Part shown: positions 1-64,000 of the stretch, one piece after another
Position numbering within the stretch: the stretch's first letter is position 1
Layout of the letters: the number at the start of each line of letters is the position of its first letter
Origin: Chloroflexota bacterium
GTDB lineage: Bacteria; Chloroflexota; Limnocylindria; Limnocylindrales; CSP1-4
Direction: 5' to 3'
Assembly (NCBI GenBank): GCA_016781485.1
Contig: JADDQH010000004.1
Span: 629 to 64,628, forward strand
DNA length: 64,000 nucleotides
The notes under the pieces: generated by a model
What the model was told of the DNA's origin: nothing
Database searches by the model: none
What the model saw: only the letters and a program-made list of their open reading frames with translations
Translations under genes and position numbers: made by a program

Positions 1-7
1 GGCACAG

Positions 8-1276
8 ATGCTCTACCTGAGCCAGGTGATCGGCAAGCCGGTGCGGGCGCGTGACGGCGAGCCGATCGGCAAGGTCGCGGACCTCATCGTCGCCATCGGC
101 GATCGCTACCCGCCGGTGACCGGACTCGTCGTCTCGACCGGCCGCCGCAAGATCTTCCTGCCCTGGTCGGACGTCGCCGCCTTCGACTCGACCGGCGCGA
201 CGCTCAAGACGCGGGTGCTCGACATCGGGAAGTTCACGCAGCGCCCGAACGAGCTCCTCCTGTTCGAGGACCTCCAGGACAAGCAGATCGTGGACCTTGA
301 CGGACGCAAGGTCGTGCGGGTGAACGACCTCCGCCTCGACGAGATCGAGGGGAGACTCCATCTGGTCGCGGTCGATGTCGGCGCGGGCGGCCTGCTCCGA
401 CGGCTGGGCATCGAGGGGCCGTTCCGGACGCTCGCGCGGAACCTGCGAGTGGCGGTCCCGGACCGGTACATCGACTGGGAGGACGTCGACCCGGTCGAGA
501 CGTCGATCGCGTCGATCCGCCTGCGCGTCCCCCACCAGGGCGTCCGTGAGCTCCACCCCGCCGACCTCGCCTCGATCATCGATCAGCTCGCGCCGCGCGA
601 CCGCGTCGGCATCATCGAGTCGCTCGACGACGAGGCCGCGGCGGATGCATTCGAGGAGATGGATCCCGAGACCCAGGTCGAGGTGCTCGAGGACCTCGAG
701 CCGGAGCGAGCGGCCGACATCCTCGAGGAGATGAGCCCCGACGACGCCGCCGATCTCGTGGCGGACCTGTCCGAGGAGGCACGGGCCGAGATCCTGCCGC
801 TCATGGAGCGCGAGGAGGCGGACGAGGTCCGCGAGCTGCTCGGCTACCCCGAGCAGTCGGCGGGCGGGATCATGACCACCGAGTACGTCTCGATCCCGGC
901 GAACCTGACGGCCGCCGAGACGATCGAGCGTCTGCGCGAGCTCGAGCCCGACGCCGAGACGATCTATTACGTCTACGTCGTCGACGAGGCCGGCCGCCTC
1001 GTGGGCGTCCTGTCGCTGCGGGACCTGATCGTCGCTCGTCCCGAACGGCCGGTGAGTGAATTCATGCAACCGGACCCCGTCGCCGTCGGCGTCCTCGCGC
1101 CGCAGGAGGAGGTAGCTCAGGTCGTCGCGCGCTACAACCTCCTCGCGGTCCCGGTCGTTGATGACGAGGGACGCCTGGAGGGGATCGTGACCGTCGACGA
1201 CGCGATCGACACCGTACTGCCGACGGCTTGGAAGCGACGCCTCCCCCGCGTCTTCAGCCGCAGCGCGTCCTCGTAG
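8..1276 (+). CDS. Soluble PRC-barrel + MgtE N-terminal (cytoplasmic) domain + tandem CBS protein; lacks the MgtE membrane domain
   Basis: 422-aa ORF. PRC-barrel-like repeats (VIGKPVRARDGEPIGKVADLIV; IVDLDGRKVVRVNDLRLD). Acidic helical MgtE_N-like block (DDEAAADAFEEMDPETQVEVLEDLEPERAADILEEMSPDDAADLVADLSEE). CBS pair (VVDEAGRLVGVLSLRDLI ... VPVVDDEGRLEGIVTVDDAID). No hydrophobic segment before the stop. The start is near the window edge, so the true start could lie upstream. Confidence 0.8.
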   Translation: MLYLSQVIGKPVRARDGEPIGKVADLIVAIGDRYPPVTGLVVSTGRRKIFLPWSDVAAFDSTGATLKTRVLDIGKFTQRPNELLLFEDLQDKQIVDLDGRKVVRVNDLRLDEIEGRLHLVAVDVGAGGLLRRLGIEGPFRTLARNLRVAVPDRYIDWEDVDPVETSIASIRLRVPHQGVRELHPADLASIIDQLAPRDRVGIIESLDDEAAADAFEEMDPETQVEVLEDLEPERAADILEEMSPDDAADLVADLSEEARAEILPLMEREEADEVRELLGYPEQSAGGIMTTEYVSIPANLTAAETIERLRELEPDAETIYYVYVVDEAGRLVGVLSLRDLIVARPERPVSEFMQPDPVAVGVLAPQEEVAQVVARYNLLAVPVVDDEGRLEGIVTVDDAIDTVLPTAWKRRLPRVFSRSASS

Positions 1277-1282
1277 TCCGCG

Positions 1283-2599
1283 ATGCCGGGGATCACGGCC
1301 CCCGTCTCACGCGCGGTCGGGCGTTTCACCGACCTCGCGCCCGATCTCCGGGGTCGCTTCCGGCGCCGAGGGGTGTTCGCGTTCCTGGCGGTCATGGGGC
1401 CCGGGCTCATCGCGGGGATCGCGGGCAACGACGCCGGTGGGATCGCGACGTACTCCGCCGTCGGGTCACGGACCGGGTTCGGGTTGCTGTGGTTGTTCCC
1501 CGTCACCATCGTCGTGCTCGCCGTGGTCCAGGAGATGGCGGCGCGGCTCGGAGTGGTCACCGGCCAGGGTCTCTCCGACCTCATCCGCGACCGATTCGGC
1601 GTCCGGTGGACCGCGTTCGCGATGCTCGTGCTGCTCGTCGCGAACCTCGCGAACACCGTGGCCGAGTTCGCCGGCGCAGCCGCCGCGCTGGAGATCTTCG
1701 CGGTCCCGCGGCTGATCACCGTGCCGATCGTCGCGGTCGCGATCTGGGCTCTGGTCCTGTTCGCCAGCTACCGCGCCGTGGAGCGGGTGTTCCTGTCGGT
1801 GATGGTCGTGTTCCTTGCGTACATCGCGTCGGCATTCCTTGCCCGCCCCGATTGGGCGCAGGTCGGGCAGGCACTCGTGACCCCGAACCTCGCGGTGGGC
1901 GCCGAGACACTGTTGCTCATGGTCGCGTTCGTCGGCACCACGATCACGCCCTACATGCAGTTCTACCTGCAGTCGGCGGTCGCCGAGAAGGGGATCGATG
2001 AGGAGGAGCTGAAGCTGGAGCAGGCGGACGCGATCGGGGGGGCCGTCTGGACGAACGTGATCGCGCTGTTCATCGTCGTCGCGACGGCCCAGACGCTGTT
2101 CCTGAACGGGATCCGCGTGGAGGACGCGGCGCAGGCGGCGGAGGCACTCGGCCCGGTCGCGGGGAACCTGGCGCGGGTCCTGTTCGCGGTGGGGCTCTTC
2201 GGCGCGAGCGTGCTCGCCGCGACCATCATGCCCATCAGCACGGCCTTCGTCATCTGCGAGGCGTTCGGCTGGGAGTCGGGCGTCGGCAAGCGCTTCGCCG
2301 ACGCGCCGGCGTTCTTTGCGCTCTACACGTTCGTCCTGTTCGTGGGTGCGCTCGTCGTGCTCATCCCCGGGCTCCCGCTGCTGCGCGTCATCCTCGTCAG
2401 CCAGAACCTCCAGGGGCTGCTGCTCCCGGTCGTGTTGCTATTCATGCTGAAGCTCGTGAACGACCGCCGACTGCTCGGGCGGCACGTGAACGGCGTCAAG
2501 CGGAACCTCCTCGCCGCCGTCGCCGTCGGGCTCGTCATCCTGCTCGACCTGATGCTCCTCGGCTCGGCGGCGCTCGAGGCGGTCGGCCTCAGGACGTGA
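1283..2599 (+). CDS. NRAMP-family cation transporter with non-canonical metal-site motifs (NRMT-like, possible Mg2+ transporter)
   Basis: 438-aa polytopic ORF starting 6 nt after the CBS protein stop. TM1 region GPGLIAGIAGNDAGGIATYS aligns to the canonical GPG..S.GY.DPGN..T, so DPGN reads DAGG. TM6 region VGTTITPYMQFYLQS aligns to the canonical GA..MPHN..LHS, so the Met and His are absent. Confidence 0.8.
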   Translation: MPGITAPVSRAVGRFTDLAPDLRGRFRRRGVFAFLAVMGPGLIAGIAGNDAGGIATYSAVGSRTGFGLLWLFPVTIVVLAVVQEMAARLGVVTGQGLSDLIRDRFGVRWTAFAMLVLLVANLANTVAEFAGAAAALEIFAVPRLITVPIVAVAIWALVLFASYRAVERVFLSVMVVFLAYIASAFLARPDWAQVGQALVTPNLAVGAETLLLMVAFVGTTITPYMQFYLQSAVAEKGIDEEELKLEQADAIGGAVWTNVIALFIVVATAQTLFLNGIRVEDAAQAAEALGPVAGNLARVLFAVGLFGASVLAATIMPISTAFVICEAFGWESGVGKRFADAPAFFALYTFVLFVGALVVLIPGLPLLRVILVSQNLQGLLLPVVLLFMLKLVNDRRLLGRHVNGVKRNLLAAVAVGLVILLDLMLLGSAALEAVGLRT

Positions 2600-4263
2600 C
2601 CGTGCCCGAGCGTCGCTCGATGCCCCGACGGCCTCGTCTCGCGCGTCCGCTTCCGCTCCACCCGATCCTCCTCGCGGCTTACCCGATCCTCTTCCTGTGG
2701 TCCCAGAACCTTGCCGAGGTCACGCTCGCCGACGCCCTGCCTCCGCTTGCCCAGGTGACGGCGGCAACGCTTGCGCTCCTGACCGTCCTTTGGCTCCTGC
2801 TCCGGAACGCGGCCCGTGCAGCCATCATCGCGTCCGCACTCGTCGTCGCGTTCCTCACGTTCGGCCACGCTCAACGCCTGCTGGCGCCGCTCCGGGTAGG
2901 ACATCCCGTCCAATTCGGCGGGTCGCTCCTCTTCGTCGCGATCGCGGTGCTGTTCGCGCTTCGGTCGACTCGTTCGCTCGCGCCCGCCACCTCCGGCCTG
3001 AACATCGTGGCTGGCGTGCTCGTCGCGGTGACGCTCGTGTCGATCGTCCCGCGAGAGCTGTCGAGAGCGGGATCGGAACGCGGTGTCGCAGCTCCGACGA
3101 CGAGCGACGCGGAGGCCGGGCCCGCGGCGCCGAGAGATATCTACTACCTCGTCTTCGACCGGTACGGATCCGAGTCGTCACTCCGCCTCCGGTACGGCGT
3201 CGACAACGACCTCCCCGAGTGGCTCGTGCAGCAAGGGTTCTTCGTGGCCGACCGCAGCCACGCGAACTACGCGCGAACACCCCTCTCGCTCGCGACCTCG
3301 CTGAACATGAGATACCTCGACGATCTGACGAGTCGGTACGGGCGCGAGACCAACGACCTGACGCCCGTGTACGGGATGATCAAGGACCATTCCGTCGGGC
3401 GCCTCCTGAAGTCCAGGGGCTACCGCTACGTCCACATCGGTTCCTGGTGGGAAGCCACCAGGACAAGCCCGATCGCGGACGTCAACCTGAACGTCGCCGG
3501 CGAGTCCGAGTTCTCGTCCGTGTTCTACGACTCGACGATGCTGCCCTACCTGTTCGGACAGGCTGGCAAGAAGCGACCGACGCGACGCGAGGCGCACCGA
3601 GCCAGCGCGCTGTACCAGTTCGAACAGCTCGACAAGCTCGTTTCGATGCCCGGTCCGAAATTCGTGTTCGGACACGTGCTGCTCCCGCATCCGCCACTCG
3701 TGTTCCACGCCGACGGCTCGCCGATCACGCCGGCGGAACTCCGGAAGACGCCTGCTGAGGAGCTGTACAGGGAGCAGCTTGCGTTCACGAACGCGCGGAT
3801 CCGCCGACTCGTCGAGTCGCTTCTCAGCGGCCCGGAGGCTTCCAGGCCGATCGTGATCCTTCAAGCGGACGAAGGACCGTACCTCGAGGATCGCAAGCCG
3901 TCACAGGAGGACGCGTATCGGATCCGCTACGGGATCCTGAACGCCTTCTATCTTCCCGACCTCCAAGGCGCCGGCCCGTATCCGACGATCACTCCGGTCA
4001 ACGCCTTCCGGCTGTTGCTCAGTCGCTACTTCGGTGCCCACCTCCCGCTGCTGCCGGACCGCAGCTTCAGCTGGCCGACCGTATTCGCGCCGCATCCGAA
4101 GTACGACCAGCGCATATACGACTTCACGGAGATCACGCATCTGCTCGTGACGCCCTCGGGATCGATGCCGCAGTCGGCCTCGACGGTCCCGGCGAACAGG
4201 GTCAGGCCGAGGTCTTCTCCAAGGGGTAACCCGCAGCGTGCCAGGCGGGCACACCGCCGCTGA
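2596..4263 (+). CDS. Polytopic membrane protein with extracytoplasmic alkaline-phosphatase/sulfatase-fold domain (LtaS/EptA/OpgB-like), paralog A
   Basis: 555-aa ORF. The GTG start overlaps the transporter stop (GTGA). Hydrophobic N-terminal ~170 aa. Soluble domain motifs: DIYYLVFDRYGSESS, ANYARTPLSLATSLN, HVLLPHPP, LQADEGPY. Homologous along its full length to 12872-14578 and 14908-16524. Confidence 0.65.
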   Translation: MTVPERRSMPRRPRLARPLPLHPILLAAYPILFLWSQNLAEVTLADALPPLAQVTAATLALLTVLWLLLRNAARAAIIASALVVAFLTFGHAQRLLAPLRVGHPVQFGGSLLFVAIAVLFALRSTRSLAPATSGLNIVAGVLVAVTLVSIVPRELSRAGSERGVAAPTTSDAEAGPAAPRDIYYLVFDRYGSESSLRLRYGVDNDLPEWLVQQGFFVADRSHANYARTPLSLATSLNMRYLDDLTSRYGRETNDLTPVYGMIKDHSVGRLLKSRGYRYVHIGSWWEATRTSPIADVNLNVAGESEFSSVFYDSTMLPYLFGQAGKKRPTRREAHRASALYQFEQLDKLVSMPGPKFVFGHVLLPHPPLVFHADGSPITPAELRKTPAEELYREQLAFTNARIRRLVESLLSGPEASRPIVILQADEGPYLEDRKPSQEDAYRIRYGILNAFYLPDLQGAGPYPTITPVNAFRLLLSRYFGAHLPLLPDRSFSWPTVFAPHPKYDQRIYDFTEITHLLVTPSGSMPQSASTVPANRVRPRSSPRGNPQRARRAHRR

Positions 4264-5626
4264 CCCAGGTCACGCGCTCGAACCCGGCGTCGCGCAGAAG
4301 GCTGGCGGCAACGGAACTGCGATAGCCGGCGGCACAGATCGTCAGGATGGGTCGGTCGCGTGGCAGCTCTGCGAGACGATCGGGCACGTCGCCCGCCATC
4401 AGGTGCACCGCGCCGGGGACATGTCCGCGCTCGTACTCGTCACGCTGCCGCACGTCGAGCACGAGCGGCGAGCGGTCTCCGGTGCGGGCGCCGCCGCCGA
4501 GAGGGCCATCGGCGGCGAGCACGTCGCGCAGCTCGCTCACGGTCAGCCGGTCCGTCGTCTCGATCGGTGCACCGAGCGAGTGCCAGGCCGCGAACCCTCC
4601 GTGCAGGTATCCCTCGACGTTGTCGTACCCGATCCGGAGCGCCTGCCGCACGGCGTCGTCCCAGTCAGCGGGGGAGTCGAGCACGAAGATGAGTGGTCGG
4701 TCGGGTGGAACGACCCACCCGAGCCACGTCCCGAACGAGGTGCCCGCAGGGAGCGACACGGAACCTGGGATATGAGCGATCGCGTGCTCGGCCGGCGAGC
4801 GGAGATCGATCACGAGATGGTCGGCGGCGGCGAGCTCACGAACACGGGCGACCTGGAGCGGTCGCGGGACCGGCAGGCGGCCGACCGGCGCCGGCCCGGC
4901 CTGGTTGATGGACCGCATCCGGCTGAAGTAGCGCGGGTAGGAAGGCTGATGGGCGAGGAGCACCCGGGCGAACTCCTCGGCGTCCTCGATCGCAAGCAGA
5001 GGATTGTGTCGCCGCTCGTAGCCGAGGGTGCTGCTCGGCGTCGAGGAGATGGAGCTGGAGCAGAGCGATCCGCCGCCGTGTGTCGGCAGGATGCCTACGA
5101 AGTCCTGGTGGCGCAGGATCCGGTCGTGGAGTGACGCGAACAGCTGCCGAGCGTACGGGACCGCATTCGAGTCGCCAAGGAGGTCCGTCCGGCCGACCGC
5201 GCCGACGAGCAGGGAGCCGCCGGTGAACATCAGCAGCGGCTCGGCGGCACGTGCCACGTCCGAGACCGCGTAGCAGACGTGCTCCGGGGTGTGACCAGGT
5301 GTCTCGAGGACCTGGAGGCGCAGTGAGCCGACGTCGACGGCGTCCCCGTCGCGTACGCCCCGGAAGTCGTACGCCAGCTGTGCGCCCGCGCCGATCAGCT
5401 GCTCGGCGCCGGTCACCTCCGCGAGCTCTCGCGCTCCGGAGACGTAGTCGTTGTGGAGATGCGTCTCCACGACGTGCGTGATGCGCAGATCCAGGCGGCG
5501 AGCCTCGTCGAGGTAGACGTCGATGTCTCTGCGCGGGTCGACGACCGCGGCCGTCCCGGCCGCATCGTCACCGATGAGGGCGCTCAGGTGTCCAAGGCCC
5601 TGGATCGGGAACTGGCGCAGGTGCAT
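4202..5626 (-). CDS. MBL-fold metallo-hydrolase fused to two rhodanese domains (persulfide dioxygenase/sulfurtransferase-like)
   Basis: Real start taken at MHLRQFPIQGLG (ATG at 5626). The 854-aa track ORF extends upstream only as low-complexity sequence. MBL motif THLHNDY plus ETPGHTPEH. C-terminal rhodanese with active-site loop CAAGYRS. The middle rhodanese lacks Cys. Confidence 0.8.
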   Translation of the reverse strand: MHLRQFPIQGLGHLSALIGDDAAGTAAVVDPRRDIDVYLDEARRLDLRITHVVETHLHNDYVSGARELAEVTGAEQLIGAGAQLAYDFRGVRDGDAVDVGSLRLQVLETPGHTPEHVCYAVSDVARAAEPLLMFTGGSLLVGAVGRTDLLGDSNAVPYARQLFASLHDRILRHQDFVGILPTHGGGSLCSSSISSTPSSTLGYERRHNPLLAIEDAEEFARVLLAHQPSYPRYFSRMRSINQAGPAPVGRLPVPRPLQVARVRELAAADHLVIDLRSPAEHAIAHIPGSVSLPAGTSFGTWLGWVVPPDRPLIFVLDSPADWDDAVRQALRIGYDNVEGYLHGGFAAWHSLGAPIETTDRLTVSELRDVLAADGPLGGGARTGDRSPLVLDVRQRDEYERGHVPGAVHLMAGDVPDRLAELPRDRPILTICAAGYRSSVAASLLRDAGFERVTWVSGGVPAWHAAGYPLEKTSA

Positions 5627-5701
5627 CGCGCCGAGGATACCGCCACGACTCGTGTCGCCGCGGGCCACTGGACCGCGGACGCGGGGGAGAAGCGCCGGAG
5701 C

Positions 5702-7054
5702 ATGTTCAAATGGCGACAACGCGTCGCCGAGCCGACGCGAGCGAGAGGGAGGCGAGTGGCCGGAAAGCGCGTGGCCCGAGCGGCACGAGCGGTCGAAACA
5801 CCTGCAGCACCGCGCGTACACGTCCCGGTGACCGACGCGGCCGGAAAGCCGTGGCGGAAGGACCGCGGGACGGACGGCGGTCGTCGCGAGCCAACGACCC
5901 CTCGGCGGGCGCTGGCCAGGGTCGGCGTGACGCTGCGTTCGTGGTTTCCCGTCGAGGTCCTGGCCACGTTCGTCGCCACTCGGGCGATCCTGACGCTCGT
6001 CGGCTTCCTGTCCATCACGGCGGTCGCTCCCAACCCGTACCGATTCGACTGGGACGCATCCGACCACCCGCTCGTCAACGCATGGTCCCGCTGGGATTCG
6101 TACTGGTACGTACGGATCGCCGACGACGGGTACGGCTACATCCCCGGGAAGGAGTCGAGTGTCGCGTTCTTCCCGCTGTACCCGATGCTCATCAGGCTGG
6201 CCGGGTGGTTCGTGGGCGCCAGCGGACCGGAGATGCTCGCCATCCTGGGGATCGTCATCTCCAACCTCGCGCTGCTCGCAGCGGTCGCCGCCGTCATCCT
6301 CCTCGTACGCCTCGACTTCGATGAGGCCACCGCACGCAGGACCGCCTCGTACCTCCTGCTCTTCCCATCGAGCTTCTTCCTCTCTGCCGTCTACCCGGAG
6401 TCGCTGTTCCTCGCGCTCGCGGTCGCTTCGCTCTACTTCGCGCGGACCGACCGGTGGGTGGTCGCGGCGCTGCTCGCGACCGCCGCAACGCTGACCCGCC
6501 CATACGGGCTGTTCCTCGCCGTGGCGCTCGTCTTCGAGTACGCCGCGCAGCGTGGGTTCCGGCTGCGCGCCGTGCGCCCCGATGTGCTCGCCCTCGGCCT
6601 CATCCCGTCCGCCCTCGCGGCGTACTTCCTCTACCTGGGCGCCTCGTTCGGCGACCCGCTCGCGGCGCTCCACGCACAGAAGGCGTGGGGACGAGAACTC
6701 ACGGTGCCGTGGGACGCGTTCACCACATTCTTCAGCGCACCCTTCAGCAAGCACGGAGGGAAGCACTCTCCGTTCGATCTCGGCTTCACGCTCGTGTCGC
6801 TGGTCCTCGTGGCGCTTTCCTGGCGCTTCGTACGACCGAGCTACGCCTTGTTCGCGACCGTGCTACTGCTGGGTGTGCTTTCCACGGGCACGCTGTGGTC
6901 GATGGTCCGGTTCGCCGTGAGTCCCTTCCCGGCGTTCATCGTGCTGGCGATCGCCGGACGGCACCCGCTGTTCGACCGCGCCTACGTCGTCGTCTCGGTC
7001 GGCCTCGGGGCGCTGTTCATGGGCATGTACGCGCAGTGGTACTGGGTCGGCTGA
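5702..7054 (+). CDS. PIG-V-like (GPI mannosyltransferase 2-like) GT-C family polytopic glycosyltransferase, paralog A
   Basis: Motifs NAWSRWDSYWYVRIADDGYGY, SVAFFPLYP, LLFPSSFFLSAVYPESLFLAL, TLTRPYG; multiple TM segments. Homologous to 9487-10689 and 26740-27963. The start is uncertain (ATG 5702; alternative GTG at 5927). Confidence 0.65.
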   Translation: MFKWRQRVAEPTRARGRRVAGKRVARAARAVETPAAPRVHVPVTDAAGKPWRKDRGTDGGRREPTTPRRALARVGVTLRSWFPVEVLATFVATRAILTLVGFLSITAVAPNPYRFDWDASDHPLVNAWSRWDSYWYVRIADDGYGYIPGKESSVAFFPLYPMLIRLAGWFVGASGPEMLAILGIVISNLALLAAVAAVILLVRLDFDEATARRTASYLLLFPSSFFLSAVYPESLFLALAVASLYFARTDRWVVAALLATAATLTRPYGLFLAVALVFEYAAQRGFRLRAVRPDVLALGLIPSALAAYFLYLGASFGDPLAALHAQKAWGRELTVPWDAFTTFFSAPFSKHGGKHSPFDLGFTLVSLVLVALSWRFVRPSYALFATVLLLGVLSTGTLWSMVRFAVSPFPAFIVLAIAGRHPLFDRAYVVVSVGLGALFMGMYAQWYWVG

Positions 7055-7057
7055 ACG

Positions 7058-9205
7058 TCAGCTCGCTGGCTGCGGCGCCGTTCCCCACCCTGCAGGCTGC
7101 TCTTCGTGCTCGATCTCGAGATCTCGATCCGCGAGCCGTCGGAAGCGCGTCGCGAACAGGTAGGCGAGTGCGTACAGGCCCGCGACCACGAGCAGCAAGG
7201 CGCTGTATCCGGTGAGCAGCGCCAGGTACTCGAGCACCCCGCCGAACATGGCGCCCAGGAGATTGCTCGCGAAGGCCATGTCGGCGGTGCGGGTGTCGCG
7301 GAAGGAGTAGCTGAACACGAGGTTGGCGAAGAACACCGGGGCGAACGCGACGGCCGCCGCGAGCACGTATCGGAGCGCCGGCGGGTCGATGAGGAGCGAC
7401 TCGGGCGGCAGGAAGAAGGCGAGCGCGATGGACGCGAACAATCCGGCGTAGAAGAACGTGGGACGCCGGACGGGGAACCGCGCGTTGACGAAGATCGCCA
7501 GCAGCACGCTCGCAAGGATGGCGAAGAAGGCGAATGCGTTGACGATCCAGGTGGTGCCGAACAGCAGGCTGAAGGAGACGAGGCTGCGCGTCTCGAGCAG
7601 CAGGAACGCGACACCGAGGACGAAGAAGTGGGGGCTGAAGCGGCGGAGGCTGGTGCCGGTGACGCGCGCCGCCCCGGCCACCGCAGCGACCGCCGCGACC
7701 AGCACGAATGCCAGCGCGATCAGGTAGTAGTCCGCGATGAAGGGGGTGCGCAGGTACAGGAACGGCCAGTCGTCGGTGGCCGGCTTGGGAGTCGGCGCGG
7801 TGACGGCCGGCACCGGGTCGACCGTGTCACCCGGCGGCGGACCGCCGTTCAGCGCGGCGACGGCCGGGCCGGCCGCGAGCGCGGCCTTGACGTGGCTCCA
7901 CGTGCGCAGCAGTGGCTGGTGGCCGAAGGTGTCCTTCAGCATGTCGGAGAGCTTGGCCACGAGCCAAGGCTCTCGGTAGTAGTTGTAGAGGATGAAGACG
8001 CCGTCGGAGTCGAGGTGGTCGCGGACGCTTGCGAACGCCTGCTCGGTGAACAGGAACGACTCCAGGCGGATGTTCGCGGCTGTGCTCACCAGCGTGAGCG
8101 AGTCGGGCAGCGCGAAGATGACCAGGTCGTACTTCTTGTCCGTGTTCCGCAGGAACGCACGCCCGTCGTTGTTGATGCGGGTGACGCGGGGGTCGCTGTA
8201 CGGCCGGTTCGGATGGCGCTCGAGGCCGAGTTGCTGGATCTTGGGGTCGATCTCCACGGCGTCGATGTGTCGGGCGCCGCGAGCGACCGCGATCGCGGAG
8301 TCGGTGCCGCTTCCGGCGCCGACGATCAGGACGTTGTCGTACGTCCGGCCGGGGAACCAGCGATAGATCTGCTCGTAGAACTCTTCCTTTCCGCGGTCAT
8401 TGACCGGCCACATCCCCTGGTGCGGGATCCCGTTCACGTTGATGCCGGTCTTGCCCGAGTAGTCCGTGTAGGCCGTGATCCGGTAGTACGGCGACCACGT
8501 GTCGGTGGGGCGCGCCCCCAGCGTGGTGACGACGAGCACCGCGAGCATGGCGCCGATCCCCACGAGCGACATCGGCTTGACGCCGGCGCCGAGGATCAGC
8601 AGCGCGAGGAGCACGGCGGCGACCGCGAACCACAGGATCGGGCTCGTGCCGCCGGCCGACAGCACGGTGAAGCCGGCGATCCCTGCCATCGAGCCGCCGA
8701 TGTCGATGGCGTAGGCGCGGAGCGGGGGCATGCTCCGAAGGAGCGGGCCGAGTGGCAGGGCGAGCGCGGCCATCAGTGCGCCGACGAGCGCGATGACGAG
8801 CGGCAGCACGAGGAAATTGACGTCGGCACTCTTGCTCTCGGCGAGACCGAAGAACAGCTCGTTCTGGCTGTTGACCTGGACGTTGAGCCGCGCCTGGTGG
8901 ACGAGCAGGACGACGCCGAGGAGCAGCAGCGCGAACGGGGAGACGACGAGGTCCTGGCGCTTCCGCCCGAGCAGGATCCCGAGCCCGATCCCGAGGAAGC
9001 TCGCCATCAGCAGGAAGTTGCTGAAGAAGCTCACGTACGTGACGTTCGCCGGGATCCACCGGATGAGCAGAAGCTCGACGAAGAGGACCGTGGCGCTGGT
9101 CAGGAACAGTCGCACCCCATTGCCGGCGAGGAACGGGATCGGCGGGATCAGCGACGCGTCTGCTCTCCTGGCGGCCGGCGCCGCGGCGCTCGCCTCAGCG
9201 TTCAA
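7058..9205 (-). CDS. Spermidine-synthase-fold (class I SAM/dcSAM-binding) enzyme flanked by N- and C-terminal polytopic membrane modules
   Basis: 715-aa ORF. Central motif VLIVGAGSGTDSAIAVARGARHIDAVEIDPKI ... DLVIFALPDS. About 7 TM segments before and about 6 after. The two membrane modules share related motifs (IDIGGSMAGIAGF vs SNLLGAMFGGVLEY). Confidence 0.65.
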   Translation of the reverse strand: MNAEASAAAPAARRADASLIPPIPFLAGNGVRLFLTSATVLFVELLLIRWIPANVTYVSFFSNFLLMASFLGIGLGILLGRKRQDLVVSPFALLLLGVVLLVHQARLNVQVNSQNELFFGLAESKSADVNFLVLPLVIALVGALMAALALPLGPLLRSMPPLRAYAIDIGGSMAGIAGFTVLSAGGTSPILWFAVAAVLLALLILGAGVKPMSLVGIGAMLAVLVVTTLGARPTDTWSPYYRITAYTDYSGKTGINVNGIPHQGMWPVNDRGKEEFYEQIYRWFPGRTYDNVLIVGAGSGTDSAIAVARGARHIDAVEIDPKIQQLGLERHPNRPYSDPRVTRINNDGRAFLRNTDKKYDLVIFALPDSLTLVSTAANIRLESFLFTEQAFASVRDHLDSDGVFILYNYYREPWLVAKLSDMLKDTFGHQPLLRTWSHVKAALAAGPAVAALNGGPPPGDTVDPVPAVTAPTPKPATDDWPFLYLRTPFIADYYLIALAFVLVAAVAAVAGAARVTGTSLRRFSPHFFVLGVAFLLLETRSLVSFSLLFGTTWIVNAFAFFAILASVLLAIFVNARFPVRRPTFFYAGLFASIALAFFLPPESLLIDPPALRYVLAAAVAFAPVFFANLVFSYSFRDTRTADMAFASNLLGAMFGGVLEYLALLTGYSALLLVVAGLYALAYLFATRFRRLADRDLEIEHEEQPAGWGTAPQPAS

Positions 9206-9486
9206 TGCGTTACCTCTTCATTACGCCAGTGGACACTGTCGTAGCCGCGGCCGACCCCTTGTGTCGATGCCGAAGCTGATGACCGCAGAGTGCATCGGGC
9301 ACGAGCGTCAGTGATCCTGGAAAGGGACAGAGCTCTCGCGACCTCAGCGAATGAGGCCGGTAGCGTCTGTGTCGGCGCAGTGCGGACGTGACGGCGCGTC
9401 CCCGGACTGCAGGCGGCAGGATAGCATCGACGCCAGATGCGGTCCGGTGAGGACCGAGGAGGGAGCGGAGGGCGTAGGCCCGAACG

Positions 9487-10689
9487 ATGGCGGAATCAGC
9501 GTCCAGGATCACGTCAGCCGGAGTGCGATGGGCCGAAGCAGCCCGTGAGCTCTCGCTTCCCCGGGCGGTCCTCGTGACGCTGCTCGCCAGCCGCCTGATG
9601 CTCACGGTGGTCGGGCTGCTGTCGCTCGCGCTGCTACCCCAGGATACCTTTCACGCCTTCCCCCACGACTTCCCCTACGACGCTTCTTCGAACCCGCTCG
9701 TCAACGCCTGGTCGCGGTGGGACGGCTACTGGTATCTACGGATCGCGAGCCAGGGGTATGACTACGTGCCGCACGGGGAATCGGCGGTCGCGTTCTGGCC
9801 GCTCTACCCGACGGTGCTCGCCGCCGTCGGGACGGTGCTCGGCGTCGGCGGCACGGACGCCCTCGCGGTGATCGGCATCGTGGTCTCGAACCTGGCGCTG
9901 CTCGTCGTCGTCTCCCTCTTCGTCCTCTTGGTCAGGCTGGACTTCGACGAGGGGATCGCGGCGCGCGCGGCGTCCTTCCTGCTCATCTTCCCGACCAGCT
10001 TCTTCCTCTCGGCTGTCTACGCGGAATCGCTCTTCCTCGCGCTTGCCATCGGCTCGCTGTATGCAGCGCGGACGGACCGGTGGTGGCTCGCAGGAGCCGT
10101 GGGCGGCGGCGCCGCGCTCACGCGCCCTCACGGCGTCCTGCTCGTGATCCCGCTGGTCATCGAGTACCTCGCACAGCGAGGCGTAACGCGCCGAGCGCTC
10201 CGTCCTGAGATCCTGGCGCTCGGGCTCGTGCCCGCCGGCGTCGCCGCGTATCTCGTGTATCTGGGCCTGCGGTTCGGGAACCCGTTCGCCGCGCTCGACG
10301 CACAGGCCGGCGGCTGGGGGCGGGCACTCACGGTCCCGTGGCAGGCCTTCGTCGACTTCTTCACCGGGGAGATCCATCTCCATGGAGGCGGCGACAACTC
10401 CCTGCTCGACCTCGTGTCGACCGTTGCGTTCCTCCTCCTCGCCGTTGCCTCGTGGCGGTTGCTGAGGCTGAGCTACGCAGTCTTCCTCAACCTGTTCCTC
10501 CTCGGTGCCGTCTCATCCGGGACGCTGTCCTCGCTGATCCGGGTGGAGGCGACGCTCTTCCCCGCGTTCATCGTGCTTGCAGTCATCGCCGACAGACGCC
10601 CGTGGGTCGGCCGCGCCTATGTCATCGTGTCGACGGCCCTGGCGGCCATCCTGATGGCGAGATTCGCGCAGTGGTACTGGGTGGCGTAG
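9487..10689 (+). CDS. PIG-V-like GT-C glycosyltransferase, paralog B
   Basis: 400-aa ORF. Motifs NAWSRWDGYWYLRIASQGYDY, SAVAFWPLYP, LIFPTSFFLSAVYAESLFLAL, ALTRPHG. Confidence 0.65.
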   Translation: MAESASRITSAGVRWAEAARELSLPRAVLVTLLASRLMLTVVGLLSLALLPQDTFHAFPHDFPYDASSNPLVNAWSRWDGYWYLRIASQGYDYVPHGESAVAFWPLYPTVLAAVGTVLGVGGTDALAVIGIVVSNLALLVVVSLFVLLVRLDFDEGIAARAASFLLIFPTSFFLSAVYAESLFLALAIGSLYAARTDRWWLAGAVGGGAALTRPHGVLLVIPLVIEYLAQRGVTRRALRPEILALGLVPAGVAAYLVYLGLRFGNPFAALDAQAGGWGRALTVPWQAFVDFFTGEIHLHGGGDNSLLDLVSTVAFLLLAVASWRLLRLSYAVFLNLFLLGAVSSGTLSSLIRVEATLFPAFIVLAVIADRRPWVGRAYVIVSTALAAILMARFAQWYWVA

Positions 10690-10751
10690 GGATGGTGGGC
10701 GCGAGGACGTCGCAGCATGGGGCTGGACGCGAGCGGCGAAACAGGCCGCTG

Positions 10752-11570
10752 CTAGCCTTTTCGCGTACTCGCAGTGCCCGCTGGCTCGGGCCGACCCGGG
10801 ACGAGGAGTCCCACTCCCGGACCTGACGCGCCCGGGACGTGGTTCGTCCGGTGCGCCATCGACCATTCCGCCGCCAGCTCGTCCAGGAGCGTATCCCCCG
10901 GCTCGTCGTCGTCCGAGACGATCAATCCGGACGGGGCCATGCACGGCCGAACCGTCCGGAACTCGAACTCCCGATGGGCGCGCGAATGATCCGAGTCGTG
11001 GATGAACAGGTCGAGCGGTGCGGCCTCTCCGGCCGCCGGGCCGAGCAGCCTCCGGCTGTCTCCCAGAAGCAGCGTCCACCGCGCCTTGAGCCTCTCCGGC
11101 ACCAGCCAGCCCGGCTCGGCGCCGAGCGGCAGATCGGTGCCCGGAAGATCGATGCTCGTGAGCGATCCGTGCCCGTTTCGCTCTAGCGCTCGCAGCAGCA
11201 GCGCCGTCGAGAGGCCGTCGTGGACGCCGGTCTCCAGGACCGACTTCGCCTTCGAGAGCCGTACCAGCGCATAGAGGATCTTGAAGCGTCCGAGGTCGAA
11301 CGTGTTCGCCCACTCCCGGCGTCCGCCGCGGTAGCGCTCCTGGAGCTCGGCGACGAACGATGCATCTCCCTCGATCTCCGCGAAGCACTCCTCGACCGTT
11401 TCGACATCGAGCCCCAGCGCCTCGGACACCAATGCGATGTCGGCGGGGCGCGAGGACGTCCCGTAGCGGTTGGAAAGACCGCTTCCGTCGCCGAGTGCGA
11501 ACCTCCGCAGGTGGCGCAGGAGCCGCCGCGGCCGAGTGAGGACGCGCACGACCGAGCCGGGGCCCTCCAT
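10752..11570 (-). CDS. Class I SAM-dependent methyltransferase
   Basis: Motifs SVLETGVHDGLSTALLLRAL ... SLTSIDL ... LDLFIHDSDH. Start taken at ATG 11570. An alternative GTG at 11618 would overlap the upstream GT4 stop by 8 nt. Confidence 0.55.
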   Translation of the reverse strand: MEGPGSVVRVLTRPRRLLRHLRRFALGDGSGLSNRYGTSSRPADIALVSEALGLDVETVEECFAEIEGDASFVAELQERYRGGRREWANTFDLGRFKILYALVRLSKAKSVLETGVHDGLSTALLLRALERNGHGSLTSIDLPGTDLPLGAEPGWLVPERLKARWTLLLGDSRRLLGPAAGEAAPLDLFIHDSDHSRAHREFEFRTVRPCMAPSGLIVSDDDEPGDTLLDELAAEWSMAHRTNHVPGASGPGVGLLVPGRPEPAGTASTRKG

Positions 11571-11610
11571 CCGGGCGCGTCGCCAATAGACGGCAAGGAG
11601 CCGGACTCGA

Positions 11611-12789
11611 TCAGCCACCGCTGTTCCCCCCTGCCAGCGCGAGGTGATACGCCCGGACGTGCGCCTCAGCACACCGCTCGACGCCGAAGCGCTCGACCGC
11701 GCGGCGGCGTCCCGCCTCCACCATCTCTGCCCTCCCGGTCGCGTCGTGCAGGACCGACGACGCGGCAGCGGCGAACGCGGCCGGGTCGAGCGGTGGGACG
11801 ACACGCCCCGTCACGCCGTCATCGATGACCTCTGAGACCCCGCCGACATCGGTGGCGACGACGGGCAGCCCGGAAGCCATCGCCTCCAGGACGACGGTTG
11901 GGATCCCCTCCGACCTCGGGACGGAGGCGAGCGCGAACAGGTCGAACCCCTGGAGCTGTCGGCCGACATCGGGTCGCGTACCCAGGAAATGCACCTCCCT
12001 GTCCTCGACGAGCCCGAGCTCCCCCATCCGCGCTCGCAGCGCACGCGAGTATCCCTCGTGTGCGTCGTACTCGGAGCCGACAAGCACGAGGTGCGCGGTC
12101 GGAAGGGTCGCGCGGAGCCTGGCAAACGCCTCGATGAGGACGTCGATCCCCTTCTGCGGGTTGATGTTCGCGACGGACCCGACGACCGGCACATCGTGCG
12201 GGACACCCCATTCCTCGCGAACCTCCGCCCTGAGGCGCGGCTGGGGCCGGAACGCCTCGGTGTCGACCGGGGGGATGAAGGGAACGAGTCTGCCACGCAC
12301 GTGCTCTGCCCCCGGGAAGTGGGCCAGGATCTTCCGGCCGGTCGTCATCACGACCGTTGCAAGCGTGCGGACCCAGAGCATCGCGGCGAAGGCGAGCGGT
12401 CGCGGCGCACGCGTGTCGAGAAGCTGCCAGACGACGGGCACGCCGGCAGCACGTCCAGCGATCCCCGCGTGCGGGTTCACCAGGCCTCCGACCTGGACGA
12501 TATCGATCCGCCGGTCGCGGACGATCCGCGCGATCTTCGCCACCTCCGGAATGAACCCGGCCGCGAACGGGAGCTGGACATGCGGGTCGGGGGTCGCTCG
12601 CAGCCGGTGGAGGCCCATCGTGAGGACCTCGATCCCGGCCGCGTGGAGCCGCTCCGATGCGTTCCCTGGCTCGTCAGGGAGCAGCACGACGGTTTCGATC
12701 CCTCTCGCACGAAGCGGTGTTGCGAGTCGCAGAGCCTGGTTGTGGGGGCCGCCGAACGTCGAGTGGTGGATGACGAACAGGATCCTCAC
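11611..12789 (-). CDS. Glycosyltransferase family 4 (GT-B, retaining)
   Basis: N-terminus VRILFVIHHSTFGGPHN. C-terminal motif FALASVPRSEGIPTVVLEAMASGLPVVATDVGG (E-x7-E type). Start taken at GTG 12789. The track start at 12861 would abut the divergent gene with no promoter space. Confidence 0.75.
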   Translation of the reverse strand: MRILFVIHHSTFGGPHNQALRLATPLRARGIETVVLLPDEPGNASERLHAAGIEVLTMGLHRLRATPDPHVQLPFAAGFIPEVAKIARIVRDRRIDIVQVGGLVNPHAGIAGRAAGVPVVWQLLDTRAPRPLAFAAMLWVRTLATVVMTTGRKILAHFPGAEHVRGRLVPFIPPVDTEAFRPQPRLRAEVREEWGVPHDVPVVGSVANINPQKGIDVLIEAFARLRATLPTAHLVLVGSEYDAHEGYSRALRARMGELGLVEDREVHFLGTRPDVGRQLQGFDLFALASVPRSEGIPTVVLEAMASGLPVVATDVGGVSEVIDDGVTGRVVPPLDPAAFAAAASSVLHDATGRAEMVEAGRRRAVERFGVERCAEAHVRAYHLALAGGNSGG

Positions 12790-12858
12790 TGTGAACCCGC
12801 TCCGAGAGTCTTCTGGTGATCCCCTCGGCGGGGCCGGGCGGCGCCGAGACAGGCTGGC

Positions 12859-12864
12859 CATAAT
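12859..12864 (+). promoter_or_regulatory. Candidate -10 hexamer (CATAAT) placed 7 nt before ATG 12872; possible leaderless transcript
   Basis: CTGGCCATAATGCACGAGATGGAGGA. The same arrangement is conserved in front of paralog C (CTGGCCATAGTGGGATAGATGGACGGA). Confidence 0.3.
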
Positions 12865-12871
12865 GCACGAG

Positions 12872-14578
12872 ATGGAGGACGTGAGCCGGACGGAGCGGCG
12901 CGCGCCGCGGATCTCCCTGCCTCGCCCGCTTCCATTCCATCCCCTGCTTCTCGCGGCCTACTCGGTCCTGTTCCTGTGGTCACAGAACCTCGACGAGGCC
13001 ACGCTCGGAGATGTCACGCCGCCGCTCGTCCAGGTCGTGATCGCCGCGCTCGTCCTTGTCGGAGTGCTCACGCTCGTCCTGCGCGATGCGCGACGGGCTG
13101 CAGTCGTAGCGAGTGCCATCCTCGCCAGCTTCCTCGGGTTCGGCCACGTCGATCGTCTCCTCGCGCCTCTGCGTCTGGGTCAAGCGGCCCAGTTCGGCGG
13201 CTGGCTGGTCCTGATCGTGATCGCCGCCGCCTTCGCGCTTCGCGCGCGTCGATCGCTTGCACCCGCGACTTCGGCACTCAATGTCGTCGCGTTCGCCCTC
13301 GTCGCCGTCGCGCTGGTCACGATCGCCCCGCACGAGCTCTCCCGGATCGGGCGTGACGAGCCGAACACTGGCGCGCTTCCCCCTGCTGCGGCGTCGGCTA
13401 GCGGCGTAGGCACCCAGCGCGACATCTACTACCTCGTCCTCGACCGCTACGGATCGGAGTCCTCCCTTCGCCTCGATCATGGTTTCGACGACGATCTGCC
13501 GGAGTGGCTGGCCGCGCGCGGGTTCTTCGTCGCGCAGCAGTCCCACGCGAACTACGCGAGGACGGCTCTGTCGCTCGCCGCGACGCTCAACCTGCGGTAT
13601 CTCGACGAGCTGACGAGCCGCTACGGGCGGAAGACGGAGGACGTCACCCCCGCGTACCGGATGATCCGCAACAACGCCGTCGTTCCGTTCATCAAGTCGA
13701 GGGGATACCGCTACATCCATATCGGCTCCTGGTTCGAGGGGACCCGGACGAGTCCCCTCGCAGACGTCAACTTCAACGTGGGCGACGAATCGGAGTTCTC
13801 GTCCGTGTTCGCGGAAACGACCGCTCTGCCCGCGATCTCCGACATGCTCGGCCGGGAGAAGCGTTCACACAGGGAGAGGCACCGTGCCGCCGCCCTGTAC
13901 CAGCTGGAGAAGCTGAGCGAGGCGCGCGCCGTGCCCGGCCCGAAGTTCGTATTCGCGCACGTGCTGCTCCCGCACCAGCCCTACGTCTTCCGCTCCGACG
14001 GCGGTGTCGTCACCGCCGAGGAAGCACGGAGGATGCCCGAGAGCAGGCTCTACGAGGAGCAGCTCCAGTTCACGAAGGACCGGATCCGCGAGATCCTCGA
14101 GCCGCTGCTGAACGTCCCGGAGCCGTCGCGTCCGATCGTCGTCCTCCAATCGGACGAAGGACCGTACGTCCGCGCCGGCTTCCCTGGTTCCGCAGCCGAG
14201 CGGCTTCGGATCCGATACGGGATCCTCAACGCCTTCTATCTCCCTGGCGAGGCGAGTCGGCCTGGTTCGCCCGGCACGACGCCCTACCCGACGATCAGCG
14301 CCGTGAACACGTTCAGGATGCTCTTCAGCCGGTACTTCGCCGCTGATCTTCCACTCCTGCCGGACCGGAGTTACAGGTGGGTCAAAGGTGGGCTCTACGA
14401 CTTCAGGGACGTTACGGACGTCCTTATGGAGGGGGCGTCCGGAGGATCGACGCCGGCTACCCGTGCCCGAACGGGCGGCGCACCCCTAGCTGTGATTCCC
14501 GAGCACGTTGTTGGCATCGACGATCCCACACCGCGCTCGGCGGGCTCGCGCCCCACGCGGCGTTTGTCGACAACTTGA
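12872..14578 (+). CDS. Polytopic alkaline-phosphatase/sulfatase-fold membrane protein, paralog B
   Basis: Start chosen by alignment with paralog C (MEDVSRTERRAPRISLPRPLPFHPLLLAAYSVLFLWSQNLDEATL). Motifs DIYYLVLDRYGSESS, ANYARTALSLAATLN, HVLLPHQP, LQSDEGPY. The last ~30 codons read through the position where the relic copy at 17486-17608 has a stop (TAG 17605-17607), and the two copies differ by an indel there. Confidence 0.65.
   Translation: MEDVSRTERRAPRISLPRPLPFHPLLLAAYSVLFLWSQNLDEATLGDVTPPLVQVVIAALVLVGVLTLVLRDARRAAVVASAILASFLGFGHVDRLLAPLRLGQAAQFGGWLVLIVIAAAFALRARRSLAPATSALNVVAFALVAVALVTIAPHELSRIGRDEPNTGALPPAAASASGVGTQRDIYYLVLDRYGSESSLRLDHGFDDDLPEWLAARGFFVAQQSHANYARTALSLAATLNLRYLDELTSRYGRKTEDVTPAYRMIRNNAVVPFIKSRGYRYIHIGSWFEGTRTSPLADVNFNVGDESEFSSVFAETTALPAISDMLGREKRSHRERHRAAALYQLEKLSEARAVPGPKFVFAHVLLPHQPYVFRSDGGVVTAEEARRMPESRLYEEQLQFTKDRIREILEPLLNVPEPSRPIVVLQSDEGPYVRAGFPGSAAERLRIRYGILNAFYLPGEASRPGSPGTTPYPTISAVNTFRMLFSRYFAADLPLLPDRSYRWVKGGLYDFRDVTDVLMEGASGGSTPATRARTGGAPLAVIPEHVVGIDDPTPRSAGSRPTRRLSTT
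14370..14490 (+). repeat. Copy 1 of a ~121-nt direct repeat (3' terminal coding segment of paralog B)
   Basis: GTTACAGGTGGGTCAAAGGTGGGCTCTACGACTTCAGGGACGTTACGGACGTCC...GGCGTCCGGAGGATCGACGCCGGCTACCCGTGCCCGAACGGGCGGCGCACCCCTAGC. About 90% identical by eye to 17486-17608. Confidence 0.85.
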
Positions 14579-14592
14579 GCGGGAACCACACC

Positions 14593-14826
14593 CTAGCGGA
14601 CGACGAGCTGCGCGGTCGCGAGGGCCGCCTCGAGCGGCGGGTTCGAACGATCGCGCGGCGACAGATCGCGTCCCGCACCGGCGACCCGATCGCCGGTCGC
14701 CCCGTCCATCGACTCGGTCCACCGTTCTCGCCACAGCTCCGTCAGCGACCCTCGATCGTCCCGGCGTGGCTCGAGGCGGCGCTGCAACACGCCCGCGATC
14801 CGCGTGTCCGTCCATCCCTCGGGCAC
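14593..14826 (-). pseudogene. Possible relic of a cupin sugar-nucleotide 3,5-epimerase (RmlC-like) 5' end
   Basis: 77-aa ORF. GTG start preceded by GAGGAGG 6 nt upstream. Only the first ~35 aa (GWTDTRIAGVLQRRLEPRRDDRGSLTELWRERW) resemble the RmlC/FdtA N-terminal beta-strands; the rest is low complexity. Confidence 0.25.
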
Positions 14827-14894
14827 CGCCCACCTCCTCGTTGCCCCCGGCTCGTCCCGGGATACCGCTGCCGCGTCATGCGGCGAGCGCTGGC

Positions 14895-14900
14895 CATAGT
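14895..14900 (+). promoter_or_regulatory. Candidate -10 hexamer (CATAGT) placed 7 nt before ATG 14908; possible leaderless transcript
   Basis: Same spacing and flanking CTGGCCATA context as upstream of paralog B. Confidence 0.3.
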
Positions 14901-14907
14901 GGGATAG

Positions 14908-16524
14908 ATGGACGGAGACAGGCAGTCTCAGCGGCGCCGGTCGCGACTTGCGCTGCCTCGTCCGCTACCACTCCACCCCGTTCTCCTGGCCGCATACTCC
15001 GTCCTGTTCCTCTGGTCGGAGAACCTCGACGAGGCGACGCTCACAGACGTCGCCCCGCCACTGGTGCAGGTCGTCGCAGCCGCGCTCGCCGTTCTCGGGT
15101 TGCTTACGCTCGTCCTTCGCAATCGGCTCGGCGCCGCGGTCATCGCGAGCGCAGTCCTGGCCGGCTTCCTCGCGTTCGGTCACGTCGACAGGATCCTCGC
15201 GCCACTGCGGGTGACGCACGCCGTCCAGTTCGCCGGCTGGCTGATCCTGATCGCCGCGGCCGTCGCCCTCGCGCTTCGCCGGCGCGCGTCGCTGCCGCGG
15301 ATCACCTCGGCGCTTAACATCATGGCGTTCGCGCTCGTCGCCGTCGCGCTCGCGTCGATCATCCCGCATGAGCTGTCGCGCGCCGGGCGCGGCGACGCGA
15401 ACACCGCCGTCGTGTCGCCGACGGCGGCGCCGCCGGGAGAGGGTGTCCGGACGCAGCGCGATATCTACTACCTGGTCTTCGATCGCTACGGGTCCGAGTC
15501 GTCGATCCTGCGGAACCAGGGGCTGGACAACGATCTGCCGGAGTGGCTCACGGAGCACGGGTTCTTCGTCGCGGCGGACTCCCACGCCAACTACGCGAGG
15601 ACGGCCCTCTCGCTCGCCTCGACGCTGAACCTCAAGTATCTCGATGAGCTGACGAACACGTACGGGCGCAACACCGACGACGTGACGCCCACATACCGGA
15701 TGATCCGGAACAATGCGGTCGTCCCGTTCCTGAAGTCCGTCGGGTACCGCTACGTGCACCTCGGCTCGTGGTTCGAGCCCACCCGGACGAGCCCGCTTGC
15801 CGACGTCAACCTGAACGTTCGCGACGACTCCGAGTTCGCCTCCGTGTTCGTCGAGACGACCGTCCTGCCCGCGATCACCGAGATGCTCGGGCAGAAGGTC
15901 TCGCACCGGGAACGGCACCGAACGGCGGCGCTCTACCAGCTGGAGAAGCTGCGGGAGATCCCGGCCCTGCCGGGGCCGAAGTTCGTGTTCGCGCACGTGC
16001 TGCTCCCGCACCATCCGTACGTGTTCCGCGCCGACGGCGGAATCGTGACCGAGGAGGAGGCGCGAGCGATGCCCGAGAGTCGGCGGTTCGAGGAGCAGCT
16101 GAAGTTCACGAACGACCGGATACGCGAGATCCTCGCGCCGCTGCTCGAGCTCCCCGAGCCGTCTCGCCCGATCATCGTGCTCCAGGCTGACGAAGGCCCG
16201 TACGTCCAGGGGCGCGGCCGCCCGGAGGTGGACTGGGTCAACATCCGTTACGGGATCCTAAACGCCTTCTATCTCCCGGACGGCGCAGCGGCGGGTCCGG
16301 GGAGCGAGCCGTACGCCGCGATCAGCTCCGTGAACACGTTCAGGATGCTATTCAACCGATACTTCGGTGCTCGGGTCCCCCTCCTGCCGGACAGAAGTTA
16401 TTGCGCTCGTTCCCGTACTTCAGGCCGAGCTGAGCGATGCCGTCGTGAAGCATCAGCGAACCACACGCGGAAGGAAGGCCTCTACGACTTCGTCGACGTG
16501 ACGCACCTTCTCGCGAGGCGGTAG
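14908..16524 (+). CDS. Polytopic alkaline-phosphatase/sulfatase-fold membrane protein, paralog C
   Basis: 538-aa ORF. N-terminus MDGDRQSQRRRSRLALPRPLPLHPVLLAAYSVLFLWSENLDEATL. Motifs DIYYLVFDRYGSESS, ANYARTALSLASTLN, HVLLPHHP, LQADEGPY. Carries a paralog-specific 25-codon linker at 16402-16476. Confidence 0.65.
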   Translation: MDGDRQSQRRRSRLALPRPLPLHPVLLAAYSVLFLWSENLDEATLTDVAPPLVQVVAAALAVLGLLTLVLRNRLGAAVIASAVLAGFLAFGHVDRILAPLRVTHAVQFAGWLILIAAAVALALRRRASLPRITSALNIMAFALVAVALASIIPHELSRAGRGDANTAVVSPTAAPPGEGVRTQRDIYYLVFDRYGSESSILRNQGLDNDLPEWLTEHGFFVAADSHANYARTALSLASTLNLKYLDELTNTYGRNTDDVTPTYRMIRNNAVVPFLKSVGYRYVHLGSWFEPTRTSPLADVNLNVRDDSEFASVFVETTVLPAITEMLGQKVSHRERHRTAALYQLEKLREIPALPGPKFVFAHVLLPHHPYVFRADGGIVTEEEARAMPESRRFEEQLKFTNDRIREILAPLLELPEPSRPIIVLQADEGPYVQGRGRPEVDWVNIRYGILNAFYLPDGAAAGPGSEPYAAISSVNTFRMLFNRYFGARVPLLPDRSYCARSRTSGRAERCRREASANHTRKEGLYDFVDVTHLLARR

Positions 16525-16570
16525 CGCCCGAGCGGGACCTCCACATGGGGTGCGGTCGACCGCTGCGGGT

Positions 16571-17470
16571 TCAGGGAACGCCCGGATCCTCCTTCGCGAA
16601 CCGCCGGAGCGGGCCTCCGCCGTGCACCATCCGTCGTACGGGAGAGAGGAGTGGCTCCCAGACGAATCGGCGCAGCGCGTCCGCGGCACACACCGACATG
16701 GGAATCGTGAGCAGCATCGTGTACTGCGGCCACTTCGACGGCCACACGAGCAGGAATGCCAGCCCGATTTCGAGCCACAGCACGAACACGCGATGTCGTC
16801 GCCACGCGGGCAGTGACTCCGCGATCGCGAGCGCTCCGATGACGGTGTCGGCGGTCACGAGGAACACTCCCCGGTGTCCGCCTGTCGCCTTGAAGATCCC
16901 GGTCGAGTCGTGAGCCGGGACGGGCTTCGATAGCCACACCACCGGCTGCCATGGCGGGAGCGCGACGCGCGTGACCGTCGGTCCCGCCGCATACGCGGAT
17001 GGAACAGCAGCGACCGGCGCAGCCGACCGAGCGGTCCTGCCAAAGATGGACGTTGCGACGAAGAAGACGCCAGTGATGACGAGTGCCGACAGGGCGACCC
17101 GGGCGGGTACGCTGCAAGTGACGGCCCTTGGCGAGGGTCGCGGAGACGTCGGCAGGGGTGGTCGGTGGGTGGCTCGGCATCGCCGCTCTTCCGGTCCCTC
17201 GTCGGCCACGAGGCCGCGGCCGCGACGCTGGCGTCGTTCCTGCGCTTCTGACAGCAGCCAGTCGGCAAGGACCGCCACGGCGACGACTGCGTAGATGTAC
17301 TTCGAGGCGGCAGCGACGCCGAACGCGACCCCCGATACGACGAGCCACCGTGACGGGCGGCGCCTCGACCTGAGGTAGCACAGGACGCCGAGGAGTGCGG
17401 CCAGGCCCGGCAGAGCCTCGAGTATCACCTCGCTCGTGTACTTGATGTGCCACGTATCGACGGCGAGCAC
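16571..17470 (-). pseudogene. 5'-truncated GT-C (PMT_2/ArnT-like, GT39/83-type) glycosyltransferase fragment
   Basis: 299-aa ORF holding only C-terminal-type TM segments and a tail (LWLEIGLAFLLVWPSKWPQYTMLLTIPMSV). The frame is closed by a TGA inside the adjacent repeat, and homology ends at the 17471-17485 junction. Family assignment is from memory of PMT_2 C-termini. Confidence 0.4.
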
Positions 17471-17485
17471 GAGCGCTGGCCAACG

Positions 17486-17608
17486 GTTACAGGTGGGTCA
17501 AAGGTGGGCTCTACGACTTCAAGGACGTTACCGACGTCCTCCTCGAGCGGGCGTCCGGAGGATCGACGCCGGCTACCCGTACCCGAACCGGCGGCGGACC
17601 CCCCTAGC
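17486..17608 (+). pseudogene. Copy 2 of the ~121-nt repeat: relic of the last ~40 codons of a fourth alkaline-phosphatase-fold paralog
   Basis: Translates as GYRWVKGGLYDFKDVTDVLLERASGGSTPATRTRTGGGPP-stop, with no upstream coding body. Directly preceded (17471-17482) by GAGCGCTGGCCA, the same 12-mer that lies upstream of paralog C's start (14885-14896). Confidence 0.7.
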
Positions 17609-17657
17609 CGCGCGTTCCGGCGGCGTCAGGAGCGTCACCGCGGCAGCTGGTCAGCAC

Positions 17658-18821
17658 TCAGCGACTGCTCGCCGCCTCAGCCTCCCACGCTCCTTCGCCA
17701 TCCCTCTCGAGCACCGCCCGCAGCTTCTCCAGGTCGCGGTCGCCCACGTGGTCGAGCACTGTCCATCGTCCCGGGCGGGTGCTCCGCCCGTTCGCGACGG
17801 CCGCCGTGAACTCGTCATTGCTGATGCCGAGTTCGCGCGGGAGCACCGGCAGCCCGACAGCGCGGTAGAAGCTCACCAGCCGCTGACAAGCGTCCCCCCT
17901 CAGCAGATACGCGGCGACCGTTCCGAGGGCGACCTGCAGCCCGTGGGGGCGTGGGGTCGGCAGGAGACGGTCAAGGGCATGGCTGATGAGGTGCTCGGAC
18001 CCGCTCGCCGGTCTCGACGACCCCGCCATCTCCATCGCGATCCCACTGAGGATGAGGCCGCGGATCAGTTTCTGTCGGAAGGCCGGGTCCCCGAGATCGG
18101 CGTCGTCCTCGATCACCGACGAGGCCGCGGCCTCAGCCGTGAGGCAGGCGAAGTCGTCGATCTCCTCCCCTACCGTGCGATGCGCCAGCCGCCAGTCGAG
18201 GACCGCCGAGAGGTTCGAGACGAGATCACCGAGACCCGACAGCCAGGTCACCGTCGGCGCCTGGCCGAGCACCTCCATGTCTACGGCGATCCCCGCGGGA
18301 ATGCGCGCGCCGAGCGAATGGGGACGCCCGTCGGGTGTCACCATGACCGCGACGGGCGAGCAGATGCCGTCGCTCGAAGCCTGCGTGGGGATGCTCACGA
18401 GCTCCACCTCTCGCTCGGCCGCCGCGAGCTTCGCGACATCGACGACGCGGCCGCCGCCGACGCCCACGACGAAGTCGGGGCGCTCGCGATCGATCGAGCC
18501 GACGACGTGGCGCACTGATCCTTCGCTGTTCGTGGCCACCCCGGGGCTAGACGCGAGCACGCATTCCGTCACCTGCAACCGGAGCGACCGCGCCTCCGCA
18601 GCGAGTGACGTGGCGTAGCCGGTCGCGGATGCGGCGCCGGAATGCACGAACAGGAACCGTGCATCGCCGCCGTCCGCGAGCTCACGCAGGACGACGGCGA
18701 CCGCAGCGCGCCCGCTCACGATGCGCAGCAGCCGCGGGATCCGGATCGAGCGATGGCGGGAGGTCGCGCCGATCACCGCGTGAGCAACGGCTCCCTCGAA
18801 GGACAGCGCGTCGATGAGCAC
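17658..18821 (-). CDS. sn-Glycerol-1-phosphate dehydrogenase family (EgsA/AraM-like, Fe/Zn-ADH superfamily)
   Basis: 387-aa ORF. Motifs GVGGGRVVDVAKLAA, VSIPTQASSDGICSPVAV, LGDLVSNLSAVLDWRLA, SGSEHLISHALD. These match the G1PDH signature blocks as I remember them. Confidence 0.7.
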   Translation of the reverse strand: MLIDALSFEGAVAHAVIGATSRHRSIRIPRLLRIVSGRAAVAVVLRELADGGDARFLFVHSGAASATGYATSLAAEARSLRLQVTECVLASSPGVATNSEGSVRHVVGSIDRERPDFVVGVGGGRVVDVAKLAAAEREVELVSIPTQASSDGICSPVAVMVTPDGRPHSLGARIPAGIAVDMEVLGQAPTVTWLSGLGDLVSNLSAVLDWRLAHRTVGEEIDDFACLTAEAAASSVIEDDADLGDPAFRQKLIRGLILSGIAMEMAGSSRPASGSEHLISHALDRLLPTPRPHGLQVALGTVAAYLLRGDACQRLVSFYRAVGLPVLPRELGISNDEFTAAVANGRSTRPGRWTVLDHVGDRDLEKLRAVLERDGEGAWEAEAASSR

Positions 18822-18989
18822 GGGCGGCCGGTCCGGAACCGGACGTTACAGGTGCTGGCGCCCTTGACCGTCAGGCGCGCTTCGTGCGCGGCCGTTTGGA
18901 CGGGGAGCGTCGGTCGGTCGACGGCGCTGGGGTCGCGGAAGGAGCGGCCGTCGGCGTGGTTCCCCTCCAACGTCGGGGAGACGCAGGGG

Positions 18990-19163
18990 TCAGTGGTCTC
19001 GCGCCGGCTCGTGCTCTCCGCGGCGTCCGACACGCCGGATCGCGGAGATGCCCTTTGCGATCTGAGCCCGGAAGAAGAGGGGGATCGCGACGGCGCCCGC
19101 GATGAGCGCCTGGACGATGATGGCCCCCGTTCCGGGGTCGATGTACGCGAACAGGGGATGCAT
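18990..19163 (-). CDS. Small (57 aa) single-pass membrane protein, absent from the supplied ORF track
   Basis: Hand translation: MHPLFAYIDPGTGAIIVQALIAGAVAIPLFFRAQIAKGISAIRRVGRRGEHEPARDH-stop (TGA at 18990-18992). Shine-Dalgarno GGAGGA lies 4 nt upstream of the ATG (19168-19173). Sits between the G1PDH and cytidylyltransferase genes on the same strand. Confidence 0.5.
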   Translation of the reverse strand: MHPLFAYIDPGTGAIIVQALIAGAVAIPLFFRAQIAKGISAIRRVGRRGEHEPARDH

Positions 19164-19271
19164 CTGCTCCTCCAGGGGATGTCGGTCTCCTCGCCGGCGA
19201 TCTCGACACCGGCAGGGTGGCGACTTCGGAGCTTAGCACGAGCGGCCGACACAACCACGATCGAGGTACGG

Positions 19272-20012
19272 TCAGCGCTTACCGTCGAGCTCCTTTGCGA
19301 TCGCCGTCGCCCTCTCGTAGTCCGCGAGGTCGTCGATCTCCGTCCACGCTCGGCGCGCCACGGGCAGCGGGCGGATGACGAGCCGGGAGGCGACGGCGTC
19401 GATAGCGTCCTCGTAGTACAGGTCGCCCCCGCCCTCGTCGACGAGACGTCGCGCCGCCGCGATGACCTCTGCCGCACCCGCTGCATCGAACCGTGCGATC
19501 CCGATGTACTCGCCCACCGACGTCGCCGGCGACAGCTTCTTGCTGATGCGGCTCACGGACCCGTCGCCGTCGAGTTCGACCTTCATCTCCTCCGCGCCCA
19601 GTGGTTCGTCCGTATCCACCACCAGCCAGGAGCCGCGGGACGCGGCTGCGACATCGGCGAGGATGCGCGCGTCGAACACGATGTCGGAGTTGAGCAGGCA
19701 TAGACCGTGCGACATCTCGTCGGCGGCCGTCAGGAACGACACGATGTTGTTCGCAGCGTCGAACTGCGGGTTGAACCGGCAGCGGACCTCGAGCCCCCAT
19801 TCACGCCGCGCCACGAAGTCGTCGACCAGCTCCGCCCGGTGACCCGTGACCACGACGGCCTCGGGAAACGAAGCGCCCGCGAGCGCCTCCAGCGAGCGCC
19901 CGAGGAGCGTCCTCCCCGCGACCTCGACGAGGGCTTTGGGTCGGTCGTGGGTGAGCGACGACAGGCGCCGACCGAGCCCCGCCGCGAGGATGACCGCGAC
20001 CGGAAGCGTCAT
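19272..20012 (-). CDS. Alcohol/sugar-phosphate cytidylyltransferase (NTP_transferase fold, LicC/IPCT-like)
   Basis: 246-aa ORF. N-terminal VAVILAAGLGRRLSSLTHDRPKALVEV (G-x-G-x-R ... K nucleotide-binding signature). C-terminal WTEIDDLADYERA. Confidence 0.7.
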   Translation of the reverse strand: MTLPVAVILAAGLGRRLSSLTHDRPKALVEVAGRTLLGRSLEALAGASFPEAVVVTGHRAELVDDFVARREWGLEVRCRFNPQFDAANNIVSFLTAADEMSHGLCLLNSDIVFDARILADVAAASRGSWLVVDTDEPLGAEEMKVELDGDGSVSRISKKLSPATSVGEYIGIARFDAAGAAEVIAAARRLVDEGGGDLYYEDAIDAVASRLVIRPLPVARRAWTEIDDLADYERATAIAKELDGKR

Positions 20013-20287
20013 CTACCCATCGCATCCTGCCGCCGGCGTCGACGCGGTCGGGGCGCAGGCAAGGTGGTACGCCCGAGAGTAGTCACAACGTCCTCCAAGC
20101 CCCCGCCGCACCGCGCTCCTGATCGCGTTGTTGCGGCTGCTGTCTTCGATGATATCGACCGCCTGGTCCCTCTCGGGCACTACGAGAGAGGGACGGCGAC
20201 TGCGCGTCGGTGCGCGAGGATCACGGTCGTCGGTGACCGCAGCCGAGTGATCCACGCCGCCGCGGACGCGTCGTCGACGGTGGATCC

Positions 20288-21151
20288 GTGAGTCAGCGCG
20301 AGCCGGTAGAGTTGAGCCGTGCCCCTCGCGACCCTCTGCCCGCTCGGCCGACCGTCGCTCGACCGGCTCGTGGCGCACTAGGCGTGGCGCCTGCTGGCGC
20401 CGTCGGGTTCCGTGGTAGGGCGCGCGAGTTCTGGCGACGCTACCAGCATCCCGAGGGCCTGTTCTGGCTGAGGCGGGTGAACCACCCACTCGGGGCGCTC
20501 ATCGCCCTGGTCCTCCTGCCCACCCGGGTAACACCCAACGCGGTGAGCGTGGCCGGACTCGTGGTCCACGTCGCGGGCGCGCTGTTCGTGGCGTTGCTGT
20601 CGCCTCCCGTCCCGATCACTGCTGCGCTGCTCGTCATCGTGTCGTGGCAGCTCGCGTTCTCGCTCGACTGCGCCGACGGCCCCCTGGCCCGTGCTCGCGC
20701 CCAAGCGAGCGCCTTCGGCGCCTGGCTCGACCAGCTGATCGACGTCGCGTCGCACGCCGCTGTCTACACCGGACTCACGATCTTCCTCGTACGTGCCCTC
20801 GCGCTCGACGGGATCACGTCCGCGCTGCTCGCCTCCGTCGTCGTCACGCTGAGCCTGCTCCAGACCTTCTCGACCTGGCAGCGACAGGCGCTGATAGCCG
20901 GCGCCCCTGTCGGCGAAGCTCCTTCCACCATGCTCCGACTGGTACATGCGGCACGTCACCTCGTCGACTACGGCGCGTTCCTGTTCCTCGCGTCGGTGCT
21001 GCTCCTGTGGCCGCCCGCGCTGCTCGTGTTCCTGCTGCTCACGGCCGTGCTGAACCTCCTCTACGTGATGACGCAGATCGCTCTCAACTGGAGACGTCAC
21101 AGGAGGGAAAGCCGGGCGGCGTGGACGGACGGGAAAGGCCAACAGCTCTGA
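20288..21151 (+). CDS. CDP-alcohol phosphotransferase family membrane enzyme
   Basis: Exact family signature D-x2-D-G-x2-A-R-x8-G-x3-D-x3-D in LDCADGPLARARAQASAFGAWLDQLIDV. Multiple TM segments. The start is uncertain (GTG 20288). Confidence 0.85.
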   Translation: MSQREPVELSRAPRDPLPARPTVARPARGALGVAPAGAVGFRGRAREFWRRYQHPEGLFWLRRVNHPLGALIALVLLPTRVTPNAVSVAGLVVHVAGALFVALLSPPVPITAALLVIVSWQLAFSLDCADGPLARARAQASAFGAWLDQLIDVASHAAVYTGLTIFLVRALALDGITSALLASVVVTLSLLQTFSTWQRQALIAGAPVGEAPSTMLRLVHAARHLVDYGAFLFLASVLLLWPPALLVFLLLTAVLNLLYVMTQIALNWRRHRRESRAAWTDGKGQQL

Positions 21152-21183
21152 CCGCCGGAGCGGTGCAAACCGTTCGAGCACGA

Positions 21184-21927
21184 ATGACGGGGGGTGGGCT
21201 CGAGAGTGGTTCGTTCCTGACGTCCTCCTCCCGTTCGCAGCGACCCGGATCGCCCTCTCCCTCGTAGGGCTCCTGGCACTCACCCTCGTGACTCCGCGCG
21301 TCTTCGTTTCTCCGAACCAGCTCCCCGCGACGCCCCATCTCGTCAATGCGTAGTCCTACCGGGACTCCGGCTGGTACCTCGTGATCGCGCGCGACGGCTA
21401 CAGCTACATCCCCGGGCATCGATCGGCCGTGGGCTTCTGGCCACTCTTCCCATTCCTTATGCGCGCTCGGTACCCTGATCGGCGCGAACGACACCGCGGG
21501 GCTGCTGACGATCGGGTTCGTCGTCTCGAACGTCGCACTGCTCGTCGGGCTCGTCTACCTCGTCGCGCTCGTGCGGCTCGACTTCGACCGCGCCACCGCG
21601 GCACGCGCGGTGCTGTATCTCCTGGTGTTCCCGACGACACTGTTCCTGTCGGCCGTGTATGCCGAGTCGCTGTTCCTCGCGCTCACGGTGGCAGCCTTCT
21701 ACCACGCGCGGCGCGGGCAGTGGTGGATCGCGGGCGCGCTCGGAGGGCTCGCCGCGCTCGCACGGCCACATGGTGTGCTGCTCGCGCTGCCGCTCGCCGT
21801 CGAGTACCTCGCGCAGCGGGACTTCGACCTGCGCGCGATCCGCGGGAACATCCTCGCGCTCGCCGGGAACGAGCATGACATCCCCGCGTGGCGACGGAAC
21901 GCCTCGCGGCTGAAGCGACGTGCCTAG
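21184..21927 (+). pseudogene. Decayed PIG-V-like GT-C glycosyltransferase (closest to paralog C)
   Basis: Homologous frame reads WAREWFVPDVLLPFAATRIALSLVGLLAL...HLVNA-stop-SYRDSGWYLVIARDGYSYIPGHRSAVGFWPLFPFLMRA, then shifts frame to LGTLIGANDTAGLLTIGFVVSNVALLVGLVYLVALVRLDFDRATAARAVLYLLVFPTTLFLSAVYAESLFLAL...RPHGVLLALPLAVEYLAQR. Four lesions: ATG 21184 is out of frame across a G6 run (21189-21194); TAG at 21351-21353 where the paralogs have Trp; a frameshift near 21465; homology ends near 21875, so the 3' half is missing. Confidence 0.8.
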
Positions 21928-22661
21928 CGACGGCGGGGGATACGGGCGCGAAACGCCTGGACGTACCAGTACAGGTAATGGGGAAGCCACGCGCGGAGCT
22001 TGAACCTGCTCCGGCCGGCGGTCCGATCACGCCAGATCGTCGGCACCTCGGCCATCGTCCGGCCTCCGAGGAACGCCTTCACCGACAGCTCGATGCCGAG
22101 TTCGAACCCTCCACGGCTCTCGATGGCCACCTCGTCGAGGAACGACCGGCTGTAGAGCTTGAAGTTGTTCGTGGCGTCGTGGATCGGTACCCCGGCGAGC
22201 CAGTGGAGCGAGAGTCCGGCGCATCTGCTCAGCAGCCGTTTGAGCCGGGGCCCGCCGATCTGGCGGCCGCCTCGCATGTACCGGCTCGCCGCAACGACGG
22301 CAGCTCCCCGCCGAGCCGCTGCGACCATGCGATCGACCGAGGAAAGGTCGTCGGAGCCATCCGCCATGGACACTAGGATGTAGCGGCCGGTCGAGGCGGC
22401 GATGCCTGCTTTCATCGCGTTCAGCGCGCCTCTTCCGAACGTGTTGTGGAGCGGGCGGACGTGCCGCATCTCGGCCTGCATCGAGCGCACGACAGGGAGC
22501 GTGGTGTCCTCGGGGAAGTCGTAGACGACGAGGATCTCGTGTGGTGTCTCGACACGCGCCGCGAAGTCGCGAAGGACCGGCGCGATGTTGTCGCCCTCGT
22601 TGTAGACGGGGATCACGACCGAGAGCTCCGGCGTTGCCGGTGCCCGGGCGGTCTCAGTCAC
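21924..22661 (-). CDS. GT2 polyprenyl-phosphate glycosyltransferase (DPM1/ArnC/GtrB-like)
   Basis: Motifs LSVVIPVYNEGDNIAPVL ... ILVVYDFPEDTT ... VSMADGSDD. Start taken at GTG 22661, overlapping the upstream stop by 8 nt (GTGACTGA). Confidence 0.8.
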   Translation of the reverse strand: MTETARAPATPELSVVIPVYNEGDNIAPVLRDFAARVETPHEILVVYDFPEDTTLPVVRSMQAEMRHVRPLHNTFGRGALNAMKAGIAASTGRYILVSMADGSDDLSSVDRMVAAARRGAAVVAASRYMRGGRQIGGPRLKRLLSRCAGLSLHWLAGVPIHDATNNFKLYSRSFLDEVAIESRGGFELGIELSVKAFLGGRTMAEVPTIWRDRTAGRSRFKLRAWLPHYLYWYVQAFRARIPRRR

Positions 22662-23682
22662 GCTCCGCGGCCGCGGGCTCGCGCCGCGCAGCGGAAGCGA
22701 GCCTGGAAAGGCTCGAGAGCGACCCCACGCCACCGCCTCCGATGGCAGCCAGCGAGACTGCTCCTGCAACGGCGAGGGGAAGGGTCGTGAACACGTGTGC
22801 GAGCACGGCGAGCGCAAGTGCCTGGCTGCCGGGCACGCCGAGTGCCGTCGCCGCCGAGATGACCGCGACCTCATACGTGCCCACGAACGCGGGCGCCGAG
22901 GGTACGGCGGTGCCCAGCACCGTGACCGCCGCGATCAACAGTGCGGCGGGCCACGTGAGGTCGATGGCGACGGACTGTGCGACGAGCCGGAACGTCGCGC
23001 CCTCCAGCAGCCACGTTCCACAGCTGATGCCGGCGGCGGCCAGGACAGCAGGACGGCGGTGGGCTCCCGCAGAGCCGACGGCGAACCGCTCGAGGCGCGT
23101 CTCGAGCCAGTGGCGCCGCTGGGCGCCGAACACGGCGAGCGGACGGGCGAGGAGCGGCACGAGTCGCACGATGCCCGTCGTAGAGAGCACGAAAACGACG
23201 GTCGCTCCACCTAGCGCAGCGATGCCGGCGATCCGGACCAGCCACTCGGGCGCGTCGAGGCTGATGGCCGCCAGGAACGCGATGCCGGCAAGCGTCGCGA
23301 GGTCCACGACGCGCTCGATCACCACCGACCCGAACGCCTCGCTGCCGTGCAGCCCCTCGCGTCGAGAGACGAGAAAGGCGCGGATCGGCTCACCGAGTCG
23401 AGCCGGCAACACCGCGTTCCCGAGATACCCCACGAGAAGGCTCGGGGCGACGACCCGCACGGGCACGCGCGCCCCGTCGGCACGACGCGGCAGGAGCAGC
23501 TGCCAGCGGACGGAACGGAGCACGAGCTGGGAGGTGACGATGGCCAGGGTCGCGAGGAGTGGGGACACATCCGCCGCGCGAACGGCCCGCTCGGCGGCTG
23601 GCAGATCCATCGAGCGGGCGATGAGCCACAGGGACGCGGCGCTCGCTGCGATCCCCACCGCCGCAAGCACGAGGCCCCGCAT
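22654..23682 (-). CDS. Flippase-like membrane protein (lysyl-PG synthase TM-region/UPF0104 family)
   Basis: Polytopic. Motifs RSVRWQLLLP, LVGYLGNAVLPARLGEPIRAFLVSRREG. Start ATG 23682, 2 nt after the upstream stop. Confidence 0.6.
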   Translation of the reverse strand: MRGLVLAAVGIAASAASLWLIARSMDLPAAERAVRAADVSPLLATLAIVTSQLVLRSVRWQLLLPRRADGARVPVRVVAPSLLVGYLGNAVLPARLGEPIRAFLVSRREGLHGSEAFGSVVIERVVDLATLAGIAFLAAISLDAPEWLVRIAGIAALGGATVVFVLSTTGIVRLVPLLARPLAVFGAQRRHWLETRLERFAVGSAGAHRRPAVLAAAGISCGTWLLEGATFRLVAQSVAIDLTWPAALLIAAVTVLGTAVPSAPAFVGTYEVAVISAATALGVPGSQALALAVLAHVFTTLPLAVAGAVSLAAIGGGGVGSLSSLSRLASAARREPAAAERD

Positions 23683-23684
23683 CG

Positions 23685-24338
23685 CTATCCGGGTCGCTCC
23701 CCGACGTACAGCGTCTGCTTGCCGAGAAGCAGCCAGGCCGGTGGGAACCGGAGATAGGTACGGACGAGGAGCGGGTGCGCAGGCAGCCGGCTCTTCGTGG
23801 TGTAAGGAAGGAACCGCGTCGTGAGATGCGTGGTGGTGAAGCCCGCTATCTCCGCCGCCTCCACGAGGCTCTTCTCCGTCAGGGGGACCGAATGGTCGAT
23901 GAAGTCCCAATACGCCGCGCCGACGAGTCTGATGTTCGGCTGTAGGACGATGATGCGGCCGCGCGGGCGAAGCAGCTGCGCGCTGACCCGGAGCTGTTCC
24001 ACGACGTCGTCCGAGCTGCGCAGGTGCTCCAGGTAGTTGCTCATGAACACGGTGCCGAAGTACGCGCGCGGTAGGAGCTCGCCGAGCGCAAGGCCGTCAG
24101 CCTGGACGAACCGCACGTCACGCGGGAGATGCGCGGAAACGTCTCGGAGATCGCTCGCCCACCGTTCTCGCGCACGGACGTTCCGGATGAAGTCCCCTCG
24201 GTCGCACGCGACGTCGAGTACCGGCGCACCCGGCACCACATGACGCTGGAGGTATCTCGTCACCTCCCGCCACAGGCGCCCTTTCTGAGCGGCCTCGACA
24301 TCGGAGAACCGGCGCGCGTAGACGCCGGGAAGCGCCAC
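23685..24338 (-). CDS. Class I SAM-dependent methyltransferase
   Basis: Motifs VLDVACDRGDF (motif I) ... GTVFMSNYLEH. The GTG start at 24338 shares 1 nt with the upstream TAG. Confidence 0.6.
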   Translation of the reverse strand: MALPGVYARRFSDVEAAQKGRLWREVTRYLQRHVVPGAPVLDVACDRGDFIRNVRARERWASDLRDVSAHLPRDVRFVQADGLALGELLPRAYFGTVFMSNYLEHLRSSDDVVEQLRVSAQLLRPRGRIIVLQPNIRLVGAAYWDFIDHSVPLTEKSLVEAAEIAGFTTTHLTTRFLPYTTKSRLPAHPLLVRTYLRFPPAWLLLGKQTLYVGERPG

Positions 24339-25357
24339 TAGATCTGCTCCGCCTCCGACTCCGCCTCGATCCACGGGATGACCTCGTCCAGCATCTCGTC
24401 AAGCGACGTCGTCGCCTCGAACCCCAGCACGTCGCGAGCCTTCCGCACGTCGGGCACCCGAAGCTGGACGTCGTGCTCGAAGGCCGGATCGCTCACGTAC
24501 CGGAACGGACGGTCGGGGTTGATCTTGCGCCAGATCAGCTCCGCGAGCTCCAACACGGTCGTGCTCGCCGCGGTCGACAGGTTGAAGTCTTCGTTGACCG
24601 CAGCCGGCGACTCCATGGCGATTCGGATCCCGCGCGCAAGATCGCCGCCGTAGGTGTAATGACGCACCTGGGTGCCGTCGCCCAGGATGTGGAGCGGGTC
24701 CTGGCCTTTCAGGACCTTCATCACGAGGTCCGGCACGACGTGACTGAGCGCCAGCTTGATGTTCCCGCTCATCACGTCCGCGTCGCGCAGCGCTCGCCGC
24801 TCCCCGATCCCCACGCAGTTGAAGGGGCGCACGATCGTGTATGGGAGTTCGTACTGCTCCCAGGCGCCCCTCGCGAAGTACTCGCTCGCCAGCTTCTGGA
24901 ACCCATACGTCGAGACCGGCGGCGGGCTCGTGAGCTGCGCGCCTTCGGGCGTCGGGAAGACGGTCGACGACTCGTAGACCATCGAGCTCGACATCACGAC
25001 GATGCGCTGGAGGCGGCCGTTCCGGAAGGCGTCGATCGCCCCGTCGAACGTCGCCGCGAGGATCCTCTCGTTCTCGGCCAGCAGGTCGTACGCGAACTGG
25101 TGGAAGTAGCTGATGCCCCCGATCATCGCTGCCGCCGCCACGACCTGATCGCGATCGGCGCTCAGCTCCCGCATCAGCGCCACGTCCTTCGCGTCCCCGA
25201 TGACCAGCCGGTACCGGGGGTGCTCGTCGTAACTGCGCGCGGTCGGGCCGTACTTGCTGAAGTTGTCCAGCCCCACGACGTCGTGTCCGGCGTCGAGCAG
25301 CTCGGGGATGAGGTAGCCGCAGATGAAGCCGCTGGCGCCGGTGACTAGGACCTTCAT
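24338..25357 (-). CDS. NAD-dependent nucleotide-sugar epimerase/dehydratase/decarboxylase (extended SDR)
   Basis: N-terminal MKVLVTGASGFICGYL Rossmann motif. Catalytic Y-x3-K in STYGFQKLASE. 339 aa. Exact reaction not assignable from sequence. Confidence 0.8.
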   Translation of the reverse strand: MKVLVTGASGFICGYLIPELLDAGHDVVGLDNFSKYGPTARSYDEHPRYRLVIGDAKDVALMRELSADRDQVVAAAAMIGGISYFHQFAYDLLAENERILAATFDGAIDAFRNGRLQRIVVMSSSMVYESSTVFPTPEGAQLTSPPPVSTYGFQKLASEYFARGAWEQYELPYTIVRPFNCVGIGERRALRDADVMSGNIKLALSHVVPDLVMKVLKGQDPLHILGDGTQVRHYTYGGDLARGIRIAMESPAAVNEDFNLSTAASTTVLELAELIWRKINPDRPFRYVSDPAFEHDVQLRVPDVRKARDVLGFEATTSLDEMLDEVIPWIEAESEAEQI

Positions 25358-25362
25358 CCGCG

Positions 25363-26607
25363 TCAGAGCGTGATCCCGCCGCCCATCGCGCCCCAGACGT
25401 CGATCACCGGGCGGTCGCCGACACCCAGCCGGGAGTAGGCGCGGTGCGGCGCGCCGAGGACGAGGAACTCGGCTTCGTCGAGGACGCGCTCCAGAGGGAC
25501 GAGGCGGTCATCGGCGACGTAGGGGTCGGTGCACAGCACCTTGGCGCCCTTCCACAGCAGCAACTTCCGCAGCTTGTACGACAGCGAGGCTCGCGGATCG
25601 TCCGACTCGGCCTTGAACGCCATCCCGAGGACGCCGACCGTGCGCCCCCGCAGGTCGCCCAACCGTCGCTCGATCCCCGCCACGATGAAGGCCGGAAGAC
25701 CCTCGTTGATCTGCATCGCCGACTGGCCGAGCGGGAAATGATCGCTCGTGAACGCCGCCAGCTGCATCGTGTCCTTCAGCAGGCAGGGCCCGGCGGCGAA
25801 CCCGGGCGCCGGGAGGTCCTTCGCGCGAGGGTAGTCCTGCCTGATCGCGCGAAGCACGTTCGTGTAGTCCAGGCCCGCCGCGTGCGCGATCATGAAGAAC
25901 TGGTTCGCGACTGCGAACTTCAGGTAGCGCCACGTGTTCGTCAGCAGCTTCGCCAGCTCGGCTTCCTGGCTGCTGACGCGGACCATGTCGATCCCCAGGT
26001 GCCGGAACAGGGCCTCCGCACGGTCTCCTGACGCCGCATCGTCGGCGCCGATGATCTGGGGAAGCGTTCGCAGCTCCTCGAGTGCGTGACCCTCGGCGAT
26101 CCGCTCGGGGCAAGCGACGACGTCTACGCGGCGGCCACGCTCGCGGAACCCTGCCCTCGTGTACTCGGTCGTTCCCGGATAGACGGTACTGCGGAGCACG
26201 ACGAGGGCTCCATCCCGAAGGTGGGGGGCGAGCTGGTCCACCATCCGCTCGAAGATCGTCATCGACGGGTTCATGAACTCATCGATGGGGGTGCCGATGA
26301 CGACGACGACGGTGTCGGCCCGGCACAGCATCTCCGGTGAGGACGACAGCTCGAGCCGCCCGGTAGGCAGCAGATCACGCAGCAGTCCTTCCGCGCCGGG
26401 CTCCAGGAACGGCATCTCGCCCTCGGCGATCCGATGCAGCGCCGGCTCGGAGATGTCGAAGATGCCGACGCGGAGCCCGACCTGCCCGAAGACGAGTGCC
26501 AGCGGCAGACCCACGTGCCCGCCGCCGCCGACGACGACCAGGTCGAGGTCGACGTCAGGCAACGCCGGTACGGCGTCGGCTCGGTTCGTGGGCTCTGCCA
26601 TGACCAT
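25363..26607 (-). CDS. Nucleotide-sugar 6-dehydrogenase (UDP-glucose/GDP-mannose dehydrogenase family)
   Basis: Motifs VVVGGGGHVGLPLALVF, GFAAGPCLLKD (catalytic Cys), LGMAFKAESDDPR. Start ATG 26607 with GGAGGG 5 nt upstream. Confidence 0.8.
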   Translation of the reverse strand: MVMAEPTNRADAVPALPDVDLDLVVVGGGGHVGLPLALVFGQVGLRVGIFDISEPALHRIAEGEMPFLEPGAEGLLRDLLPTGRLELSSSPEMLCRADTVVVVIGTPIDEFMNPSMTIFERMVDQLAPHLRDGALVVLRSTVYPGTTEYTRAGFRERGRRVDVVACPERIAEGHALEELRTLPQIIGADDAASGDRAEALFRHLGIDMVRVSSQEAELAKLLTNTWRYLKFAVANQFFMIAHAAGLDYTNVLRAIRQDYPRAKDLPAPGFAAGPCLLKDTMQLAAFTSDHFPLGQSAMQINEGLPAFIVAGIERRLGDLRGRTVGVLGMAFKAESDDPRASLSYKLRKLLLWKGAKVLCTDPYVADDRLVPLERVLDEAEFLVLGAPHRAYSRLGVGDRPVIDVWGAMGGGITL

Positions 26608-26739
26608 CCGGACCCTCCGCTTATCCTCTCCGCTGCGAGACGCGCACCTCTCGGCGCCCCCGTACGTCATGGACGCGGACCGCTAGAAGGCCGAGCAGGA
26701 AATTGTAAGCGAGCCTCGGAGACTCGGCGAAAGGACCTG

Positions 26740-27963
26740 ATGGAAACGAGCCAGCGAGGGGTTTCAGTGGCCAGGGCGCGGCCAGCGCTGCGAGCGGGCC
26801 GCGTGCTCCGGACGCCGGTGGTTCTGGACGTCGTGGTCCCCTTCATCGCGTCGCGCGTTGCGCTCACGATCGTGGGACTGCTCGCACTGCAACTCCTCTT
26901 CCCCTGGGGCACACTCGTCGCGCGCCCCGGAGGCCCCGACTGGATCAGCACCTGGGCTCGCTGGGACTCCGGGTACTACCTCGCGATCGCACGCGAAAGC
27001 TATCGATATACCGGCGACATCGGCTCGACCGTCGGCTTTTGGCCCCTGCTGCCGGGGCTCATGCGCGCCGGCGGCTGGATCCTCGGATGGACGGATAACC
27101 ACGGGCTCCTGCGGGTCGGCCTGATCGTCTCGAACGCCGCCCTGCTCGTCGGGCTCGTATATCTGCGAGCGCTCGTTCGGCTGGACTTCGGCCGCGCCAC
27201 CGCGGCGCGTGCCGTCCTGTACGCCCTCGCATTCCCGATGACGCTGTTCCTCTCCGCGGTCTACGCGGAGTCGCTGTTCCTCGCGCTGTCGGTCGCGGCC
27301 TTCTACCACGCCCGACGGAATCAGTGGTGGGTGGCGGGGGCGCTCGGTGGGCTGGCCGCGCTGGCGCGACCGCACGGAGTCCTCCTTGCGGCGCCGCTCG
27401 CCGTCGAGTACCTCCTACAGCGCAGATCCGAGCTGGCCGGCGCACGTGCTGACCCCCGGGTGCTCCTGCGAGCGTTCCGGCCCGACGTGCTCGCGTTGCT
27501 CCTGATCCCCGCGGGGCTAGCCGTCTACCTGGGCTACCTGTGGTTGGAGTTCGGCGACCCGCTGATCGGTTTCAAAGCACATCACTTCTGGGGTCAGCGG
27601 CTGACGCCACCGTGGACGACCTTCGAACGATTCTTCAGCGCGCCCGTCGGCGTCCGCGAGGGGTTCCAGAGACACTCGCTCATCGACCTCTGCTTCGCGC
27701 TGGTCTACATCGTGCTCGTGATCGCGTCGTGGCGGGTCGTTCGGCCGACCTACGCGATGTTCGCGACGATCGGCCTGGTGACGGCGCTCTCATCCGGGCT
27801 GCTCACGTCGATCCCCCGCTATGGCGTGACGCTCTTCCCGATCTTCATCGTCCTCGCGGTCGCAGGTCGCCGCCGGTGGTTCGACCGGGCGTTCCTCCTC
27901 GCCGCCGCACCGCTGGCCGGGTTCTTCATGGCGCTCTTCTCGTCGCGACACTGGGTCGCGTAG
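26740..27963 (+). CDS. PIG-V-like GT-C glycosyltransferase, paralog C
   Basis: N-terminus METSQRGVSVARARPALRAG...VVVPFIASRVALTIVGLLAL. Motifs WARWDSGYYLAIARESYRY, VGFWPLLP, FPMTLFLSAVYAESLFLAL, ALARPHG. Confidence 0.65.
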   Translation: METSQRGVSVARARPALRAGRVLRTPVVLDVVVPFIASRVALTIVGLLALQLLFPWGTLVARPGGPDWISTWARWDSGYYLAIARESYRYTGDIGSTVGFWPLLPGLMRAGGWILGWTDNHGLLRVGLIVSNAALLVGLVYLRALVRLDFGRATAARAVLYALAFPMTLFLSAVYAESLFLALSVAAFYHARRNQWWVAGALGGLAALARPHGVLLAAPLAVEYLLQRRSELAGARADPRVLLRAFRPDVLALLLIPAGLAVYLGYLWLEFGDPLIGFKAHHFWGQRLTPPWTTFERFFSAPVGVREGFQRHSLIDLCFALVYIVLVIASWRVVRPTYAMFATIGLVTALSSGLLTSIPRYGVTLFPIFIVLAVAGRRRWFDRAFLLAAAPLAGFFMALFSSRHWVA

Positions 27964-27966
27964 GAG

Positions 27967-29313
27967 ATGGACCCGTCTGCTGCGGATGAGGCGTCACCCG
28001 CCCGACCGCAGACCCTGCGCCGCCGGCTCATCCGCGGAGCGGCCGGCAGCTTCGGCCTCGCTGTCTCGTCCACGGGCGTGGGCCTGCTCACCGTGCTGCT
28101 GCTCGCCCGGCTACTGGGGACCGAAGGCTACGGGACCTATGCGTATGCGACGTCGCTCGTGACCGTCCTGAGCGTCCCGGCCGCACTCGGACTCGACGCG
28201 CTGCTCGTCCGTCTCTTCTCGACGTACGAGACGCAGAACGCCTGGGGTCTCGCGCGAGGGCTCCTCCGCTCCGCCTATCGCGCCGTCCTCGTCTCTTCCG
28301 TGATCCTCGCGGTCCTCACGGGGCTCTTGCTCTGGTGGGTGCTCGGCGACCGCGAGATGCTGCTGGCTTCCTGGATCGCACTGATGTCCCTGCCCTTCCT
28401 CGCGCTGTCGCGCCTGCGGTACGCCGCCCTGGTGGGCCTTCAGCACGTGGTGTTGGCGCAGGTCCCCGAGACCATCGTCCGGCCGGGCCTGTTCATCGCC
28501 CTCGTCGCCGCAACGTTCCTTCTCGCCGAGAACCTCCTGTCCGGGGTCTCGACCGTCGCGCTGAGCGTGATCTCGTTGGTATCCGCATTCGGCGCGGGGA
28601 CGCTACTCCTGGCATGGAAGCTTCCCCCTCCGCTCAGGTCTGCCACGCCCAGATACGAGACGAGCGCGTGGATCCGCGCCGCGCTTCCGCTGACGATCCT
28701 CGCGGGTGCCAACTTGATCAACATCAATCTACCGACGGTCGTCCTGGGCGCTGTCAGGGGCCCCGAGGAGGCGGGGCTCTATTCCCTGGCTGCGCGGACC
28801 GCGGCCCTCATCGCGTTCCCGCTCCTGGCCGTCAACGCGGCGCTCAGCCCTGCGGCAGCACGGCTGTGGGCACAGGACGAACGAGAGCGTCTGCAGCGAG
28901 TGGTGACGAAGAGCGCCCGGGCCATCCTGGCGCTCTCGCTCCCGCTCGCGCTGGCGTTCATCCTCTTCGGCGACTGGTTCCTCTCGTTCTTCGGCTCCGG
29001 GTTCGCGACCGCCGAGACCGCGCTCGCGATCCTGAGCGTCGGCCAGCTGGTCAACGCCGGGATGGGTTCTGTCGGCGTACTGCTCGTGATGACCGGCCAC
29101 CAGCGCCAGGCGGCCGTCGGCTTCGGCATCGCGACACTCGTCAACGTCGTCCTCGTCTCCACGCTCGTGCCGCCGCTGGGGCTCGTTGGTGGGGCGACGG
29201 CCGCGACGATCAGCCTCATCACCTCGAACGTCCTGCTCGCCAGGGCAGTCGGACGCGATCTGGGCCTCGCGACGACCGCCCTCGGCCGTCTCAGGTTCGC
29301 GTCACACCCGTAG
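27967..29313 (+). CDS. MOP-superfamily polysaccharide/oligosaccharide flippase (Wzx-like)
   Basis: 448-aa ORF with about 12-14 TM segments. Typical Wzx-like organisation, starting 3 nt after the GT-C stop. Confidence 0.65.
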   Translation: MDPSAADEASPARPQTLRRRLIRGAAGSFGLAVSSTGVGLLTVLLLARLLGTEGYGTYAYATSLVTVLSVPAALGLDALLVRLFSTYETQNAWGLARGLLRSAYRAVLVSSVILAVLTGLLLWWVLGDREMLLASWIALMSLPFLALSRLRYAALVGLQHVVLAQVPETIVRPGLFIALVAATFLLAENLLSGVSTVALSVISLVSAFGAGTLLLAWKLPPPLRSATPRYETSAWIRAALPLTILAGANLININLPTVVLGAVRGPEEAGLYSLAARTAALIAFPLLAVNAALSPAAARLWAQDERERLQRVVTKSARAILALSLPLALAFILFGDWFLSFFGSGFATAETALAILSVGQLVNAGMGSVGVLLVMTGHQRQAAVGFGIATLVNVVLVSTLVPPLGLVGGATAATISLITSNVLLARAVGRDLGLATTALGRLRFASHP

Positions 29314-29358
29314 TACGCCACGAAGCACCGGGACGAAGCGCTCCACGGTCGACTCCGA

Positions 29359-30597
29359 TCACTCCCTGATCCCGAACAGCCGCGAGCCGGGCCCCGGCTC
29401 GGGCTCCCCGCGGAGCCCACGCAGGATCACCTGGGAGATCCCGGACGTGTCGTAGTCGCTCCGGACGCGGTCGTACGCGGCCGCCGTGAGTGTCGAGGCG
29501 AACTCGGGATCCTCCCAGAGCCGGACGATGGAGTCGGCGAACTCGGCGTCCGTCTCGGCAACGAGGACCTCGCGGTCGGGGACGAAGGTGACCCCGGACA
29601 GACCCATGCGCGTCGTGATGATGGGCACGCGCGACGCCGCGGCCTCGAGAAGCTTCACGCGCATCCCCGTCCCGGACTCCATGGGCGCGACAAGGATCCC
29701 GGCATGGGCCAGCTCCTCCATCGCGTCCTCCACGTCTGGCCGCAGGATCGCGCCGGGCGTCTCCTCCACGGCGGCGCGGAGCGTCGGGAGCGGCTTGCGC
29801 CCGATGATCGAGACGGTGGCGTCGGGACGGCGCTGGCGCACAAGCGGCAGGATCCGCTTCATCAAGCGAAGAGCCGCGGTGATGTTCGGGTCGTAGTAGA
29901 GGATCCCCACGAAGCCGAACCGATCCGGAGCTCGCGGCAGCGCGTGGTATCGGCTGTACTTCCCGACGTCGATCGTGGTCGGGATGGCACGGGCCGGGAT
30001 CCCGTATCGCGTCGAGTACCGTTCGGCGTCCACCTCGTCCACCATCCACACCTCGTCGGCGTACCTGGCGACCTCCCGCTCGATCCGGTCGAGCACGAGC
30101 AGATCGAGGAGGGCGCGGCCCCTGCGTCCCCAATCGACCCCCGTCCTGACGCGCCGCCGTGCCCCCTCCACCCGCATCTCCCACAGGTCGACGATGAGCC
30201 GTGGGACCAGGGGGCGCGCGATCGGCAGGAACCCGTCGTAGAGCGGGTGGCCGAGGACCAGGACGTCTGGCTGGACTTCACGAAGGACCTCGACCAACGA
30301 CTCCATCGCGCCCCTGCGGGCGAGGTGCTCCTGGAAGACCATGCGGCCGCGCAGGGTTGCCGCGAGGCGCAGCGACAAGCGGCCGCGAAGCGTGCTCGGC
30401 CAGGGGGCGGGGAGCACGCGGGCGCCGTGCAGCGGCGTTTCGGAACCGGGCATGTTCCAGATCGGGAAGCAGACGAGGGTCAGCTCGCCTCCGGAGTCGG
30501 CGGCACGATACGTCGCGAGATCCCGAAGCGTCCCTCCCGAGGGGGCGTACCAAGGCAGGTCCGCCGTCGCGAACACGACCTTCCGACGACTCGACAC
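29359..30597 (-). CDS. Glycosyltransferase family 4/1 (GT-B)
   Basis: C-terminal GT-B motif LAHAGILVAPMESGTGMRVKLLEAAASRVPIITTRMG. Start taken at GTG 30597, downstream of the preceding gene's stop at 30626. Confidence 0.7.
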   Translation of the reverse strand: MSSRRKVVFATADLPWYAPSGGTLRDLATYRAADSGGELTLVCFPIWNMPGSETPLHGARVLPAPWPSTLRGRLSLRLAATLRGRMVFQEHLARRGAMESLVEVLREVQPDVLVLGHPLYDGFLPIARPLVPRLIVDLWEMRVEGARRRVRTGVDWGRRGRALLDLLVLDRIEREVARYADEVWMVDEVDAERYSTRYGIPARAIPTTIDVGKYSRYHALPRAPDRFGFVGILYYDPNITAALRLMKRILPLVRQRRPDATVSIIGRKPLPTLRAAVEETPGAILRPDVEDAMEELAHAGILVAPMESGTGMRVKLLEAAASRVPIITTRMGLSGVTFVPDREVLVAETDAEFADSIVRLWEDPEFASTLTAAAYDRVRSDYDTSGISQVILRGLRGEPEPGPGSRLFGIRE

Positions 30598-30625
30598 CGC
30601 TAGAGTGCGTTCCTCGGCTCGGGAA

Positions 30626-31651
30626 TCAGCGGCGACGACGGAAGTATCCGTAACGAACGAGGAGAGGCGAGGTCGCGACGGACACGAGCCAGCGGACCCG
30701 GCGCGGCAGTTTCTCCTTCCACTCGTCGTCGACCCGGAGCGGGACTTTTCCGCGCTCGAGGCGTCTCGGATTGCCGGCGATGGTGTGGTGGACGCCGAGT
30801 CGGGCGGCGCCGTCCTCCAAGAACGACAGTTCCCCTTCACCCGGACGCACGCCGACGAGGCGCACCGCCTCTCCCAGTTCGCGGCTCGGCTGCTCCACGA
30901 GCGACTCGTATCTCACGAGGACGCGCCGGACGCCAGTGGTCGGGATGAGGTCGAACAGCACGTTGAACAGCGCCCACCGGACCGTCGCCCCTGCAACGCT
31001 GTCCCGCGGCATCGGCATGACCCGCGCCCCAACGTCCGGGCGCTTGAAGGCCTTCGTCCAGCTGTAGACCACCGCCCGACTATCGCGGACCAGGTGGACC
31101 ACCCTCATCCGAAGGCCCGGGACCCGGGCGAGCACATACGCGTACAACGCGTCCTTGCTCGAGTCGACGACGACCGAGGCCCCCGAGACGGATCGGATGG
31201 CGCGATAGAGCGGGACCACGACCTCAGCGTGCCGGGCGAGCCGCGCATCGAACGACCGGGACAGACCCGGCACGAGCAGGAAAGGCAGGTACCGGATCCG
31301 GGCGACGCTTCGCTGGAGCGAGATCATCTCGCCCGGGTCGATCTTGTGCCAGCCACCGTAGGCCTCATCGCCGACTCGTGCCCAGAACGGGCACTCGAGG
31401 AACGCCGCTCCGCAGCCGCACGCAAGGTTCGCCTTCACCCCCCACAGCCAGATGAAGCGCACCTCGCCGACCCCGGCGAAGCCGGGTACGGCGCTGAGCA
31501 TCCGATCGAGGAGCGTGCTCCCGCTGCGTCCCCGGCCGCCCACGTAGACGACGTCCACCGGATGCTCGCTTCCGGCGTCGCCGGGCTGCAGGCGCCGCTC
31601 CTCGGCGAGCGGTCGATGGGGAGCGGTCACCACGGCGGGAGAGGGTAGCAC
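30626..31651 (-). CDS. PAPS-dependent sulfotransferase
   Basis: 5'-PSB loop VYVGGRGRSGSTLLDRML and 3'-PB element RVVHLVRDSRAVVYSW. 341 aa, soluble. Confidence 0.75.
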   Translation of the reverse strand: MLPSPAVVTAPHRPLAEERRLQPGDAGSEHPVDVVYVGGRGRSGSTLLDRMLSAVPGFAGVGEVRFIWLWGVKANLACGCGAAFLECPFWARVGDEAYGGWHKIDPGEMISLQRSVARIRYLPFLLVPGLSRSFDARLARHAEVVVPLYRAIRSVSGASVVVDSSKDALYAYVLARVPGLRMRVVHLVRDSRAVVYSWTKAFKRPDVGARVMPMPRDSVAGATVRWALFNVLFDLIPTTGVRRVLVRYESLVEQPSRELGEAVRLVGVRPGEGELSFLEDGAARLGVHHTIAGNPRRLERGKVPLRVDDEWKEKLPRRVRWLVSVATSPLLVRYGYFRRRR

Positions 31652-31663
31652 CGACGCCTGCAG

Positions 31664-33211
31664 CTATCCGCTTCCAGCGTCGACACGTTCGCGCGGAAGC
31701 GCGAAGCCGCCGGCGAAGCCGAGCATCGTCCCGAGGATCACCGCCTCGCTTGCGCTCAGGGGATTGAGGCCGAAGAACTGGACGAGCGACCAGACCGGGA
31801 TCCAGGCACCCAGTGCGAGGAGGACGACGGCAGTGGCGCCGGTCGGGCTGGCCAGCAGGGCTCGGACGACACGGAGCCACACTGCGGCAAGCAGGGACGC
31901 GAACAGGAGCGCCGCCGGGATCCCCCCGGCGAGCAGCGCCGTCAGCCAGGCGGAGTGGGGGTGCGTGAAGCGAGTGGCGCCCAACTCCGGTGGCAGGTCC
32001 TTCAAAGCCGTCTCGTAGGCGGTCATCCCCGTCCCCAAGAGGAGCGTTCGCGGAGACTCCGTCGCCATCTCGACGGCGACGCCCTGGAGCGCTAGTCGCA
32101 AGCGCGCGGCCCGCGCGGCGCTCGCTTCGACCGAATCATCCTCGGCGATATCGCCGCCGAGGAATGGGATCCCGCCCAACCTGCGCAGGCCGAGGTCGTC
32201 GACCCGGAAGGTCGTCGCGAGCACGAGGAAAAGCGTCGAGAGCACGAGGGCACCGGGAAGCAGGGCGCGACGATCCGGTCCGGAACGCAGCTGCCGGACC
32301 CGCACCGCGAGCTCAAGCACGACCGCGGCCACCACGACTGCGATGAGTCCCAGGAACGGCGAACGCGAGTAGGTCCAGTACTCGACGAGGATGGCGACGC
32401 ACAAGGCGACGAGGTAGGCCGCTGCGCGTTTCCGAGCGCCTTCGCGCCAGGCCCTGATGACGACCGCGGTCATCACCGCCGCCGCGAGCAAGGCGAAGAA
32501 CCCCAGGTAGAGCGGGTGTCCGAAGATCCCCGACGTTCGCAGCAGCCCCTCCTCGTCAAGGGGGTAATGCAGCGGCGCGTGCCTCATCACGCCGACGTTC
32601 TCTACGAACAGGGCCTGCTGTGGCCGGAAGAACGACCACAACGGGGCGAGGGGATCGACGGCCCCTGGTCGGTACGTCACGCGCTCGAGGAGCGCACCCG
32701 TGAACGCGACCACGAGAGCCACGGTGAAGAACGCGATGACCCACCGCGCCGCTCGGTCCGAGCCGAGACGGACGGACGCGAATGCGACGGCGATCGACAG
32801 GCCAGAGAACAGGAGATACGAGACAGCCCGCTTCAGGTCCAAGCCGGAGGAATGCGCCAGGGCCGCGACGACCAGCCAGCCGAGATAGCCCGCCAGGAGC
32901 AGCAGCCACGCTCGGTCCCCGCGCCTGACAAGCTTCCACGCCTGCCCAGCGATCAGCAGGAACCCGCCCACGAGTAGCGTCGGCTCCAGAGCCGTCACGT
33001 CGATCCACCGCGTGTCGAGCAGGACGCTGAAGGGGAAGGACCACGCCCAGACGAGCGTCACGAACGAGACCACGAGCAGCGCGCTCTGGACAGCGGAGTG
33101 TCGGCGGACGGACTCTCGGAGCCTGTACCGGATGGCGGGGGTCCCGGCATCGAGCGTGACGCTACGCACTGCTCTCCACGCCTGGCTCCGTCCGCGCTTC
33201 TCGCAGGTCAC
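31664..33211 (-). CDS. O-antigen ligase/polymerase-like (Wzy_C domain) membrane protein
   Basis: Polytopic. Motifs YWTYSRSPFLGLIAVVVA and FTHPHSAWLTALLAGGIPAALLF (equivalent of the H-x-H-N..L block). Confidence 0.6.
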   Translation of the reverse strand: MTCEKRGRSQAWRAVRSVTLDAGTPAIRYRLRESVRRHSAVQSALLVVSFVTLVWAWSFPFSVLLDTRWIDVTALEPTLLVGGFLLIAGQAWKLVRRGDRAWLLLLAGYLGWLVVAALAHSSGLDLKRAVSYLLFSGLSIAVAFASVRLGSDRAARWVIAFFTVALVVAFTGALLERVTYRPGAVDPLAPLWSFFRPQQALFVENVGVMRHAPLHYPLDEEGLLRTSGIFGHPLYLGFFALLAAAVMTAVVIRAWREGARKRAAAYLVALCVAILVEYWTYSRSPFLGLIAVVVAAVVLELAVRVRQLRSGPDRRALLPGALVLSTLFLVLATTFRVDDLGLRRLGGIPFLGGDIAEDDSVEASAARAARLRLALQGVAVEMATESPRTLLLGTGMTAYETALKDLPPELGATRFTHPHSAWLTALLAGGIPAALLFASLLAAVWLRVVRALLASPTGATAVVLLALGAWIPVWSLVQFFGLNPLSASEAVILGTMLGFAGGFALPRERVDAGSG

Positions 33212-33289
33212 GGTACTGTGGTTTCTCGAGGATGCTCCCCCTCGCCCGCGGACGCCCGGGCGCCGGCGAGGGCCCCAGGCCGACGACGG

Positions 33290-34639
33290 TCATGAGGGGT
33301 CGTCTGCCGGGGCGGCGGCGAGACGACGATCGCCGTCTTCGGCGGCGACGTCCGCGAGGATCCGGCCGCCGATGTACCAGAGCATGACGCCCACGATGCC
33401 GTAGAAGATGTCGGCAAAGAACGCGACCACGAGGAACAGGCTTATGCTCGCGAGGTGGACCGGTCCCTCTGGCCGGCGTCGCAGCACGGCGCGAAGGGCC
33501 ATCGCCCACAGCGCTCCAAGCGCGACGAGGATCAACCCGAGTCCGAGTGGACCGCTCTGGTAGAGGATCGCGAGGTAGCCGTTGTCCGACAGCCGGAATC
33601 GCCCTTCGGTCGTAAGGTTGCTCGCGATCCCCGCCTGGCCCAGTCCGTGCCCCAACGGCGCACCACGGCGCGAAGCCTGGGGCACGACTCGCTGGATCAG
33701 GCGGAAGCGGACTTGAGCGGAAGGGTCTTCCTCGGGGGTGCGCAGCGAGACCGCCCGGGTCACTACGGCGCGGACCGTCGGGTGGCCGTAGCCGGCGGTC
33801 GCGACAACGGCCGCGACGAGCGTCGCGGCGATGACACGGCGCAGAGCCACCCGACTTCGCGTCGCCCCGACGTACGCGACGATCGCCACGGCAAGGCCGA
33901 CCCAGACGCTCCGGACGTACGAGAGGGCAAGGGCGATCGATGCGAGCCCGGCCCCAAGCGTGCCGAGACTGCGCAGACGGGGGACGACGAGCATCACCGC
34001 GAGCGACACACCCATCACGGCAGCGAACGGGACAGGCGAGTTGAGGGTCGAGAACGCGCGGACCCGGCCGCGTTCGGGAGCGCGGAGGCCTTTGGTGCCC
34101 GTCGCCTCCACCCAGGTGTCGTCCCAAGGCAGGTATTCGTAGAAGTAGTACTGCACGATCGCATACGCGGCGAGGATCGGGGCGGCAACCAGGAGGACCC
34201 TGCCAAGGGTCCCCAGCGCCCCTTGCGGCCGCCTGACTACGTCCGCGTATCCGAGGACGGCCGCCAGGAGAGCGCCGCCGTACGTGAACAGTGCGAACAG
34301 CATCGCTCGCGGCTGCGCGAGCCCCGGGGGGACGCCGACCAGGAACGCAGCGGCAGCAGAACCCAGGACGACGAGGGCGACGGGCGCGAGCCGCAGGTGG
34401 CGCAACTCCATGAGCGCGACCAGGGCCGTGAGTGCATAGGGCGCCAGCGAGAGGACGTCGAACCGCGTGAAACCGAACGTGACGTCGAACAGGCGTCGTA
34501 TGAACGGCACGAGGAACCAACTGAGCCATACGAGAACGAGCGCGTGAGCACGGTTCCGGCGGTACAGCCAGAGGAGCAGCAGCACGGCCGCAGCCGTCAC
34601 CACGATCTGAGGGGCCTGCTTGACCAGGGACAACGTCAT
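33290..34639 (-). CDS. O-antigen ligase/polymerase-like membrane protein
   Basis: Polytopic. Motifs LSYVRSVWVGLAVAIVAYV and GHGLGQAG...LSDNGYLAILYQSGPLGLGLILV. Confidence 0.55.
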   Translation of the reverse strand: MTLSLVKQAPQIVVTAAAVLLLLWLYRRNRAHALVLVWLSWFLVPFIRRLFDVTFGFTRFDVLSLAPYALTALVALMELRHLRLAPVALVVLGSAAAAFLVGVPPGLAQPRAMLFALFTYGGALLAAVLGYADVVRRPQGALGTLGRVLLVAAPILAAYAIVQYYFYEYLPWDDTWVEATGTKGLRAPERGRVRAFSTLNSPVPFAAVMGVSLAVMLVVPRLRSLGTLGAGLASIALALSYVRSVWVGLAVAIVAYVGATRSRVALRRVIAATLVAAVVATAGYGHPTVRAVVTRAVSLRTPEEDPSAQVRFRLIQRVVPQASRRGAPLGHGLGQAGIASNLTTEGRFRLSDNGYLAILYQSGPLGLGLILVALGALWAMALRAVLRRRPEGPVHLASISLFLVVAFFADIFYGIVGVMLWYIGGRILADVAAEDGDRRLAAAPADDPS

Positions 34640-34704
34640 ATGAGTCGCGAAACGTCCACGGCGAAGATCAGCAGCGCCTCATCTGCGGAGGGGATGCTCC
34701 GGCG

Positions 34705-37902
<3,198 letters not shown>

Positions 37903-37906
<4 letters not shown>

Positions 37907-39429
37907 TGCGCGGCGTCACCAAGGCGAACGAGACGGCGGCCGTCCCCGCCGTGCCGGGAATGCGGCGTCCCGCCCGGATCCCCTGGCCATCGCTGGCGAC
38001 GCTTGCGATCGAGCTTGCGCTCATCGCTGCATACATCGGCCTCGCCGCCCTGCCGAACCCCCGACAGCTGCGCGAAGTGTGGCTGATCACGGCGATCCTC
38101 GTGAGCGTCGCGCGGCCGGCCTCGGGCCTCGTCGTGCTGGCAGCGGTCGCTCCGTTCAACGAGCTCGTCCCGGTCCACCGACAGCTCGGAAGCAAAGCCG
38201 TGCTCGCCGCCGCTCTACTGCTCCGCGTCGCCATCGGACACATATCCCGAGTGGCGCGCGACCACCTCGGAAGCGAGCAGCGAGGCCTCGACCGCGCCGG
38301 CGCGCGCGGAGGGATGGACGGCCTCGTCGCCAGGGTGCGGGGCATGGACCTGCGGCGCGTCTCGGTCGCGTTGGCTATCGTGCTCCTGGTCGGTACAGCC
38401 GCGGGCGTCCTGAACTCGCTCCTCCGCTACGGCGGCGAGTTCGGAGGCCTCGCCTTCCGGTTGTGGCTCGAGGGGGCCGGCGCCGCATTCGCCGTGCTGC
38501 TCGTGGCGTACCACGTCAGTCGGCAGGGAGACGTTCGGCCACTCGCGGCCGCGATCGCCGGCGCGTCAGGGGCTGCAGTGCTCGGCCTGATCGACTTCGC
38601 CGACGCCCTCCCCCTCCGGGCCAGTCCGCTCGGACCGCTGCTCCGCCGCGCGGTGACGAAGGACCGCCTCGAAGGTGTCCTTTCGGCACCCAACGCGGTC
38701 GCGATGATCGTGCTCGTCCCCGCGATCGTCCTCCTCGCTGCCGCCCTCTGCCACCGTGGCGTCCGGTCGCGGATCACCGCAGGGCTCGCCTCCGCCGCCC
38801 TGTTCGCCGCCGTCGTCCTGACCTTCAGCCGCTCAGCACTCGTCGCGACCGCAGCCATGGCTGTCTCGTACCTGTGGCGCTTCAGTCGGCGACTGGCTAT
38901 CGCCGGTCTCATCGCGGCGATCGTCCTCGTGATCGTCTTCCTGCCACGCTACCTGGCTGCGCGAGCCGATCGACCACGGGAGGGTGCGGACCTGCTGACC
39001 CGTGGCGACCGGGGAAGGGTCAACGGCTGGTACGCAGCCACGCGGATGTGGTGGGACCAGCCGCTCACGGGGCACGGCTACCAGAGCTTCCGAGTCCTCC
39101 ACAAGCGATACGGGGCGAAGTTCATCCGCTCCCCCCACAACGAGTGGCTTCGCTTCTTCGCGGAGGAAGGAACCCTGGTCGGGCTAGCTGCCGTCGGGTT
39201 CCTCGGGTCGACGCTGGTGGCACTCTGGGTGTTGCCCGGCTGGCTCCCGCTCGGTGCCTTCGGTGCCCTCCTGGCCTTCTCGATCATGGCCTCTTTCAAC
39301 AACCCCTTCCTCTACGTGGAGGTGACCGTGCCGCTCTTCGTGGTCGTCGGAACGGCCCTCGCCCGGCCCCCGCCCGGCACCGGCGCAGACCCCCGACGTC
39401 TTCGCGCTCGCTCATCGCCCGGAGCGTGA
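37903..39429 (+). CDS. O-antigen ligase/polymerase-like (Wzy_C) membrane protein
   Basis: The start overlaps the rmd stop. Motifs VLTFSRSALVATAAMAVSYL and GHGYQSFRVLHKRYGAKFIRSPHNEWLRFFAEEGTLVGL. Confidence 0.7.
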
Positions 39430-39460
39430 CGAGAACCGTGGGGGCGTCACCCTCTGCTAG

Positions 39461-40816
<1,356 letters not shown>

Positions 40817-40838
40817 GGCGGCGTGGAGCGGTGATCGC

Positions 40839-40858
40839 GGGGGCGAACCCTCCCTTTT
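40839..40858 (+). terminator. Weak candidate intrinsic terminator after sqdB
   Basis: GGGGG-CGAA-CCCTC hairpin (5 bp including one G-U) followed by CCTTTTC, 23 nt after the stop. The short stem and short T-run keep confidence low. Confidence 0.25.
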
Positions 40859-41037
40859 CAGTCCCGATCGGATCCTTTCCGAGCGATGCGCCGGGCGGAT
40901 CTCAGCCGGTGGCGGTGGTCCAGAGAGCTGATAGAGGCGCGATAGGAGTGGACACAGCGCCGCAGACGGGGTGAAGGCGCAGAGCTCGGTATCATTCCCT
41001 GCCGCCGCGACCTCGTATCCTCTGAGTAGCCTCCCCG

Positions 41038-42438
41038 ATGATCCGACGCCACGCTACGACTCTCCGGCTCGCGCTCATGGGCGCGGACCTCCTCAGTGCG
41101 ATCGCACTGTTCATGGTGCTGTCCGTCCTCCGCGCCGGTGGCGAAGACTGGAGGCGGATCTGGCTCCGCGTCGATCTCGAGCCCCCCTGGGTCGTCGCGG
41201 TCGGGTACGGACTCGCATGGGTGCTCGTGCTGTGGCTTCGCGGCCTCTACCGCGTGCAGGCGCGCTGGTCCCTGCGCCGCGAGGCGTTCGACATCGCGTC
41301 CGGGGTTGCCGTGTTGGCCGTCGTGACGCTCGCCGCGCTGTTCATCGCGCGGCTCACCGACGTGAGCCGCCTGTTCCTGCTCATCCTGTTCCCCGCGCAG
41401 GCTGCCCTCACCCTGCTTTCGCGGGCCTTCTTGCGACGCCTGTTCGCCTACGTCCGCAGCCGAGGGCACAACGCGCGGTTCGTGCTCGTCGTCGGCACCG
41501 ACCCTGCGGCGCAGGATCTTGCGGACCGGATGGAGGGACACGTCGACCTCGGACTTCGGGTCATCGGCCACCTCGCAGCGTCGGGAGCGCCCGGGACGGG
41601 AGTCAAGCGTCCCGTGCTTGGCACGATCGAAGAGATCGAGGAGATCCTCCACAGCCGCGTCGTGGACGAGGTCGCGATCTGTCTGCCCGTTCAGTCCTGG
41701 GACATCATCGAGAACATCGCCAGGCTGTGTGAAGACGAGGGGAAGATCGTCCGGATCCCGGTCCCCACGCTGGCCGGGGGCTATGTCGAGGAGTTCGACG
41801 GACTCTCGATCCTCTCGCTCGCGTACGGCCCGGACCGTGCGGTCGGCCTGGCGCTCAAGCGCGTCCTCGACCTGACCGTCTCGGTCGCAGCGCTCGTCGT
41901 GCTGAGCCCGCTGCTTGCGGCCATCTCGGCCTGGATCCTGGTCCGGGACGGCCGGCCGATCCTCTTCAAGCAGGTCCGTGTCGGCCTGCATGGTCGCCCC
42001 TTCACGCTTCTCAAGTTCCGGACGATGGTTCCTGACGCCGAGCAGCGGCTGACGGAGCTGCAGGCGTTGAATGAGGTGAATGGCCGCGCCTTCAAGCTCA
42101 CCCACGATCCGAGGGTGACGCGGACCGGACGGGTCCTGCGCGCCTCGAGCCTCGACGAACTCCCCCAGCTGTGGAACGTCCTCCTGGGCGAGATGAGCCT
42201 CGTCGGCCCACGGCCTCCGCTGCCGCACGAGGTCGCCGCCTACGACATCTGGCACCGACGCAGGCTGTCGATGAAGCCCGGGATCACGGGCCTGTGGCAG
42301 GTCAAGGCGCGTCGCGAACAGGAGTTCGATCGGTGGGTCGAGATCGACCTCGACTACATCGACCGGTGGTCGCTGTGGCTCGACCTCCAGATCATGCTCC
42401 GCACGATCCCGGTGATGCTGGCACAGCAGGGCCGCTGA
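41038..42438 (+). CDS. Polyprenyl-phosphate glycosyl-1-phosphate transferase, large PGT (WbaP/CpsE/EpsL-like initiating enzyme)
   Basis: Four N-terminal TM segments. C-terminal bacterial sugar-transferase domain: KRVLDLTVSVAALVVLSPLLAAISAWILVRDGRPILFKQVRVGLHGRPFTLLKFRTM ... DELPQLWNVLLGEMSLVGPRP. Confidence 0.85.
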   Translation: MIRRHATTLRLALMGADLLSAIALFMVLSVLRAGGEDWRRIWLRVDLEPPWVVAVGYGLAWVLVLWLRGLYRVQARWSLRREAFDIASGVAVLAVVTLAALFIARLTDVSRLFLLILFPAQAALTLLSRAFLRRLFAYVRSRGHNARFVLVVGTDPAAQDLADRMEGHVDLGLRVIGHLAASGAPGTGVKRPVLGTIEEIEEILHSRVVDEVAICLPVQSWDIIENIARLCEDEGKIVRIPVPTLAGGYVEEFDGLSILSLAYGPDRAVGLALKRVLDLTVSVAALVVLSPLLAAISAWILVRDGRPILFKQVRVGLHGRPFTLLKFRTMVPDAEQRLTELQALNEVNGRAFKLTHDPRVTRTGRVLRASSLDELPQLWNVLLGEMSLVGPRPPLPHEVAAYDIWHRRRLSMKPGITGLWQVKARREQEFDRWVEIDLDYIDRWSLWLDLQIMLRTIPVMLAQQGR

Positions 42439-42486
42439 CCCGCTGCTTCCACCGGCCCTCACCGCCCCACCCATACTGTCGTCCCG

Positions 42487-43479
42487 ATGCGACGCTGGTA
42501 CGTCTGGGTCCCGATCTCCGTACTCCTGCTCGGCTTCGTCATCGCCAGGACGCGGCCGTGGGAGATGGCGGCGCTCGGTGATCGCCTCCAGGTCACGCCG
42601 CTCGTCTTCGCGCTGCTCCTCAACCTGCTCGTCGTGGTGCTCTGGGCCGTGCGGTCGCTGCTGCTGATGGCAGGGGTCGGTCATCCGGTGTCGTTCCTCC
42701 AGCTCGTGCCCGTCGTGTCGTTCGCGAACACCATCAACAACGTGACGCCCGCCAGTTCAGGCGAGGTCCTGCGCGCGATCGTGCTCAAGGATCGCCACGC
42801 CGTCCCGTACTCGCGCTCGGCCGCCGTGATCGTCCTCGAGCGGTTCTGGGCGCTCGGGGTGATGGCGGTGACCGCGCTCGCGGCGGCGGCCGTCGTGTTC
42901 CTGGATCCCGCGCCGCCCGGCGCCATCCTCGCCTGGGGCGCCGCACTTGCTGCCATGCACGTCCCGCCGGCCGCGTACCGTCTGGGGCTTCGCCCGGGTC
43001 GTCTCCTCAGGCGCTTCGAGGCGGCGCCACCGGAAGACGGGCGGGCGCTGATCGGACGAACGGTCGGTGGGCTCGTCGAACTGGACTCGACGCTGGCTGG
43101 GCTGCTCCGCGACCCGCGCCAGACCGCGGGCTTCCTCGCCACGACGGCCGCGATCTTCGTCTGCTACGCACTCCAGCTCGTGCTCGTGGTATCGGCGCTG
43201 GGCGACTCGATCCCGCTGCAGGCCGCGTGGGCGGCGCTGGGTCTCGGGATCCTCGCCGGCGTCTTCAGCGCGCTGCCGTTTGGCCTCGGCGCGACAGATG
43301 TCGTGGTCGCGGTCCTCCTCGAGCGCGCGGGCCTCGCGGCACCCGAGGCGGGGGCAGCGATCCTGCTGCTGCGCGCGGTCACGACACTGCCGCTCGGCGT
43401 CGCCGGGAGCGTTTCCTGGGCCTTCCTCGCTGGCACTCGAGCGCTCCCGTCGTCAGCCTCCCAGAACGAGAGCCCGTGA
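42487..43479 (+). CDS. Flippase-like membrane protein (lysyl-PG synthase TM-region/UPF0104 family), second copy
   Basis: Polytopic. Motif FANTINNVTPASSGEVLRAIVLKDRH. Same family as 22654-23682. Confidence 0.55.
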   Translation: MRRWYVWVPISVLLLGFVIARTRPWEMAALGDRLQVTPLVFALLLNLLVVVLWAVRSLLLMAGVGHPVSFLQLVPVVSFANTINNVTPASSGEVLRAIVLKDRHAVPYSRSAAVIVLERFWALGVMAVTALAAAAVVFLDPAPPGAILAWGAALAAMHVPPAAYRLGLRPGRLLRRFEAAPPEDGRALIGRTVGGLVELDSTLAGLLRDPRQTAGFLATTAAIFVCYALQLVLVVSALGDSIPLQAAWAALGLGILAGVFSALPFGLGATDVVVAVLLERAGLAAPEAGAAILLLRAVTTLPLGVAGSVSWAFLAGTRALPSSASQNESP

Positions 43480-43482
43480 CGA

Positions 43483-44889
43483 CTAGGGCCGTTGCGCTCC
43501 GCTTCGGGAGTAGCGACTGTCCTCTCCGAAGACCTCGACCGACAGCTTCCTGATCCGCTTCATATCCAGCTCCAGTGTCCATAGCCCGCCCGTCTTCTCG
43601 AGAGGCGGATGGACCGAGTACGGCGGGGCCAGGACGTACCTCGCGGTCCTCTCGTCGCTCACCTGCTGCGCGAGCTGGAGCATCGCGGGGAGCTGTTCGG
43701 CGGGGAAATCGGTCTTCACAGTGCGTGCCGCCGCATCCAGGACCTGCGGCAGTCGCGGCAGCATCGCCGGGTCCGTCAGCTTCTCGCGCAGGGCCAGGAG
43801 CACTTCCTGCTGTCGCGAGGCCCGCGTGAAGTCGCTGTCACCCCGACCCTTCCTCGACCGGACGTAGGCAAGGGCCGTCTCTCCGTCCAGATGGTGGCGG
43901 CCGGCGGGGAGCCGGAAGCCGATCCTCCCATCGTCGAAGCCGTATTCGGGATCGTCGATCTCCCGGTCGTTGACGACGTCGACCCCGCCGACGAGGTCGA
44001 TCATCCGCTCGAATCCGTCCAGGTTGATCGCGGCGTAATGGTGGATCCGGATCCCCAGCAGATGGCCGAGCTCGCGCTGGAGGGCAGCCATGGGACCCTC
44101 CGGGTACTCCTCTTCGTTCCTCGCCACGTAGCTGTAGAACGTGTTGATCTTGTCCCTGTAGATATCCCCGTTGCTGAGCCTGAAGCGGGCGATGTCGCGC
44201 GGGAAGCTGATCATCGCTGCCTTGTTCGTCCTCGGATCGAAGCTCACGACCATGAGCGTGTCTGTCAGGTGATGGTTGCCCCGGTGTTTCGACGCGTCGA
44301 GCCCCGTCAGCACGAAGTTGATGCGGTCCTTCGCGATGTCGATCGGCGGCTCCGGCGTCGCCTCGGGCTGGTCCGTCGGCTGCACCACGCCCGACGCGCG
44401 CGGCTCCCCTGCGGGCTTCGCCCTGGGTCGGGAGCCGACGGGAGGACGGGAGGGAGGCACGAAGATCCGTGCCCCCGCGTCATAGAACGACCAGGCGCCG
44501 TACGCCACGGTGCCGTGCGTCGCGACGACGACGAGCGCCAGGACGAGGAACACCGGCGGCAGCCGCCGCCGGGACGGAACCGGGATCCCTCGCCGCGGCA
44601 GTAGGGCGTCGACCATCGATAGCAGCCGCCAGATCGCGGCGAGGATGGCAACGACCAGGACCGTCACGGCGACGGAGGGAACGAACAGACGGGCGATGAA
44701 TACGGTCGGGCTCGAGAGGAGCTCGACCACGAGGTAGAGCACGATCGCAACGATCGGCAGCGCGAACACGAGCGCAGCGACACGCCGGCCGAGATACAGC
44801 TGGCCAAGGCCCGGCCACAGGAACGAAAGGAACGCGGCGATCGACGGCGAGCGCCGGGGATCGCCACGTAGCTGCAAGCGGGGGTCCAC
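43483..44889 (-). CDS. LytR-CpsA-Psr (LCP) family glycopolymer-to-peptidoglycan ligase
   Basis: Motifs INFVLTGLDASKHRGNHHLTDTLMVVSFDPRTNKAAMISFPRDI ... ALAYVRSRKGRGDSDFTRASRQQEVL. N-terminal TM region. Start taken at GTG 44889; the track start at 45348 would overlap the divergent epimerase gene. Confidence 0.8.
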   Translation of the reverse strand: MDPRLQLRGDPRRSPSIAAFLSFLWPGLGQLYLGRRVAALVFALPIVAIVLYLVVELLSSPTVFIARLFVPSVAVTVLVVAILAAIWRLLSMVDALLPRRGIPVPSRRRLPPVFLVLALVVVATHGTVAYGAWSFYDAGARIFVPPSRPPVGSRPRAKPAGEPRASGVVQPTDQPEATPEPPIDIAKDRINFVLTGLDASKHRGNHHLTDTLMVVSFDPRTNKAAMISFPRDIARFRLSNGDIYRDKINTFYSYVARNEEEYPEGPMAALQRELGHLLGIRIHHYAAINLDGFERMIDLVGGVDVVNDREIDDPEYGFDDGRIGFRLPAGRHHLDGETALAYVRSRKGRGDSDFTRASRQQEVLLALREKLTDPAMLPRLPQVLDAAARTVKTDFPAEQLPAMLQLAQQVSDERTARYVLAPPYSVHPPLEKTGGLWTLELDMKRIRKLSVEVFGEDSRYSRSGAQRP

Positions 44890-45080
44890 CTCGCGCCCGA
44901 GTCTAGCATCGGCGCCTCCGATCGCCCTTGCCGCTACTGCCGCCGTTGGGCCCGCTTCCGGCGGTGTTACACTCCCGCCGCCCCCGCACGGGAGAGGTCG
45001 CCCGGTCGGCGCGGGAGCGGGTTCGCGACCGCTGCCGCCGCCGGATCCCAGCCACGCCCGAGGGCTCCAGGAGGATCGGT

Positions 45081-46082
45081 ATGCCTGCACGTGAGCGCGC
45101 GCGGCCGCGCCGGTACCTGGTGACCGGCGGCGCGGGTTTCGTCGGGGCGTCCCTGGTCCGGGCGCTCGAGACGCGAGGCGATCAGGTACGTGTGCTCGAC
45201 TGGGGACAGACCGCGCGCGACGTGTATCTGCAAGGGACGGCAGCCGAGCGTGTCGAGGCCGACCTGAGCGACCCGGAAGTAGCGCCGGCGGCGGTCCAGG
45301 ACATGGACGGCGTGATCCACCTTGCCGCTCGGACGAGCGTCCCGGCATCGATCGCGGCGCCGCTCGCTGACCTTCAGCACAACGTCGTGGCCAGCGTCCA
45401 CCTCCTCGACGCAGCGCGTGACGCGGGTGTCGAGCGCTTCCTGTTCGCGTCCTCCAACGCGGCCGTCGGCCTCATGGATCCGCCGGCGCGCGAAGACGCA
45501 CACCCGCGCCCCGTCGCTCCCTACGGTGCCGCGAAGCTCGCCGTCGAGGCGTACCTCCATGCCTACCACCAGAGCTACGGGCTGGTCACGACCGGGCTGC
45601 GCTTCTCGAACGCGTACGGTCCCTACGCGCTGCACAAGATCAGCGTGGTCGCCGCGTTCCTCAAGGCTTACCTCGCCGGGCGTCCGCTCACGCTGTACGG
45701 GGACGGCAGCCAGACACGGGACTTCGTTCACGTCGACGACCTCGTCGCGCTCGTGCTGCTCGCGTTGGATGCTCCCGCGGAGGCAGTGGCGGGTGAGATC
45801 TTCCAAGCGGGCACGGGGCGCGAGACCTCGGTCGGGGAGCTCGCGCGGACGTTGCTCGAGGTCGGGGACCGGCCGGGACGGATCGAGCACCTCCCACCGC
45901 GGCACGGCGATGTCGCCAGGAATTTCAGTGACATCGGCAAGGCGCAGAGTGTCCTTGGCTACCGCCCCGCCGTCGAGCTCCGTGACGGCCTCGCTCGGAC
46001 GGTCCGCTGGTTCGAGTCAGCTCTTGCCGACCCCGACCTCGCCCCCCTCGCGGCGACCCCGAGCGCTTCCGGCTCCGACTAG
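45081..46082 (+). CDS. NAD-dependent nucleotide-sugar epimerase/dehydratase (GalE-like SDR)
   Basis: ATG 45081 with AGGAGGA 5 nt upstream. Motifs RYLVTGGAGFVGASLVRAL and PYGAAKLAVE (Y-x3-K). Confidence 0.8.
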   Translation: MPARERARPRRYLVTGGAGFVGASLVRALETRGDQVRVLDWGQTARDVYLQGTAAERVEADLSDPEVAPAAVQDMDGVIHLAARTSVPASIAAPLADLQHNVVASVHLLDAARDAGVERFLFASSNAAVGLMDPPAREDAHPRPVAPYGAAKLAVEAYLHAYHQSYGLVTTGLRFSNAYGPYALHKISVVAAFLKAYLAGRPLTLYGDGSQTRDFVHVDDLVALVLLALDAPAEAVAGEIFQAGTGRETSVGELARTLLEVGDRPGRIEHLPPRHGDVARNFSDIGKAQSVLGYRPAVELRDGLARTVRWFESALADPDLAPLAATPSASGSD

Positions 46083-46089
46083 GACATCC

Positions 46090-47490
46090 TTGGACGCGGG
46101 TCGCGGACTCTCCGGCCGCTCTCCCGACGGCGTCAGTCGCGACGCCGCGTACACGGTCCTCACTCGACTCGCGCTCGCCGGGCTCATCCTCGCCACAGAC
46201 GTCGTCCTGGCACGGGTGCTCGGGCCGGCTCCGAAGGGAAGCTTCGCCCTGATCCTCCTGTTCTCACAGCTCGGCGCGCTCGTGCTCGGCCTCGGCATGG
46301 ACAAGGCCCTAGGGGTCATCGCCGGGCGGTCGCGGGAGGACGCTCGCCGCGGCTTCGCGAATGCCCTCCTGTGGACGCTGCTCGCGGGTGGCTTCGGCGT
46401 CGTCGCGGTGCTCGCGCTCTATCACGGGGCGAACGGTCCTGCCGCCGCGGACCCGGCGGGTCCCCTCGCCGCCCTCCTGCCGAACGTGTCGGGAAACCAG
46501 TTCCTGTTCGGCGCACTCGCGCTTCCGGCCGAGATGTTCTTCGCGATCGGACTGCTGGGGCTCCTCGGTCGGCGTCGAGTCGGCGCCTACAACACGATCC
46601 GCCTCCTGCGCCGGGCCGTGCTTCTGCTCCTCTTCGTCGCCGTGGCCGCCGTCGCACGCCTGAGCCTCGACGCGGCGCTGCTCATCAACCTGCTCTCGCT
46701 CGGCGTGGCCGCGCTCGCGGTCCTGGTGGTCGCTTCTCGCGAACAGGTCCTGGCGGTCGAGCCGAACGCGGTGCTCCTCGGGGAGCAGGTCCGCTTCGGC
46801 CTCCGCTCCGTGTTCGGCACGCTTGCGGAGCGGCTGCAGTTCCGTGCTGATGCGTTCCTCGTGAACCTCCTGCTCGGGCTCACCGCCACCGGTGTCTACT
46901 CGGTCGCGGCCGGCCTCGCCGAGACGCTCTGGTACGTCCCGAATGCGTTGGGGGTCGTGATGTTCAGCCGCGCGGTGTCTCGAGGCTCGGACGCCGCAGG
47001 CGTCGCGAGCGCACTCACCCGCTCCACCCTTGCCCTGGCGGTCGTCCTGTCGGTGCCAGTCGCCCTGCTCGCCCCGTTCCTCGTCGAGACCGTCTACGGA
47101 AGCGAGTTCATCGCCGCCGCGTTCGCGCTCCAGGCGCTGCTGCCGGGGGTCGTCGCCTACAGTGTCGTCGCGATCCTTTCGCAGTACGTCGTCGGACGGG
47201 GATCACCGGGCGCCTATACCGTCGTGCTTCTCCTGGGGCTCGCGACCAACCTCGCGGCGAACCTCGTCCTCATCCCCGCCCTCGGCATCATCGGTGCCGC
47301 CGTCGCCTCGTCGCTCAGCTACGGGCTCACCGCGCTCCTGACCGTCGCGATCTTCCGGCGCATCTCCGGGCAGGGGCTGCGAGAGACGCTCCTCCTCACA
47401 CGCGCCGACCTGGCCGCCGGCGCCGCAGCTGTGGTCGCCGTTCGCGCGAGGCTCCTGCGCACGCGCCCGACGTCCGCGACATCCCTGTGA
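46090..47490 (+). CDS. MOP-superfamily polysaccharide flippase (Wzx-like), second copy
   Basis: Polytopic ~466 aa in the same frame as the upstream shadow ORF. The only in-frame start candidate after the epimerase stop is TTG 46090, so the start is uncertain. Confidence 0.6.
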   Translation: MDAGRGLSGRSPDGVSRDAAYTVLTRLALAGLILATDVVLARVLGPAPKGSFALILLFSQLGALVLGLGMDKALGVIAGRSREDARRGFANALLWTLLAGGFGVVAVLALYHGANGPAAADPAGPLAALLPNVSGNQFLFGALALPAEMFFAIGLLGLLGRRRVGAYNTIRLLRRAVLLLLFVAVAAVARLSLDAALLINLLSLGVAALAVLVVASREQVLAVEPNAVLLGEQVRFGLRSVFGTLAERLQFRADAFLVNLLLGLTATGVYSVAAGLAETLWYVPNALGVVMFSRAVSRGSDAAGVASALTRSTLALAVVLSVPVALLAPFLVETVYGSEFIAAAFALQALLPGVVAYSVVAILSQYVVGRGSPGAYTVVLLLGLATNLAANLVLIPALGIIGAAVASSLSYGLTALLTVAIFRRISGQGLRETLLLTRADLAAGAAAVVAVRARLLRTRPTSATSL

Positions 47491-47497
47491 GTAGGGC

Positions 47498-48745
47498 GTG
47501 AGCACCGGTGGCCGGGTCCGACTCGCGGTCCTCGACGACAACCCCTTCCTGCGCACACCCGAGGGCACCGTCCACCCGGCGGCTGCCACATTCCACCGGT
47601 TCGCCGAGGCGGTGGTCCGGGCCGGCCCGTTCGGACAGGCGCGGTACCTGATCCCGGTCCGCCAGCTCCGCTCCGGTGAGCCCGCGCCCGGACTCGGGCC
47701 CGTCGACCAGACGGTGCTGCGCATCGAGGCGACCACGCCCTACGCCGGCGCGGCCGATTACCTTCGCCGCGCCCCCTCGCTCACGAGAGCGAACTGGCCC
47801 GTCCTCCGGCGCGCGATCGCCCGGTCGGACCTGATCTGGATCAAGACACCGGCGTCGAACGCGCTCCTCGCGGCGATCGCCGCGCGGGTCGCCGGCGCCC
47901 GCCGGTTCGCCTACGTCGCGGGGAGCAGCAGAGAGGTCGTCTCGTCGCAGAACCGAAGGGGGCTCGAGCGAATGGCGGCGACAGGGGCGGCGGGACTGTA
48001 CGACGCCGTCACCACCGTCCTGACCCGGACCGGTCCCGCCGTTCACCTCGATGCCGAGCTGTTCACGAGCGTCGTCGAGCGACGGGACCTCGACGCCACC
48101 CCTGCCGAACCGCCTGCGCGCCAGGGTCGACCCTGGCGCGTCGTGTGGGCGGGCAGGATGGCCGGCGAGAAGGGACTGCCCGAACTGGTCGAGGCGGTCG
48201 AGCTGCTCGCCCGCGAGCGGCCCGTCGAGCTGCTGCTGATCGGTGACGGTCCGGCCCGCGCTCTCGTGGACGAGGAGGTGGCGCGGCGCGGACTGGACGG
48301 GCGGGTCCGGTTCCTGGGGTATCTCGGGGACCGGACCCGCTACTTCCAGGCGCTGCGCGAGGGCGACCTGTTCGTGCTCCCGTCGGCGGCGGAGGGAGTC
48401 CCGAAGGTCGTCGTGGAGGCGATGGCAGCCGGTGTGCCAGTCGTCGCGCGTTCCGTGGGACGGACCGCGGACGTGCTCGGCCGCGGCGAGCGCGGGGTCC
48501 TGGTGCAAGAGCCCGGGGCGCGTCCCCTCGCGCAGGCGATGGCCCGGCTACTCGCGGACGAGGGCGAACGGCGAGCGCTCCGGCGCGCCGCGCTGGCCTG
48601 GGCGGCCGGGCGTACCGCGGAGGCGCAGGCGCGACGACTCGTGGCGTGGATGACGGCGGCCTTCCCCGAGCTTCCGTGGCCGGATGAGTCCCGGTCAGGG
48701 GAGGAAGGTGCGCAGAACGCGAGGCCCGCGAGCTCGAGTCGCTAG
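47498..48745 (+). CDS. Glycosyltransferase family 4 (GT-B)
   Basis: Motifs WAGRMAGEKGLPELVEAV ... GDLFVLPSAAEGVPKVVVEAMAAGVPVVARSVG. Confidence 0.75.
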   Translation: MSTGGRVRLAVLDDNPFLRTPEGTVHPAAATFHRFAEAVVRAGPFGQARYLIPVRQLRSGEPAPGLGPVDQTVLRIEATTPYAGAADYLRRAPSLTRANWPVLRRAIARSDLIWIKTPASNALLAAIAARVAGARRFAYVAGSSREVVSSQNRRGLERMAATGAAGLYDAVTTVLTRTGPAVHLDAELFTSVVERRDLDATPAEPPARQGRPWRVVWAGRMAGEKGLPELVEAVELLARERPVELLLIGDGPARALVDEEVARRGLDGRVRFLGYLGDRTRYFQALREGDLFVLPSAAEGVPKVVVEAMAAGVPVVARSVGRTADVLGRGERGVLVQEPGARPLAQAMARLLADEGERRALRRAALAWAAGRTAEAQARRLVAWMTAAFPELPWPDESRSGEEGAQNARPASSSR

Positions 48746-49797
48746 CGAAGCCAGCTGCGCATGACCACGCGCAGGAAGCCCAGCCCGTAGCGGAGGGTCG
48801 AGCCCTTCTTCGTCTGCCCGGCGGCCCGACGACGGATGTTGACGGGCTCCTCGCGGATCCGGAGACCGGCACGAGCGGCTCCCAGCAGCAACTCGGGGTT
48901 ATGGAACTGATCCTCGGTGAATACGATCTCAGCGAGCCGCGACGCCCGGATCGCCCTGTAGCCGTTCGCGACGTCGCTGATCGTCGTCGCACCGAGCAGG
49001 TTCATGAGGAACGTGAAGACACCGATCCCTGCGTGCCTCGCGAAGCCCGCCGTCCCCTCCTCTCGCTCGTAGCTTCCTCGGCGCCGTGACCCCACCACGA
49101 AGTCGGCGCGGCCGGCCACGATCGGCTCGACGAGCCGCGCCATCTCCGCGGGGTCGTGCTGCCCATCCGCGTCCAGCGTCACGACGACATCGACGCCGAG
49201 CCGCTCGGCGACGAGGTAGCCCGTCTGGAGCGCCGCTCCCTGACCGCTGTTCACCGGGTGTGCGACCACTCGCGCGCCGTGTGCTCGCGCCACCTCCCGA
49301 GTGCCGTCCGAGGACCCATCGTCGATGACCAGGACATGCGTCGCGAGCCCCGCGACCGCAGGCGGGATCTCGCGCAGCACCCGCGGCAGCGCCTCGGCCT
49401 CGTTGTACGCGGGGATGCAGACAAGGATGCCGCCGAGGCCGTCTCCCGCGCGCTCGTGCTCGATCTGCGCGGCGGAGAGCGCCCTGATCAGCCTCCGGAC
49501 CCGCTGGGTCGTCCGCTCGACTTTCGCGAGGGCGTAGAACGTCAGCAGGTAGCCCACGGCGACCGCGACGACGAGCACCGTCAGGATCCTGCCGACCGGC
49601 GCGTCGCCGAGGCCGAAGAAGTCCTGGATGGGGACGACCAGATCCGGTAGCACCGCGACGGCGAACAGCGCGATCGCGGTCAGTCCCAGAAGGATGACGA
49701 GCGTCCGACTGCGCCCACGGCGACCGAGGAAGAGCGCCACGGTGATCAGGACGACCGCGAGCACCAGGCCGCCGAGTCGAAGCGGGCTCACGATCAC
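48742..49797 (-). CDS. Membrane-anchored GT2 polyprenyl-phosphate glycosyltransferase
   Basis: Three N-terminal TM segments. GT2 core ILVCIPAYNEAEALPRVL ... VLVIDDGSSDGT ... VVTLDADGQHD. The ATG overlaps the stop of the upstream giant GT-C gene (ATGA). Confidence 0.8.
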   Translation of the reverse strand: MIVSPLRLGGLVLAVVLITVALFLGRRGRSRTLVILLGLTAIALFAVAVLPDLVVPIQDFFGLGDAPVGRILTVLVVAVAVGYLLTFYALAKVERTTQRVRRLIRALSAAQIEHERAGDGLGGILVCIPAYNEAEALPRVLREIPPAVAGLATHVLVIDDGSSDGTREVARAHGARVVAHPVNSGQGAALQTGYLVAERLGVDVVVTLDADGQHDPAEMARLVEPIVAGRADFVVGSRRRGSYEREEGTAGFARHAGIGVFTFLMNLLGATTISDVANGYRAIRASRLAEIVFTEDQFHNPELLLGAARAGLRIREEPVNIRRRAAGQTKKGSTLRYGLGFLRVVMRSWLR

Positions 49798-52700
49798 CGT
49801 GCTGTCTCCGTCACCTGGTATACGGTAACGTCAGCGAAGGTAGCCGCGGGCTGAAGCTGCGCGAGCTGGGTCAGCGCGCCCGGCGCGACCGGGTAGCTCG
49901 CGGCAGTCGCCAACCGCCCCGGCGGCGCGACGATCACGTAATCGGCGCGAAGCGCAAGCAACCCGGCATCGGTGGGCGCCGCGAAGAACCGGCGAGCGAG
50001 ATCCGCGTCACGGCTCGCCTGCGCGACCCACTCGGGATCCTCTCCATATGGGGCACGGCCATCAAGGATCCCCGCGCGGCCCGTCAGCGCGGCGACGGCG
50101 CCATCCGTGTACCCATTCACGAGGATCCTGGCGTCGGTCGGCGCGTTCTCGGAGATCCACAGGTAGGCGTCGCGACCCGTCAGGGACAACGGGCTGTTCG
50201 GCGGGTCGAGCAGGCGGTCGAACGATCCGGGCGCCATCAGGAGGCCGATCGACGACACGAGGCATGCGAGACCGGCGACGGACGCCGCGACCCGGCGCGC
50301 CGATCCCGTCGCCGTACCGCCGGTCGCCTCGTCCGGGGCCGACCGCCGATGTCGGCGCCATGCGCGGAGTCCCTCCACCCCTGCGAGCGCGCCCGCGGTG
50401 AGGATCGCACTCAACCCGAGGGCCTGATACGGCAGGAAGCGCCTCGGCCCGATTCGTCGCGGCACATACGTGGGGAACGCCTCGAACGTGACCAGGGAAC
50501 CGACGACGAGAAGGACGACGACGAAGGCGCCGAACACGAGGAGCCGCCGCGGTACGTGGGCGGCACGGGTGCCCACGACGGCGATCATCGCGACCAGCAG
50601 CAGCCCGACGAGTACTGCCAGCCGCGCGGGATCGAGGATGTCGATCTGGAACCAGGGGTAACGCGCCGTCGCCGCGAGGACCCGCTCGTCGGTCCAGTCG
50701 TCCGGCGGGGGCTGCGAGACCACCTCGCCGCCGATCAGCGACCTGTACAGCTCCCACGTCGGGTCGCCGGAGGCCGCGAGCTGTGGTCCGAGCTCGCCGG
50801 CGCCCGGGATGCCGGAACCCGTCGCAGCGAAGATCCCGCCGGCAACGAGGACCGCCACCGCGAGTGAGAGGATCGCGGTCACCCATCGCGTCCGCCACGA
50901 CTGTCCCGTCTGCAGCACGACCAGCGCCAGCCCGACCGCGCCCCCGACGACGAACACCTCGATGTGACTCGCGGCGACGAGACCCCCCAGCACGCCGGCG
51001 AGGACCACCCACGCGGGACGATCACTGCCCGAGTCGGTCCACGCCCGGTCGAGTGCCCACAGCGAGCCGATGAGGAGCAGGAGTGCGAACGACTCCGGCC
51101 GCAAGGCGCCGAACTTCGTCGCCCAGAGGTTCGTGCTCACGAACAAGCCCGCCAGGAATACGCCGCCGGGCAGCGACCAGCGTCGCGCGAACGCGACGAG
51201 GGTGAGCGCGGCCGCGACGAGCACGAGAAGTCGGTAGGTCTCGATCGTCGCGAGCCCGGTCTGGTCGAGCGTCTCGGCACCGGCAAGGTGAATCGTGAAC
51301 GGAAGGTAGTCCCCCTTGAAATCGCGCGCCTCGCCCCACTCCAGGACGCTGTCGGGGAGCGCCCCCGAGGCCGCTGTGGTCTGGCTCAGGTTCCAGTAGT
51401 ACCAGCTCGTCGTTGACCGCGGCAGTCCGGTCGGGAGGGCGGCGACGAGCTGTGGGGCCAGCACCGCGGCGAAGGCCAGTCCGAGCAGCAACGGCGTCCG
51501 TCGATCCCGGAGCTCGTCCCCGATCCTCGTTCGGCTGGCGCGACTGCCCGTCGTCGCCGGCTTCGCGGCCGATACCGGAGCGCTCGATCGAAGGAGGGAC
51601 CGGAACTGCAAGGCGACGACGAGCACCCAGCCGACCAGGGCCGGCAGTCCGGCAGCGACGAGCAGGCCTCTTGGCTCCAGCGATCCGAGTGCCACGAGTG
51701 CGCCCGCGGCAGCGATCGCGATGGCGACGGACAGCACGAACGCCAGGACCAGCGTATCGAGCGGATCGAGCCGACGGACGCCGCGCCAGACGAGAGCCCA
51801 GGGCAGCCCCGGCAGCAGGAACCATGCCGCAACGACGAGGAGGCTCGCCGTTCCGGCGATCGCACCCTCCAGCGTTGCTCGGGCATTCACGCTCGGCTGG
51901 ATCGGCGGCACTCCCGCAGCCGGGGCCGCACTCCCGATCCCCTGGGCGACGACGATGCGATCACCACCGAGGGCCTCGACGAACTCCGTCTGGGTCCAGC
52001 CGAGCCGCACCCTGGGGACATCGACGGCGAGGTGATCGAGCGCCATCGGGTCGTATACGACAGGGGGGTTCGAGAGCGGTGCGAGTGCGGTCGGATCGAC
52101 GGCGTAGACACGAGCCTGGGCACGCCCGTTCGGCAGTGCCGAGGCGTAGAGGAGGCGGAAGGCGGGGTGCGACTCGAGGTAGGGGGAGATGGTCGTCGTG
52201 CTGCGCACCGGATGCTCACCCGTCAGCACGAGATATCCGGCATTCGTCGCCCTCAGTTCGCTGAGAAGGCTTGTCTGCGTCAACCCGACGTACGGGCCGT
52301 GCGGATGCTTGCGCACGAACAACCAGTCGTTCCCGACGGAAGCCGGATCGAACCGGGCATCAGCGAAGCGGAGGCCGGTACCCACCGGTTGGAACAGGTC
52401 CCCGCGGCGGGCGACGACGACGTCCACCGTCGGGATCTGGGGCATCGAGTACCGGGTATCCGTCTGCCGATGGATCTCCGCCCCGTAGAGCCAGCTGGTC
52501 ATGACGGTCGAACCCGGTGGCACGTTCGCCTCCATCCACCGGCTGACGTCAGGCACCAGCGACGTCCGCCAGTCGAACTCGGGGCGCTGATCGGGGACGT
52601 CGGCGGCAGCGACCGCGGCGCTTCCGTTGACGAGCCGGATGGCGCCGAGGGTGAGCATGCCGACGAGGCCCGCGCTGGCGACGGCTGCGACGGCAAGCGC

Positions 52701-54197
52701 CACGGGCGCGGAACGGTAGCGGTGGGGCGTTCGGGCGTCTCCTCCGCCGAGCGACCGTCTCCAGATCCAGGCCATCGCCCTGGCGGCGATCGCGGCCTCC
52801 CACAGCGCCGAGAGGACGAAGAAGGGCAGCGCGCTCCTCGGGTCGTAGAAACTCGCACCCACGTACATCGCGACAGGCACGAAGCTGAGTAGCGCGAGTC
52901 CCATCACGAGCTCGACCGGGCGCCGGCGCGGTAGTCGCCACAGCGCGTAGAACCAGCCCACGACCGCGAGGGGGAGCGGCCAGAGGAACGGCTCGAACCG
53001 GTAGAGCGTGGAGCGGAAGACGGCGCGGAGGGGAACCGCAGGATCCTGGATGCCCTCGGTCGCGAACTGCCCGGCAAGGACGGCGAGGCCCCAGGTGGCG
53101 GCACCGATGACGGTGACCACAAGAGCAGCAGGGCCTTCGAGCCGCGCGATGAGAGGCGCCAGCTTCTGACCCCGCGCCCGGTGCGGCGACCACACGACGA
53201 TCGCGAGCACGGCAACGGCCACCAGGGCCGATGCCGCGATCACGACGCTCGCCCCGCCCCGACCGAGGAGATAGATACGGCCGGTGTTCAGGAACGACCA
53301 GATCCACCACGGCGCCACGGCGGCGATGGATACGAGGTATGCGATCAGGACGCAGCGGATCCGTGCAAGTCGCTGCGGCGCCCCGCGTGCCCAGTACGCA
53401 GCCAGCAGCGGGACGGGCAGGAACGCGGCGGCCGTCAGCTTGAGGAGCACCGCGGCGCCCAGCACGGCGCCGAGCGCCACGGCGGTCGCCGGGCGTGGAC
53501 GCTCGACCACACGGACCGTCAACAGGGCGGCCACCACGACGGCGCAGGTGACGCTCGTGTCGATCCGGAGGGAATGAACGAGCTGTAGGACGTCGACCTC
53601 GCCGAAGGCCAGGACGGCCACGAGCGCGCCCGCCAGCACACCACCGAGTCGCCACCCGACCCACGACAGGATCGCCGCCGTCACCGCGGCGAGGACAAGG
53701 TTCGTCAGCAGTCCGCCCGGGATCCCCGCCGCGGCGTATCCGGGCAAGAGGGTCAGTACGTAGAGCGGCGGCCGGAACGACACGGGTTCACCATCCGGCA
53801 TCACCAGACCGCGGCCCTGAAGCAGAGACTCGACGATCGAGAGGTAGAGGCTGTCGTCGGGGGACAGGTACAGCGCGGGTACGAGCGCTGCTCCCAGAAG
53901 GGTCGCGAGCCCGGCCGCGACCGCGATGGTCAAGCGGAGCTTTCGGAAGGACCGGATCGCGGGCGCGAGACGCGCGGAACGGACGCGCTCGAGCGCCGCC
54001 GAGGCCGAGCTCAAGGGCGTGGATCCGCGGACGCGCGACCGGTGACGCAGGCGCAGGCAGTGGGGATCGGCACGAGACGAGAGCATACGACGAGGTCCCG
54101 CACTGGGCGGAGACGTGCCCTCGGAGATGGCGGCGCGAGAGCCGTCGTGCGCTCCGCGGCGCCACCGCCGCTGCGTCGCCATACTCGGGCGATGCAC
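49794..54197 (-). CDS. Giant (up to 1467 aa) polytopic protein: ArnT/PMT_2-like GT-C module plus a second membrane module, each followed by a soluble extracytoplasmic domain
   Basis: First-loop motif LYLSPDDSLYLSIVESLLQGRGL typical of GT-C (GT39/83). Two blocks of ~12 TM segments (about aa 95-560 and 790-1330). Each is followed by a ~200/130-aa non-hydrophobic domain ending ...GYLVLTGEHP... / ...ADYVIVAPPG.... The start is uncertain (GTG 54197, ATG 54182, or an internal ATG near 54086). Confidence 0.6.
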   Translation of the reverse strand: MHRPSMATQRRWRRGAHDGSRAAISEGTSPPSAGPRRMLSSRADPHCLRLRHRSRVRGSTPLSSASAALERVRSARLAPAIRSFRKLRLTIAVAAGLATLLGAALVPALYLSPDDSLYLSIVESLLQGRGLVMPDGEPVSFRPPLYVLTLLPGYAAAGIPGGLLTNLVLAAVTAAILSWVGWRLGGVLAGALVAVLAFGEVDVLQLVHSLRIDTSVTCAVVVAALLTVRVVERPRPATAVALGAVLGAAVLLKLTAAAFLPVPLLAAYWARGAPQRLARIRCVLIAYLVSIAAVAPWWIWSFLNTGRIYLLGRGGASVVIAASALVAVAVLAIVVWSPHRARGQKLAPLIARLEGPAALVVTVIGAATWGLAVLAGQFATEGIQDPAVPLRAVFRSTLYRFEPFLWPLPLAVVGWFYALWRLPRRRPVELVMGLALLSFVPVAMYVGASFYDPRSALPFFVLSALWEAAIAARAMAWIWRRSLGGGDARTPHRYRSAPVALAVAAVASAGLVGMLTLGAIRLVNGSAAVAAADVPDQRPEFDWRTSLVPDVSRWMEANVPPGSTVMTSWLYGAEIHRQTDTRYSMPQIPTVDVVVARRGDLFQPVGTGLRFADARFDPASVGNDWLFVRKHPHGPYVGLTQTSLLSELRATNAGYLVLTGEHPVRSTTTISPYLESHPAFRLLYASALPNGRAQARVYAVDPTALAPLSNPPVVYDPMALDHLAVDVPRVRLGWTQTEFVEALGGDRIVVAQGIGSAAPAAGVPPIQPSVNARATLEGAIAGTASLLVVAAWFLLPGLPWALVWRGVRRLDPLDTLVLAFVLSVAIAIAAAGALVALGSLEPRGLLVAAGLPALVGWVLVVALQFRSLLRSSAPVSAAKPATTGSRASRTRIGDELRDRRTPLLLGLAFAAVLAPQLVAALPTGLPRSTTSWYYWNLSQTTAASGALPDSVLEWGEARDFKGDYLPFTIHLAGAETLDQTGLATIETYRLLVLVAAALTLVAFARRWSLPGGVFLAGLFVSTNLWATKFGALRPESFALLLLIGSLWALDRAWTDSGSDRPAWVVLAGVLGGLVAASHIEVFVVGGAVGLALVVLQTGQSWRTRWVTAILSLAVAVLVAGGIFAATGSGIPGAGELGPQLAASGDPTWELYRSLIGGEVVSQPPPDDWTDERVLAATARYPWFQIDILDPARLAVLVGLLLVAMIAVVGTRAAHVPRRLLVFGAFVVVLLVVGSLVTFEAFPTYVPRRIGPRRFLPYQALGLSAILTAGALAGVEGLRAWRRHRRSAPDEATGGTATGSARRVAASVAGLACLVSSIGLLMAPGSFDRLLDPPNSPLSLTGRDAYLWISENAPTDARILVNGYTDGAVAALTGRAGILDGRAPYGEDPEWVAQASRDADLARRFFAAPTDAGLLALRADYVIVAPPGRLATAASYPVAPGALTQLAQLQPAATFADVTVYQVTETAR

Positions 54198-54232
54198 GAG
54201 CAGGCGGCCCTGTCCAGGCGCGCTCCGTCCCG

Positions 54233-55531
54233 GTGATGGCGAACTGGGTCGCGGCCGCGCTGATCGCGCTCGCGTTGATCCTCGGGGCCGCCCTTTCCTG
54301 GCGCATGACCGGACCCGTCGATGACGTCCGCGACCCGACGAGCCCGGGTCGCCTCTTCGTCGTGTTCTACCTCGCCCTCGTCGGAGTGGGCTCGGTCCTC
54401 ATCACGGCGTCGGGACAGGGTGCGGCAGGCGCAGCGCTCGCGGCATCGGGCCTGCTCGCGTTCGGTCTCGGGACCGCCGTCGCTGCTCAGCGGTGGGGCG
54501 TCCCTCGGCGGGTCGAACCAGAGGCCGCGGTCGGTCCACTGCAGCCACTGGCGATCGCCCTCCTCGCCGTGGTCGGGCTCGTGGCGCTCGCCAGCGTGGC
54601 CGTCACGAGCGGCGTCCCGTTCCTCAGCAGCGACCCCGTGGAAAGCCGACTCGCGTATCAGGGCCACGCCTTCGACCTCTTCCGCCGACTGGTCCCGCCG
54701 GCCGCGCTCGTCGTCGTCGCGATCGCGCTCGTCCGCCGGGACCGGCGCGACTGGGCGCTCGCCGTCTTCGCCGTCGGATCGGTCCTTCTCGTGATGATCT
54801 CCCTGGCGTCGCGCACGCTGCCGCTCGAGCTCGCCATCGAGGCGTTGCTGCTCGCGTGGTGGGCGGGGCGACGTGCGTCCCGTCGCGTCCTCGCCGTCCT
54901 CGCGCTCGTGGGCGTCCTCGCGTTCGCCGCGATCCAGCTCGCCCGGGTCGGCCTCGCAGACGGGCTGCGGGATCCGGTCCGCTTCGCGGTCGAGCGGACG
55001 ACGAGCAGACTCCTCCTCATCCAGCCACGGACGCTCGAGCTGCTGGTCCGCGAGATCCCGGCCCGGGAACCCTACTTCGGCGGCGCCACGTACGTCCGGC
55101 AGCTTGCCGCATTCTCGAACGGGCAGCCACGAGAGTCGCTCGGACACTGGCTCGCACGGCGCGGGATCGTGCCCGGGATCGAGGAACGCGGCTTCGCGAC
55201 GCCGGGCGTGCTCGGCGAACTCTGGGCCAACTTCGGGCCGCTCGCGCTCGGCGGGATGTTCCTTGCGGGCGTCGGGGTGCAGACCCTCGGGCGAGCCGCG
55301 TCGCGGCTGGGACCGGGCGCCGCGGACCGGGTCTTCCTGGCCGTGGTGACCGTCGCCGTAGCCAGGACCTACGCGACGACTCTCAATGGCTTCCTGATGA
55401 GCGTCGCGGTCATCCTCGCGTGGCGGGTCGCGGCGACTCTGCCGGGATGGCCGCCGTGGCTCAGGGTCCCTGCTCGACGTCCGTCGGCGGCGACGGCCGA
55501 CAGCGGGTCGCGATCGGCCCCCGCGGGTTGA
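54233..55531 (+). CDS. Oligosaccharide repeat-unit polymerase (Wzy-type) membrane protein
   Basis: Polytopic 432 aa. C-terminal block FATPGVLGELWANFGPLALGGMFLAGV resembles the G-E-x-Y-x-N-F-G block of Wzy-type polymerases. Confidence 0.5.
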   Translation: MMANWVAAALIALALILGAALSWRMTGPVDDVRDPTSPGRLFVVFYLALVGVGSVLITASGQGAAGAALAASGLLAFGLGTAVAAQRWGVPRRVEPEAAVGPLQPLAIALLAVVGLVALASVAVTSGVPFLSSDPVESRLAYQGHAFDLFRRLVPPAALVVVAIALVRRDRRDWALAVFAVGSVLLVMISLASRTLPLELAIEALLLAWWAGRRASRRVLAVLALVGVLAFAAIQLARVGLADGLRDPVRFAVERTTSRLLLIQPRTLELLVREIPAREPYFGGATYVRQLAAFSNGQPRESLGHWLARRGIVPGIEERGFATPGVLGELWANFGPLALGGMFLAGVGVQTLGRAASRLGPGAADRVFLAVVTVAVARTYATTLNGFLMSVAVILAWRVAATLPGWPPWLRVPARRPSAATADSGSRSAPAG

Positions 55532-55543
55532 CGGTCCCGGTCG

Positions 55544-56584
55544 CTACCGGTCGTCGAACCAGTCGTCGAGGAGCTCCTGCGCCTCGTCCACGTCGAGTCG
55601 GAGCTGGTAGAGGTTCGAACCGACGACTTCGCGACTGAACCGCGGTGGTGACAGGACGACGCGCTGGGCGTTCTTGAGATCTGCCCGCGATGCGAGCCTG
55701 AGCAGTTCCGGGGCGGCACTCAGCGGGAGATCGGTCCGGAAGTGACGACCTACGACGTCCACGAGAGGTGGGAGCTCGGTGACGCCGACATCGTCGAGTG
55801 CATCGATCGCGGCCATCACGAGGAGCTGCTGTCGGTCCGCCCGCGCGAAGTCGTTGTCGCCGCCACGGCTCCTTGCCAATCGCAGCGTCTCGTCGCCGTC
55901 GAGCTCGTTCCTGCCCTTCGGGAAGTAGAGCCCGCGTTCGGTACTGCTGATCTGGTATTTCGGATCGTTGACTTCTTCTTCCAGGTCGACCTCGATGCCA
56001 CCGAGCGCGTCGACCATGCGGCGAACGCCCGCGAACCCGGTGTACGCCCAGTAGTCGACCTCGATGCCGAGCAGATCACCGATCGCCGCCTTCGTGGCAT
56101 TCCCAGCCGCATGCGGTTCCCCTTCCTGCTCCAGGTACCACTCGTAGAGCATGTTGATCTTCTTCGTGAACATGCGACCCCCGGGGATCGGGAAGCGAGC
56201 GATGTCTCGCGGGATGCTGACGGCAGCAGCGTCGCCGCTCTCGGGCTCGAGTGACACCACCATCATCGTGTCCGTCCGGACGCCGGGGTTGTTCGCTCGC
56301 GCATCGGAGCCGAGAAGGAGGATCGTCAGACGCTCGTCGCGGCCGAGGAGCGACGGGATGACCGGGGTCGTCGTCGCGTCCGGCGCCGGCGTCGCGGGCC
56401 GTCCGGGATCCTGCGTCCCTGCATCGCCCCGGGGCCCGTTCCCTCCCCTGCCGCCGCGGAGAGGCGCGCCCGGGGGGGCCGGCGCGAACAACTCGCATGC
56501 GGCGAGCGCGAGTACCAACACCAGCGACGTGCCCACTCGCACGAGCGTCGACGCGGCGGGCGCGGAGACCGGTATGAGACGCAT
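55544..56584 (-). CDS. LCP family ligase, second copy, with possible lipoprotein signal peptide
   Basis: Motifs LTILLLGSDARANNPGVRTDTMMVVSLEPESGDAAAVSIPRDI ... LRLARSRGGDNDFARADRQQLL. With ATG 56584 the N-terminus is MRLIPVSAPAASTLVRVGTSLVLVLALAAC, which gives an LAAC lipobox. Confidence 0.75.
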   Translation of the reverse strand: MRLIPVSAPAASTLVRVGTSLVLVLALAACELFAPAPPGAPLRGGRGGNGPRGDAGTQDPGRPATPAPDATTTPVIPSLLGRDERLTILLLGSDARANNPGVRTDTMMVVSLEPESGDAAAVSIPRDIARFPIPGGRMFTKKINMLYEWYLEQEGEPHAAGNATKAAIGDLLGIEVDYWAYTGFAGVRRMVDALGGIEVDLEEEVNDPKYQISSTERGLYFPKGRNELDGDETLRLARSRGGDNDFARADRQQLLVMAAIDALDDVGVTELPPLVDVVGRHFRTDLPLSAAPELLRLASRADLKNAQRVVLSPPRFSREVVGSNLYQLRLDVDEAQELLDDWFDDR

Positions 56585-56910
56585 CAGGGACACGTACGCG
56601 ACCCGTGCACGCGAGCGGAGGGATGGCGAGGAACGGTGGTCCGGAGTCCGGACGGCTGACGAGGAGGAGCCCACGAGGACCGACCCTACCACATGGACGG
56701 AAGAACGGAAGTTCGGTTTGTACTCGCAAGAGAGCCGCCGTCGCCGTGGTCGAGCATGCGAGGAAGACAAAGCGTCCGGTCGGAGCGTCGCAGCTGCGCG
56801 CGGTGCGAACCGGGCGCTACTGACACGGCACGCCCGGTCCCTGGCGGCGACGATCTTCGTGCTGGTCACGCTCTCCAGCGACGGCCCTCGGCAGCGACTA
56901 CGATGCCCGG

Positions 56911-58071
56911 ATGCTCCCGCAGCTCCTGTTCTGGATCCCCGTCGTCGTCGTCACCTGGGTCTATCTCCTGTACCCGGCCGTGGCGGCCGTCGCAGCCGCG
57001 ATCCGGCCGTTCCGGATCCGACACTCGCTCGCGGCCCCGCGCCTGGTGACCGTCGGTATCGCCGTCCACAACGAGGCTGGGGACCTCGAGGAGCGCGTCG
57101 TGAACGTCCTGGGCCAGCAGACGGAGTTCGAGCTCGAGGTCGTCGTCGCCTCGGACGGGTCCACCGATGCGACGGACGCCATCGCCGCCCGTCTCGCCGA
57201 AGACGACCGACGCATCAGGTTGCTGTCGCTACCGCGGGGAGGCACGAGCGCGGCGCATAACGCGATCTTCCGGTCCGCGCGCGGCGACGTGGTCGTGCTG
57301 ACGGACGCGGAGACGCGCTATCTCCCGGGGTGCCTGGATGCGCTCGTCGCGCCGTTCCGCGACCCGCGCATCGGCTGTACCACCGGTCACCTGTCCTGGC
57401 GGAACGACGGGTCGACTCCAACGAGCCAGCAGGAGGGACTCTACTGGCGGTATGAGCTCGCTGTGCGTGGCGTCGAAAGCAGGGCGGGCTGGCTGACGGC
57501 GGTCACGGGGGCGCTGCTTGCCTTACGTCCCGACTGCTACCGCCCGCTGCCGGACTCGGCCTCACACGACCAGCTGCTCCCACTCTACGCACGCGACCTT
57601 GGCTACGCCGTGGTCGCGGTCCCCGAGGCGCGTGCCACCGATCGCGGGATCACGTCGCTGGGACAGCAGTTCCGGAATCGAGCGCGCACCGCCACGCGCG
57701 GGATCCGCGCCAATCTCGCCATGGTGTCGCGCCTCACCCCCTGGCGTCGACCGTCAGCGTTCCTCGCCATCTGGTCCCACAAGCTGCTGCGCTGGGCGAC
57801 GCCATGGCTCGCGCTGGCGGCTGTGATCGGCGCGGTGCTTCTCGTCGCGCGTGGCGAAACGGTCTATCTCATCCCGATCGTGCTCGCGGTCGCGCTACTC
57901 GCACTCGCCGGCCTCGGGTACGTGCTGCGGCTCGCCGGGCGTCGGGCGAGCTGGGCCGCGTTGCCGTTGGCCGTCGTCGTGGTGAACGCGGCGTTCCTCG
58001 TGGGCTGGCTCAACATCCTTCGCGGCCACAGGCTCACAGCCTGGCATCGCGCCGCGTGGCGAACGGAGTAG
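56911..58071 (+). CDS. Integral-membrane GT2 glycosyltransferase (processive-synthase-like topology)
   Basis: N-terminal TM. GT2 core VTVGIAVHNEAGDLEERV ... VVVASDGSTDAT ... VVVLTDAETRY. Three to four C-terminal TM segments. Confidence 0.75.
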   Translation: MLPQLLFWIPVVVVTWVYLLYPAVAAVAAAIRPFRIRHSLAAPRLVTVGIAVHNEAGDLEERVVNVLGQQTEFELEVVVASDGSTDATDAIAARLAEDDRRIRLLSLPRGGTSAAHNAIFRSARGDVVVLTDAETRYLPGCLDALVAPFRDPRIGCTTGHLSWRNDGSTPTSQQEGLYWRYELAVRGVESRAGWLTAVTGALLALRPDCYRPLPDSASHDQLLPLYARDLGYAVVAVPEARATDRGITSLGQQFRNRARTATRGIRANLAMVSRLTPWRRPSAFLAIWSHKLLRWATPWLALAAVIGAVLLVARGETVYLIPIVLAVALLALAGLGYVLRLAGRRASWAALPLAVVVVNAAFLVGWLNILRGHRLTAWHRAAWRTE

Positions 58072-58135
58072 CCGGAGGGACGGAGCGCGTACGGCGGGCT
58101 GCGCCGAGACGCCGAGCAGTTCGGACCCTTCCGGG

Positions 58136-59677
58136 TCACCGCCCCTGCACGTACGCCGGGTCCTGCGAGTCCTCGACCACCAGGCTCTGCGGGTCGACCT
58201 CGGCCGCCGGACCGATGCCGTCCTCCTCGACCGGAGGGTGATCGACGGATGACCCATCGTCCGCGGGCACCGAGGCGAGCGGCTCCGACGACTCGGGTGA
58301 CGCCGTGGGCACGGTGGAGGAGGCGGGCGCCGGAAGCACGAGCCACTGCCGGTCGCCGGGGACGTGGTACTCGATCCCGTGCGCCCGGAAATCGATCTCC
58401 CTCCAGAGCCCGGCGTTATCGAGCACCAGGCGGCAGTCCCGCAGCGCCCGCAGGATGGTTGTGTGCGGGTACGCGCCGTATTCCCGATGACCGGCCACCA
58501 CGAGGACCGTGTCGAACTCGCCGAGGTCATCCGGGAACCGGAAGGGCTCGGCGCCGGAGATCCGCCGGATCTCGTCGTCCGTATAGTGAAGATCGTTCAC
58601 CTTCACTTCGATCCCGTGTCTCCTGAGGGCAGGCGCGATCTTCACCGTGGGGCTCTGCGCCCACACCTTCATGTTCTTCGTGTACGACAGGCCGAGGATC
58701 CCGACGTGGCCGACATCGCCGCGGCGGACAAGGTAGTCGACCACTCGCCCTGGTTGTGCCTCGGAGGTCGCCACCGTCGCCTGCAGAAGGGTCAGGAACT
58801 CGGGACGCTCGGCACCCTGAAGGACGTAGTGGCTCGCGAGCGGGATGCAGTAGCCGCCGACGCCGAAGCTCGGGAAGTACGTTTCCATGTTCCACTTCGT
58901 GCCGACGAGCTCCAGGACCGCCCGCATATCGAGGTGCGGATACGCGAGGGCGAGCTGATTCGCGAGCGCGATGTCCATGTGGCGATACGCGTTCTCGATG
59001 CTCTTCACCACCTCGGCGTGGTTGTGGTCCGGCGCCACGACGAGGTTCTCGCAGACGATGCCGAGGGTGTCGAGCATCGCCTTGGTCGTCGCTTCGTCGG
59101 TCCCCCCGATGACGCGCGCGAGGGTGCGGAGAGAGCTCTCGGGGGTCGAGAACCAATCCCGCCTCGGGGCGCACCCGAACAGGACGTCCCGCCCGACGGT
59201 CAGGCCGGCTGATTCGAAGATCGGGATGACGAACTCGTCGGCGGTGTTGGGCGTCAGCGTCGACTCGATGATCACGAGCGGCGGCGGCTGCATCCGGAGG
59301 TCGGCGAGCTTCGTGATCTTCCGGCAGACGTCGGCCAGGATGTCGAGGTAGGGGAGGCCGTCGCGCTCGGTGGGGATACAGATGAAGTGGACGAGCACGT
59401 CCTCGTCGATCAGCTGCGACCAATCCGTCGTCGCGCGCGCGACGCCGCCCTGGAAGAGGTAGGCGGGAGTGAACCCGAGCCAGTAATCCATCGCGAAGAT
59501 CGGGTTCTCGCCGCGGTTGATGACATCCACCTTCTCGCGATCGACGTCGGTCCCGATGACGGACACGCCCCGCTCGGCGAAGTGGCACATCGTCGAGTAC
59601 CCGATGTGCCCGATCCCCCACACGGCGACCTTCTTCTGCCCGCTGACGAGAGCCTCGCGATAGTCGATCAAGTGCAC
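58136..59677 (-). CDS. Nucleotide-sugar dehydrogenase (UDP-ManNAc/UDP-Glc dehydrogenase family) with ~90-aa acidic/Pro-rich C-terminal tail
   Basis: Motifs KKVAVWGIGHIGYSTMCHFAERG, GVGGYCIPLASHY (catalytic Cys), GILGLSYTKN. The tail is LVLPAPASSTVPTASPESSEPLASVPADDGSSVDHPPVEEDGIGPAAEVDPQSLVVEDSQDPAYVQGR. Confidence 0.75.
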   Translation of the reverse strand: MHLIDYREALVSGQKKVAVWGIGHIGYSTMCHFAERGVSVIGTDVDREKVDVINRGENPIFAMDYWLGFTPAYLFQGGVARATTDWSQLIDEDVLVHFICIPTERDGLPYLDILADVCRKITKLADLRMQPPPLVIIESTLTPNTADEFVIPIFESAGLTVGRDVLFGCAPRRDWFSTPESSLRTLARVIGGTDEATTKAMLDTLGIVCENLVVAPDHNHAEVVKSIENAYRHMDIALANQLALAYPHLDMRAVLELVGTKWNMETYFPSFGVGGYCIPLASHYVLQGAERPEFLTLLQATVATSEAQPGRVVDYLVRRGDVGHVGILGLSYTKNMKVWAQSPTVKIAPALRRHGIEVKVNDLHYTDDEIRRISGAEPFRFPDDLGEFDTVLVVAGHREYGAYPHTTILRALRDCRLVLDNAGLWREIDFRAHGIEYHVPGDRQWLVLPAPASSTVPTASPESSEPLASVPADDGSSVDHPPVEEDGIGPAAEVDPQSLVVEDSQDPAYVQGR

Positions 59678-59694
59678 GTCCCTTTGCTGTCGCT

Positions 59695-60144
59695 CTATCG
59701 GATGAACGCGGCGAGGTGGCCCGTCCGCGCGTCGGCAAGGCGCTGATGGTGCGGTGTCACGAGCGGCGGTAGCTCGTCGGGCGAGAAGAACGCCACGTCC
59801 CTTGTCTCCTCCGTCAGTCTGGGAGTCCCCTCGTCAGCCCTGCATCGAAAGCACAGGACGACCGGATGATGTGCCGTCCCGTCAGGATAGGTGACCAGCA
59901 GGTTCGGGTCGGAATAGACGCCGACCAGATGCTCGGGGGTCACGTTCAGCTCGGTCTCCTCACGCACCTCTCGGACGATCGCCTCTGACACGCTCTCCCC
60001 CGGCTCCATGATGCCCCCCGGGAGGCACCACAGCCCGCTATCCCGGCGCTGTGTCAGCAACACCCGCCCCGCCCCGTCGAAGATCACCGCCGACGTTGCC
60101 AATGACACCCTCCCGCGTCTGCCGACGCGGTCCCCGACGATCAT
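59695..60144 (-). CDS. NUDIX hydrolase
   Basis: Nudix box GGIMEPGESVSEAIVREVREETEL. Start ATG 60144. The longer track ORF upstream is low-complexity shadow. Confidence 0.85.
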   Translation of the reverse strand: MIVGDRVGRRGRVSLATSAVIFDGAGRVLLTQRRDSGLWCLPGGIMEPGESVSEAIVREVREETELNVTPEHLVGVYSDPNLLVTYPDGTAHHPVVLCFRCRADEGTPRLTEETRDVAFFSPDELPPLVTPHHQRLADARTGHLAAFIR

Positions 60145-60240
60145 CGAAGGCACGGCGGCGATGCTCCTCGTCGATTGACGCATACCCGGGGCGACCCCAC
60201 TATACCGAGCGATGGCCCGACGGACCGGGACGACCCGGTG

Positions 60241-61350
60241 ATGCCCGCCGCACCGGGCGCCCTCCTGTTCATCCTGGCCAGCCTTGCCGCTGCCGCGTTC
60301 ATCGCCTTCGCCGCGACACCGCTTGCCGCCCGGTTCGCCCAACGCGTCGGCGCGGTCGACCGCCCGGCGGCTCATCGCTGGAGCCACCGCCCCATCCCTC
60401 GCTCCGGCGGTCTCGCGATCGGCACGGCGTTCGTGCTCGCGGGCAGCGCGGCGGTCGCGGTCAATGAGGTGACAGGGGTCGTGCCTCGCCTCTCCGTGGC
60501 GCCCTCGATGCTGCTCGCGCTGTTCGGCGGCGTCGCCGTCGCCGCGCTGCTCGGCTTCCTGGACGATCGATTCGAGCTGCCCGCGACCCGGCAGTTCGTC
60601 GGCCAGGTCGGTCTCGGCCTGGTCGCCGTCCTGGGCGGACTCTCCATCGGCGCGGCGAACAACCCGTTCGGTGCGGGACAGGTCGTGTTCGAGCAGCCCT
60701 TCGCGGCGGCGTTCGCGGTGCTCTGGATCATGGGCCTCATCAACAGCATCAACTTCGTCGACGGGCTGGACGGGTTGAGCGCCGGGATCGCCCTCATCGC
60801 TTCGATGACGCTCGGGCTCATCTCGCTGACGACGACGATCAACCAGCCGTTCGTCGCGCTGCTGTGCGCGGTCCTGGCGGGTTCCCTCCTCGGCTTCCTG
60901 CCCTGGAACTTCCACCCGGCTCGGATCTATATCGGGACGACGGGAGTATGGGTCGTCGGGTACGCGCTCGGCGTCCTCGCGATCCTTGGCACCGCCAAGA
61001 TCGTGGTCGCGCTGCTCGTCCTCGGCGTGCCGGTCATCGACACCTTCTGGATCATCGTCCGGCGGCTGCGCCAGCGACGGTCACCCTTCTCGTCTGACCG
61101 GACGCACCTCCACCACCGCCTGCTCGACCTCGGCCTGACGCACCGGGCGGCGGTCCTCCTCGTCTACGCCATCTGCGCGGTCCTCGCGCTCCTCGGGCTC
61201 GTCCTCACGGGCACCGACCAGTTCTATGCGTTCCTGGGGATCCTCCTGGCAGGGGGCGTGCTCCTGCAGCTGGCGGGCGGGTACGCGGAGCGTGCCCAGG
61301 AGGCGCTCGCACCGGAGACGTATGAGGACGAGACCGCGGCGGAGGGGTGA
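60241..61350 (+). CDS. Polyprenyl-phosphate N-acetylhexosamine-1-phosphate transferase (WecA/TagO/MraY family)
   Basis: Polytopic. Motifs VDRPAAHRWSHRPIPRSGGLAI, NSINFVDGLDGLSAGIALI, FLPWNFHPARIYIGTTG, HLHHRLLDLG. Confidence 0.8.
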   Translation: MPAAPGALLFILASLAAAAFIAFAATPLAARFAQRVGAVDRPAAHRWSHRPIPRSGGLAIGTAFVLAGSAAVAVNEVTGVVPRLSVAPSMLLALFGGVAVAALLGFLDDRFELPATRQFVGQVGLGLVAVLGGLSIGAANNPFGAGQVVFEQPFAAAFAVLWIMGLINSINFVDGLDGLSAGIALIASMTLGLISLTTTINQPFVALLCAVLAGSLLGFLPWNFHPARIYIGTTGVWVVGYALGVLAILGTAKIVVALLVLGVPVIDTFWIIVRRLRQRRSPFSSDRTHLHHRLLDLGLTHRAAVLLVYAICAVLALLGLVLTGTDQFYAFLGILLAGGVLLQLAGGYAERAQEALAPETYEDETAAEG

Positions 61351-61373
61351 AGGACGAGTCCGGCCCGTCTTCG

Positions 61374-62123
61374 CTACATCATCACGAGGCCGCCATCGAC
61401 GGCGAGGACCTGCCCCGTGATGAAGCTCGCCTCGTCCGAGGCGAGGAACGCGACCGCGGCCGCGATCTCCTCGGGTGTCCCGAATCTCGCGAGCGGAGTC
61501 GCCGCCTTGAGCTGGTCCATCAGGTTCTCGGGCAGCGTTTCGGTGAGCTCGGTCAGTACGAACCCCGGAGCGACAGCGTTGCAGGTGATGCCGCGACTCG
61601 CAAGCTCGCGGGCGGTCGCCTTGGTGAGCCCGATGAGTCCGGCCTTCGCCGACGAGTAATTCGCCTGTCCCTGCTGCCCGGCCTGTCCGGAGACGCTCGT
61701 GATGTTGACGATCCTCCCGCGCCTCGCCTTCAGCATCGGCCGGGTGACGGCCTTGATCGTGTAGAAGGCTCCGAAGAGGTTCGTCTCGAGTACGGCGCGC
61801 CACGCATCCACACTCATGCGCATGATCAGATCGTCACGCGTGATCCCGGCGTTGTTCACGAGGATGTCGACCTTCCCGAATGCGCCGAGCGCTGCCGCGA
61901 CGAGCGATTCCGCGGCGGCGGGGTCCGTGACGTCGGCCTGTACGGGGAGCGCGCGCCGCCCCTGCTCCTCGATGTCGCGCTTCGTCGCCTCGGCCGCCGC
62001 CGCGTTGCCGCGGTAGCTGAAGCAGACGTCCGAGCCCTGCTCGGCGAGCCGCAGTGCGATGGCGCGCCCGATCCCCCGGGACCCGCCCGTTACGACCGCG
62101 GTTTTGCCGTCGAGCTCGATCAA
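61374..62123 (-). CDS. fabG: 3-oxoacyl-[acyl-carrier-protein] reductase
   Basis: Motifs GKTAVVTGGSRGIGRAIA, NNAGITRD, NYSSAKAGLIGLTKATARELASRGITCNAVAPGF, GQVLAVDGGLVM. 249 aa. Confidence 0.85.
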   Translation of the reverse strand: MIELDGKTAVVTGGSRGIGRAIALRLAEQGSDVCFSYRGNAAAAEATKRDIEEQGRRALPVQADVTDPAAAESLVAAALGAFGKVDILVNNAGITRDDLIMRMSVDAWRAVLETNLFGAFYTIKAVTRPMLKARRGRIVNITSVSGQAGQQGQANYSSAKAGLIGLTKATARELASRGITCNAVAPGFVLTELTETLPENLMDQLKAATPLARFGTPEEIAAAVAFLASDEASFITGQVLAVDGGLVMM

Positions 62124-63523
62124 CGACGGCTCGCCTTCGTCCCCTCCCGACCGAACTCGGCCTCGACCTCCGCGAATCCGAGGTGGCGGCGCCCGTCGCC
62201 TGCCGGGTCGCCGTCCGCGACGACGGCGCCGGCAGATGGGTGAGCTGGTTCGGGCTCACCGGGCGCCACGTCGTCGAGCGGGACCGGCGGTCCCTCTCGG
62301 CCGTCGAGGACGTCCATCAGGCGGGCGGGCATCGGGTCGACCGAATCCCAGTCGAGGGGTGCGCGCACGGAGGCGACCGGGACGACGCCGTCCGCGCGCC
62401 GCCCCAGGAGCGGGTCCGCCGTCCATTCCACCGCGACCGCAGCGCTCGTGAGGCCGGCCCCGAAGGCGACGAGGACGATGCGATCTCCCACCTTCACCCG
62501 GCCCGAGTCGACGGCCTCGGCGAGCGCGATCCCGACGGAAGCGGCAGACGTGTTCCCGTAGCGGTCGAGGTCCACGAACATCTTGTCCATCGAGAGCCCG
62601 AGGCCTTTCGCGACCGCCTCGATGATGCGGATGTTGGCCTGATGGGGGATGAACAGATCGACGTTGCCGGGGTCCCATCCCGCTCGTCGGATCGCCGTCA
62701 ACGCGCTCGTCGCCATCGTCTTCGTGGCGTAGCGATAGGTCTCCCTCCCCTCCATCCGCACGAAGTGCTCCCCTCGATCCACGGTCTCCTCGGACGGCGG
62801 GCTCTTGGAGCCGCCCGACGGAAGCCAGATGAGGTAGGCGCCGTCGGGGTCGGTCGTCATCTCGAGGCCTTCCAGCCCGCCCCCGGGCTCGTCCGACGCC
62901 GACACGACCACGGCGCCAGCGCCGTCACCGAACAGGATGCAGGTGTTCCGGTCGCTGAAGTCGAGGAACCGCGACAGGACCTCCGAGCCCGCCACGAGCA
63001 CGTTCCGGTACATCCCGCTCCGGATGTACGCGTCGGCCGTCGCGTACGCATAGACGAACCCGGAGCAGGCGGCCATCACGTCGAACGCGGCTGCCGTCCT
63101 GTTGCCGATCGCCTCCTTCACGAGTGCCGCGGTCGACGGCATCCAGTAGTCCGGCGTCAGGGTCGCCACGAGGATGAGGTCGATGTCGTCGGGCTCGAGG
63201 CCCGCCACGGCGAGGGCCCGCTTGCCGGCCACCGCCGCCAGCGTCGCTGTCGTCTCATGCGGCGCGGCGACTCTCCGCTCGCGGATCCCCGTCCGTGAGC
63301 GGATCCAGTCGTCGGACGTGTCGACGAGCTTCTCGAGGTCCGCGTTCGTGAGTATCCGGTCCGGCGCGTACATCCCCCAGCCCGTGATCCGCACGCTCGC
63401 CGGCCCGATCCTGCGTCCTCTGGGGTCGACGCCCTCGCGGCTTCCCACGAGGGGGCCGGCAGGCGCATCGGCAAGCGGCCGCTGCGCGCGCTCCCTGCTG
63501 TCCACGCCACCGTCCAGCGTCAT
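62120..63523 (-). CDS. fabH: 3-oxoacyl-ACP synthase III with N- and C-terminal extensions
   Basis: Core runs from VRITGWGMYAPDRILTNADLEKLVDTSDDWIRSRTGIRERR through AACSGFVYA (active-site Cys), IPHQANIRI, GNTSAASV to LVAFGAGLTSAAVAVEW. The ORF then continues ~105 aa to a stop overlapping the fabG start (ATGA). The start may be internal. Confidence 0.8.
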   Translation of the reverse strand: MTLDGGVDSRERAQRPLADAPAGPLVGSREGVDPRGRRIGPASVRITGWGMYAPDRILTNADLEKLVDTSDDWIRSRTGIRERRVAAPHETTATLAAVAGKRALAVAGLEPDDIDLILVATLTPDYWMPSTAALVKEAIGNRTAAAFDVMAACSGFVYAYATADAYIRSGMYRNVLVAGSEVLSRFLDFSDRNTCILFGDGAGAVVVSASDEPGGGLEGLEMTTDPDGAYLIWLPSGGSKSPPSEETVDRGEHFVRMEGRETYRYATKTMATSALTAIRRAGWDPGNVDLFIPHQANIRIIEAVAKGLGLSMDKMFVDLDRYGNTSAASVGIALAEAVDSGRVKVGDRIVLVAFGAGLTSAAVAVEWTADPLLGRRADGVVPVASVRAPLDWDSVDPMPARLMDVLDGREGPPVPLDDVAPGEPEPAHPSAGAVVADGDPAGDGRRHLGFAEVEAEFGREGTKASRR

Positions 63524-63993
63524 GCCGGCTCCACCTCGATCAGTGGTTGTTTCGCCTTCACGAGGGTGCCGTTCTCGGCGGCGATGCGGACCACTGTCCC
63601 GGTGATGTCGCTCTTGATCTCGTTGAACAGCTTCATCGCCTCGATGAGCCCGATCACCTGGCCCTCTCTCACGTCGGATCCAGGCTCCAAGTAGGGAGAG
63701 GCGTCGGGCGCAGGAGCGGTGTAGAAGATGCCGGTGAGCGGCGCGAGTACCGCGTGGAGGCCGAGCGACTCGTCCGGTGCGGGCGACTCGCCCGTCTCGA
63801 CTCCCGCCGGCGATGCCGCTGCCGGATCGGTGGTACCGAGCGAAGCAGCGAGAGCCGAAGCGGCCTGCCGATCGAGCCCTGGCGCCAATGCCGCCGGGGA
63901 GCGGAGGATGACCCCGGTGCCGCTAGACTCGACTTCCAGCTCGGCGAGCTCCGACCGCTCGAACAGCGCCTCGAGACGATCGATGAGCGCCAT
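63520..63993 (-). CDS. accB: Biotin carboxyl carrier protein of acetyl-CoA carboxylase
   Basis: 157 aa. Ala/Pro-rich linker. Biotinyl domain EGQVIGLIEAMKLFNEIKSDITGTVVRIAAENGTLVKAKQPLIEV (the E-A-M-K biotinylation motif). Confidence 0.85.
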   Translation of the reverse strand: MALIDRLEALFERSELAELEVESSGTGVILRSPAALAPGLDRQAASALAASLGTTDPAAASPAGVETGESPAPDESLGLHAVLAPLTGIFYTAPAPDASPYLEPGSDVREGQVIGLIEAMKLFNEIKSDITGTVVRIAAENGTLVKAKQPLIEVEPA

Positions 63994-64000
63994 CAGCTCG

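What the first reader, a model, noticed from the sequence alone, without database searches (positions are those of the whole stretch)
8..2599. Stand-alone MgtE-type cytoplasmic sensor next to an NRAMP-related transporter lacking the transition-metal site
Seen in sequence: the first gene has the whole cytoplasmic part of MgtE (N domain plus CBS pair, preceded by PRC barrels) but no membrane domain. It ends 6 nt before an NRAMP-family gene. In that transporter the TM1 motif DPGN reads DAGG (GIAGNDAGGIATY). The TM6 motif A-x-x-M-P-H reads T-T-I-T-P-Y (VGTTITPYMQFY).

Established knowledge: the TM6 methionine is what lets canonical NRAMPs prefer Mn/Fe over Mg/Ca. NRAMP-related clades lacking it (the NRMTs of Clostridium acetobutylicum and Eggerthella lenta) transport Mg2+. 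The MgtE N/CBS module is a cytoplasmic Mg2+ sensor that gates the MgtE pore.

Inference: this pair may be a split system in which an MgtE-type Mg2+ sensor regulates a non-MgtE (NRMT-type) permease. I am not aware of a description of that arrangement.
Basis: partly seen in the sequence, partly recalled or inferred. Interest (0 to 1): 0.6.

Follow-up and report, generated by a model that had tools for sequence, protein, structure and literature searches.

The report
Magnesium transporter with detached MgtE sensor
This is a two-gene operon for an NRAMP-related magnesium-type transporter and a soluble protein built from the magnesium-sensing half of the MgtE channel. The pairing was published in 2014 and is very widespread, so the locus is ordinary, but what the partner protein does has still not been tested.

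Summary
Window 8-1276 (+) encodes a 422-aa soluble protein with two PRC barrels, an MgtE_N domain and a CBS pair, and no membrane domain. Six nucleotides later, 1283-2599 (+) encodes a 438-aa NRAMP-family protein. Its nearest solved relative by far is the Mg2+ transporter EleNRMT, and it keeps all four EleNRMT metal-site residues (D50, G53, T219, Q374).

The reading as an MgtE-type sensor paired with an NRMT permease is reasonable, but it is not new. Shin et al. 2014 (PLoS Genet, PMC4072509) described this gene pairing and proposed the same feedback-regulation idea. Earlier notes of this scan record the pairing in at least 279 other genomes.

- **Spread:** a complete PRC-MgtE_N-CBS gene is adjacent in 61 of 72 informative NRMT loci, from more than 20 phyla including archaea.
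- **Mg2+ ligands:** those of MgtE sites Mg4, Mg6 and Mg7 are conserved. The acidic plug helix (Mg2/Mg3) is replaced by a basic tail.
- **Other pores:** the assembled genome (87.6% complete) shows no MgtE pore domain.
- **Complex proxy:** an AlphaFold2 model of the native in-frame read-through chain gives pTM 0.78, which hints at a physical complex. This had no control and no interface read-out.

Verdict: a new member of a known kind, of low interest. The partner's mechanism remains open.

The parts
8..1276 (+). Gene for a soluble PRC-PRC-MgtE_N-CBS-CBS protein (422 aa, stop TAG 1274-1276): the 'MgtE-like fragment' partner of NRMT
   Evidence: ORF. Pfam hits to MgtE_N, CBS and PRC, all above cut-off. 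Matches 2yvy at E 1.7e-50. AF2 model has pLDDT 87.7. Foldseek TM-score (normalised to the target) 0.88 to the MgtE cytosolic domain. Start supported by a conserved RBS and ATG.
8..205 (+). PRC barrel 1 (aa 1-66)
   Evidence: Pfam PRC best stretch at aa 2-57. AF2 gives beta strands 11-66 with pLDDT about 90.
239..448 (+). PRC barrel 2 plus two helices (aa 78-147). This is the most invariant part of the protein: D91, Q93, D96, R104, N106, D107, D123, R131, R132.
   Evidence: Second PRC stretch. AF2 strands 82-123 and helices 126-146. Invariant columns in the alignment of 59 orthologues.
536..847 (+). MgtE_N superhelical domain (aa 177-280). D213, D245 and D249 correspond to TtMgtE E59 (Mg7), D91 (Mg4) and D95 (Mg6).
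   Evidence: Pfam. Alignment to 2yvy. Site mapping and conservation of 52/59, 48/59 and 57/59, with site definitions from PMC5882242.
860..1216 (+). CBS pair (aa 285-403). D398 corresponds to TtMgtE D247 (Mg4), N377 to D226 and D401 to D250 (Mg5). The ATP-site residues Y321 and R338 are kept, but F227 is L378 here.
   Evidence: ATP-site residues from PMC5529423.
1217..1273 (+). Short basic C-terminal tail LPTAWKRRLPRVFSRSASS. It takes the place of MgtE's acidic plug helix (Mg2/Mg3 ligands E258 and D259).
   Evidence: The tail motif LPxAW(K/R)n recurs in many orthologues. Low pLDDT after residue 411.
1277..1282 (+). 6-nt spacer. The two genes are in the same reading frame and no Shine-Dalgarno sequence is evident, which is consistent with translational coupling.
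   Evidence: Sequence. Read-through translation gives one 863-aa chain.
1283..2599 (+). Gene for an NRMT-clade NRAMP-related transporter (438 aa). Metal-site residues are D50 and G53 (TM1, 'NDAGG'), T219 and T222 (TM6, 'GTTITPY') and Q374 (TM10).
   Evidence: Pfam Nramp E 1.2e-91. EleNRMT 7qia E 3.8e-112 with alignment. Roles of EleNRMT D55, G58, T224 and Q379 from PMC8806188. Tree.

Best explanation
The locus is an ordinary member of the published 'mgtE-like fragment - nrmT' operon family.

**Transporter.** The downstream gene encodes an NRAMP-related, EleNRMT-type carrier. It most likely imports Mg2+, and probably also Mn2+, without proton coupling.

**Partner.** The upstream gene encodes a soluble protein derived from the cytoplasmic gating module of the MgtE channel, with two PRC barrels in front.

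**Most likely mechanism (inferred, not shown).**
1. The two proteins are made together from one transcript by coupled translation.
2. The soluble protein docks on the cytoplasmic face of the carrier. The invariant PRC barrel 2 and/or the basic C-terminal tail may mediate this.
3. The protein binds cytoplasmic Mg2+ at the acidic sites between its N and CBS domains (equivalents of MgtE sites Mg4, Mg6 and Mg7).
4. In the Mg2+-bound, compact state it restrains transport. This gives the carrier in trans the same negative feedback that MgtE has in cis.

The direction of regulation (inhibition at high Mg2+ or activation at low Mg2+) is not known.
For: **Shown here.**
- Domain make-up and NRMT identity.
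- All four functionally tested EleNRMT site residues are kept.
- A complete PRC-MgtE_N-CBS gene is adjacent in 61 of 72 NRMT loci with enough flank. In 58 it lies upstream on the same strand, and the loci come from more than 20 phyla including two archaea.
- In the Chloroflexota sample, 77 of the 82 adjacent pairs have the partner gene upstream on the same strand. Gaps between the aligned matches run from -8 to 284 nt.
- At genome level, 113 of 116 genomes with a strong NRMT hit have a partner-like hit (E <= 1e-55), against 28 of 185 genomes without one.
- Both genes are under purifying selection, with rough dN/dS of 0.22-0.32.
- Ligands of MgtE sites Mg4, Mg6 and Mg7 are conserved across 59 orthologues.
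- The assembled genome shows no MgtE pore domain and no other MgtE_N or Nramp gene, so the partner has no MgtE channel to act on there.
- M-box Mg2+ riboswitches lie directly upstream of the partner gene in 2 of 16 related loci. One of these (L009) has the same DAGG.TTY.Q site signature as the window.
- AF2 on the native in-frame read-through chain, with 35 naturally same-frame orthologue pairs, gives pTM 0.78 although 53 linker residues are disordered. The partner alone gives 0.67.

**From the literature.** Shin et al. 2014 published the pairing and the same hypothesis.
Against: - No experiment shows binding or regulation.
- Shin et al. 2014 saw no change in Mg2+ rescue when the A. capsulatum partner was co-expressed, and that transporter behaved mainly as a Mn2+ importer.
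- CabNrmT and EleNRMT work without the partner.
- At least 20 partner genes in Chloroflexota lie more than 3 kb from any NRAMP gene, so linkage is not obligatory.
- The Mg5 ligand D226 is Asn in most orthologues, and sites Mg2/Mg3 are lost.
- The adenine-stacking Phe of the MgtE ATP site is Leu.
- The AF2 result has no PAE, no coordinates and no negative control. A covalent linker can bias the model towards compactness.
- There is no riboswitch and no transcript evidence for this window.
Confidence: 0.5

Rival explanations
1. The soluble MgtE-like protein is a general cytoplasmic Mg2+ (or Mn2+/nucleotide) sensor. It acts on other targets, such as the two CorA channels or other proteins. It sits next to nrmT only because both belong to the same Mg2+-homeostasis regulon.
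For: - Twenty orthologues in Chloroflexota lie away from any NRAMP gene, next to unrelated genes (YceD, MarR and others). They still keep every invariant residue and the basic tail.
- The genome has two CorA genes.
- Co-expression had no effect on NrmT in Shin et al. 2014.
Against: - Co-occurrence with NRMT at genome level is very tight, 113 of 116.
- Upstream, same-strand adjacency holds in more than 20 phyla.
- pTM is 0.78 for the joined chain.
Confidence: 0.2
2. The partner is a metal chaperone or buffer that hands Mg2+/Mn2+ on from the transporter's inner mouth, rather than a gate. This is Shin et al.'s alternative.
For: - Many conserved acidic metal ligands.
- Proposed in PMC4072509.
- The A. 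capsulatum pair is associated with Mn2+ transport.
Against: - Mg2+ is at millimolar levels in the cytoplasm and needs no chaperone.
- The conserved sites are those that drive the N/CBS clamp movement in MgtE (PMC5882242), which points to a conformational switch.
Confidence: 0.1
3. The partner is an obligatory positive subunit that is needed for stability, membrane targeting or activation of NRMT at low Mg2+. It is not a brake.
For: - Coupled translation and near-universal co-occurrence.
- EleNRMT needed thermostabilising mutations for structural work: the paper names the construct EleNRMT^ts^.
Against: CabNrmT, EleNRMT and Acp2977 all transport without it.
Confidence: 0.15
4. The gene is a decaying remnant of a full-length PRC-MgtE channel gene that once preceded nrmT, and it has no function of its own.
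For: Two loci (L059, L079) still have a PRC-MgtE_N-CBS protein with five membrane helices upstream of nrmT.
Against: - dN/dS is 0.25-0.32.
- There are 10 invariant and 24 near-invariant columns across phyla.
- The frame is intact in 61 loci.
- The AF2 model is confident.
Confidence: 0.02

Closest known systems
'MgtE-like fragment' - nrmT operons (Shin et al. 2014, PLoS Genet 10:e1004429, PMC4072509), e.g. A. capsulatum Acp2976/Acp2977 and C. acetobutylicum Ca_c0685
   Same: - An NRAMP-outgroup/NRMT transporter sits immediately downstream of a gene for the MgtE cytoplasmic domain.
- The hypothesis of feedback regulation is the same.
   Different: - There is no M-box riboswitch here.
- The paper does not mention the PRC barrels: 'PRC' and 'barrel' each occur 0 times in it. 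Here they are the most conserved part.
- The host is an uncultured Chloroflexota lineage (Ca. Limnocylindrales, by the names of its closest homologues).
EleNRMT, the Eggerthella lenta NRAMP-related Mg2+ transporter (PDB 7QIA/7QIC/7QJI/7QJJ; Ramanadane et al. 2022, PMC8806188)
   Same: - E 3.8e-112 over 400 residues.
- D55, G58, T224 and Q379 are all conserved as D50, G53, T219 and Q374.
   Different: - The position of the canonical Met is Thr (T222) here, against Ala227 in EleNRMT.
- The residue after the Pro is Tyr, not Trp.
- Transport has not been measured.
MgtE Mg2+ channel of Thermus thermophilus (PDB 2YVX/2YVY/2ZY9/5X9H)
   Same: - N domain plus CBS pair: 44% identity, Foldseek TM-score (normalised to the target) 0.88, rmsd 2.0 A.
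- Ligands of sites Mg4, Mg6 and Mg7 are conserved.
   Different: - No plug helix, no five-helix pore, and no Mg1-Mg3 sites.
- Two PRC barrels are added at the N terminus.
- There is a basic instead of an acidic C terminus.
- The ATP-pocket Phe227 is Leu.
Membrane-anchored PRC-MgtE_N-CBS partners of NRMT, seen here in L059 (Eubacteriales) and L079 (Coriobacteriia) and noted by earlier agents of this scan in Collinsella
   Same: Same domain order and the same position upstream of nrmT.
   Different: - Those carry about 200 further residues with five hydrophobic helices and an acidic post-CBS segment.
- The window's protein is fully soluble with a basic tail.

Membership tests
NRMT (NRAMP-related Mg2+ transporters) within Pfam PF01566 | Nramp/LeuT-type fold domain | tested here: met
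   PF01566 E 1.2e-91, covering profile positions 1-356 of 357.
NRMT (NRAMP-related Mg2+ transporters) within Pfam PF01566 | TM1 site D-x-x-G (Gly in place of the canonical Asn of DPGN) | tested here: met
   N-D50-A-G-G53 aligns with EleNRMT N-D55-A-G-G58.
NRMT (NRAMP-related Mg2+ transporters) within Pfam PF01566 | TM6 has Thr in place of the canonical Ala (EleNRMT T224, needed for Mg2+) and no Met or His | tested here: met
   G-T219-T-I-T222-P-Y224 aligns with G-T224-T-I-A227-P-W229. Role of T224 from PMC8806188.
NRMT (NRAMP-related Mg2+ transporters) within Pfam PF01566 | Conserved Gln on helix 10 (EleNRMT Q379) | tested here: met
   Q374 is nearly invariant in the NRMT alignment.
NRMT (NRAMP-related Mg2+ transporters) within Pfam PF01566 | Phylogenetic placement with NRMTs, outside MntH/Slc11 | tested here: met
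   379 bits to EleNRMT against at most 114 bits to any canonical NRAMP structure. Inside the DAGG clade, which is split 100/100 from the 'DPxG' outgroup clade. No canonical MntH sequences were in that tree.
NRMT (NRAMP-related Mg2+ transporters) within Pfam PF01566 | Proton-independent transport of Mg2+ (and Mn2+), not Ca2+ | not testable with these tools
   Needs a proteoliposome or complementation assay.
MgtE Mg2+ channel (TIGR00400) | MgtE_N domain plus CBS pair | tested here: met
MgtE Mg2+ channel (TIGR00400) | C-terminal five-helix pore domain (PF01769) with the Mg1 Asp | tested here: not met
   The protein ends 19 aa after CBS2. TIGR00400 scores 210.8 bits, below the 232.75 cut-off, and only profile positions 27-252 of 450 match. 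There is no PF01769 hit. It is therefore not an MgtE channel.
MgtE Mg2+ channel (TIGR00400) | Cytoplasmic Mg2+ ligands (Mg2-Mg7; PMC5882242) | tested here: inconclusive
   Mg4, Mg6 and Mg7 ligands are kept. Mg5 is half kept (D226 is N). Mg2 and Mg3 are absent together with the plug helix.
'MgtE-like fragment'-nrmT operon (Shin et al. 2014) | Gene for the MgtE cytoplasmic domain immediately adjacent to, and co-oriented with, an NrmT-clade gene | tested here: met
   6-nt spacer on the same strand. The same arrangement occurs in 58 other loci.
'MgtE-like fragment'-nrmT operon (Shin et al. 2014) | M-box Mg2+ riboswitch in the leader (reported for many members, not all) | tested here: not met
   No Rfam match at E <= 1 in contig positions 1-3628, and the leader is only 108 nt long. 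An M-box is present in relatives L016 and L009.
PRC-barrel domain (PF05239) | Small beta-barrel matching the PRC profile | tested here: met
   51.9 bits against a cut-off of 21.2, in two stretches. Two barrels in the AF2 model with pLDDT about 90.

The most novel reading that the evidence does not exclude
The PRC-MgtE_N-CBS protein is a detachable gating subunit. On this reading, the Mg2+-sensing clamp of a channel (MgtE) has been recruited to control an unrelated LeuT-fold carrier (NRMT) in trans. It would dock through its invariant PRC barrel 2 and basic tail onto the carrier's cytoplasmic face, perhaps at the NRMT-specific TM8-9 loop 'CEAFGWE'. The idea dates from 2014 but has never been demonstrated. 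The new element would be the docking role of the PRC barrels, which are not mentioned in that paper, and a predicted compact complex (pTM 0.78 for the native read-through chain).
Probability: 0.45. Interest if true: 0.5.

Novelty: new member of a known kind. Interest (0 to 1): 0.2.

Why it matters
The pairing itself teaches nothing new. It does mark a question open since 2014: how a carrier with no cytoplasmic domain of its own is kept from overloading the cell with Mg2+ or Mn2+.

If the soluble MgtE-like protein is shown to gate NRMT, it would be a clear case of a sensor module moving between unrelated transporter folds. It would also explain why this protein is among the most widespread 'CBS domain-containing' orphans in soil and sediment bacteria.

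For this window there is a practical consequence. The gene annotated as 'magnesium transporter' or 'CBS domain protein' is not a transporter. The NRAMP gene next to it should not be annotated as MntH.

Tried and rejected
1. **M-box or other RNA leader.** None was found at E <= 1.
2. **Partner regulating a full-length MgtE.** No PF01769 domain is found in the assembled genome. The genome is only 87.6% complete, so this is a weak rejection.
3. **Third gene as part of the system.** Gene 2596-4263 overlaps the NRMT stop (GTGA) but has no homologue in any of the 80 related loci.
4. **ATP sensing as in TtMgtE.** The pocket is only half conserved: F227 is Leu and N203 is variable. This was left open and not adopted.
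5. **Promoter and terminator scans.** Nothing above the shuffle expectation.
7. **Interface read-out from the AF2 fusion model.** The tool returns no PAE or coordinates, so only pTM could be used.
8. **Remnant or pseudogene reading.** Rejected on conservation and dN/dS.
Full report
**1. What is there**

The window begins 628 nt into contig C49 of a 2.83-Mb, 133-contig genome that is 87.6% complete. The names attached to the closest homologues point to Chloroflexota, 'Candidatus Limnocylindrales'.

Two co-oriented ORFs fill positions 8-2599.

Gene 1 (8-1276, 422 aa):
- It hits Pfam MgtE_N (E 1.9e-29), CBS (E 1e-22, two stretches) and PRC (E 7.8e-14, two stretches).
- It matches only the cytoplasmic half of the NCBIfam MgtE model, profile positions 27-252 of 450, and scores below the cut-off.
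- Its best solved relative is the T. thermophilus MgtE cytosolic domain (2yvy, E 1.7e-50).
- The frame is open at the window edge, but the contig's upstream sequence shows a divergent gene ending 108 nt away and a GAGG 6 nt before the ATG at window position 8. Five relatives share that ATG and the CGAGG motif, so the start is sound.

Gene 2 (1283-2599, 438 aa) is a full-length Nramp-family protein (E 1.2e-91).

Gene 1 ends in TAG and is followed by 6 nt and then the ATG of gene 2, in the same reading frame. No Shine-Dalgarno sequence is evident in the spacer. This fits termination-reinitiation coupling, which is an inference.

**2. The transporter is an NRMT**

Against all PDB chains, the protein matches EleNRMT at E 3.8e-112 (379 bits). 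Every canonical NRAMP or MntH structure scores at most 114 bits.

The quoted motifs align column for column with EleNRMT. N-D50-A-G-G53 aligns with N-D55-A-G-G58. G-T219-T-I-T222-P-Y aligns with G-T224-T-I-A227-P-W.

Ramanadane et al. 2022 (PMC8806188) showed the following:
- D55 and Q379 are essential for transport.
- T224 is needed specifically for Mg2+.
- G58N, combined with T224A, moves the site towards NRAMP-like behaviour.

All four positions are kept here as D50, G53, T219 and Q374.

In a maximum-likelihood tree of 66 representatives, the protein sits inside the 'DAGG' clade. That clade is split with 100/100 support from the 'DPxG' outgroup clade.

The substrate remains an inference. 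Mg2+ is most likely and Mn2+ is possible, because Shin et al. found that an A. capsulatum clade member mainly rescued a Mn2+ defect. One supporting point is that locus L009 (Bacillota) has exactly the same site signature (DAGG.TTY.Q) and an M-box Mg2+ riboswitch in front of its operon.

**3. The partner protein**

An AlphaFold2 model built from 59 orthologues has pLDDT 87.7 and pTM 0.67. It shows:
- two PRC beta-barrels (aa 1-66 and 82-123, plus helices to 146);
- a disordered linker (165-175);
- the MgtE_N superhelix (177-278);
- a CBS pair (285-403);
- a short tail.

Foldseek puts the MgtE cytosolic domain first: 2yvy (Mg2+-bound form), E 4e-23, TM-score (normalised to the target) 0.88, rmsd 2.0 A.

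I mapped the Mg2+ sites defined for TtMgtE (Maruyama et al. 2018, PMC5882242) onto the 59 orthologues:

| MgtE site | TtMgtE ligand | Window residue | Conservation in 59 orthologues |
|---|---|---|---|
| Mg4 | D91 | D245 | D in 48 |
| Mg4 | D247 | D398 | D in 51 |
| Mg6 | D95 | D249 | D in 57 |
| Mg7 | E59 | D213 | E or D in 52 |
| Mg5 | D226 | N377 | N in 36, D in only 4 |
| Mg5 | D250 | D401 | E or D in 43 |
| Mg2/Mg3 | E258, D259 (plug helix) | absent | replaced by a basic tail |

The protein ends in the basic tail LPTAWKRRLPRVFSRSASS. An LPxAW(K/R)n tail recurs widely among the orthologues.

The ATP pocket of TtMgtE (Tomita et al. 2017, PMC5529423) is only partly kept. Y170 and R187 are conserved (51 and 49 of 59). 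The adenine-stacking F227 is Leu in 42 of 59, and N203 is variable.

The most invariant stretch of the whole protein is PRC barrel 2 (D91, Q93, D96, R104, N106, D107, D123, R131, R132). I read this as the likeliest interaction surface, which is an inference.

**4. Is the pairing more than chance?**

Yes. A pattern scan of one genome per species returned 598 NRMT relatives, and the best 80 loci were kept. Of those 80:
- 72 have at least 1.4 kb of upstream sequence;
- 61 of the 72 carry a complete PRC-MgtE_N-CBS gene next to nrmT, 58 of them upstream on the same strand;
- two more have it split by frameshifts.

The 61 come from more than 20 phyla, including Nanobdellota and Methanobacteriota.

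In a sample of 301 Chloroflexota genomes:
- 81 of the 134 strongest listed NRMT places have a listed partner hit within 500 nt. Of all 82 adjacent pairs, 77 have the partner upstream on the same strand. The lists were truncated, so these are lower bounds.
- At genome level, 113 of 116 genomes with a strong NRMT hit also have a partner-like hit, against 28 of 185 without. Related genomes are not independent, so the p-value overstates the case.

Rough dN/dS against three relatives is 0.25-0.32 for the partner and 0.22-0.29 for NRMT.

Linkage is not absolute. Twenty Chloroflexota partner genes that I fetched have no NRAMP gene within 3 kb and sit beside unrelated genes. They still keep every invariant residue and the basic tail.

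**5. It is already known**

Shin et al. [quoted passage not shown] They also reported that co-expressing Acp2976 with Acp2977 in a B. subtilis Mg2+-transport mutant did not improve rescue.

Later NRMT papers that I searched do not discuss the partner. In Ramanadane 2022, 'MgtE' appears only as the unrelated channel. In Cellier 2022 it does not appear at all.

The 2014 paper does not mention PRC barrels. The scan's own notebook holds 282 earlier notes of the same pairing in at least 279 genomes, all pointing to the same paper. So the scan has found this before on other DNA.

The biology it proposed is the standing hypothesis, still untested.

**6. How it most likely works**

The assembled genome has no MgtE pore domain, no second MgtE_N and no second Nramp gene. 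It does have two CorA genes. Within the limits of 87.6% completeness, the partner has no MgtE channel to regulate.

As a proxy for a complex prediction, I used the fact that the two genes are in frame:
1. Reading the single TAG as Gly gives one 863-aa chain from the window's own DNA.
2. Thirty-four orthologous loci happen to have both genes in the same frame, so the same reading gave a naturally paired alignment.
3. AlphaFold2 returned pLDDT 85.0 and pTM 0.78, with residues 410-462 disordered.

If two roughly 400-residue modules joined by a 53-residue disordered linker were not confidently placed relative to each other, pTM should be near 0.45-0.5. A value of 0.78 implies one compact assembly.

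This is only suggestive, for these reasons:
- The read-through is artificial, and I make no claim that it occurs.
- The tool gives no PAE or coordinates.
- A covalent link favours compactness.

Taken together, I favour a trans-acting Mg2+ clamp that docks on NRMT and gives it negative feedback (confidence about 0.5). The rivals are a sensor with other targets (0.2), an activating or stabilising subunit (0.15), a chaperone or buffer (0.1) and a functionless remnant (0.02).

**7. Regulation at this locus**

There is no M-box or any other Rfam family at E <= 1 in contig positions 1-3628. The leader is 108 nt long and shared with a divergent gene. Two of 16 related loci do carry an M-box directly upstream of the partner gene. 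The promoter and terminator scans were uninformative.

**8. Verdict**

This is a new member of a known kind, of low interest (0.2). The part worth carrying forward is the still-open mechanism, together with the PRC-barrel and basic-tail features and the compact AF2 model. These make it directly testable.

Noticed in passing
window 2596-4263 (+): A 555-aa protein with four N-terminal hydrophobic segments and a weak sulfatase-like domain (Pfam E 1.6e-5, just below cut-off). Its GTG start overlaps the NRMT stop (GTGA). It has no homologue in any of the 80 related NRMT loci, so it is probably a lineage-specific addition to the transcript and not part of the system.
   Followed up: partly
L086-L105 (20 Chloroflexota genomes): These are 'orphan' PRC-MgtE_N-CBS genes with no NRAMP gene within 3 kb, next to YceD-like, MarR-like or unannotated genes. 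They keep all invariant residues and the basic tail LPTAWKKRLPRxF. So the partner and nrmT can be unlinked within a genome.
   Followed up: partly
L059:2185-4032 (Eubacteriales) and L079:2160-3962 (Coriobacteriia): Here the partner upstream of nrmT carries about 200 extra C-terminal residues with five hydrophobic helices and an acidic post-CBS segment. It also differs at otherwise invariant PRC2 positions (D91N, D123E, R132G). It looks like a membrane-anchored, MgtE-like intermediate form. Earlier scan notes describe the same in Collinsella.
   Followed up: partly
L032:5199-5813 (Actinomycetota) and L062:4629-5225 (Ca. Geothermincola): In these two loci nrmT has no MgtE-like gene upstream. It is followed instead by a gene of about 200 aa with only a weak PRC-barrel match.
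   Followed up: no
L016:2566-2734 and L009:2135-2297: M-box Mg2+ riboswitches (127 and 108 bits) lie directly upstream of the partner gene in a Dormiibacterota locus and a Bacillota locus. None was found in the window or in its close Chloroflexota relatives.
   Followed up: yes
window 4205-5626 (-): A protein with a metallo-beta-lactamase fold followed by two rhodanese domains (Pfam Rhodanese E 8e-31). The listed 854-aa ORF is an over-extension typical of high-GC DNA.
   Followed up: no
window 5927-7051 (+) and 7061-9205 (-): A PIG-V-like mannosyltransferase membrane protein, and a 715-aa polytopic protein with a central spermidine-synthase-like domain. Both are unrelated to the finding.
   Followed up: no
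own genome, whole (G000): No MgtE pore domain (PF01769) was found in the 87.6%-complete assembly, and no canonical MntH. Two CorA genes are present (C46:1820-2725 and C83:44717-45571).
   Followed up: yes
L002-L005, about 130-160 nt upstream of the partner gene's start: The close relatives share a motif, GTGGACACCGGACCCAGTAC, in their leaders. It is not evident in the window's shorter leader. It may be an operator or promoter element.
   Followed up: no

Follow-up and report, generated by a model that had tools for sequence, protein, structure and literature searches.

Gene content of the locus

The window analyzed here, a 64,000-nucleotide stretch of a draft Chloroflexota genome, contains a conserved Chloroflexota envelope-glycopolymer cluster, with genes for a CDP-alcohol phosphotransferase, an NTP-transferase followed by a glycerol-1-phosphate dehydrogenase (G1PDH), a GT4 glycosyltransferase, a methyltransferase, and polytopic sulfatase-like proteins. 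The cytidylyltransferase-like NTP-transferase (positions 19272 to 20012, minus strand) was identified by profile matches and as the conserved partner upstream of G1PDH. GT4 (11611 to 12861, minus strand) was identified by a profile match and lies directly after G1PDH in locus L010, where NTP-transferase, G1PDH, GT4, and MT24 are uninterrupted and the orthologues are 54 to 72% identical.

The G1PDH-like Fe-ADH gene (17658 to 18776, minus strand) matched PF13685 (Fe-ADH_2) at 91.6 bits and scored 246.5 bits against the equivalog model NF002022, below its cut-off of 413. Homologues of its product are named G1PDH by JGI, and glycerol-1-phosphate dehydrogenase activity is predicted on these grounds. 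The homologues are 354 to 366 aa long and align from residue 16 to 23, and the start is probably the GTG at 18776; beyond it, the frame remains open to 18821 solely because it enters the methyltransferase-like relic described below, and the annotated ORF probably includes 15 extra codons. Here, 450 nt separate G1PDH from the NTP-transferase, yet the two are immediate neighbors, in the same order, in 11/12 related Chloroflexota loci; G1PDH is therefore regarded as resident, and the sulfatase-like paralogs, GT-C, and s57-Y as additions. An earlier sequence-only reading had proposed that a rearrangement brought G1PDH into the locus, which is contradicted by this conserved pairing and by a GC3 of 0.82 to 0.88, the same as that of neighboring genes. 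No G1PDH was detected at an E value of ≤1e-20 among 40 family- and order-level relatives, none of which was close enough for nucleotide-level synteny.

The paralog set in this genome comprises A, B, C, D, one contig-end fragment, and the gene remnant ("ghost") described below. Because A to D are mutually 54 to 69% identical and no outside protein exceeds 51%, they represent a lineage-specific expansion. Paralog C (14908 to 16524, plus strand) is a tandem duplicate of B (coding sequence 12869 to 14578), with 69% amino acid identity. Relative to L010, G1PDH and GT4 are set apart by a 4.8-kb insertion made up of B, C, the GT-C fragment, and the ghost. Multi-paralog families of LtaS/sulfatase-fold polytopic enzymes are found in Gram-positive envelope-polymer loci, for example, in Bacillus subtilis, which has several LtaS-type proteins. 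The paralogs resemble these enzymes in their predicted architecture, with a membrane domain at the N terminus and an extracellular domain of the alkaline-phosphatase fold, in the number of copies per genome, and in their linkage to glycerol-phosphate metabolism genes. These putative enzymes differ in that B and C matched no Pfam or NCBIfam model and A reached only 24.8 bits against PF00884 (cut-off, 25); some homologues carry a precomputed PF00884 match, and no solved structure matching the paralogs by sequence was found. A small ORF at 14593 to 14826 had no detectable homologue.

A paralog tail without a gene body

Self-comparison confirmed a direct repeat noted earlier, in which the second copy has no gene body. 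Positions 14370 to 14486, within B, and 17486 to 17602 align without gaps over 117 nt at 92.3% identity (E = 2.7e-42), differing at nine positions, and this is the sole significant self-match of the region 16500 to 19000 across the 2.83-Mb genome. Allowing a single 2-nt indel extends the homology to 14370 to 14490 and 17486 to 17608 (plus strand; 92% over 123 nt), where it ends at a TAG in the second copy. Because of that indel, the frame of B reads on to 14578, 30 codons beyond the equivalent of the TAG. The second copy, the ghost, corresponds only to codons ~501 to 541 of B, and tblastn recovered just these 34 to 40 codons (88% over 34 aa). It has no ATG, GTG, or TTG in the in-frame upstream stretch, which is closed by a TGA at 17443 to 17445, and its three synonymous and five nonsynonymous substitutions relative to B, a small sample, show no sign of purifying selection. 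The ghost thus combines partial-length homology to an intact gene with no usable start and no protein constraint, as in a pseudogene fragment.

Sequence comparison supports descent of the ghost from one more B-like member of the polytopic sulfatase/alkaline-phosphatase-like family, paralog X, whose last 40 codons and TAG it would represent. No trace of the X body was found elsewhere in the genome by tblastn or nucleotide self-search, and exact and degenerate patterns found no intact X in JGI metagenomes. A structured RNA in the repeat was considered and rejected (folding z-scores of −0.7 to +0.3; no Rfam match), as was a regulatory element, there being no promoter- or terminator-like sites. 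The homology between B and the ghost is sharply bounded by GTTACAGGTG at its left end and by the stop codon at its right end, a pattern that a short copied patch could explain as well. The homology between B and C likewise ends near the stop codon.

A headless GT-C gene at the ghost junction

Adjoining the ghost is a 5′-truncated GT-C (PMT_2-like) glycosyltransferase gene (16571 to 17485, minus strand), recognized by a PF13231 match and by alignment with five homologues. Its residues 24 to 80 fall on positions 81 to 136 of the 160-position profile (26.9 bits; cut-off, 26.1). As reported earlier, the gene is truncated at this junction, with a frame open to 17497 and closed by a TGA (17498 to 17500) inside the repeat. 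The loss was, however, overestimated: alignment with homologues places it at ~135 to 157 N-terminal codons, about one third of the gene rather than two thirds. The missing part, found nowhere in the genome, includes the N-terminal membrane segment and, in its first loop, the acidic motif DFDEDDY of homologues. GT-C homology extends to at least 17476, beginning within 10 nt of the junction at 17485/17486. By these alignments the gene is a relic, a headless pseudogene and not a working family member, and the annotation of the 299-aa "PMT_2" ORF should be corrected in this sense. Within 1.5-kb flanks, GT-C adjoins no paralog in five relatives examined. A GT-C gene split by an insertion (17486 to 18844) with a 10-bp target duplication was also tried and rejected: the joined flanks do give an open frame, but the upstream part is unlike GT-C N-termini.

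The same junction had been read as the fusion of a paralog 5′ flank to the ghost, on the basis of a 12-mer shared by 17471 to 17482 and 14885 to 14896. The identity exists, and it is really a 13-mer, but it is at background level: recurring 12-mers begin at 8% of window positions and are present in 78% of random 45-nt stretches of the window. Moreover, each copy lies in a different coding sequence. The copy beside the ghost sits in GT-C codons (W-P-A-L), and the other lies within 14883 to 14897 (minus strand), where direct reading and comparison of the sequences upstream of B and C point to a relic of the first codons of GT4 (ATGGCCAGCGCTCGC, M-A-S-A-R). The upstream regions of B and C form a duplication pair in self-comparison (12853 to 13152 and 14889 to 15188), and the GT4 start was duplicated along with B, giving C. 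Short exact matches at 69% G+C therefore need both a background count and a protein-homology check on both strands.

A methyltransferase-like relic upstream of G1PDH

Between the NTP-transferase and G1PDH lies s57 (18990 to 19163, minus strand), an intact gene for a 57-aa single-helix membrane protein with homologues in five relatives of the genome sample (39 to 57% identity) and in L018 (52%). In relatives, s57 precedes a methyltransferase-like gene, Y, and neighbors paralog-family genes; Y comes after s57 in L013, L014, L015, and L017. Here, the corresponding position right after s57 is occupied by a previously unannotated methyltransferase-like relic, Y′ (18780 to 18950, minus strand), which reads ...GRSFRDPSAV...TLPVQTAAHEARLTVKGASTCNVRFRTGRP, followed by a 1-nt frameshift and then VLIDALSFEG. 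These pieces compare with the Y family motif LKDASAYN[IV]QF..RP[IM]L[IV]D[ST]LSFE, and Y′ lacks ~85 internal codons and the C-terminal half. Against a Y profile built from four homologues only, Y′ scored 32 bits (E = 1.6e-7 at genome-wide Z) with one frameshift read through and E = 0.22 without it; the N-terminal piece FRDPSAV (18920 to 18950) is weak.

The 10-mer GTTACAGGTG occurs at exactly three sites in the genome (14370, 17486, and 18845), all on the same strand and all in this locus, as had been claimed. The third site, previously taken for another paralog piece, falls instead within Y′: the 22-mer at 18833 to 18854 is part of the profile match, and the two 1-nt "indels" that set it apart from B preserve the codon phase of Y. 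From these comparisons, this copy of GTTACAGGTG appears to be Y sequence by descent, with its likeness to the paralog arising by chance. The 22-mer is the best nonhomologous genome match of the B segment (E = 0.26) and lies only 1.4 kb from the ghost, an uncomfortable coincidence for this view.

Origin of the relics

The ghost, headless GT-C, and Y′ are most likely ordinary pseudogene debris, left by the usual decay of genes in a locus for a cell-envelope sugar polymer. Probably, the cluster gained genes and then underwent deletions, including one of ~2 kb across X and GT-C, that left relics. The lineage would have gained paralogs B, C, and X, a GT-C, and s57-Y, and parts of these would then have been deleted. 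No genome in the collections searched was close enough for an intact copy of X, GT-C, or Y to be seen in this place, and the ancestral order is therefore a reconstruction. We infer an earlier minus-strand order of NTP-transferase, s57, Y, and G1PDH, then a convergent X, then GT-C, then C and B on the opposite strand, and finally GT4 and MT24. We likewise infer that a single deletion spanning the divergent X and GT-C made the junction, taking the X gene as far as codon ~500, the sequence between the two genes, and ~150 codons from the start of GT-C and leaving the last 40 codons of X fused to headless GT-C at 17485/17486. Separate deletions and a 1-nt frameshift would have reduced Y to the remnant of ~60 codons that now lies immediately 5′ of G1PDH.

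Less likely, the ghost may always have been a fragment: ~123 nt of B, or of a B-like gene, may have been inserted by ectopic copying at a break separating G1PDH from GT-C, either as a templated patch or as a partial duplication, with GT-C truncated in the same or another event. The sharp limits of the homology would suit such a patch, as would the lack of any other trace of the X body in the genome. The right limit, however, is expected anyway, given that B versus C homology also ends near the stop codon. In addition, the 8% divergence would make the copy old or its donor now missing, and GT-C′ and Y′, two other deletion relics, demonstrate deletion as a process in this locus.

It is quite improbable that GTTACAGGTG is a recombination hotspot, a microhomology repeatedly guiding template switching or deletion in the glycan cluster; if it were, G1PDH would be a gene that can be looped out. 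The related proposal of the sequence-only reading, now largely refuted, was recombination among paralogs at the linker between the PDRSY and LYDF blocks, with an internal deletion of a fourth paralog that joined its 5′ flank to its tail, G1PDH carried in, and the GTTACAGGTG copies as breakpoints on both sides of G1PDH. The restriction of GTTACAGGTG to three same-strand sites, two of them flanking G1PDH, the rank of the 22-mer among nonhomologous matches, and the lack of G1PDH in the 40 relatives all speak for it. Nevertheless, we regard it as highly improbable, because the NTP-transferase/G1PDH pair is conserved and immediate, the third site is Y sequence in Y codon phase, the 12-mer is background within GT-C codons, and G1PDH composition equals that of its neighbors. 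The linker lengths (B, 6 aa; A, 15 aa; C, 26 aa; D, 17 aa) are close to those given earlier, but only one real breakpoint lies there; no source of the odd 26-aa linker of C was found elsewhere in the genome.

An equally slim chance attaches to G1PDH and the paralog tail forming a 1359-bp unit excisable by site-specific or microhomology-mediated recombination. Exact 10-bp direct repeats, unique to the locus, do enclose exactly one gene (17486 and 18845), much as identical direct repeats bound integron- or Campbell-type cassettes. Unlike such cassettes, the unit has neither a nearby recombinase nor a dedicated repeat site: no tyrosine or serine recombinase (PF00589, PF00239) is on the 69-kb contig, each repeat is by descent part of a different, unrelated coding sequence, and the position of G1PDH beside the NTP-transferase is ancestral. 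The integron core-site consensus is GTTRRRY, which the repeat core here does not fit. Joining the flanks does not restore GT-C, and the resulting empty site (...CTGGCCAACG-GTTACAGGTG-CTGGCGCCC...) was not found in JGI metagenomes, a weak test. Least probable of all is chimeric assembly at the repeat. In its favor, the genome is a metagenome-assembled draft in 133 contigs, B is identical to the ghost over runs of 36 and 32 nt, and Logan contigs end within the ghost. Against it, Logan contigs of two separate sequencing runs contain the GT-C′/ghost junction, a 3035-nt contig of another assembly (L023) covers C, GT-C′, the ghost, and G1PDH with 100% identity, and the two copies are distinguishable at 9/117 positions.

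Relation to other gene remnants

Gene gain followed by deletion, the reading favored here, would align the locus with other bacterial deletion-generated remnants beside intact paralogs. It shares with these a short, startless 3′ fragment with no sign of purifying selection, a neighboring gene cut short where the fragment begins, and more relics close by. It differs in belonging to a glycan locus of a free-living soil Chloroflexota rather than a host-restricted decaying genome and in having three relics within 2.5 kb, grouped around a single gene that is intact and conserved. Beyond corrections to annotation, the finding has little wider consequence. For this Chloroflexota envelope locus, it points to the NTP-transferase/G1PDH pair as a stable core, around which the sulfatase-like paralogs and glycosyltransferases appear to turn over by duplication and deletion.

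A probable lost paralog and a truncated GT-C gene

The 3′ end of paralog B (12869-14578, plus strand), which encodes a polytopic sulfatase/alkaline-phosphatase-like protein, recurs further along the window as a direct repeat lacking a gene body, as the sequence-only reading had noted. Self-alignment recovered this repeat at 17486-17602 versus 14370-14486 with 92.3% identity over 117 ungapped nt (E = 2.7e-42; repeat search and blastn of 16500-19000 against the whole genome), and the blastn returned no other match above noise for 16500-19000. A gapped alignment with one 2-nt indel lengthens the match to 14370-14490 and 17486-17608, ending at the TAG of the second copy, which translates as GYRWVKGGLYDFKDVTDVLLERASGGSTPATRTRTGGGPP-stop. 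Its frame has a TGA 14 codons upstream, with no ATG, GTG, or TTG between, and differs from B by three synonymous and five nonsynonymous changes. This second copy (17486-17608, plus strand; here the ghost) is a relic. The 2-nt difference lets B run 30 codons past the equivalent of the ghost's TAG; GC3 is 0.67 in this extension (14480-14578, plus strand) versus 0.84 in the body of B, and the present C terminus of B may therefore be a recent read-through.

The ghost meets GT-C′, a 5′-truncated PMT_2-like GT-C gene (open reading frame [ORF] at 16571-17470, minus strand), at 17485/17486. The GT-C′ frame is open from 17497 and reads PTCNRWPALVLAVDTWHIKYTSEV...; its upstream stop is a TGA (17498-17500) within the repeat. 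Alignment with five GT-C homologues, drawn from relatives at the family and order levels, starts at ALVLAVDTW (about 17476), which corresponds to residues 135 to 158 of 377 to 399 (or 288 of 542, or 489 of 1100) in those proteins. GT-C′ therefore lacks about one third of the protein, not the two thirds first estimated, although the truncation and the TGA inside the repeat both stand. The lost part includes a DFDEDDY loop conserved in all five homologues, the N-terminal thirds of which have no match anywhere in the window's genome.

The window lies on a 69-kb contig of a 2.83-Mb draft genome (133 contigs), with G+C of 69.3% in both window and genome. Homologues of its genes are labelled Chloroflexota or Candidatus Limnocylindrales in the source databases, and NCBI record JAGELI010000023.1 (GCA_017884105.1) is identical in sequence to the window contig. 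Independent assemblies help to support the junction. A 3,035-nt contig of GCA_017884065.1 equals 15461-18495 at 100%, covering paralog C, GT-C′, the ghost, and part of the glycerol-1-phosphate dehydrogenase (G1PDH) gene. Logan contigs (SRR12717696 and SRR12717688) extend from C across GT-C′ as far as 17515, 30 nt past the junction, and a separate Logan contig corresponds to 17551-24821. Their ends lie in the ghost at two runs, 17486-17521 (36 nt) and 17549-17580 (32 nt), that match B exactly, as might be anticipated of an assembler using short k-mers.

Paralog family and the B/C duplication

The paralog family is larger than previously assumed, with A (2596-4263), B, and C (14908-16524, plus strand) in the window, D on contig C98, and a fragment on contig C85, giving at least five loci in the genome with the ghost not counted. 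The fragment (C85:2-394, minus strand) holds some 130 N-terminal codons of a further paralog (42% identity to B) and is ended by the contig edge. Identity to B is 54 to 69% inside the family and at most 51% among outside proteins (5.8 billion searched), so the expansion is lineage specific. The linker between PDRS[YF] and [LI]YDF is 6 aa in B, 15 aa in A, 26 aa in C, and 17 aa in D; it is variable in length. Of the breakpoints placed in this supposed hotspot, just one true one, that of the ghost, falls there. In C, the linker CARSRTSGRAERCRREASANHTRKEG (16385-16480, plus strand) lacks codon periodicity, the opposite strand resembles coding sequence (LMLHDGIAQLGLKYGN), and a search of the genome gave no source for it.

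The B/C tandem duplication unit has a period of 2,036 nt and includes the first ~6 codons of the divergent glycosyltransferase gene GT4 (11611-12861, minus strand; 14883-14897 versus 12847-12868). CCATAAT/CCATAGT is conserved upstream of B and C, its "CAT" being the GT4 start codon at B and a duplicated relic at C. A 12-mer, GAGCGCTGGCCA, at 14885 and 17471 had been read as a paralog 5′ flank fused to the ghost, but this match is due to chance. It has one further genomic copy, with 1.5 copies expected from composition; recurring 12-mers start at 8% of window positions and occur in 78% of random 45-nt window stretches, and the 45 nt left of the junction hold eight. On the minus strand, 17471-17482 encodes W-P-A-L of GT-C, and 14883-14897 reads ATGGCCAGCGCTCGC (M-A-S-A-R) and is the GT4 gene start, copied along with B in the tandem duplication; GT4 proper, the neighbor of B, begins ATGGCCAGCCTGTCTCGG at 12861. 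The two copies differ in codon phase.

A methyltransferase-like relic upstream of G1PDH

The string GTTACAGGTG is present at the three positions reported (14370, 17486, and 18845) and nowhere else in the genome (~2.4 copies expected from composition), and two of these copies share homology. The third site (18833-18854), formerly taken for another paralog fragment, belongs instead to a methyltransferase-like relic. Between the G1PDH and NTP-transferase (NTPtr; 19272-20012, minus strand) genes lies s57 (18990-19163, minus strand), encoding a 57-aa membrane protein that starts MHPLFAYIDPGTGAIIVQALIAG..., with homologues in six relatives plus one at locus L018. A ~470- to 550-aa methyltransferase-like gene, Y, follows s57 directly at L013, L014, L015, and L017, and s57 adjoins a paralog-family gene at L013, L014, and L018. 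In tblastn, Y proteins match the window's minus strand right at the third fragment, with 18910-18818 reading TLPVQTAAHEARLTVKGASTCNVRFRTGRP versus TLDLQAAALECGLTLKDASAYNIQFRGCRP in Y and, from 18824 and one base out of frame, PVLIDALSFEG versus PILIDTLSFER. The motif LKDASAYN[IV]QF..RP[IM]L[IV]D[ST]LSFE is invariant in four of four Y homologues. A profile built from four Y proteins gave an E value of 0.22 genome-wide against the raw six-frame segment and, at the same database size, 1.6e-7 (32 bits) when the relic was read through a single frameshift. The two 1-nt "indels" of the 22-mer relative to B are exactly those that preserve Y codon phase; the conserved Y motif equals B's 22-mer at ~14 of 20 positions (hand count), and the nucleotide match of the 22-mer scores E = 0.26 across the genome. 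On Y homology and codon phase, the third fragment descends from Y, and its resemblance to B is coincidental.

The unannotated relic (Y′; 18780-18950, minus strand) carries one 1-nt frameshift near 18822 and is missing ~85 internal codons and the C-terminal half. It supplies the first 15 codons (VLIDALSFEGAVAHA) of the G1PDH-like Fe-ADH ORF as called (17658-18821, minus strand), which is probably 15 codons too long; since 354- to 366-aa G1PDH homologues align from residue 16 to 23, we place the start at GTG 18776. A GT-C gene split across the third site was also considered and rejected, as the joined flanks do not restore one. At 21571-21927 (plus strand), public annotation has just a 118-aa ORF with a weak PIG-V (Mannosyl_trans2) match; intact PIG-V-like genes of the window encode 400+ aa, and this ORF is likely a further relic of the same locus.

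Origin of G1PDH and history of the locus

The proposal that paralog rearrangement brought G1PDH into the locus is contradicted by related loci. In the closest long contig (L010), with a G1PDH 72% identical to the window's, NTPtr, G1PDH, GT4, and the Methyltransf_24 gene (MT24; 10752-11804, minus strand, in the window) are consecutive. At L010, the NTPtr and G1PDH reading frames share 4 nt; genes for a CDP-alcohol phosphotransferase, a 555-aa member of the paralog family, and a lactamase-rhodanese protein lie nearby, and all are 43 to 72% identical to their window counterparts. The order at L018 is CDP-OH / NTPtr-G1PDH / GT4-paralog-s57-MT24-LactB, and NTPtr is immediately upstream of G1PDH in 11 of 12 Chloroflexota loci. 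In the window, the NTPtr-G1PDH gap is 450 nt and holds s57 and Y′, and the G1PDH-GT4 gap is 4.8 kb and holds the ghost, GT-C′, C, and B. G1PDH has a GC3 of 0.82 to 0.88, as do neighbor genes. G1PDH is resident, and the surrounding material was gained and lost. Across Limnocylindrales/Chloroflexia metagenome-assembled genomes (MAGs; L010, L011, L018, and L026 to L034), the NTPtr-G1PDH pair is tightly conserved, often with a CDP-alcohol phosphotransferase gene close by (20288-21151, plus strand, in the window). A search of 40 sampled genomes at the family and order levels did not find G1PDH, so the whole module may be patchily distributed, a claim separate from import of G1PDH.

A history of deletions would be the most economical account. 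The earlier order (minus strand) would have been NTPtr, s57, Y, and G1PDH, then a lost B-like member, X (convergent with G1PDH), GT-C (divergent from X), C, B, and GT4 followed by MT24. One ~2-kb deletion spanning the 5′ ends of X and GT-C, which face each other, would have left the present junction, with the ghost as X's C-terminal remnant, and more deletions and a frameshift would have produced Y′. That the ghost instead arose when a short piece of B's tail was copied ectopically into a break seems to us unlikely. A G1PDH-bearing cassette bounded by the repeats is very improbable, as no tyrosine or serine recombinase was found on the contig, the repeats belong each to a separate gene, GT-C is not restored when the flanks are joined, and G1PDH is in its ancestral position. 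Of the sequence-only reading, the ghost and its truncated neighbor are real, but the 12-mer and third fragment are explained otherwise and import of G1PDH falls away; what remains is gene decay of an ordinary kind, in a glycan locus with fast turnover.

Follow-up and report, generated by a model that had tools for sequence, protein, structure and literature searches.

A three-gene module in the 64-kb window, the whole stretch of DNA analysed, is predicted from sequence to build or decorate an envelope glycopolymer with glycerophosphate, as a self-contained system that would dispense with glycerol-3-phosphate, TagD, TagF and phosphatidylglycerol. We give this reading a probability of about 60%. 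In the proposed pathway an EgsA-like dehydrogenase would reduce dihydroxyacetone phosphate (DHAP) to sn-glycerol-1-phosphate (G1P), as predicted from its family, residues and phylogeny. A LicC-type cytidylyltransferase (CTase), for which operon coupling and partner-swapping point to G1P as substrate, would then use CTP to form CDP-glycerol, presumably the sn-1 enantiomer. Lastly, a membrane CDP-alcohol phosphotransferase (CDP-AP), implicated by its adjacency and intact motif, is predicted to work at the cytoplasmic face, where it would move glycerophosphate from CDP-glycerol to a hydroxyl group of an acceptor embedded in the membrane and release CMP. The likeliest acceptor is an undecaprenyl-linked glycan intermediate of the surrounding Wzx/Wzy/LCP pathway, with a glycolipid as the alternative. 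The module is one member of an uncharacterised family that is widespread and reaches many bacterial phyla. The first-pass annotation had put forward the same route from DHAP through G1P and CDP-glycerol to transfer; it gains support from a conserved gene cassette, partner-swapping, one Bacteroidota locus (L032), the G1P dehydrogenase (G1PDH) residues and the absence of genes expected for other pathways. No published description of such a pathway was found, in keeping with the earlier statement.

All three open reading frames of the first-pass annotation were recovered at their coordinates, with the quoted peptides in their translations (Table 1). The orientation is likewise borne out: the CTase and dehydrogenase genes run in the same direction and the CDP-AP gene diverges from them. 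Divergent promoters presumably lie in the gap that separates the CTase and CDP-AP genes, and the same divergent layout recurs in other loci (L010, L016, L022, L028, L034, L061, L093-L096).

Table 1. Features of the module and of the neighbouring sulfatase-like genes, in window coordinates
Feature	Position	Strand	Remarks
Sulfatase-superfamily paralog 3	2596-4263	+	Pfam Sulfatase 24.8 bits, under cut-off 25; ~13 kb from module
Sulfatase-superfamily paralog 2	12863-14578	+	Ortholog L009:3694-5370 matches Pfam Sulfatase
Sulfatase-superfamily paralog 1	14908-16524	+	No Pfam match; Foldseek; EptA/MCR-1/LtaS-like architecture
G1PDH-family (EgsA-like) NAD(P)H dehydrogenase	17658-18821	-	387 aa
Membrane ORF	18993-19163	-	Gene call on source contig; 57 aa, single-pass
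LicC/PntC/IPCT-type (COG1213) cytidylyltransferase	19272-20012	-	246 aa
Divergent intergenic region, CTase/CDP-AP	20013-20287		275 bp; ORF coordinates
CDP-alcohol phosphotransferase	20288-21151	+	287 aa; full catalytic motif

The dehydrogenase, which probably starts at the GTG at 18776, given that its homologues begin ∼15 residues later, matches the Pfam families Fe-ADH_2 (91.6 bits) and Fe-ADH. Its top NCBIfam model is that of G1PDH, NF002022 (246.5 bits, E 3.7e-73), a score short of the 413 bits set as the curated equivalog cut-off yet three times that of the runner-up, glycerol dehydrogenase (GldA, 82 bits). Among protein structures, 3ce9 scores 171 bits and the archaeal G1PDH entries 4rgq, 4rfl and 5fb3 score 136–138 bits (4rgq, E 4e-39), against at most 66 bits for GldA. 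The protein is identical to Methanocaldococcus jannaschii EgsA at 12/12 diagnostic G1PDH positions: the zinc ligands D199, H277 and H293, together with N203, the S269-R270-P271-x-S273-G274 loop, H281, R349 and R352. Glycerol dehydrogenase lacks the three arginines and the SSRPxSG loop. These arginines, which may bind phosphate, are invariant in all 35 cassette-linked homologues, whereas a separate HAD-linked clade has lost R270 in 12 of 25 members and R352 in 13 of 25. In a neighbour-joining tree the cassette clade is sister to archaeal EgsA and characterised-type AraM branches further out; G1PDH activity therefore brackets the cassette clade. On these several grounds the family assignment made in the first-pass annotation holds. 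The AraM/PcrB heptaprenylglyceryl-phosphate pathway of Bacillus and archaeal EgsA share with the module the dehydrogenase family and its predicted reaction; in the module, however, the product is predicted to pass to a cytidylyltransferase rather than a prenyltransferase, and no GGGPS/PcrB gene lies nearby.

The identification of the second enzyme as a LicC/IPCT-like cytidylyltransferase is upheld by matches above cut-off to Pfam NTP_transf_3 (56 bits) and NTP_transferase (45 bits), and by its top structural matches, PntC-AEPT (6pd1) and LicC (1jyk), followed by IPCT (2xme). The LicC/LicD phosphocholine and PntC phosphonate (CMP-AEP) systems employ the same CTase family and have the same architecture: a gene that makes the head group, a CTase and a transferase. 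The module, in which a G1PDH defines the head group, is predicted to transfer glycerophosphate and not phosphocholine or aminoethylphosphonate.

The putative transferase matches PF01066 (31.9 bits, cut-off 22), contains about six hydrophobic or transmembrane segments by hydropathy and carries, at residue 127, precisely the motif DCADGPLAR-x8-G-x3-D-x3-D reported for it. It is the sole candidate for a CDP-donor phosphotransferase in the 64-kb window. Relatives of at least 55% identity keep the CTase, and G1PDH as well wherever the contig is long enough. A remoter relative (L121) has a class V aminotransferase and a PepM-CTase fusion as neighbours, which shows that in this CDP-AP lineage the gene defining the alcohol changes while the CTase/CDP-AP logic stays. 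It speaks against the proposed role that enzymes of the CDP-AP family usually produce lipids or solutes and do not decorate glycans.

To assess conservation across genomes, 84 loci with a relative of the dehydrogenase were surveyed. In 36 of these (class A), all belonging to one clade, the CTase gene is the immediate upstream neighbour of the dehydrogenase gene, and start and stop codons often overlap (4 bp in L003, L005 and L006). Less favourably for the proposed pathway, in the window ∼450 bp and a small ORF separate the two genes and there is no translational coupling. The cassette occurs in Chloroflexota, Actinomycetota (including Streptomyces), Bacillota (Thermoactinomycetaceae, Fictibacillus), WOR-3, Verrucomicrobiota, Coprothermobacter and archaea of the Nitrosopumilales/Nitrosomirales, its carriers being mostly mesophilic soil and freshwater lineages. 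Beside it, in the 36 class A loci, stands a CDP-AP (22 loci), a TagF-like protein (PF04464; six) or LicD (one). These are unrelated families, all of which use CDP-activated donors. LicD is the transferase partner in L006 and also in L032, the Bacteroidota locus, where it accompanies Wzx, a G1PDH-like gene and a TagD-type CTP_transf_like gene. The TagD-type family is known to make CDP-glycerol, and L032 is, as its gene content indicates, a non-orthologous replacement of the LicC-type CTase by a TagD-type glycerol-phosphate CTase. To judge from these neighbourhoods, the CTase-G1PDH cassette makes the donor and stays constant, and the transferase (CDP-AP, TagF-like or LicD) is interchangeable. 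The claimed independence from TagD and TagF thus needs qualification: it is true of the window, but TagF-independence does not extend to the cassette in general, given the six loci with TagF-like genes.

Glycopolymer-assembly genes surround 32/36 cassette loci. The versions in Thermoactinomycetaceae and Streptomyces include a glycosyltransferase and a TagGH-like ABC exporter; in Streptomyces these are joined by two CDP-APs, a combination suggestive of a polymer that resembles teichoic acid. The archaeal cassettes may point the other way. Archaeal lipids have glycerol-1-phosphate as their backbone (PMC4244643), and an EgsA-type G1PDH without the cassette is encoded at other loci of Nitrosopumilaceae (L046, L066, L068); a dedicated second dehydrogenase in these archaea could mean a different substrate, which would count against the G1PDH reading.

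The wall-glycopolymer setting proposed for the window itself is confirmed by a ∼55-kb super-locus comprising Wzx, three Wzy-like genes, glycosyltransferases, two LCP ligases and TagO-like and WbaP-like initiators. It is also rich in extracytoplasmic GT-C enzymes, a class that uses lipid-linked donors. The DNA most likely comes from a member of the Chloroflexota (Limnocylindria) rather than from an actinobacterium. No TagD, TagF, LicD or HAD gene was found in the 64-kb window, and neither a Gtp3-like enzyme nor a prenyl-glycerol-phosphate synthase near the module. Among the closest known systems is the TagD/TagF (and TarIJ/TarL) wall teichoic acid pathway of Bacillota, which follows the same logic from polyol phosphate through CDP-polyol to a lipid-linked glycopolymer, in a similar setting of TagO-like, LCP and exporter genes. 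The module differs in three respects: its glycerol phosphate would come from G1PDH (sn-1) and not be glycerol-3-phosphate, its CTase is of the LicC/COG1213 type and not TagD/COG0615, and the transferase in the window is a polytopic CDP-AP instead of a TagF-fold enzyme.

Three LtaS/EptA-like paralogs had been described next to the module. All three exist and share 56–69% identity (68% between paralogs 1 and 2, 56% between paralog 3 and either); their family assignment is tentative. Paralog 1 is a putative membrane-anchored member of the alkaline-phosphatase/sulfatase superfamily. The ortholog of paralog 2 in L009 reaches 33.6 bits with Pfam Sulfatase (cut-off 25). The AF2 model of paralog 1 is poor (pLDDT 55), with N-terminal helices and an alpha/beta domain, and its Foldseek matches all belong to the sulfatase/AP superfamily, including full-length MCR-1, EptA and LtaS. 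L009 and L010 have orthologues close to their cassettes, and the module is possibly linked to these genes, as co-location in three Limnocylindrales loci would have it.

Such a link would fit a Kennedy-type lipid synthesis, in which the CDP-AP condenses CDP-glycerol from the cassette with diacylglycerol or a glycolipid, giving phosphatidylglycerol or a glycerophospho-glycolipid; this lipid could in turn donate glycerophosphate to the extracytoplasmic EptA/LtaS-like sulfatase-fold enzymes. The head group of phosphatidylglycerol is naturally sn-1-linked. The classical role of CDP-APs is the synthesis of lipid head groups, and the closest matches here are PIP/AIP synthases (NCBIfam) and AF2299 (the top structural match); the proximity of the sulfatase-like genes and the abundance of GT-C enzymes with lipid-linked donors agree with this scheme. 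Elsewhere, however, the cassette pairs with TagF-like proteins or LicD, which modify glycans and not diacylglycerol, the glycosyltransferase and exporter of the Thermoactinomycetaceae and Streptomyces versions point to a polymer, and sulfatase-like genes accompany the cassette in Limnocylindrales only. We regard lipid synthesis as rather doubtful.

An unlikely alternative is that the dehydrogenase acts like Gtp1, converting dihydroxyacetone to glycerol, or on another keto-phosphate, and that the CTase activates glycerol-2-phosphate or another alditol phosphate. The Gtp1 reductase of pneumococcus reportedly acts on non-phosphorylated dihydroxyacetone (Wang et al. in 2010). The CDP-2-glycerol system of pneumococcal types 15A/23F (Gtp1-Gtp2-Gtp3 and WchX) similarly sets a dehydrogenase and a nucleotidyltransferase beside a glycerol-phosphotransferase in a Wzx/Wzy capsule locus. 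Its gene order in 23F, wchX (glycerol phosphotransferase), gtp1 (dehydrogenase), gtp2 (nucleotidyl transferase), gtp3 (phosphotransferase) (PMC3493582, PMC1391919), resembles the LicD-CTase-dehydrogenase loci L006 and L032, and the sub-cut-off G1PDH score (246 versus 413 bits) is compatible with such a substrate. Yet 15A/23F needs Gtp3 to phosphorylate C2 of glycerol, and neither the window nor any one of the 36 loci with the cassette contains a Gtp3-like phosphotransferase, kinase or HAD gene. The invariance of the G1PDH-specific basic residues in the cassette clade, as opposed to their frequent loss in the HAD-linked clade, and the TagD-type glycerol-phosphate CTase of L032 also argue against it.

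Synthesis of a compatible solute is very improbable; here the CDP-AP would join CDP-glycerol to a soluble alcohol phosphate, with diglycerol phosphate as the product from glycerol phosphate or glycerophospho-inositol from inositol phosphate. The IPCT/DIPPS pathways for glycerophospho-inositol and di-myo-inositol-phosphate of Aquifex (AQ1367/1368) and Archaeoglobus likewise combine a cytidylyltransferase with a CDP-AP-family enzyme and a small CDP-alcohol donor, including CDP-glycerol; AF2299 is the top structural relative of the CDP-AP, and IPCT/DIPPS are among the matches. As cited in PMC8262930, the Archaeoglobus donor derives preferentially from glycerol-1-phosphate, and solute enzymes of the CDP-AP family using CDP-glycerol or CDP-inositol (Rodrigues et al. 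2017, as cited there) are the only characterised precedent. Those products, however, are cytoplasmic solutes of hyperthermophiles, whereas the module resides in glycopolymer loci of mostly mesophilic carriers; its genes are unfused, with a dedicated G1PDH and without inositol-phosphate synthase or solute phosphatase genes nearby, and TagF and LicD partners would make no sense for solutes. Least credible is a supply of archaeal-type ether lipids, with G1PDH supplying, like AraM in Bacillus, a prenyltransferase of the PcrB/GGGPS type and the other two genes as unrelated neighbours: bacterial G1PDH homologues have so far been read in this manner (PMC6431249, PMC4244643), but the Pfam-scanned window genes and annotated neighbour clusters yielded no GGGPS/PcrB or UbiA-type gene, CTase and dehydrogenase are coupled in 36 loci, and the AraM-like sequence of an ara operon is the most distant branch.

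A further observation concerns the small membrane ORF between the CTase and dehydrogenase genes (MHPLFAYIDPGTGAIIVQALIAG...), which the first-pass annotation had missed. It is conserved, and in L009 and L010 homologues of this 57-aa ORF immediately follow the sulfatase-like genes (tblastn E 9e-13 and 8e-16).

The window, with a G+C content of 67–72%, is over nearly its whole length an envelope-glycan super-locus. It encodes GT4 and GT2 glycosyltransferases, several GT-C enzymes, a Wzx flippase, one initiator of the WbaP type and one of the WecA/TagO type, two LCP ligases and enzymes for sugar precursors (UDP-glucose dehydrogenases, GDP-mannose dehydratase and epimerases). Wzx, Wzy_C, glycosyltransferase, initiator and LCP genes fill the stretch, in agreement with the glycopolymer setting claimed by the first-pass annotation. 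The three genes singled out there, a dehydrogenase, a cytidylyltransferase (CTase) and a CDP-alcohol phosphotransferase (CDP-AP), are all present as open reading frames whose translations contain the quoted peptides.

Window features, with positions, strand and domain matches
Feature	Position	Strand	Domain or family match
Sulfatase-like paralog	2596-4263		
Sulfatase-like paralog	12863-14578		
Sulfatase-like paralog	14908-16524		
G1PDH-like dehydrogenase	17658-18821	-	Pfam Fe-ADH_2, Fe-ADH
57-aa single-pass membrane protein	18993-19163	-	
LicC/PntC/IPCT-type (COG1213) CTase	19272-20012	-	NTP_transf_3/NTP_transferase fold
CDP-AP	20288-21151	+	PF01066, 31.9 bits (cut-off 22)
118-aa ORF	21571-21927	+	Mannosyl_trans2 (weak)
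LPG_synthase_TM protein	22654-23682		
Wzy_C (O-antigen ligase/polymerase-like) paralog	31664-33211		
Wzy_C paralog	33290-34639		
Wzy_C paralog	37903-39429		
LPG_synthase_TM protein	42487-43479		
GT2 with DUF2304	48742-49797		
1467-aa protein	49794-54197	-	PMT_2 (GT-C) segment near N-terminus, sole Pfam match
Second LCP gene	55544-56869		

A dehydrogenase-profile scan of one genome per GTDB species returned at least 572 relatives, and the best 80, together with contigs obtained earlier, were analysed as 84 loci. In 36 of these, termed class A, a CTase homologue lies directly beside the dehydrogenase gene on the same strand, and in L003, L005 and L006 the two genes share a 4-bp overlap. At least six bacterial phyla and two orders of archaea contain this gene pair, hereafter the cassette: the bacterial carriers are Chloroflexota, Solirubrobacterales and other Actinomycetota, Thermoactinomycetaceae and Fictibacillus (Bacillota), WOR-3, Verrucomicrobiales and Coprothermobacter, and the archaeal ones belong to the Nitrosopumilales/Nitrosomirales. 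The neighbouring transferase varies: a CDP-AP adjoins the cassette in 22 loci, completing the trio, a TagF-like Glyphos_transf protein in six and LicD in one, and the contig ends short in three of the other seven. In the Saprospiraceae locus L032 the gene order is Wzx, sulfotransferase, LicD, a TagD-type CTP_transf_like gene and a G1PDH-like gene; here the place of the LicC-type CTase is taken by the family known for making CDP-glycerol. Because a constant donor-making pair is combined with interchangeable transferases that use CDP-linked donors, and because the CTase has undergone non-orthologous displacement, the product of the cassette is predicted to be CDP-glycerol, and this pattern of partners is the strongest evidence for it. 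A dehydrogenase homologue on the megaplasmid of D. vulgaris proved uninformative, having neither CTase nor transferase among its neighbours.

The first-pass annotation had assigned the dehydrogenase to the glycerol-1-phosphate dehydrogenases (G1PDHs). The top model is indeed NF002022, the NCBIfam profile for NAD(P)-dependent G1PDH, whose 246.5 bits are about three times the score of glycerol dehydrogenase (82 bits) but remain below the equivalog cut-off of 413 bits; the best model, the diagnostic residues and the tree favour the assignment, and the sub-threshold score counts against it. Among PDB entries 3ce9, from C. acetobutylicum, ranks highest, followed by the archaeal G1PDHs 4rgq, 4rfl and 5fb3 and then by glycerol dehydrogenases. 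Residues were compared in an alignment of the 84 homologues with a segment of M. jannaschii EgsA, an AraM-like protein from a Priestia ara operon and E. coli GldA. Every sequence in this alignment has the metal ligands D199, H277 and H293; N203, the S269-R270-P271-x-S273-G274 loop, H281, R349 and R352 are common to archaeal EgsA and class A, and are missing or different in GldA. The window protein matches M. jannaschii EgsA at 12 of 12 diagnostic positions, nine of which are lacking in E. coli GldA. The 35 class A sequences compared all have R270, R349 and R352, which by inference contact the substrate phosphate. In a rough neighbour-joining distance tree class A is sister to archaeal EgsA and falls within the span of characterised G1PDHs, class B (see below) stands apart, the AraM-like protein is outermost and GldA serves as outgroup. 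The enzyme is thus predicted, on sequence grounds, to make sn-glycerol-1-phosphate (G1P) from dihydroxyacetone phosphate (DHAP) and NAD(P)H. Its closest homologues reside in metagenome-assembled genomes of Chloroflexota and Candidatus Limnocylindrales, which makes a Limnocylindria-type member of the Chloroflexota the most probable host, rather than an actinobacterium. As the homologues begin about 15 residues later, translation probably starts at the GTG at 18776. A six-residue insertion, ASSPGV, at residues ~90–95 is absent from 19 of 19 aligned homologues.

A second arrangement, class B, is defined by a HAD phosphatase gene (PF06888/PF12710) immediately upstream of the G1PDH-like gene. It was recovered at 25 loci by neighbour clustering (L030, L031, L036-L038, L045, L047, L048, L055, L059, L062-L065, L067, L072, L073, L076-L081, L085 and L087) and at 29 by profile search, in Clostridia, gut Alphaproteobacteria, Omnitrophota and others, and forms a separate clade. 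No CTase was detected in class B loci even at E < 1, and the dehydrogenases retain R270 in 12 of 25 cases and R352 in 13 of 25. Class B may represent a route from DHAP via G1P to glycerol, or act on a non-phosphorylated substrate. As a model for the window dehydrogenase it was rejected, being a separate clade without CTase in which two of the three arginines are often lost. The best PDB match, 3ce9, comes from C. acetobutylicum; the related Clostridium loci covered by the scan belong to class B.

The CTase exceeds the Pfam cut-offs for PF12804 (56.4 bits) and PF00483 (44.6 bits) and carries the N-terminal (L)AAGxGxR...PK signature as ILAAGLGRRL...DRPKALVEV, aligning with AIILAAGLGTRL...NTPKALV of LicC. 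The nearest solved structures are PntC-AEPT (6pd1), LicC (1jyk) and IPCT; signature, Pfam matches and structural neighbours all agree with the LicC/IPCT-like family named at the outset. We infer that the enzyme is specific for CTP and uses G1P as substrate, since the CTase is coupled to a G1PDH-like gene and a TagD-type CTase takes its place in L032.

The third member of the trio was described as a membrane enzyme with a perfect CDP-AP signature, and the full DxxDGxxAR-x8-G-x3-D-x3-D motif is found at residues 127–152 of a protein with about six hydrophobic segments that passes the PF01066 threshold. AF2299 is its closest structural relative. Relatives of the enzyme were sought in a metagenome scan with full-motif CDP-APs as queries. 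In close relatives (at least 55% identity) a CTase is adjacent in six of six cases, and contigs that extend far enough also carry the dehydrogenase. Distant relatives (25–48% identity), whose neighbours on high-GC metagenome contigs are only partly annotated, often have a LicC-like CTase without G1PDH. One of them (L121, 5016-9854) is followed by a PEP-mutase-NTP_transf_3 (CTase) fusion and a class V aminotransferase, which we take to be the aminoethylphosphonate (AEP) activation module reported by Rice et al. 2019; the locus would couple phosphonate activation to a transferase of the CDP-AP fold. These neighbourhoods suggest, therefore, a lineage that works with LicC-type CTases on small head-groups, a neighbouring gene setting the head-group; in the window that gene would be the G1PDH. 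Since a CDP-AP adjoins the cassette in 22 of 36 loci and close relatives retain the trio, the predicted donor of the window enzyme is CDP-glycerol and the predicted acceptor a lipid-linked glycan.

Unlike the window enzyme, which has all four catalytic aspartates, a second and shorter CDP-AP encoded at many class A loci is missing the fourth. Examples are L003 9068-10683, L035 6272-7045, L088 7737-8516 and copies in L039, L049, L056 and L071; the residue is replaced (e.g. ...G-x3-D-x3-G/I/H) and each is paired with a complete-motif copy. The short form could be a non-catalytic partner or follow an altered mechanism.

The proposed pathway would accordingly begin with conversion of DHAP to G1P by the EgsA-like dehydrogenase; the LicC-type CTase would then combine G1P and CTP to give CDP-glycerol, and the membrane CDP-AP would move glycerophosphate to a membrane-embedded acceptor with release of CMP. 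For the window we favour the addition of single glycerophosphates to an undecaprenyl-linked repeat unit, because it contains a single CDP-AP, catalytically complete, and a Wzx/Wzy/LCP system. The module logic resembles that of the TagD/TagF, TarIJ/TarL, LicC/LicD and PntC systems. The TagD/TagF wall-teichoic-acid pathway differs in its defining TagD-type (PF01467) and TagF-type (PF04464) genes: a TagD query, approximate but able to detect the Pfam-confirmed gene of L032, gave no tblastn match across the 64-kb window, and profile or tblastn searches found no TagF-type, LicD or HAD gene in the same 64 kb. For the window, the asserted independence from TagD and TagF therefore stands. The new elements of the proposed scheme are glycerol phosphate supplied by a G1PDH, its activation by a LicC-type CTase and a CDP-AP-fold transferase in a glycopolymer setting.

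An alternative acceptor is a lipid: the trio would make phosphatidylglycerol or a glycerophospho-glycolipid by a Kennedy-type route, and this product might be a donor for the neighbouring sulfatase-fold paralogs. We consider this unlikely. The first-pass annotation had called the three paralogs LtaS/EptA-like; the genes exist and are 56–69% identical to one another, but the family assignment is weak. Pfam Sulfatase gives 24.8 bits for one paralog (cut-off 25), 33.6 for an ortholog and no match for the other two. Single-sequence searches of the PDB gave no match up to E = 1, and a family-profile search no hit at E <= 0.1, the best being an arylsulfatase (E 0.18, 13.5 bits). An AF2 model built from the three window paralogs is poor (pLDDT 55); its Foldseek matches all belong to the sulfatase/alkaline-phosphatase superfamily, including full-length MCR-1, EptA and LtaS, at TM-scores of 0.3–0.38.

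Three other readings are less likely. Under the CDP-2-glycerol reading the trio would parallel the pneumococcal Gtp1-3 pathway, which has a third enzyme, the phosphotransferase Gtp3; the window trio has no equivalent, no kinase, HAD or phosphotransferase gene of this kind being found within 10 kb on either side; a HAD profile likewise matched nothing in the 64 kb or at class A loci. Solute pathways in Aquifex and Archaeoglobus already include a CDP-AP that uses CDP-glycerol, and the glycopolymer context led us to reject a solute as main explanation. An ether-lipid role, which would draw on the G1P that forms the archaeal lipid backbone, was dismissed: Pfam scans of the called window genes found neither a GGGPS/PcrB or UbiA gene nor any other prenyl-glycerol-phosphate synthase.

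In archaeal MAGs (Nitrosopumilales, Nitrosomirales) the order Wzx, G1PDH-like gene, CTase, CDP-AP is seen at L018 5365-8017 and L019 7992-10733. As three loci of other Nitrosopumilaceae (L046, L066 and L068) encode an EgsA-type G1PDH without the cassette, the archaeal cassette module is suggested to be distinct from the canonical egsA gene.

Searches of plasmid and chromid records by tblastn located the module in cultivable Streptomyces and Nonomuraea. In S. fungicidicus (L088 4144-11199; NZ_CP023408.1 192857-199912) the order is CDP-AP/DUF5941, CTase, G1PDH-like gene, CDP-AP, glycosyltransferase, ABC permease and ABC ATPase, the CTase being annotated as 'phosphocholine cytidylyltransferase family' and the dehydrogenase as 'iron-containing alcohol dehydrogenase'. 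This conserved Streptomyces cluster is flanked by galE/idi on one side and the hopanoid genes hpnCDE on the other; DUF5941, of which the literature searched holds no mention, is the C-terminal domain of the 605-aa CDP-AP at its head. Thermoactinomycetaceae loci comprise GT2, CDP-AP, CTase, G1PDH, ABC-2 permease, ABC ATPase and a long CDP-AP. Both versions look like pathways for ABC-exported, teichoic-acid-like polymers. A bolder and doubtful proposal is that CTase, G1PDH and CDP-AP constitute a third machinery for glycerophosphate polymers, in which a primase and a polymerase of the CDP-AP fold would use CDP-sn-1-glycerol to make teichoic-acid-like chains of sn-1-glycerophosphate. Its fuller form, equally tentative, adds the second CDP-AP with DUF5941, the glycosyltransferase and the TagGH-like ABC exporter of Streptomyces and Thermoactinomycetaceae. 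If true, it would account for polyglycerophosphate lipoteichoic acid (LTA) in LtaS-less Actinomycetota (Streptomyces, Thermobifida), and the large 'bacterial G1PDH clan' would serve envelope polymers rather than archaeal-type lipids.

Bacterial CDP-glycerol is held to derive from glycerol-3-phosphate via TagD. So exclusive a view is called into question by a conserved cassette that is linked to three families of CDP-donor phosphotransferases and spans two archaeal orders and no fewer than six bacterial phyla. Bacteria are also supposed to have virtually no free G1P or CDP-1-glycerol, as a 2021 paper on teichoic acids and capsules states outright (PMC8262930), and the deep-branching bacterial G1PDH clade, for which a concrete function is offered here, has figured only in discussion of the lipid divide (PMC6431249). 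The route to polyglycerophosphate LTA in LtaS-less actinobacteria has been a question since 2009 (PMC3196553); candidate genes can now be named in cultivable Streptomyces. The literature searched contains no relevant description of the trio, of SCO6752-57 or of CDP-alcohol transferases in teichoic acid synthesis, as the first-pass annotation had surmised for the pathway. A cell-wall polysaccharide locus of Schaalia combines a TagD-like CTase with a CDP-alcohol transferase, though only at the level of annotation (PMC11032452). The enzymes might also find use as a source of enantiopure CDP-1-glycerol for glycoconjugate synthesis.

Several minor features accompany these loci. The small membrane protein encoded between CTase and dehydrogenase bears the motif FAYIDPGTG...IIQALIAG; the small gene is conserved, with counterparts directly after a sulfatase-like gene in Limnocylindrales (L009 5492-5596, L010 14253-14411). 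Shortly after the CDP-AP comes the 118-aa ORF, probably a pseudogene or a fragment of a GT-C gene. The presence of three Wzy_C paralogs together with two LPG_synthase_TM proteins suggests that the locus makes several different glycans or that much modification takes place outside the cytoplasm, and the 1467-aa protein is flanked by the GT2 gene and the second LCP gene. Directly downstream of the G1PDH-like gene, four Actinomycetota MAGs encode a giant protein without any Pfam domain, 1058 to >2500 aa long (L029 ~2230 to contig end; L033; L034 4330-7506 and downstream; L061 9308-17005).
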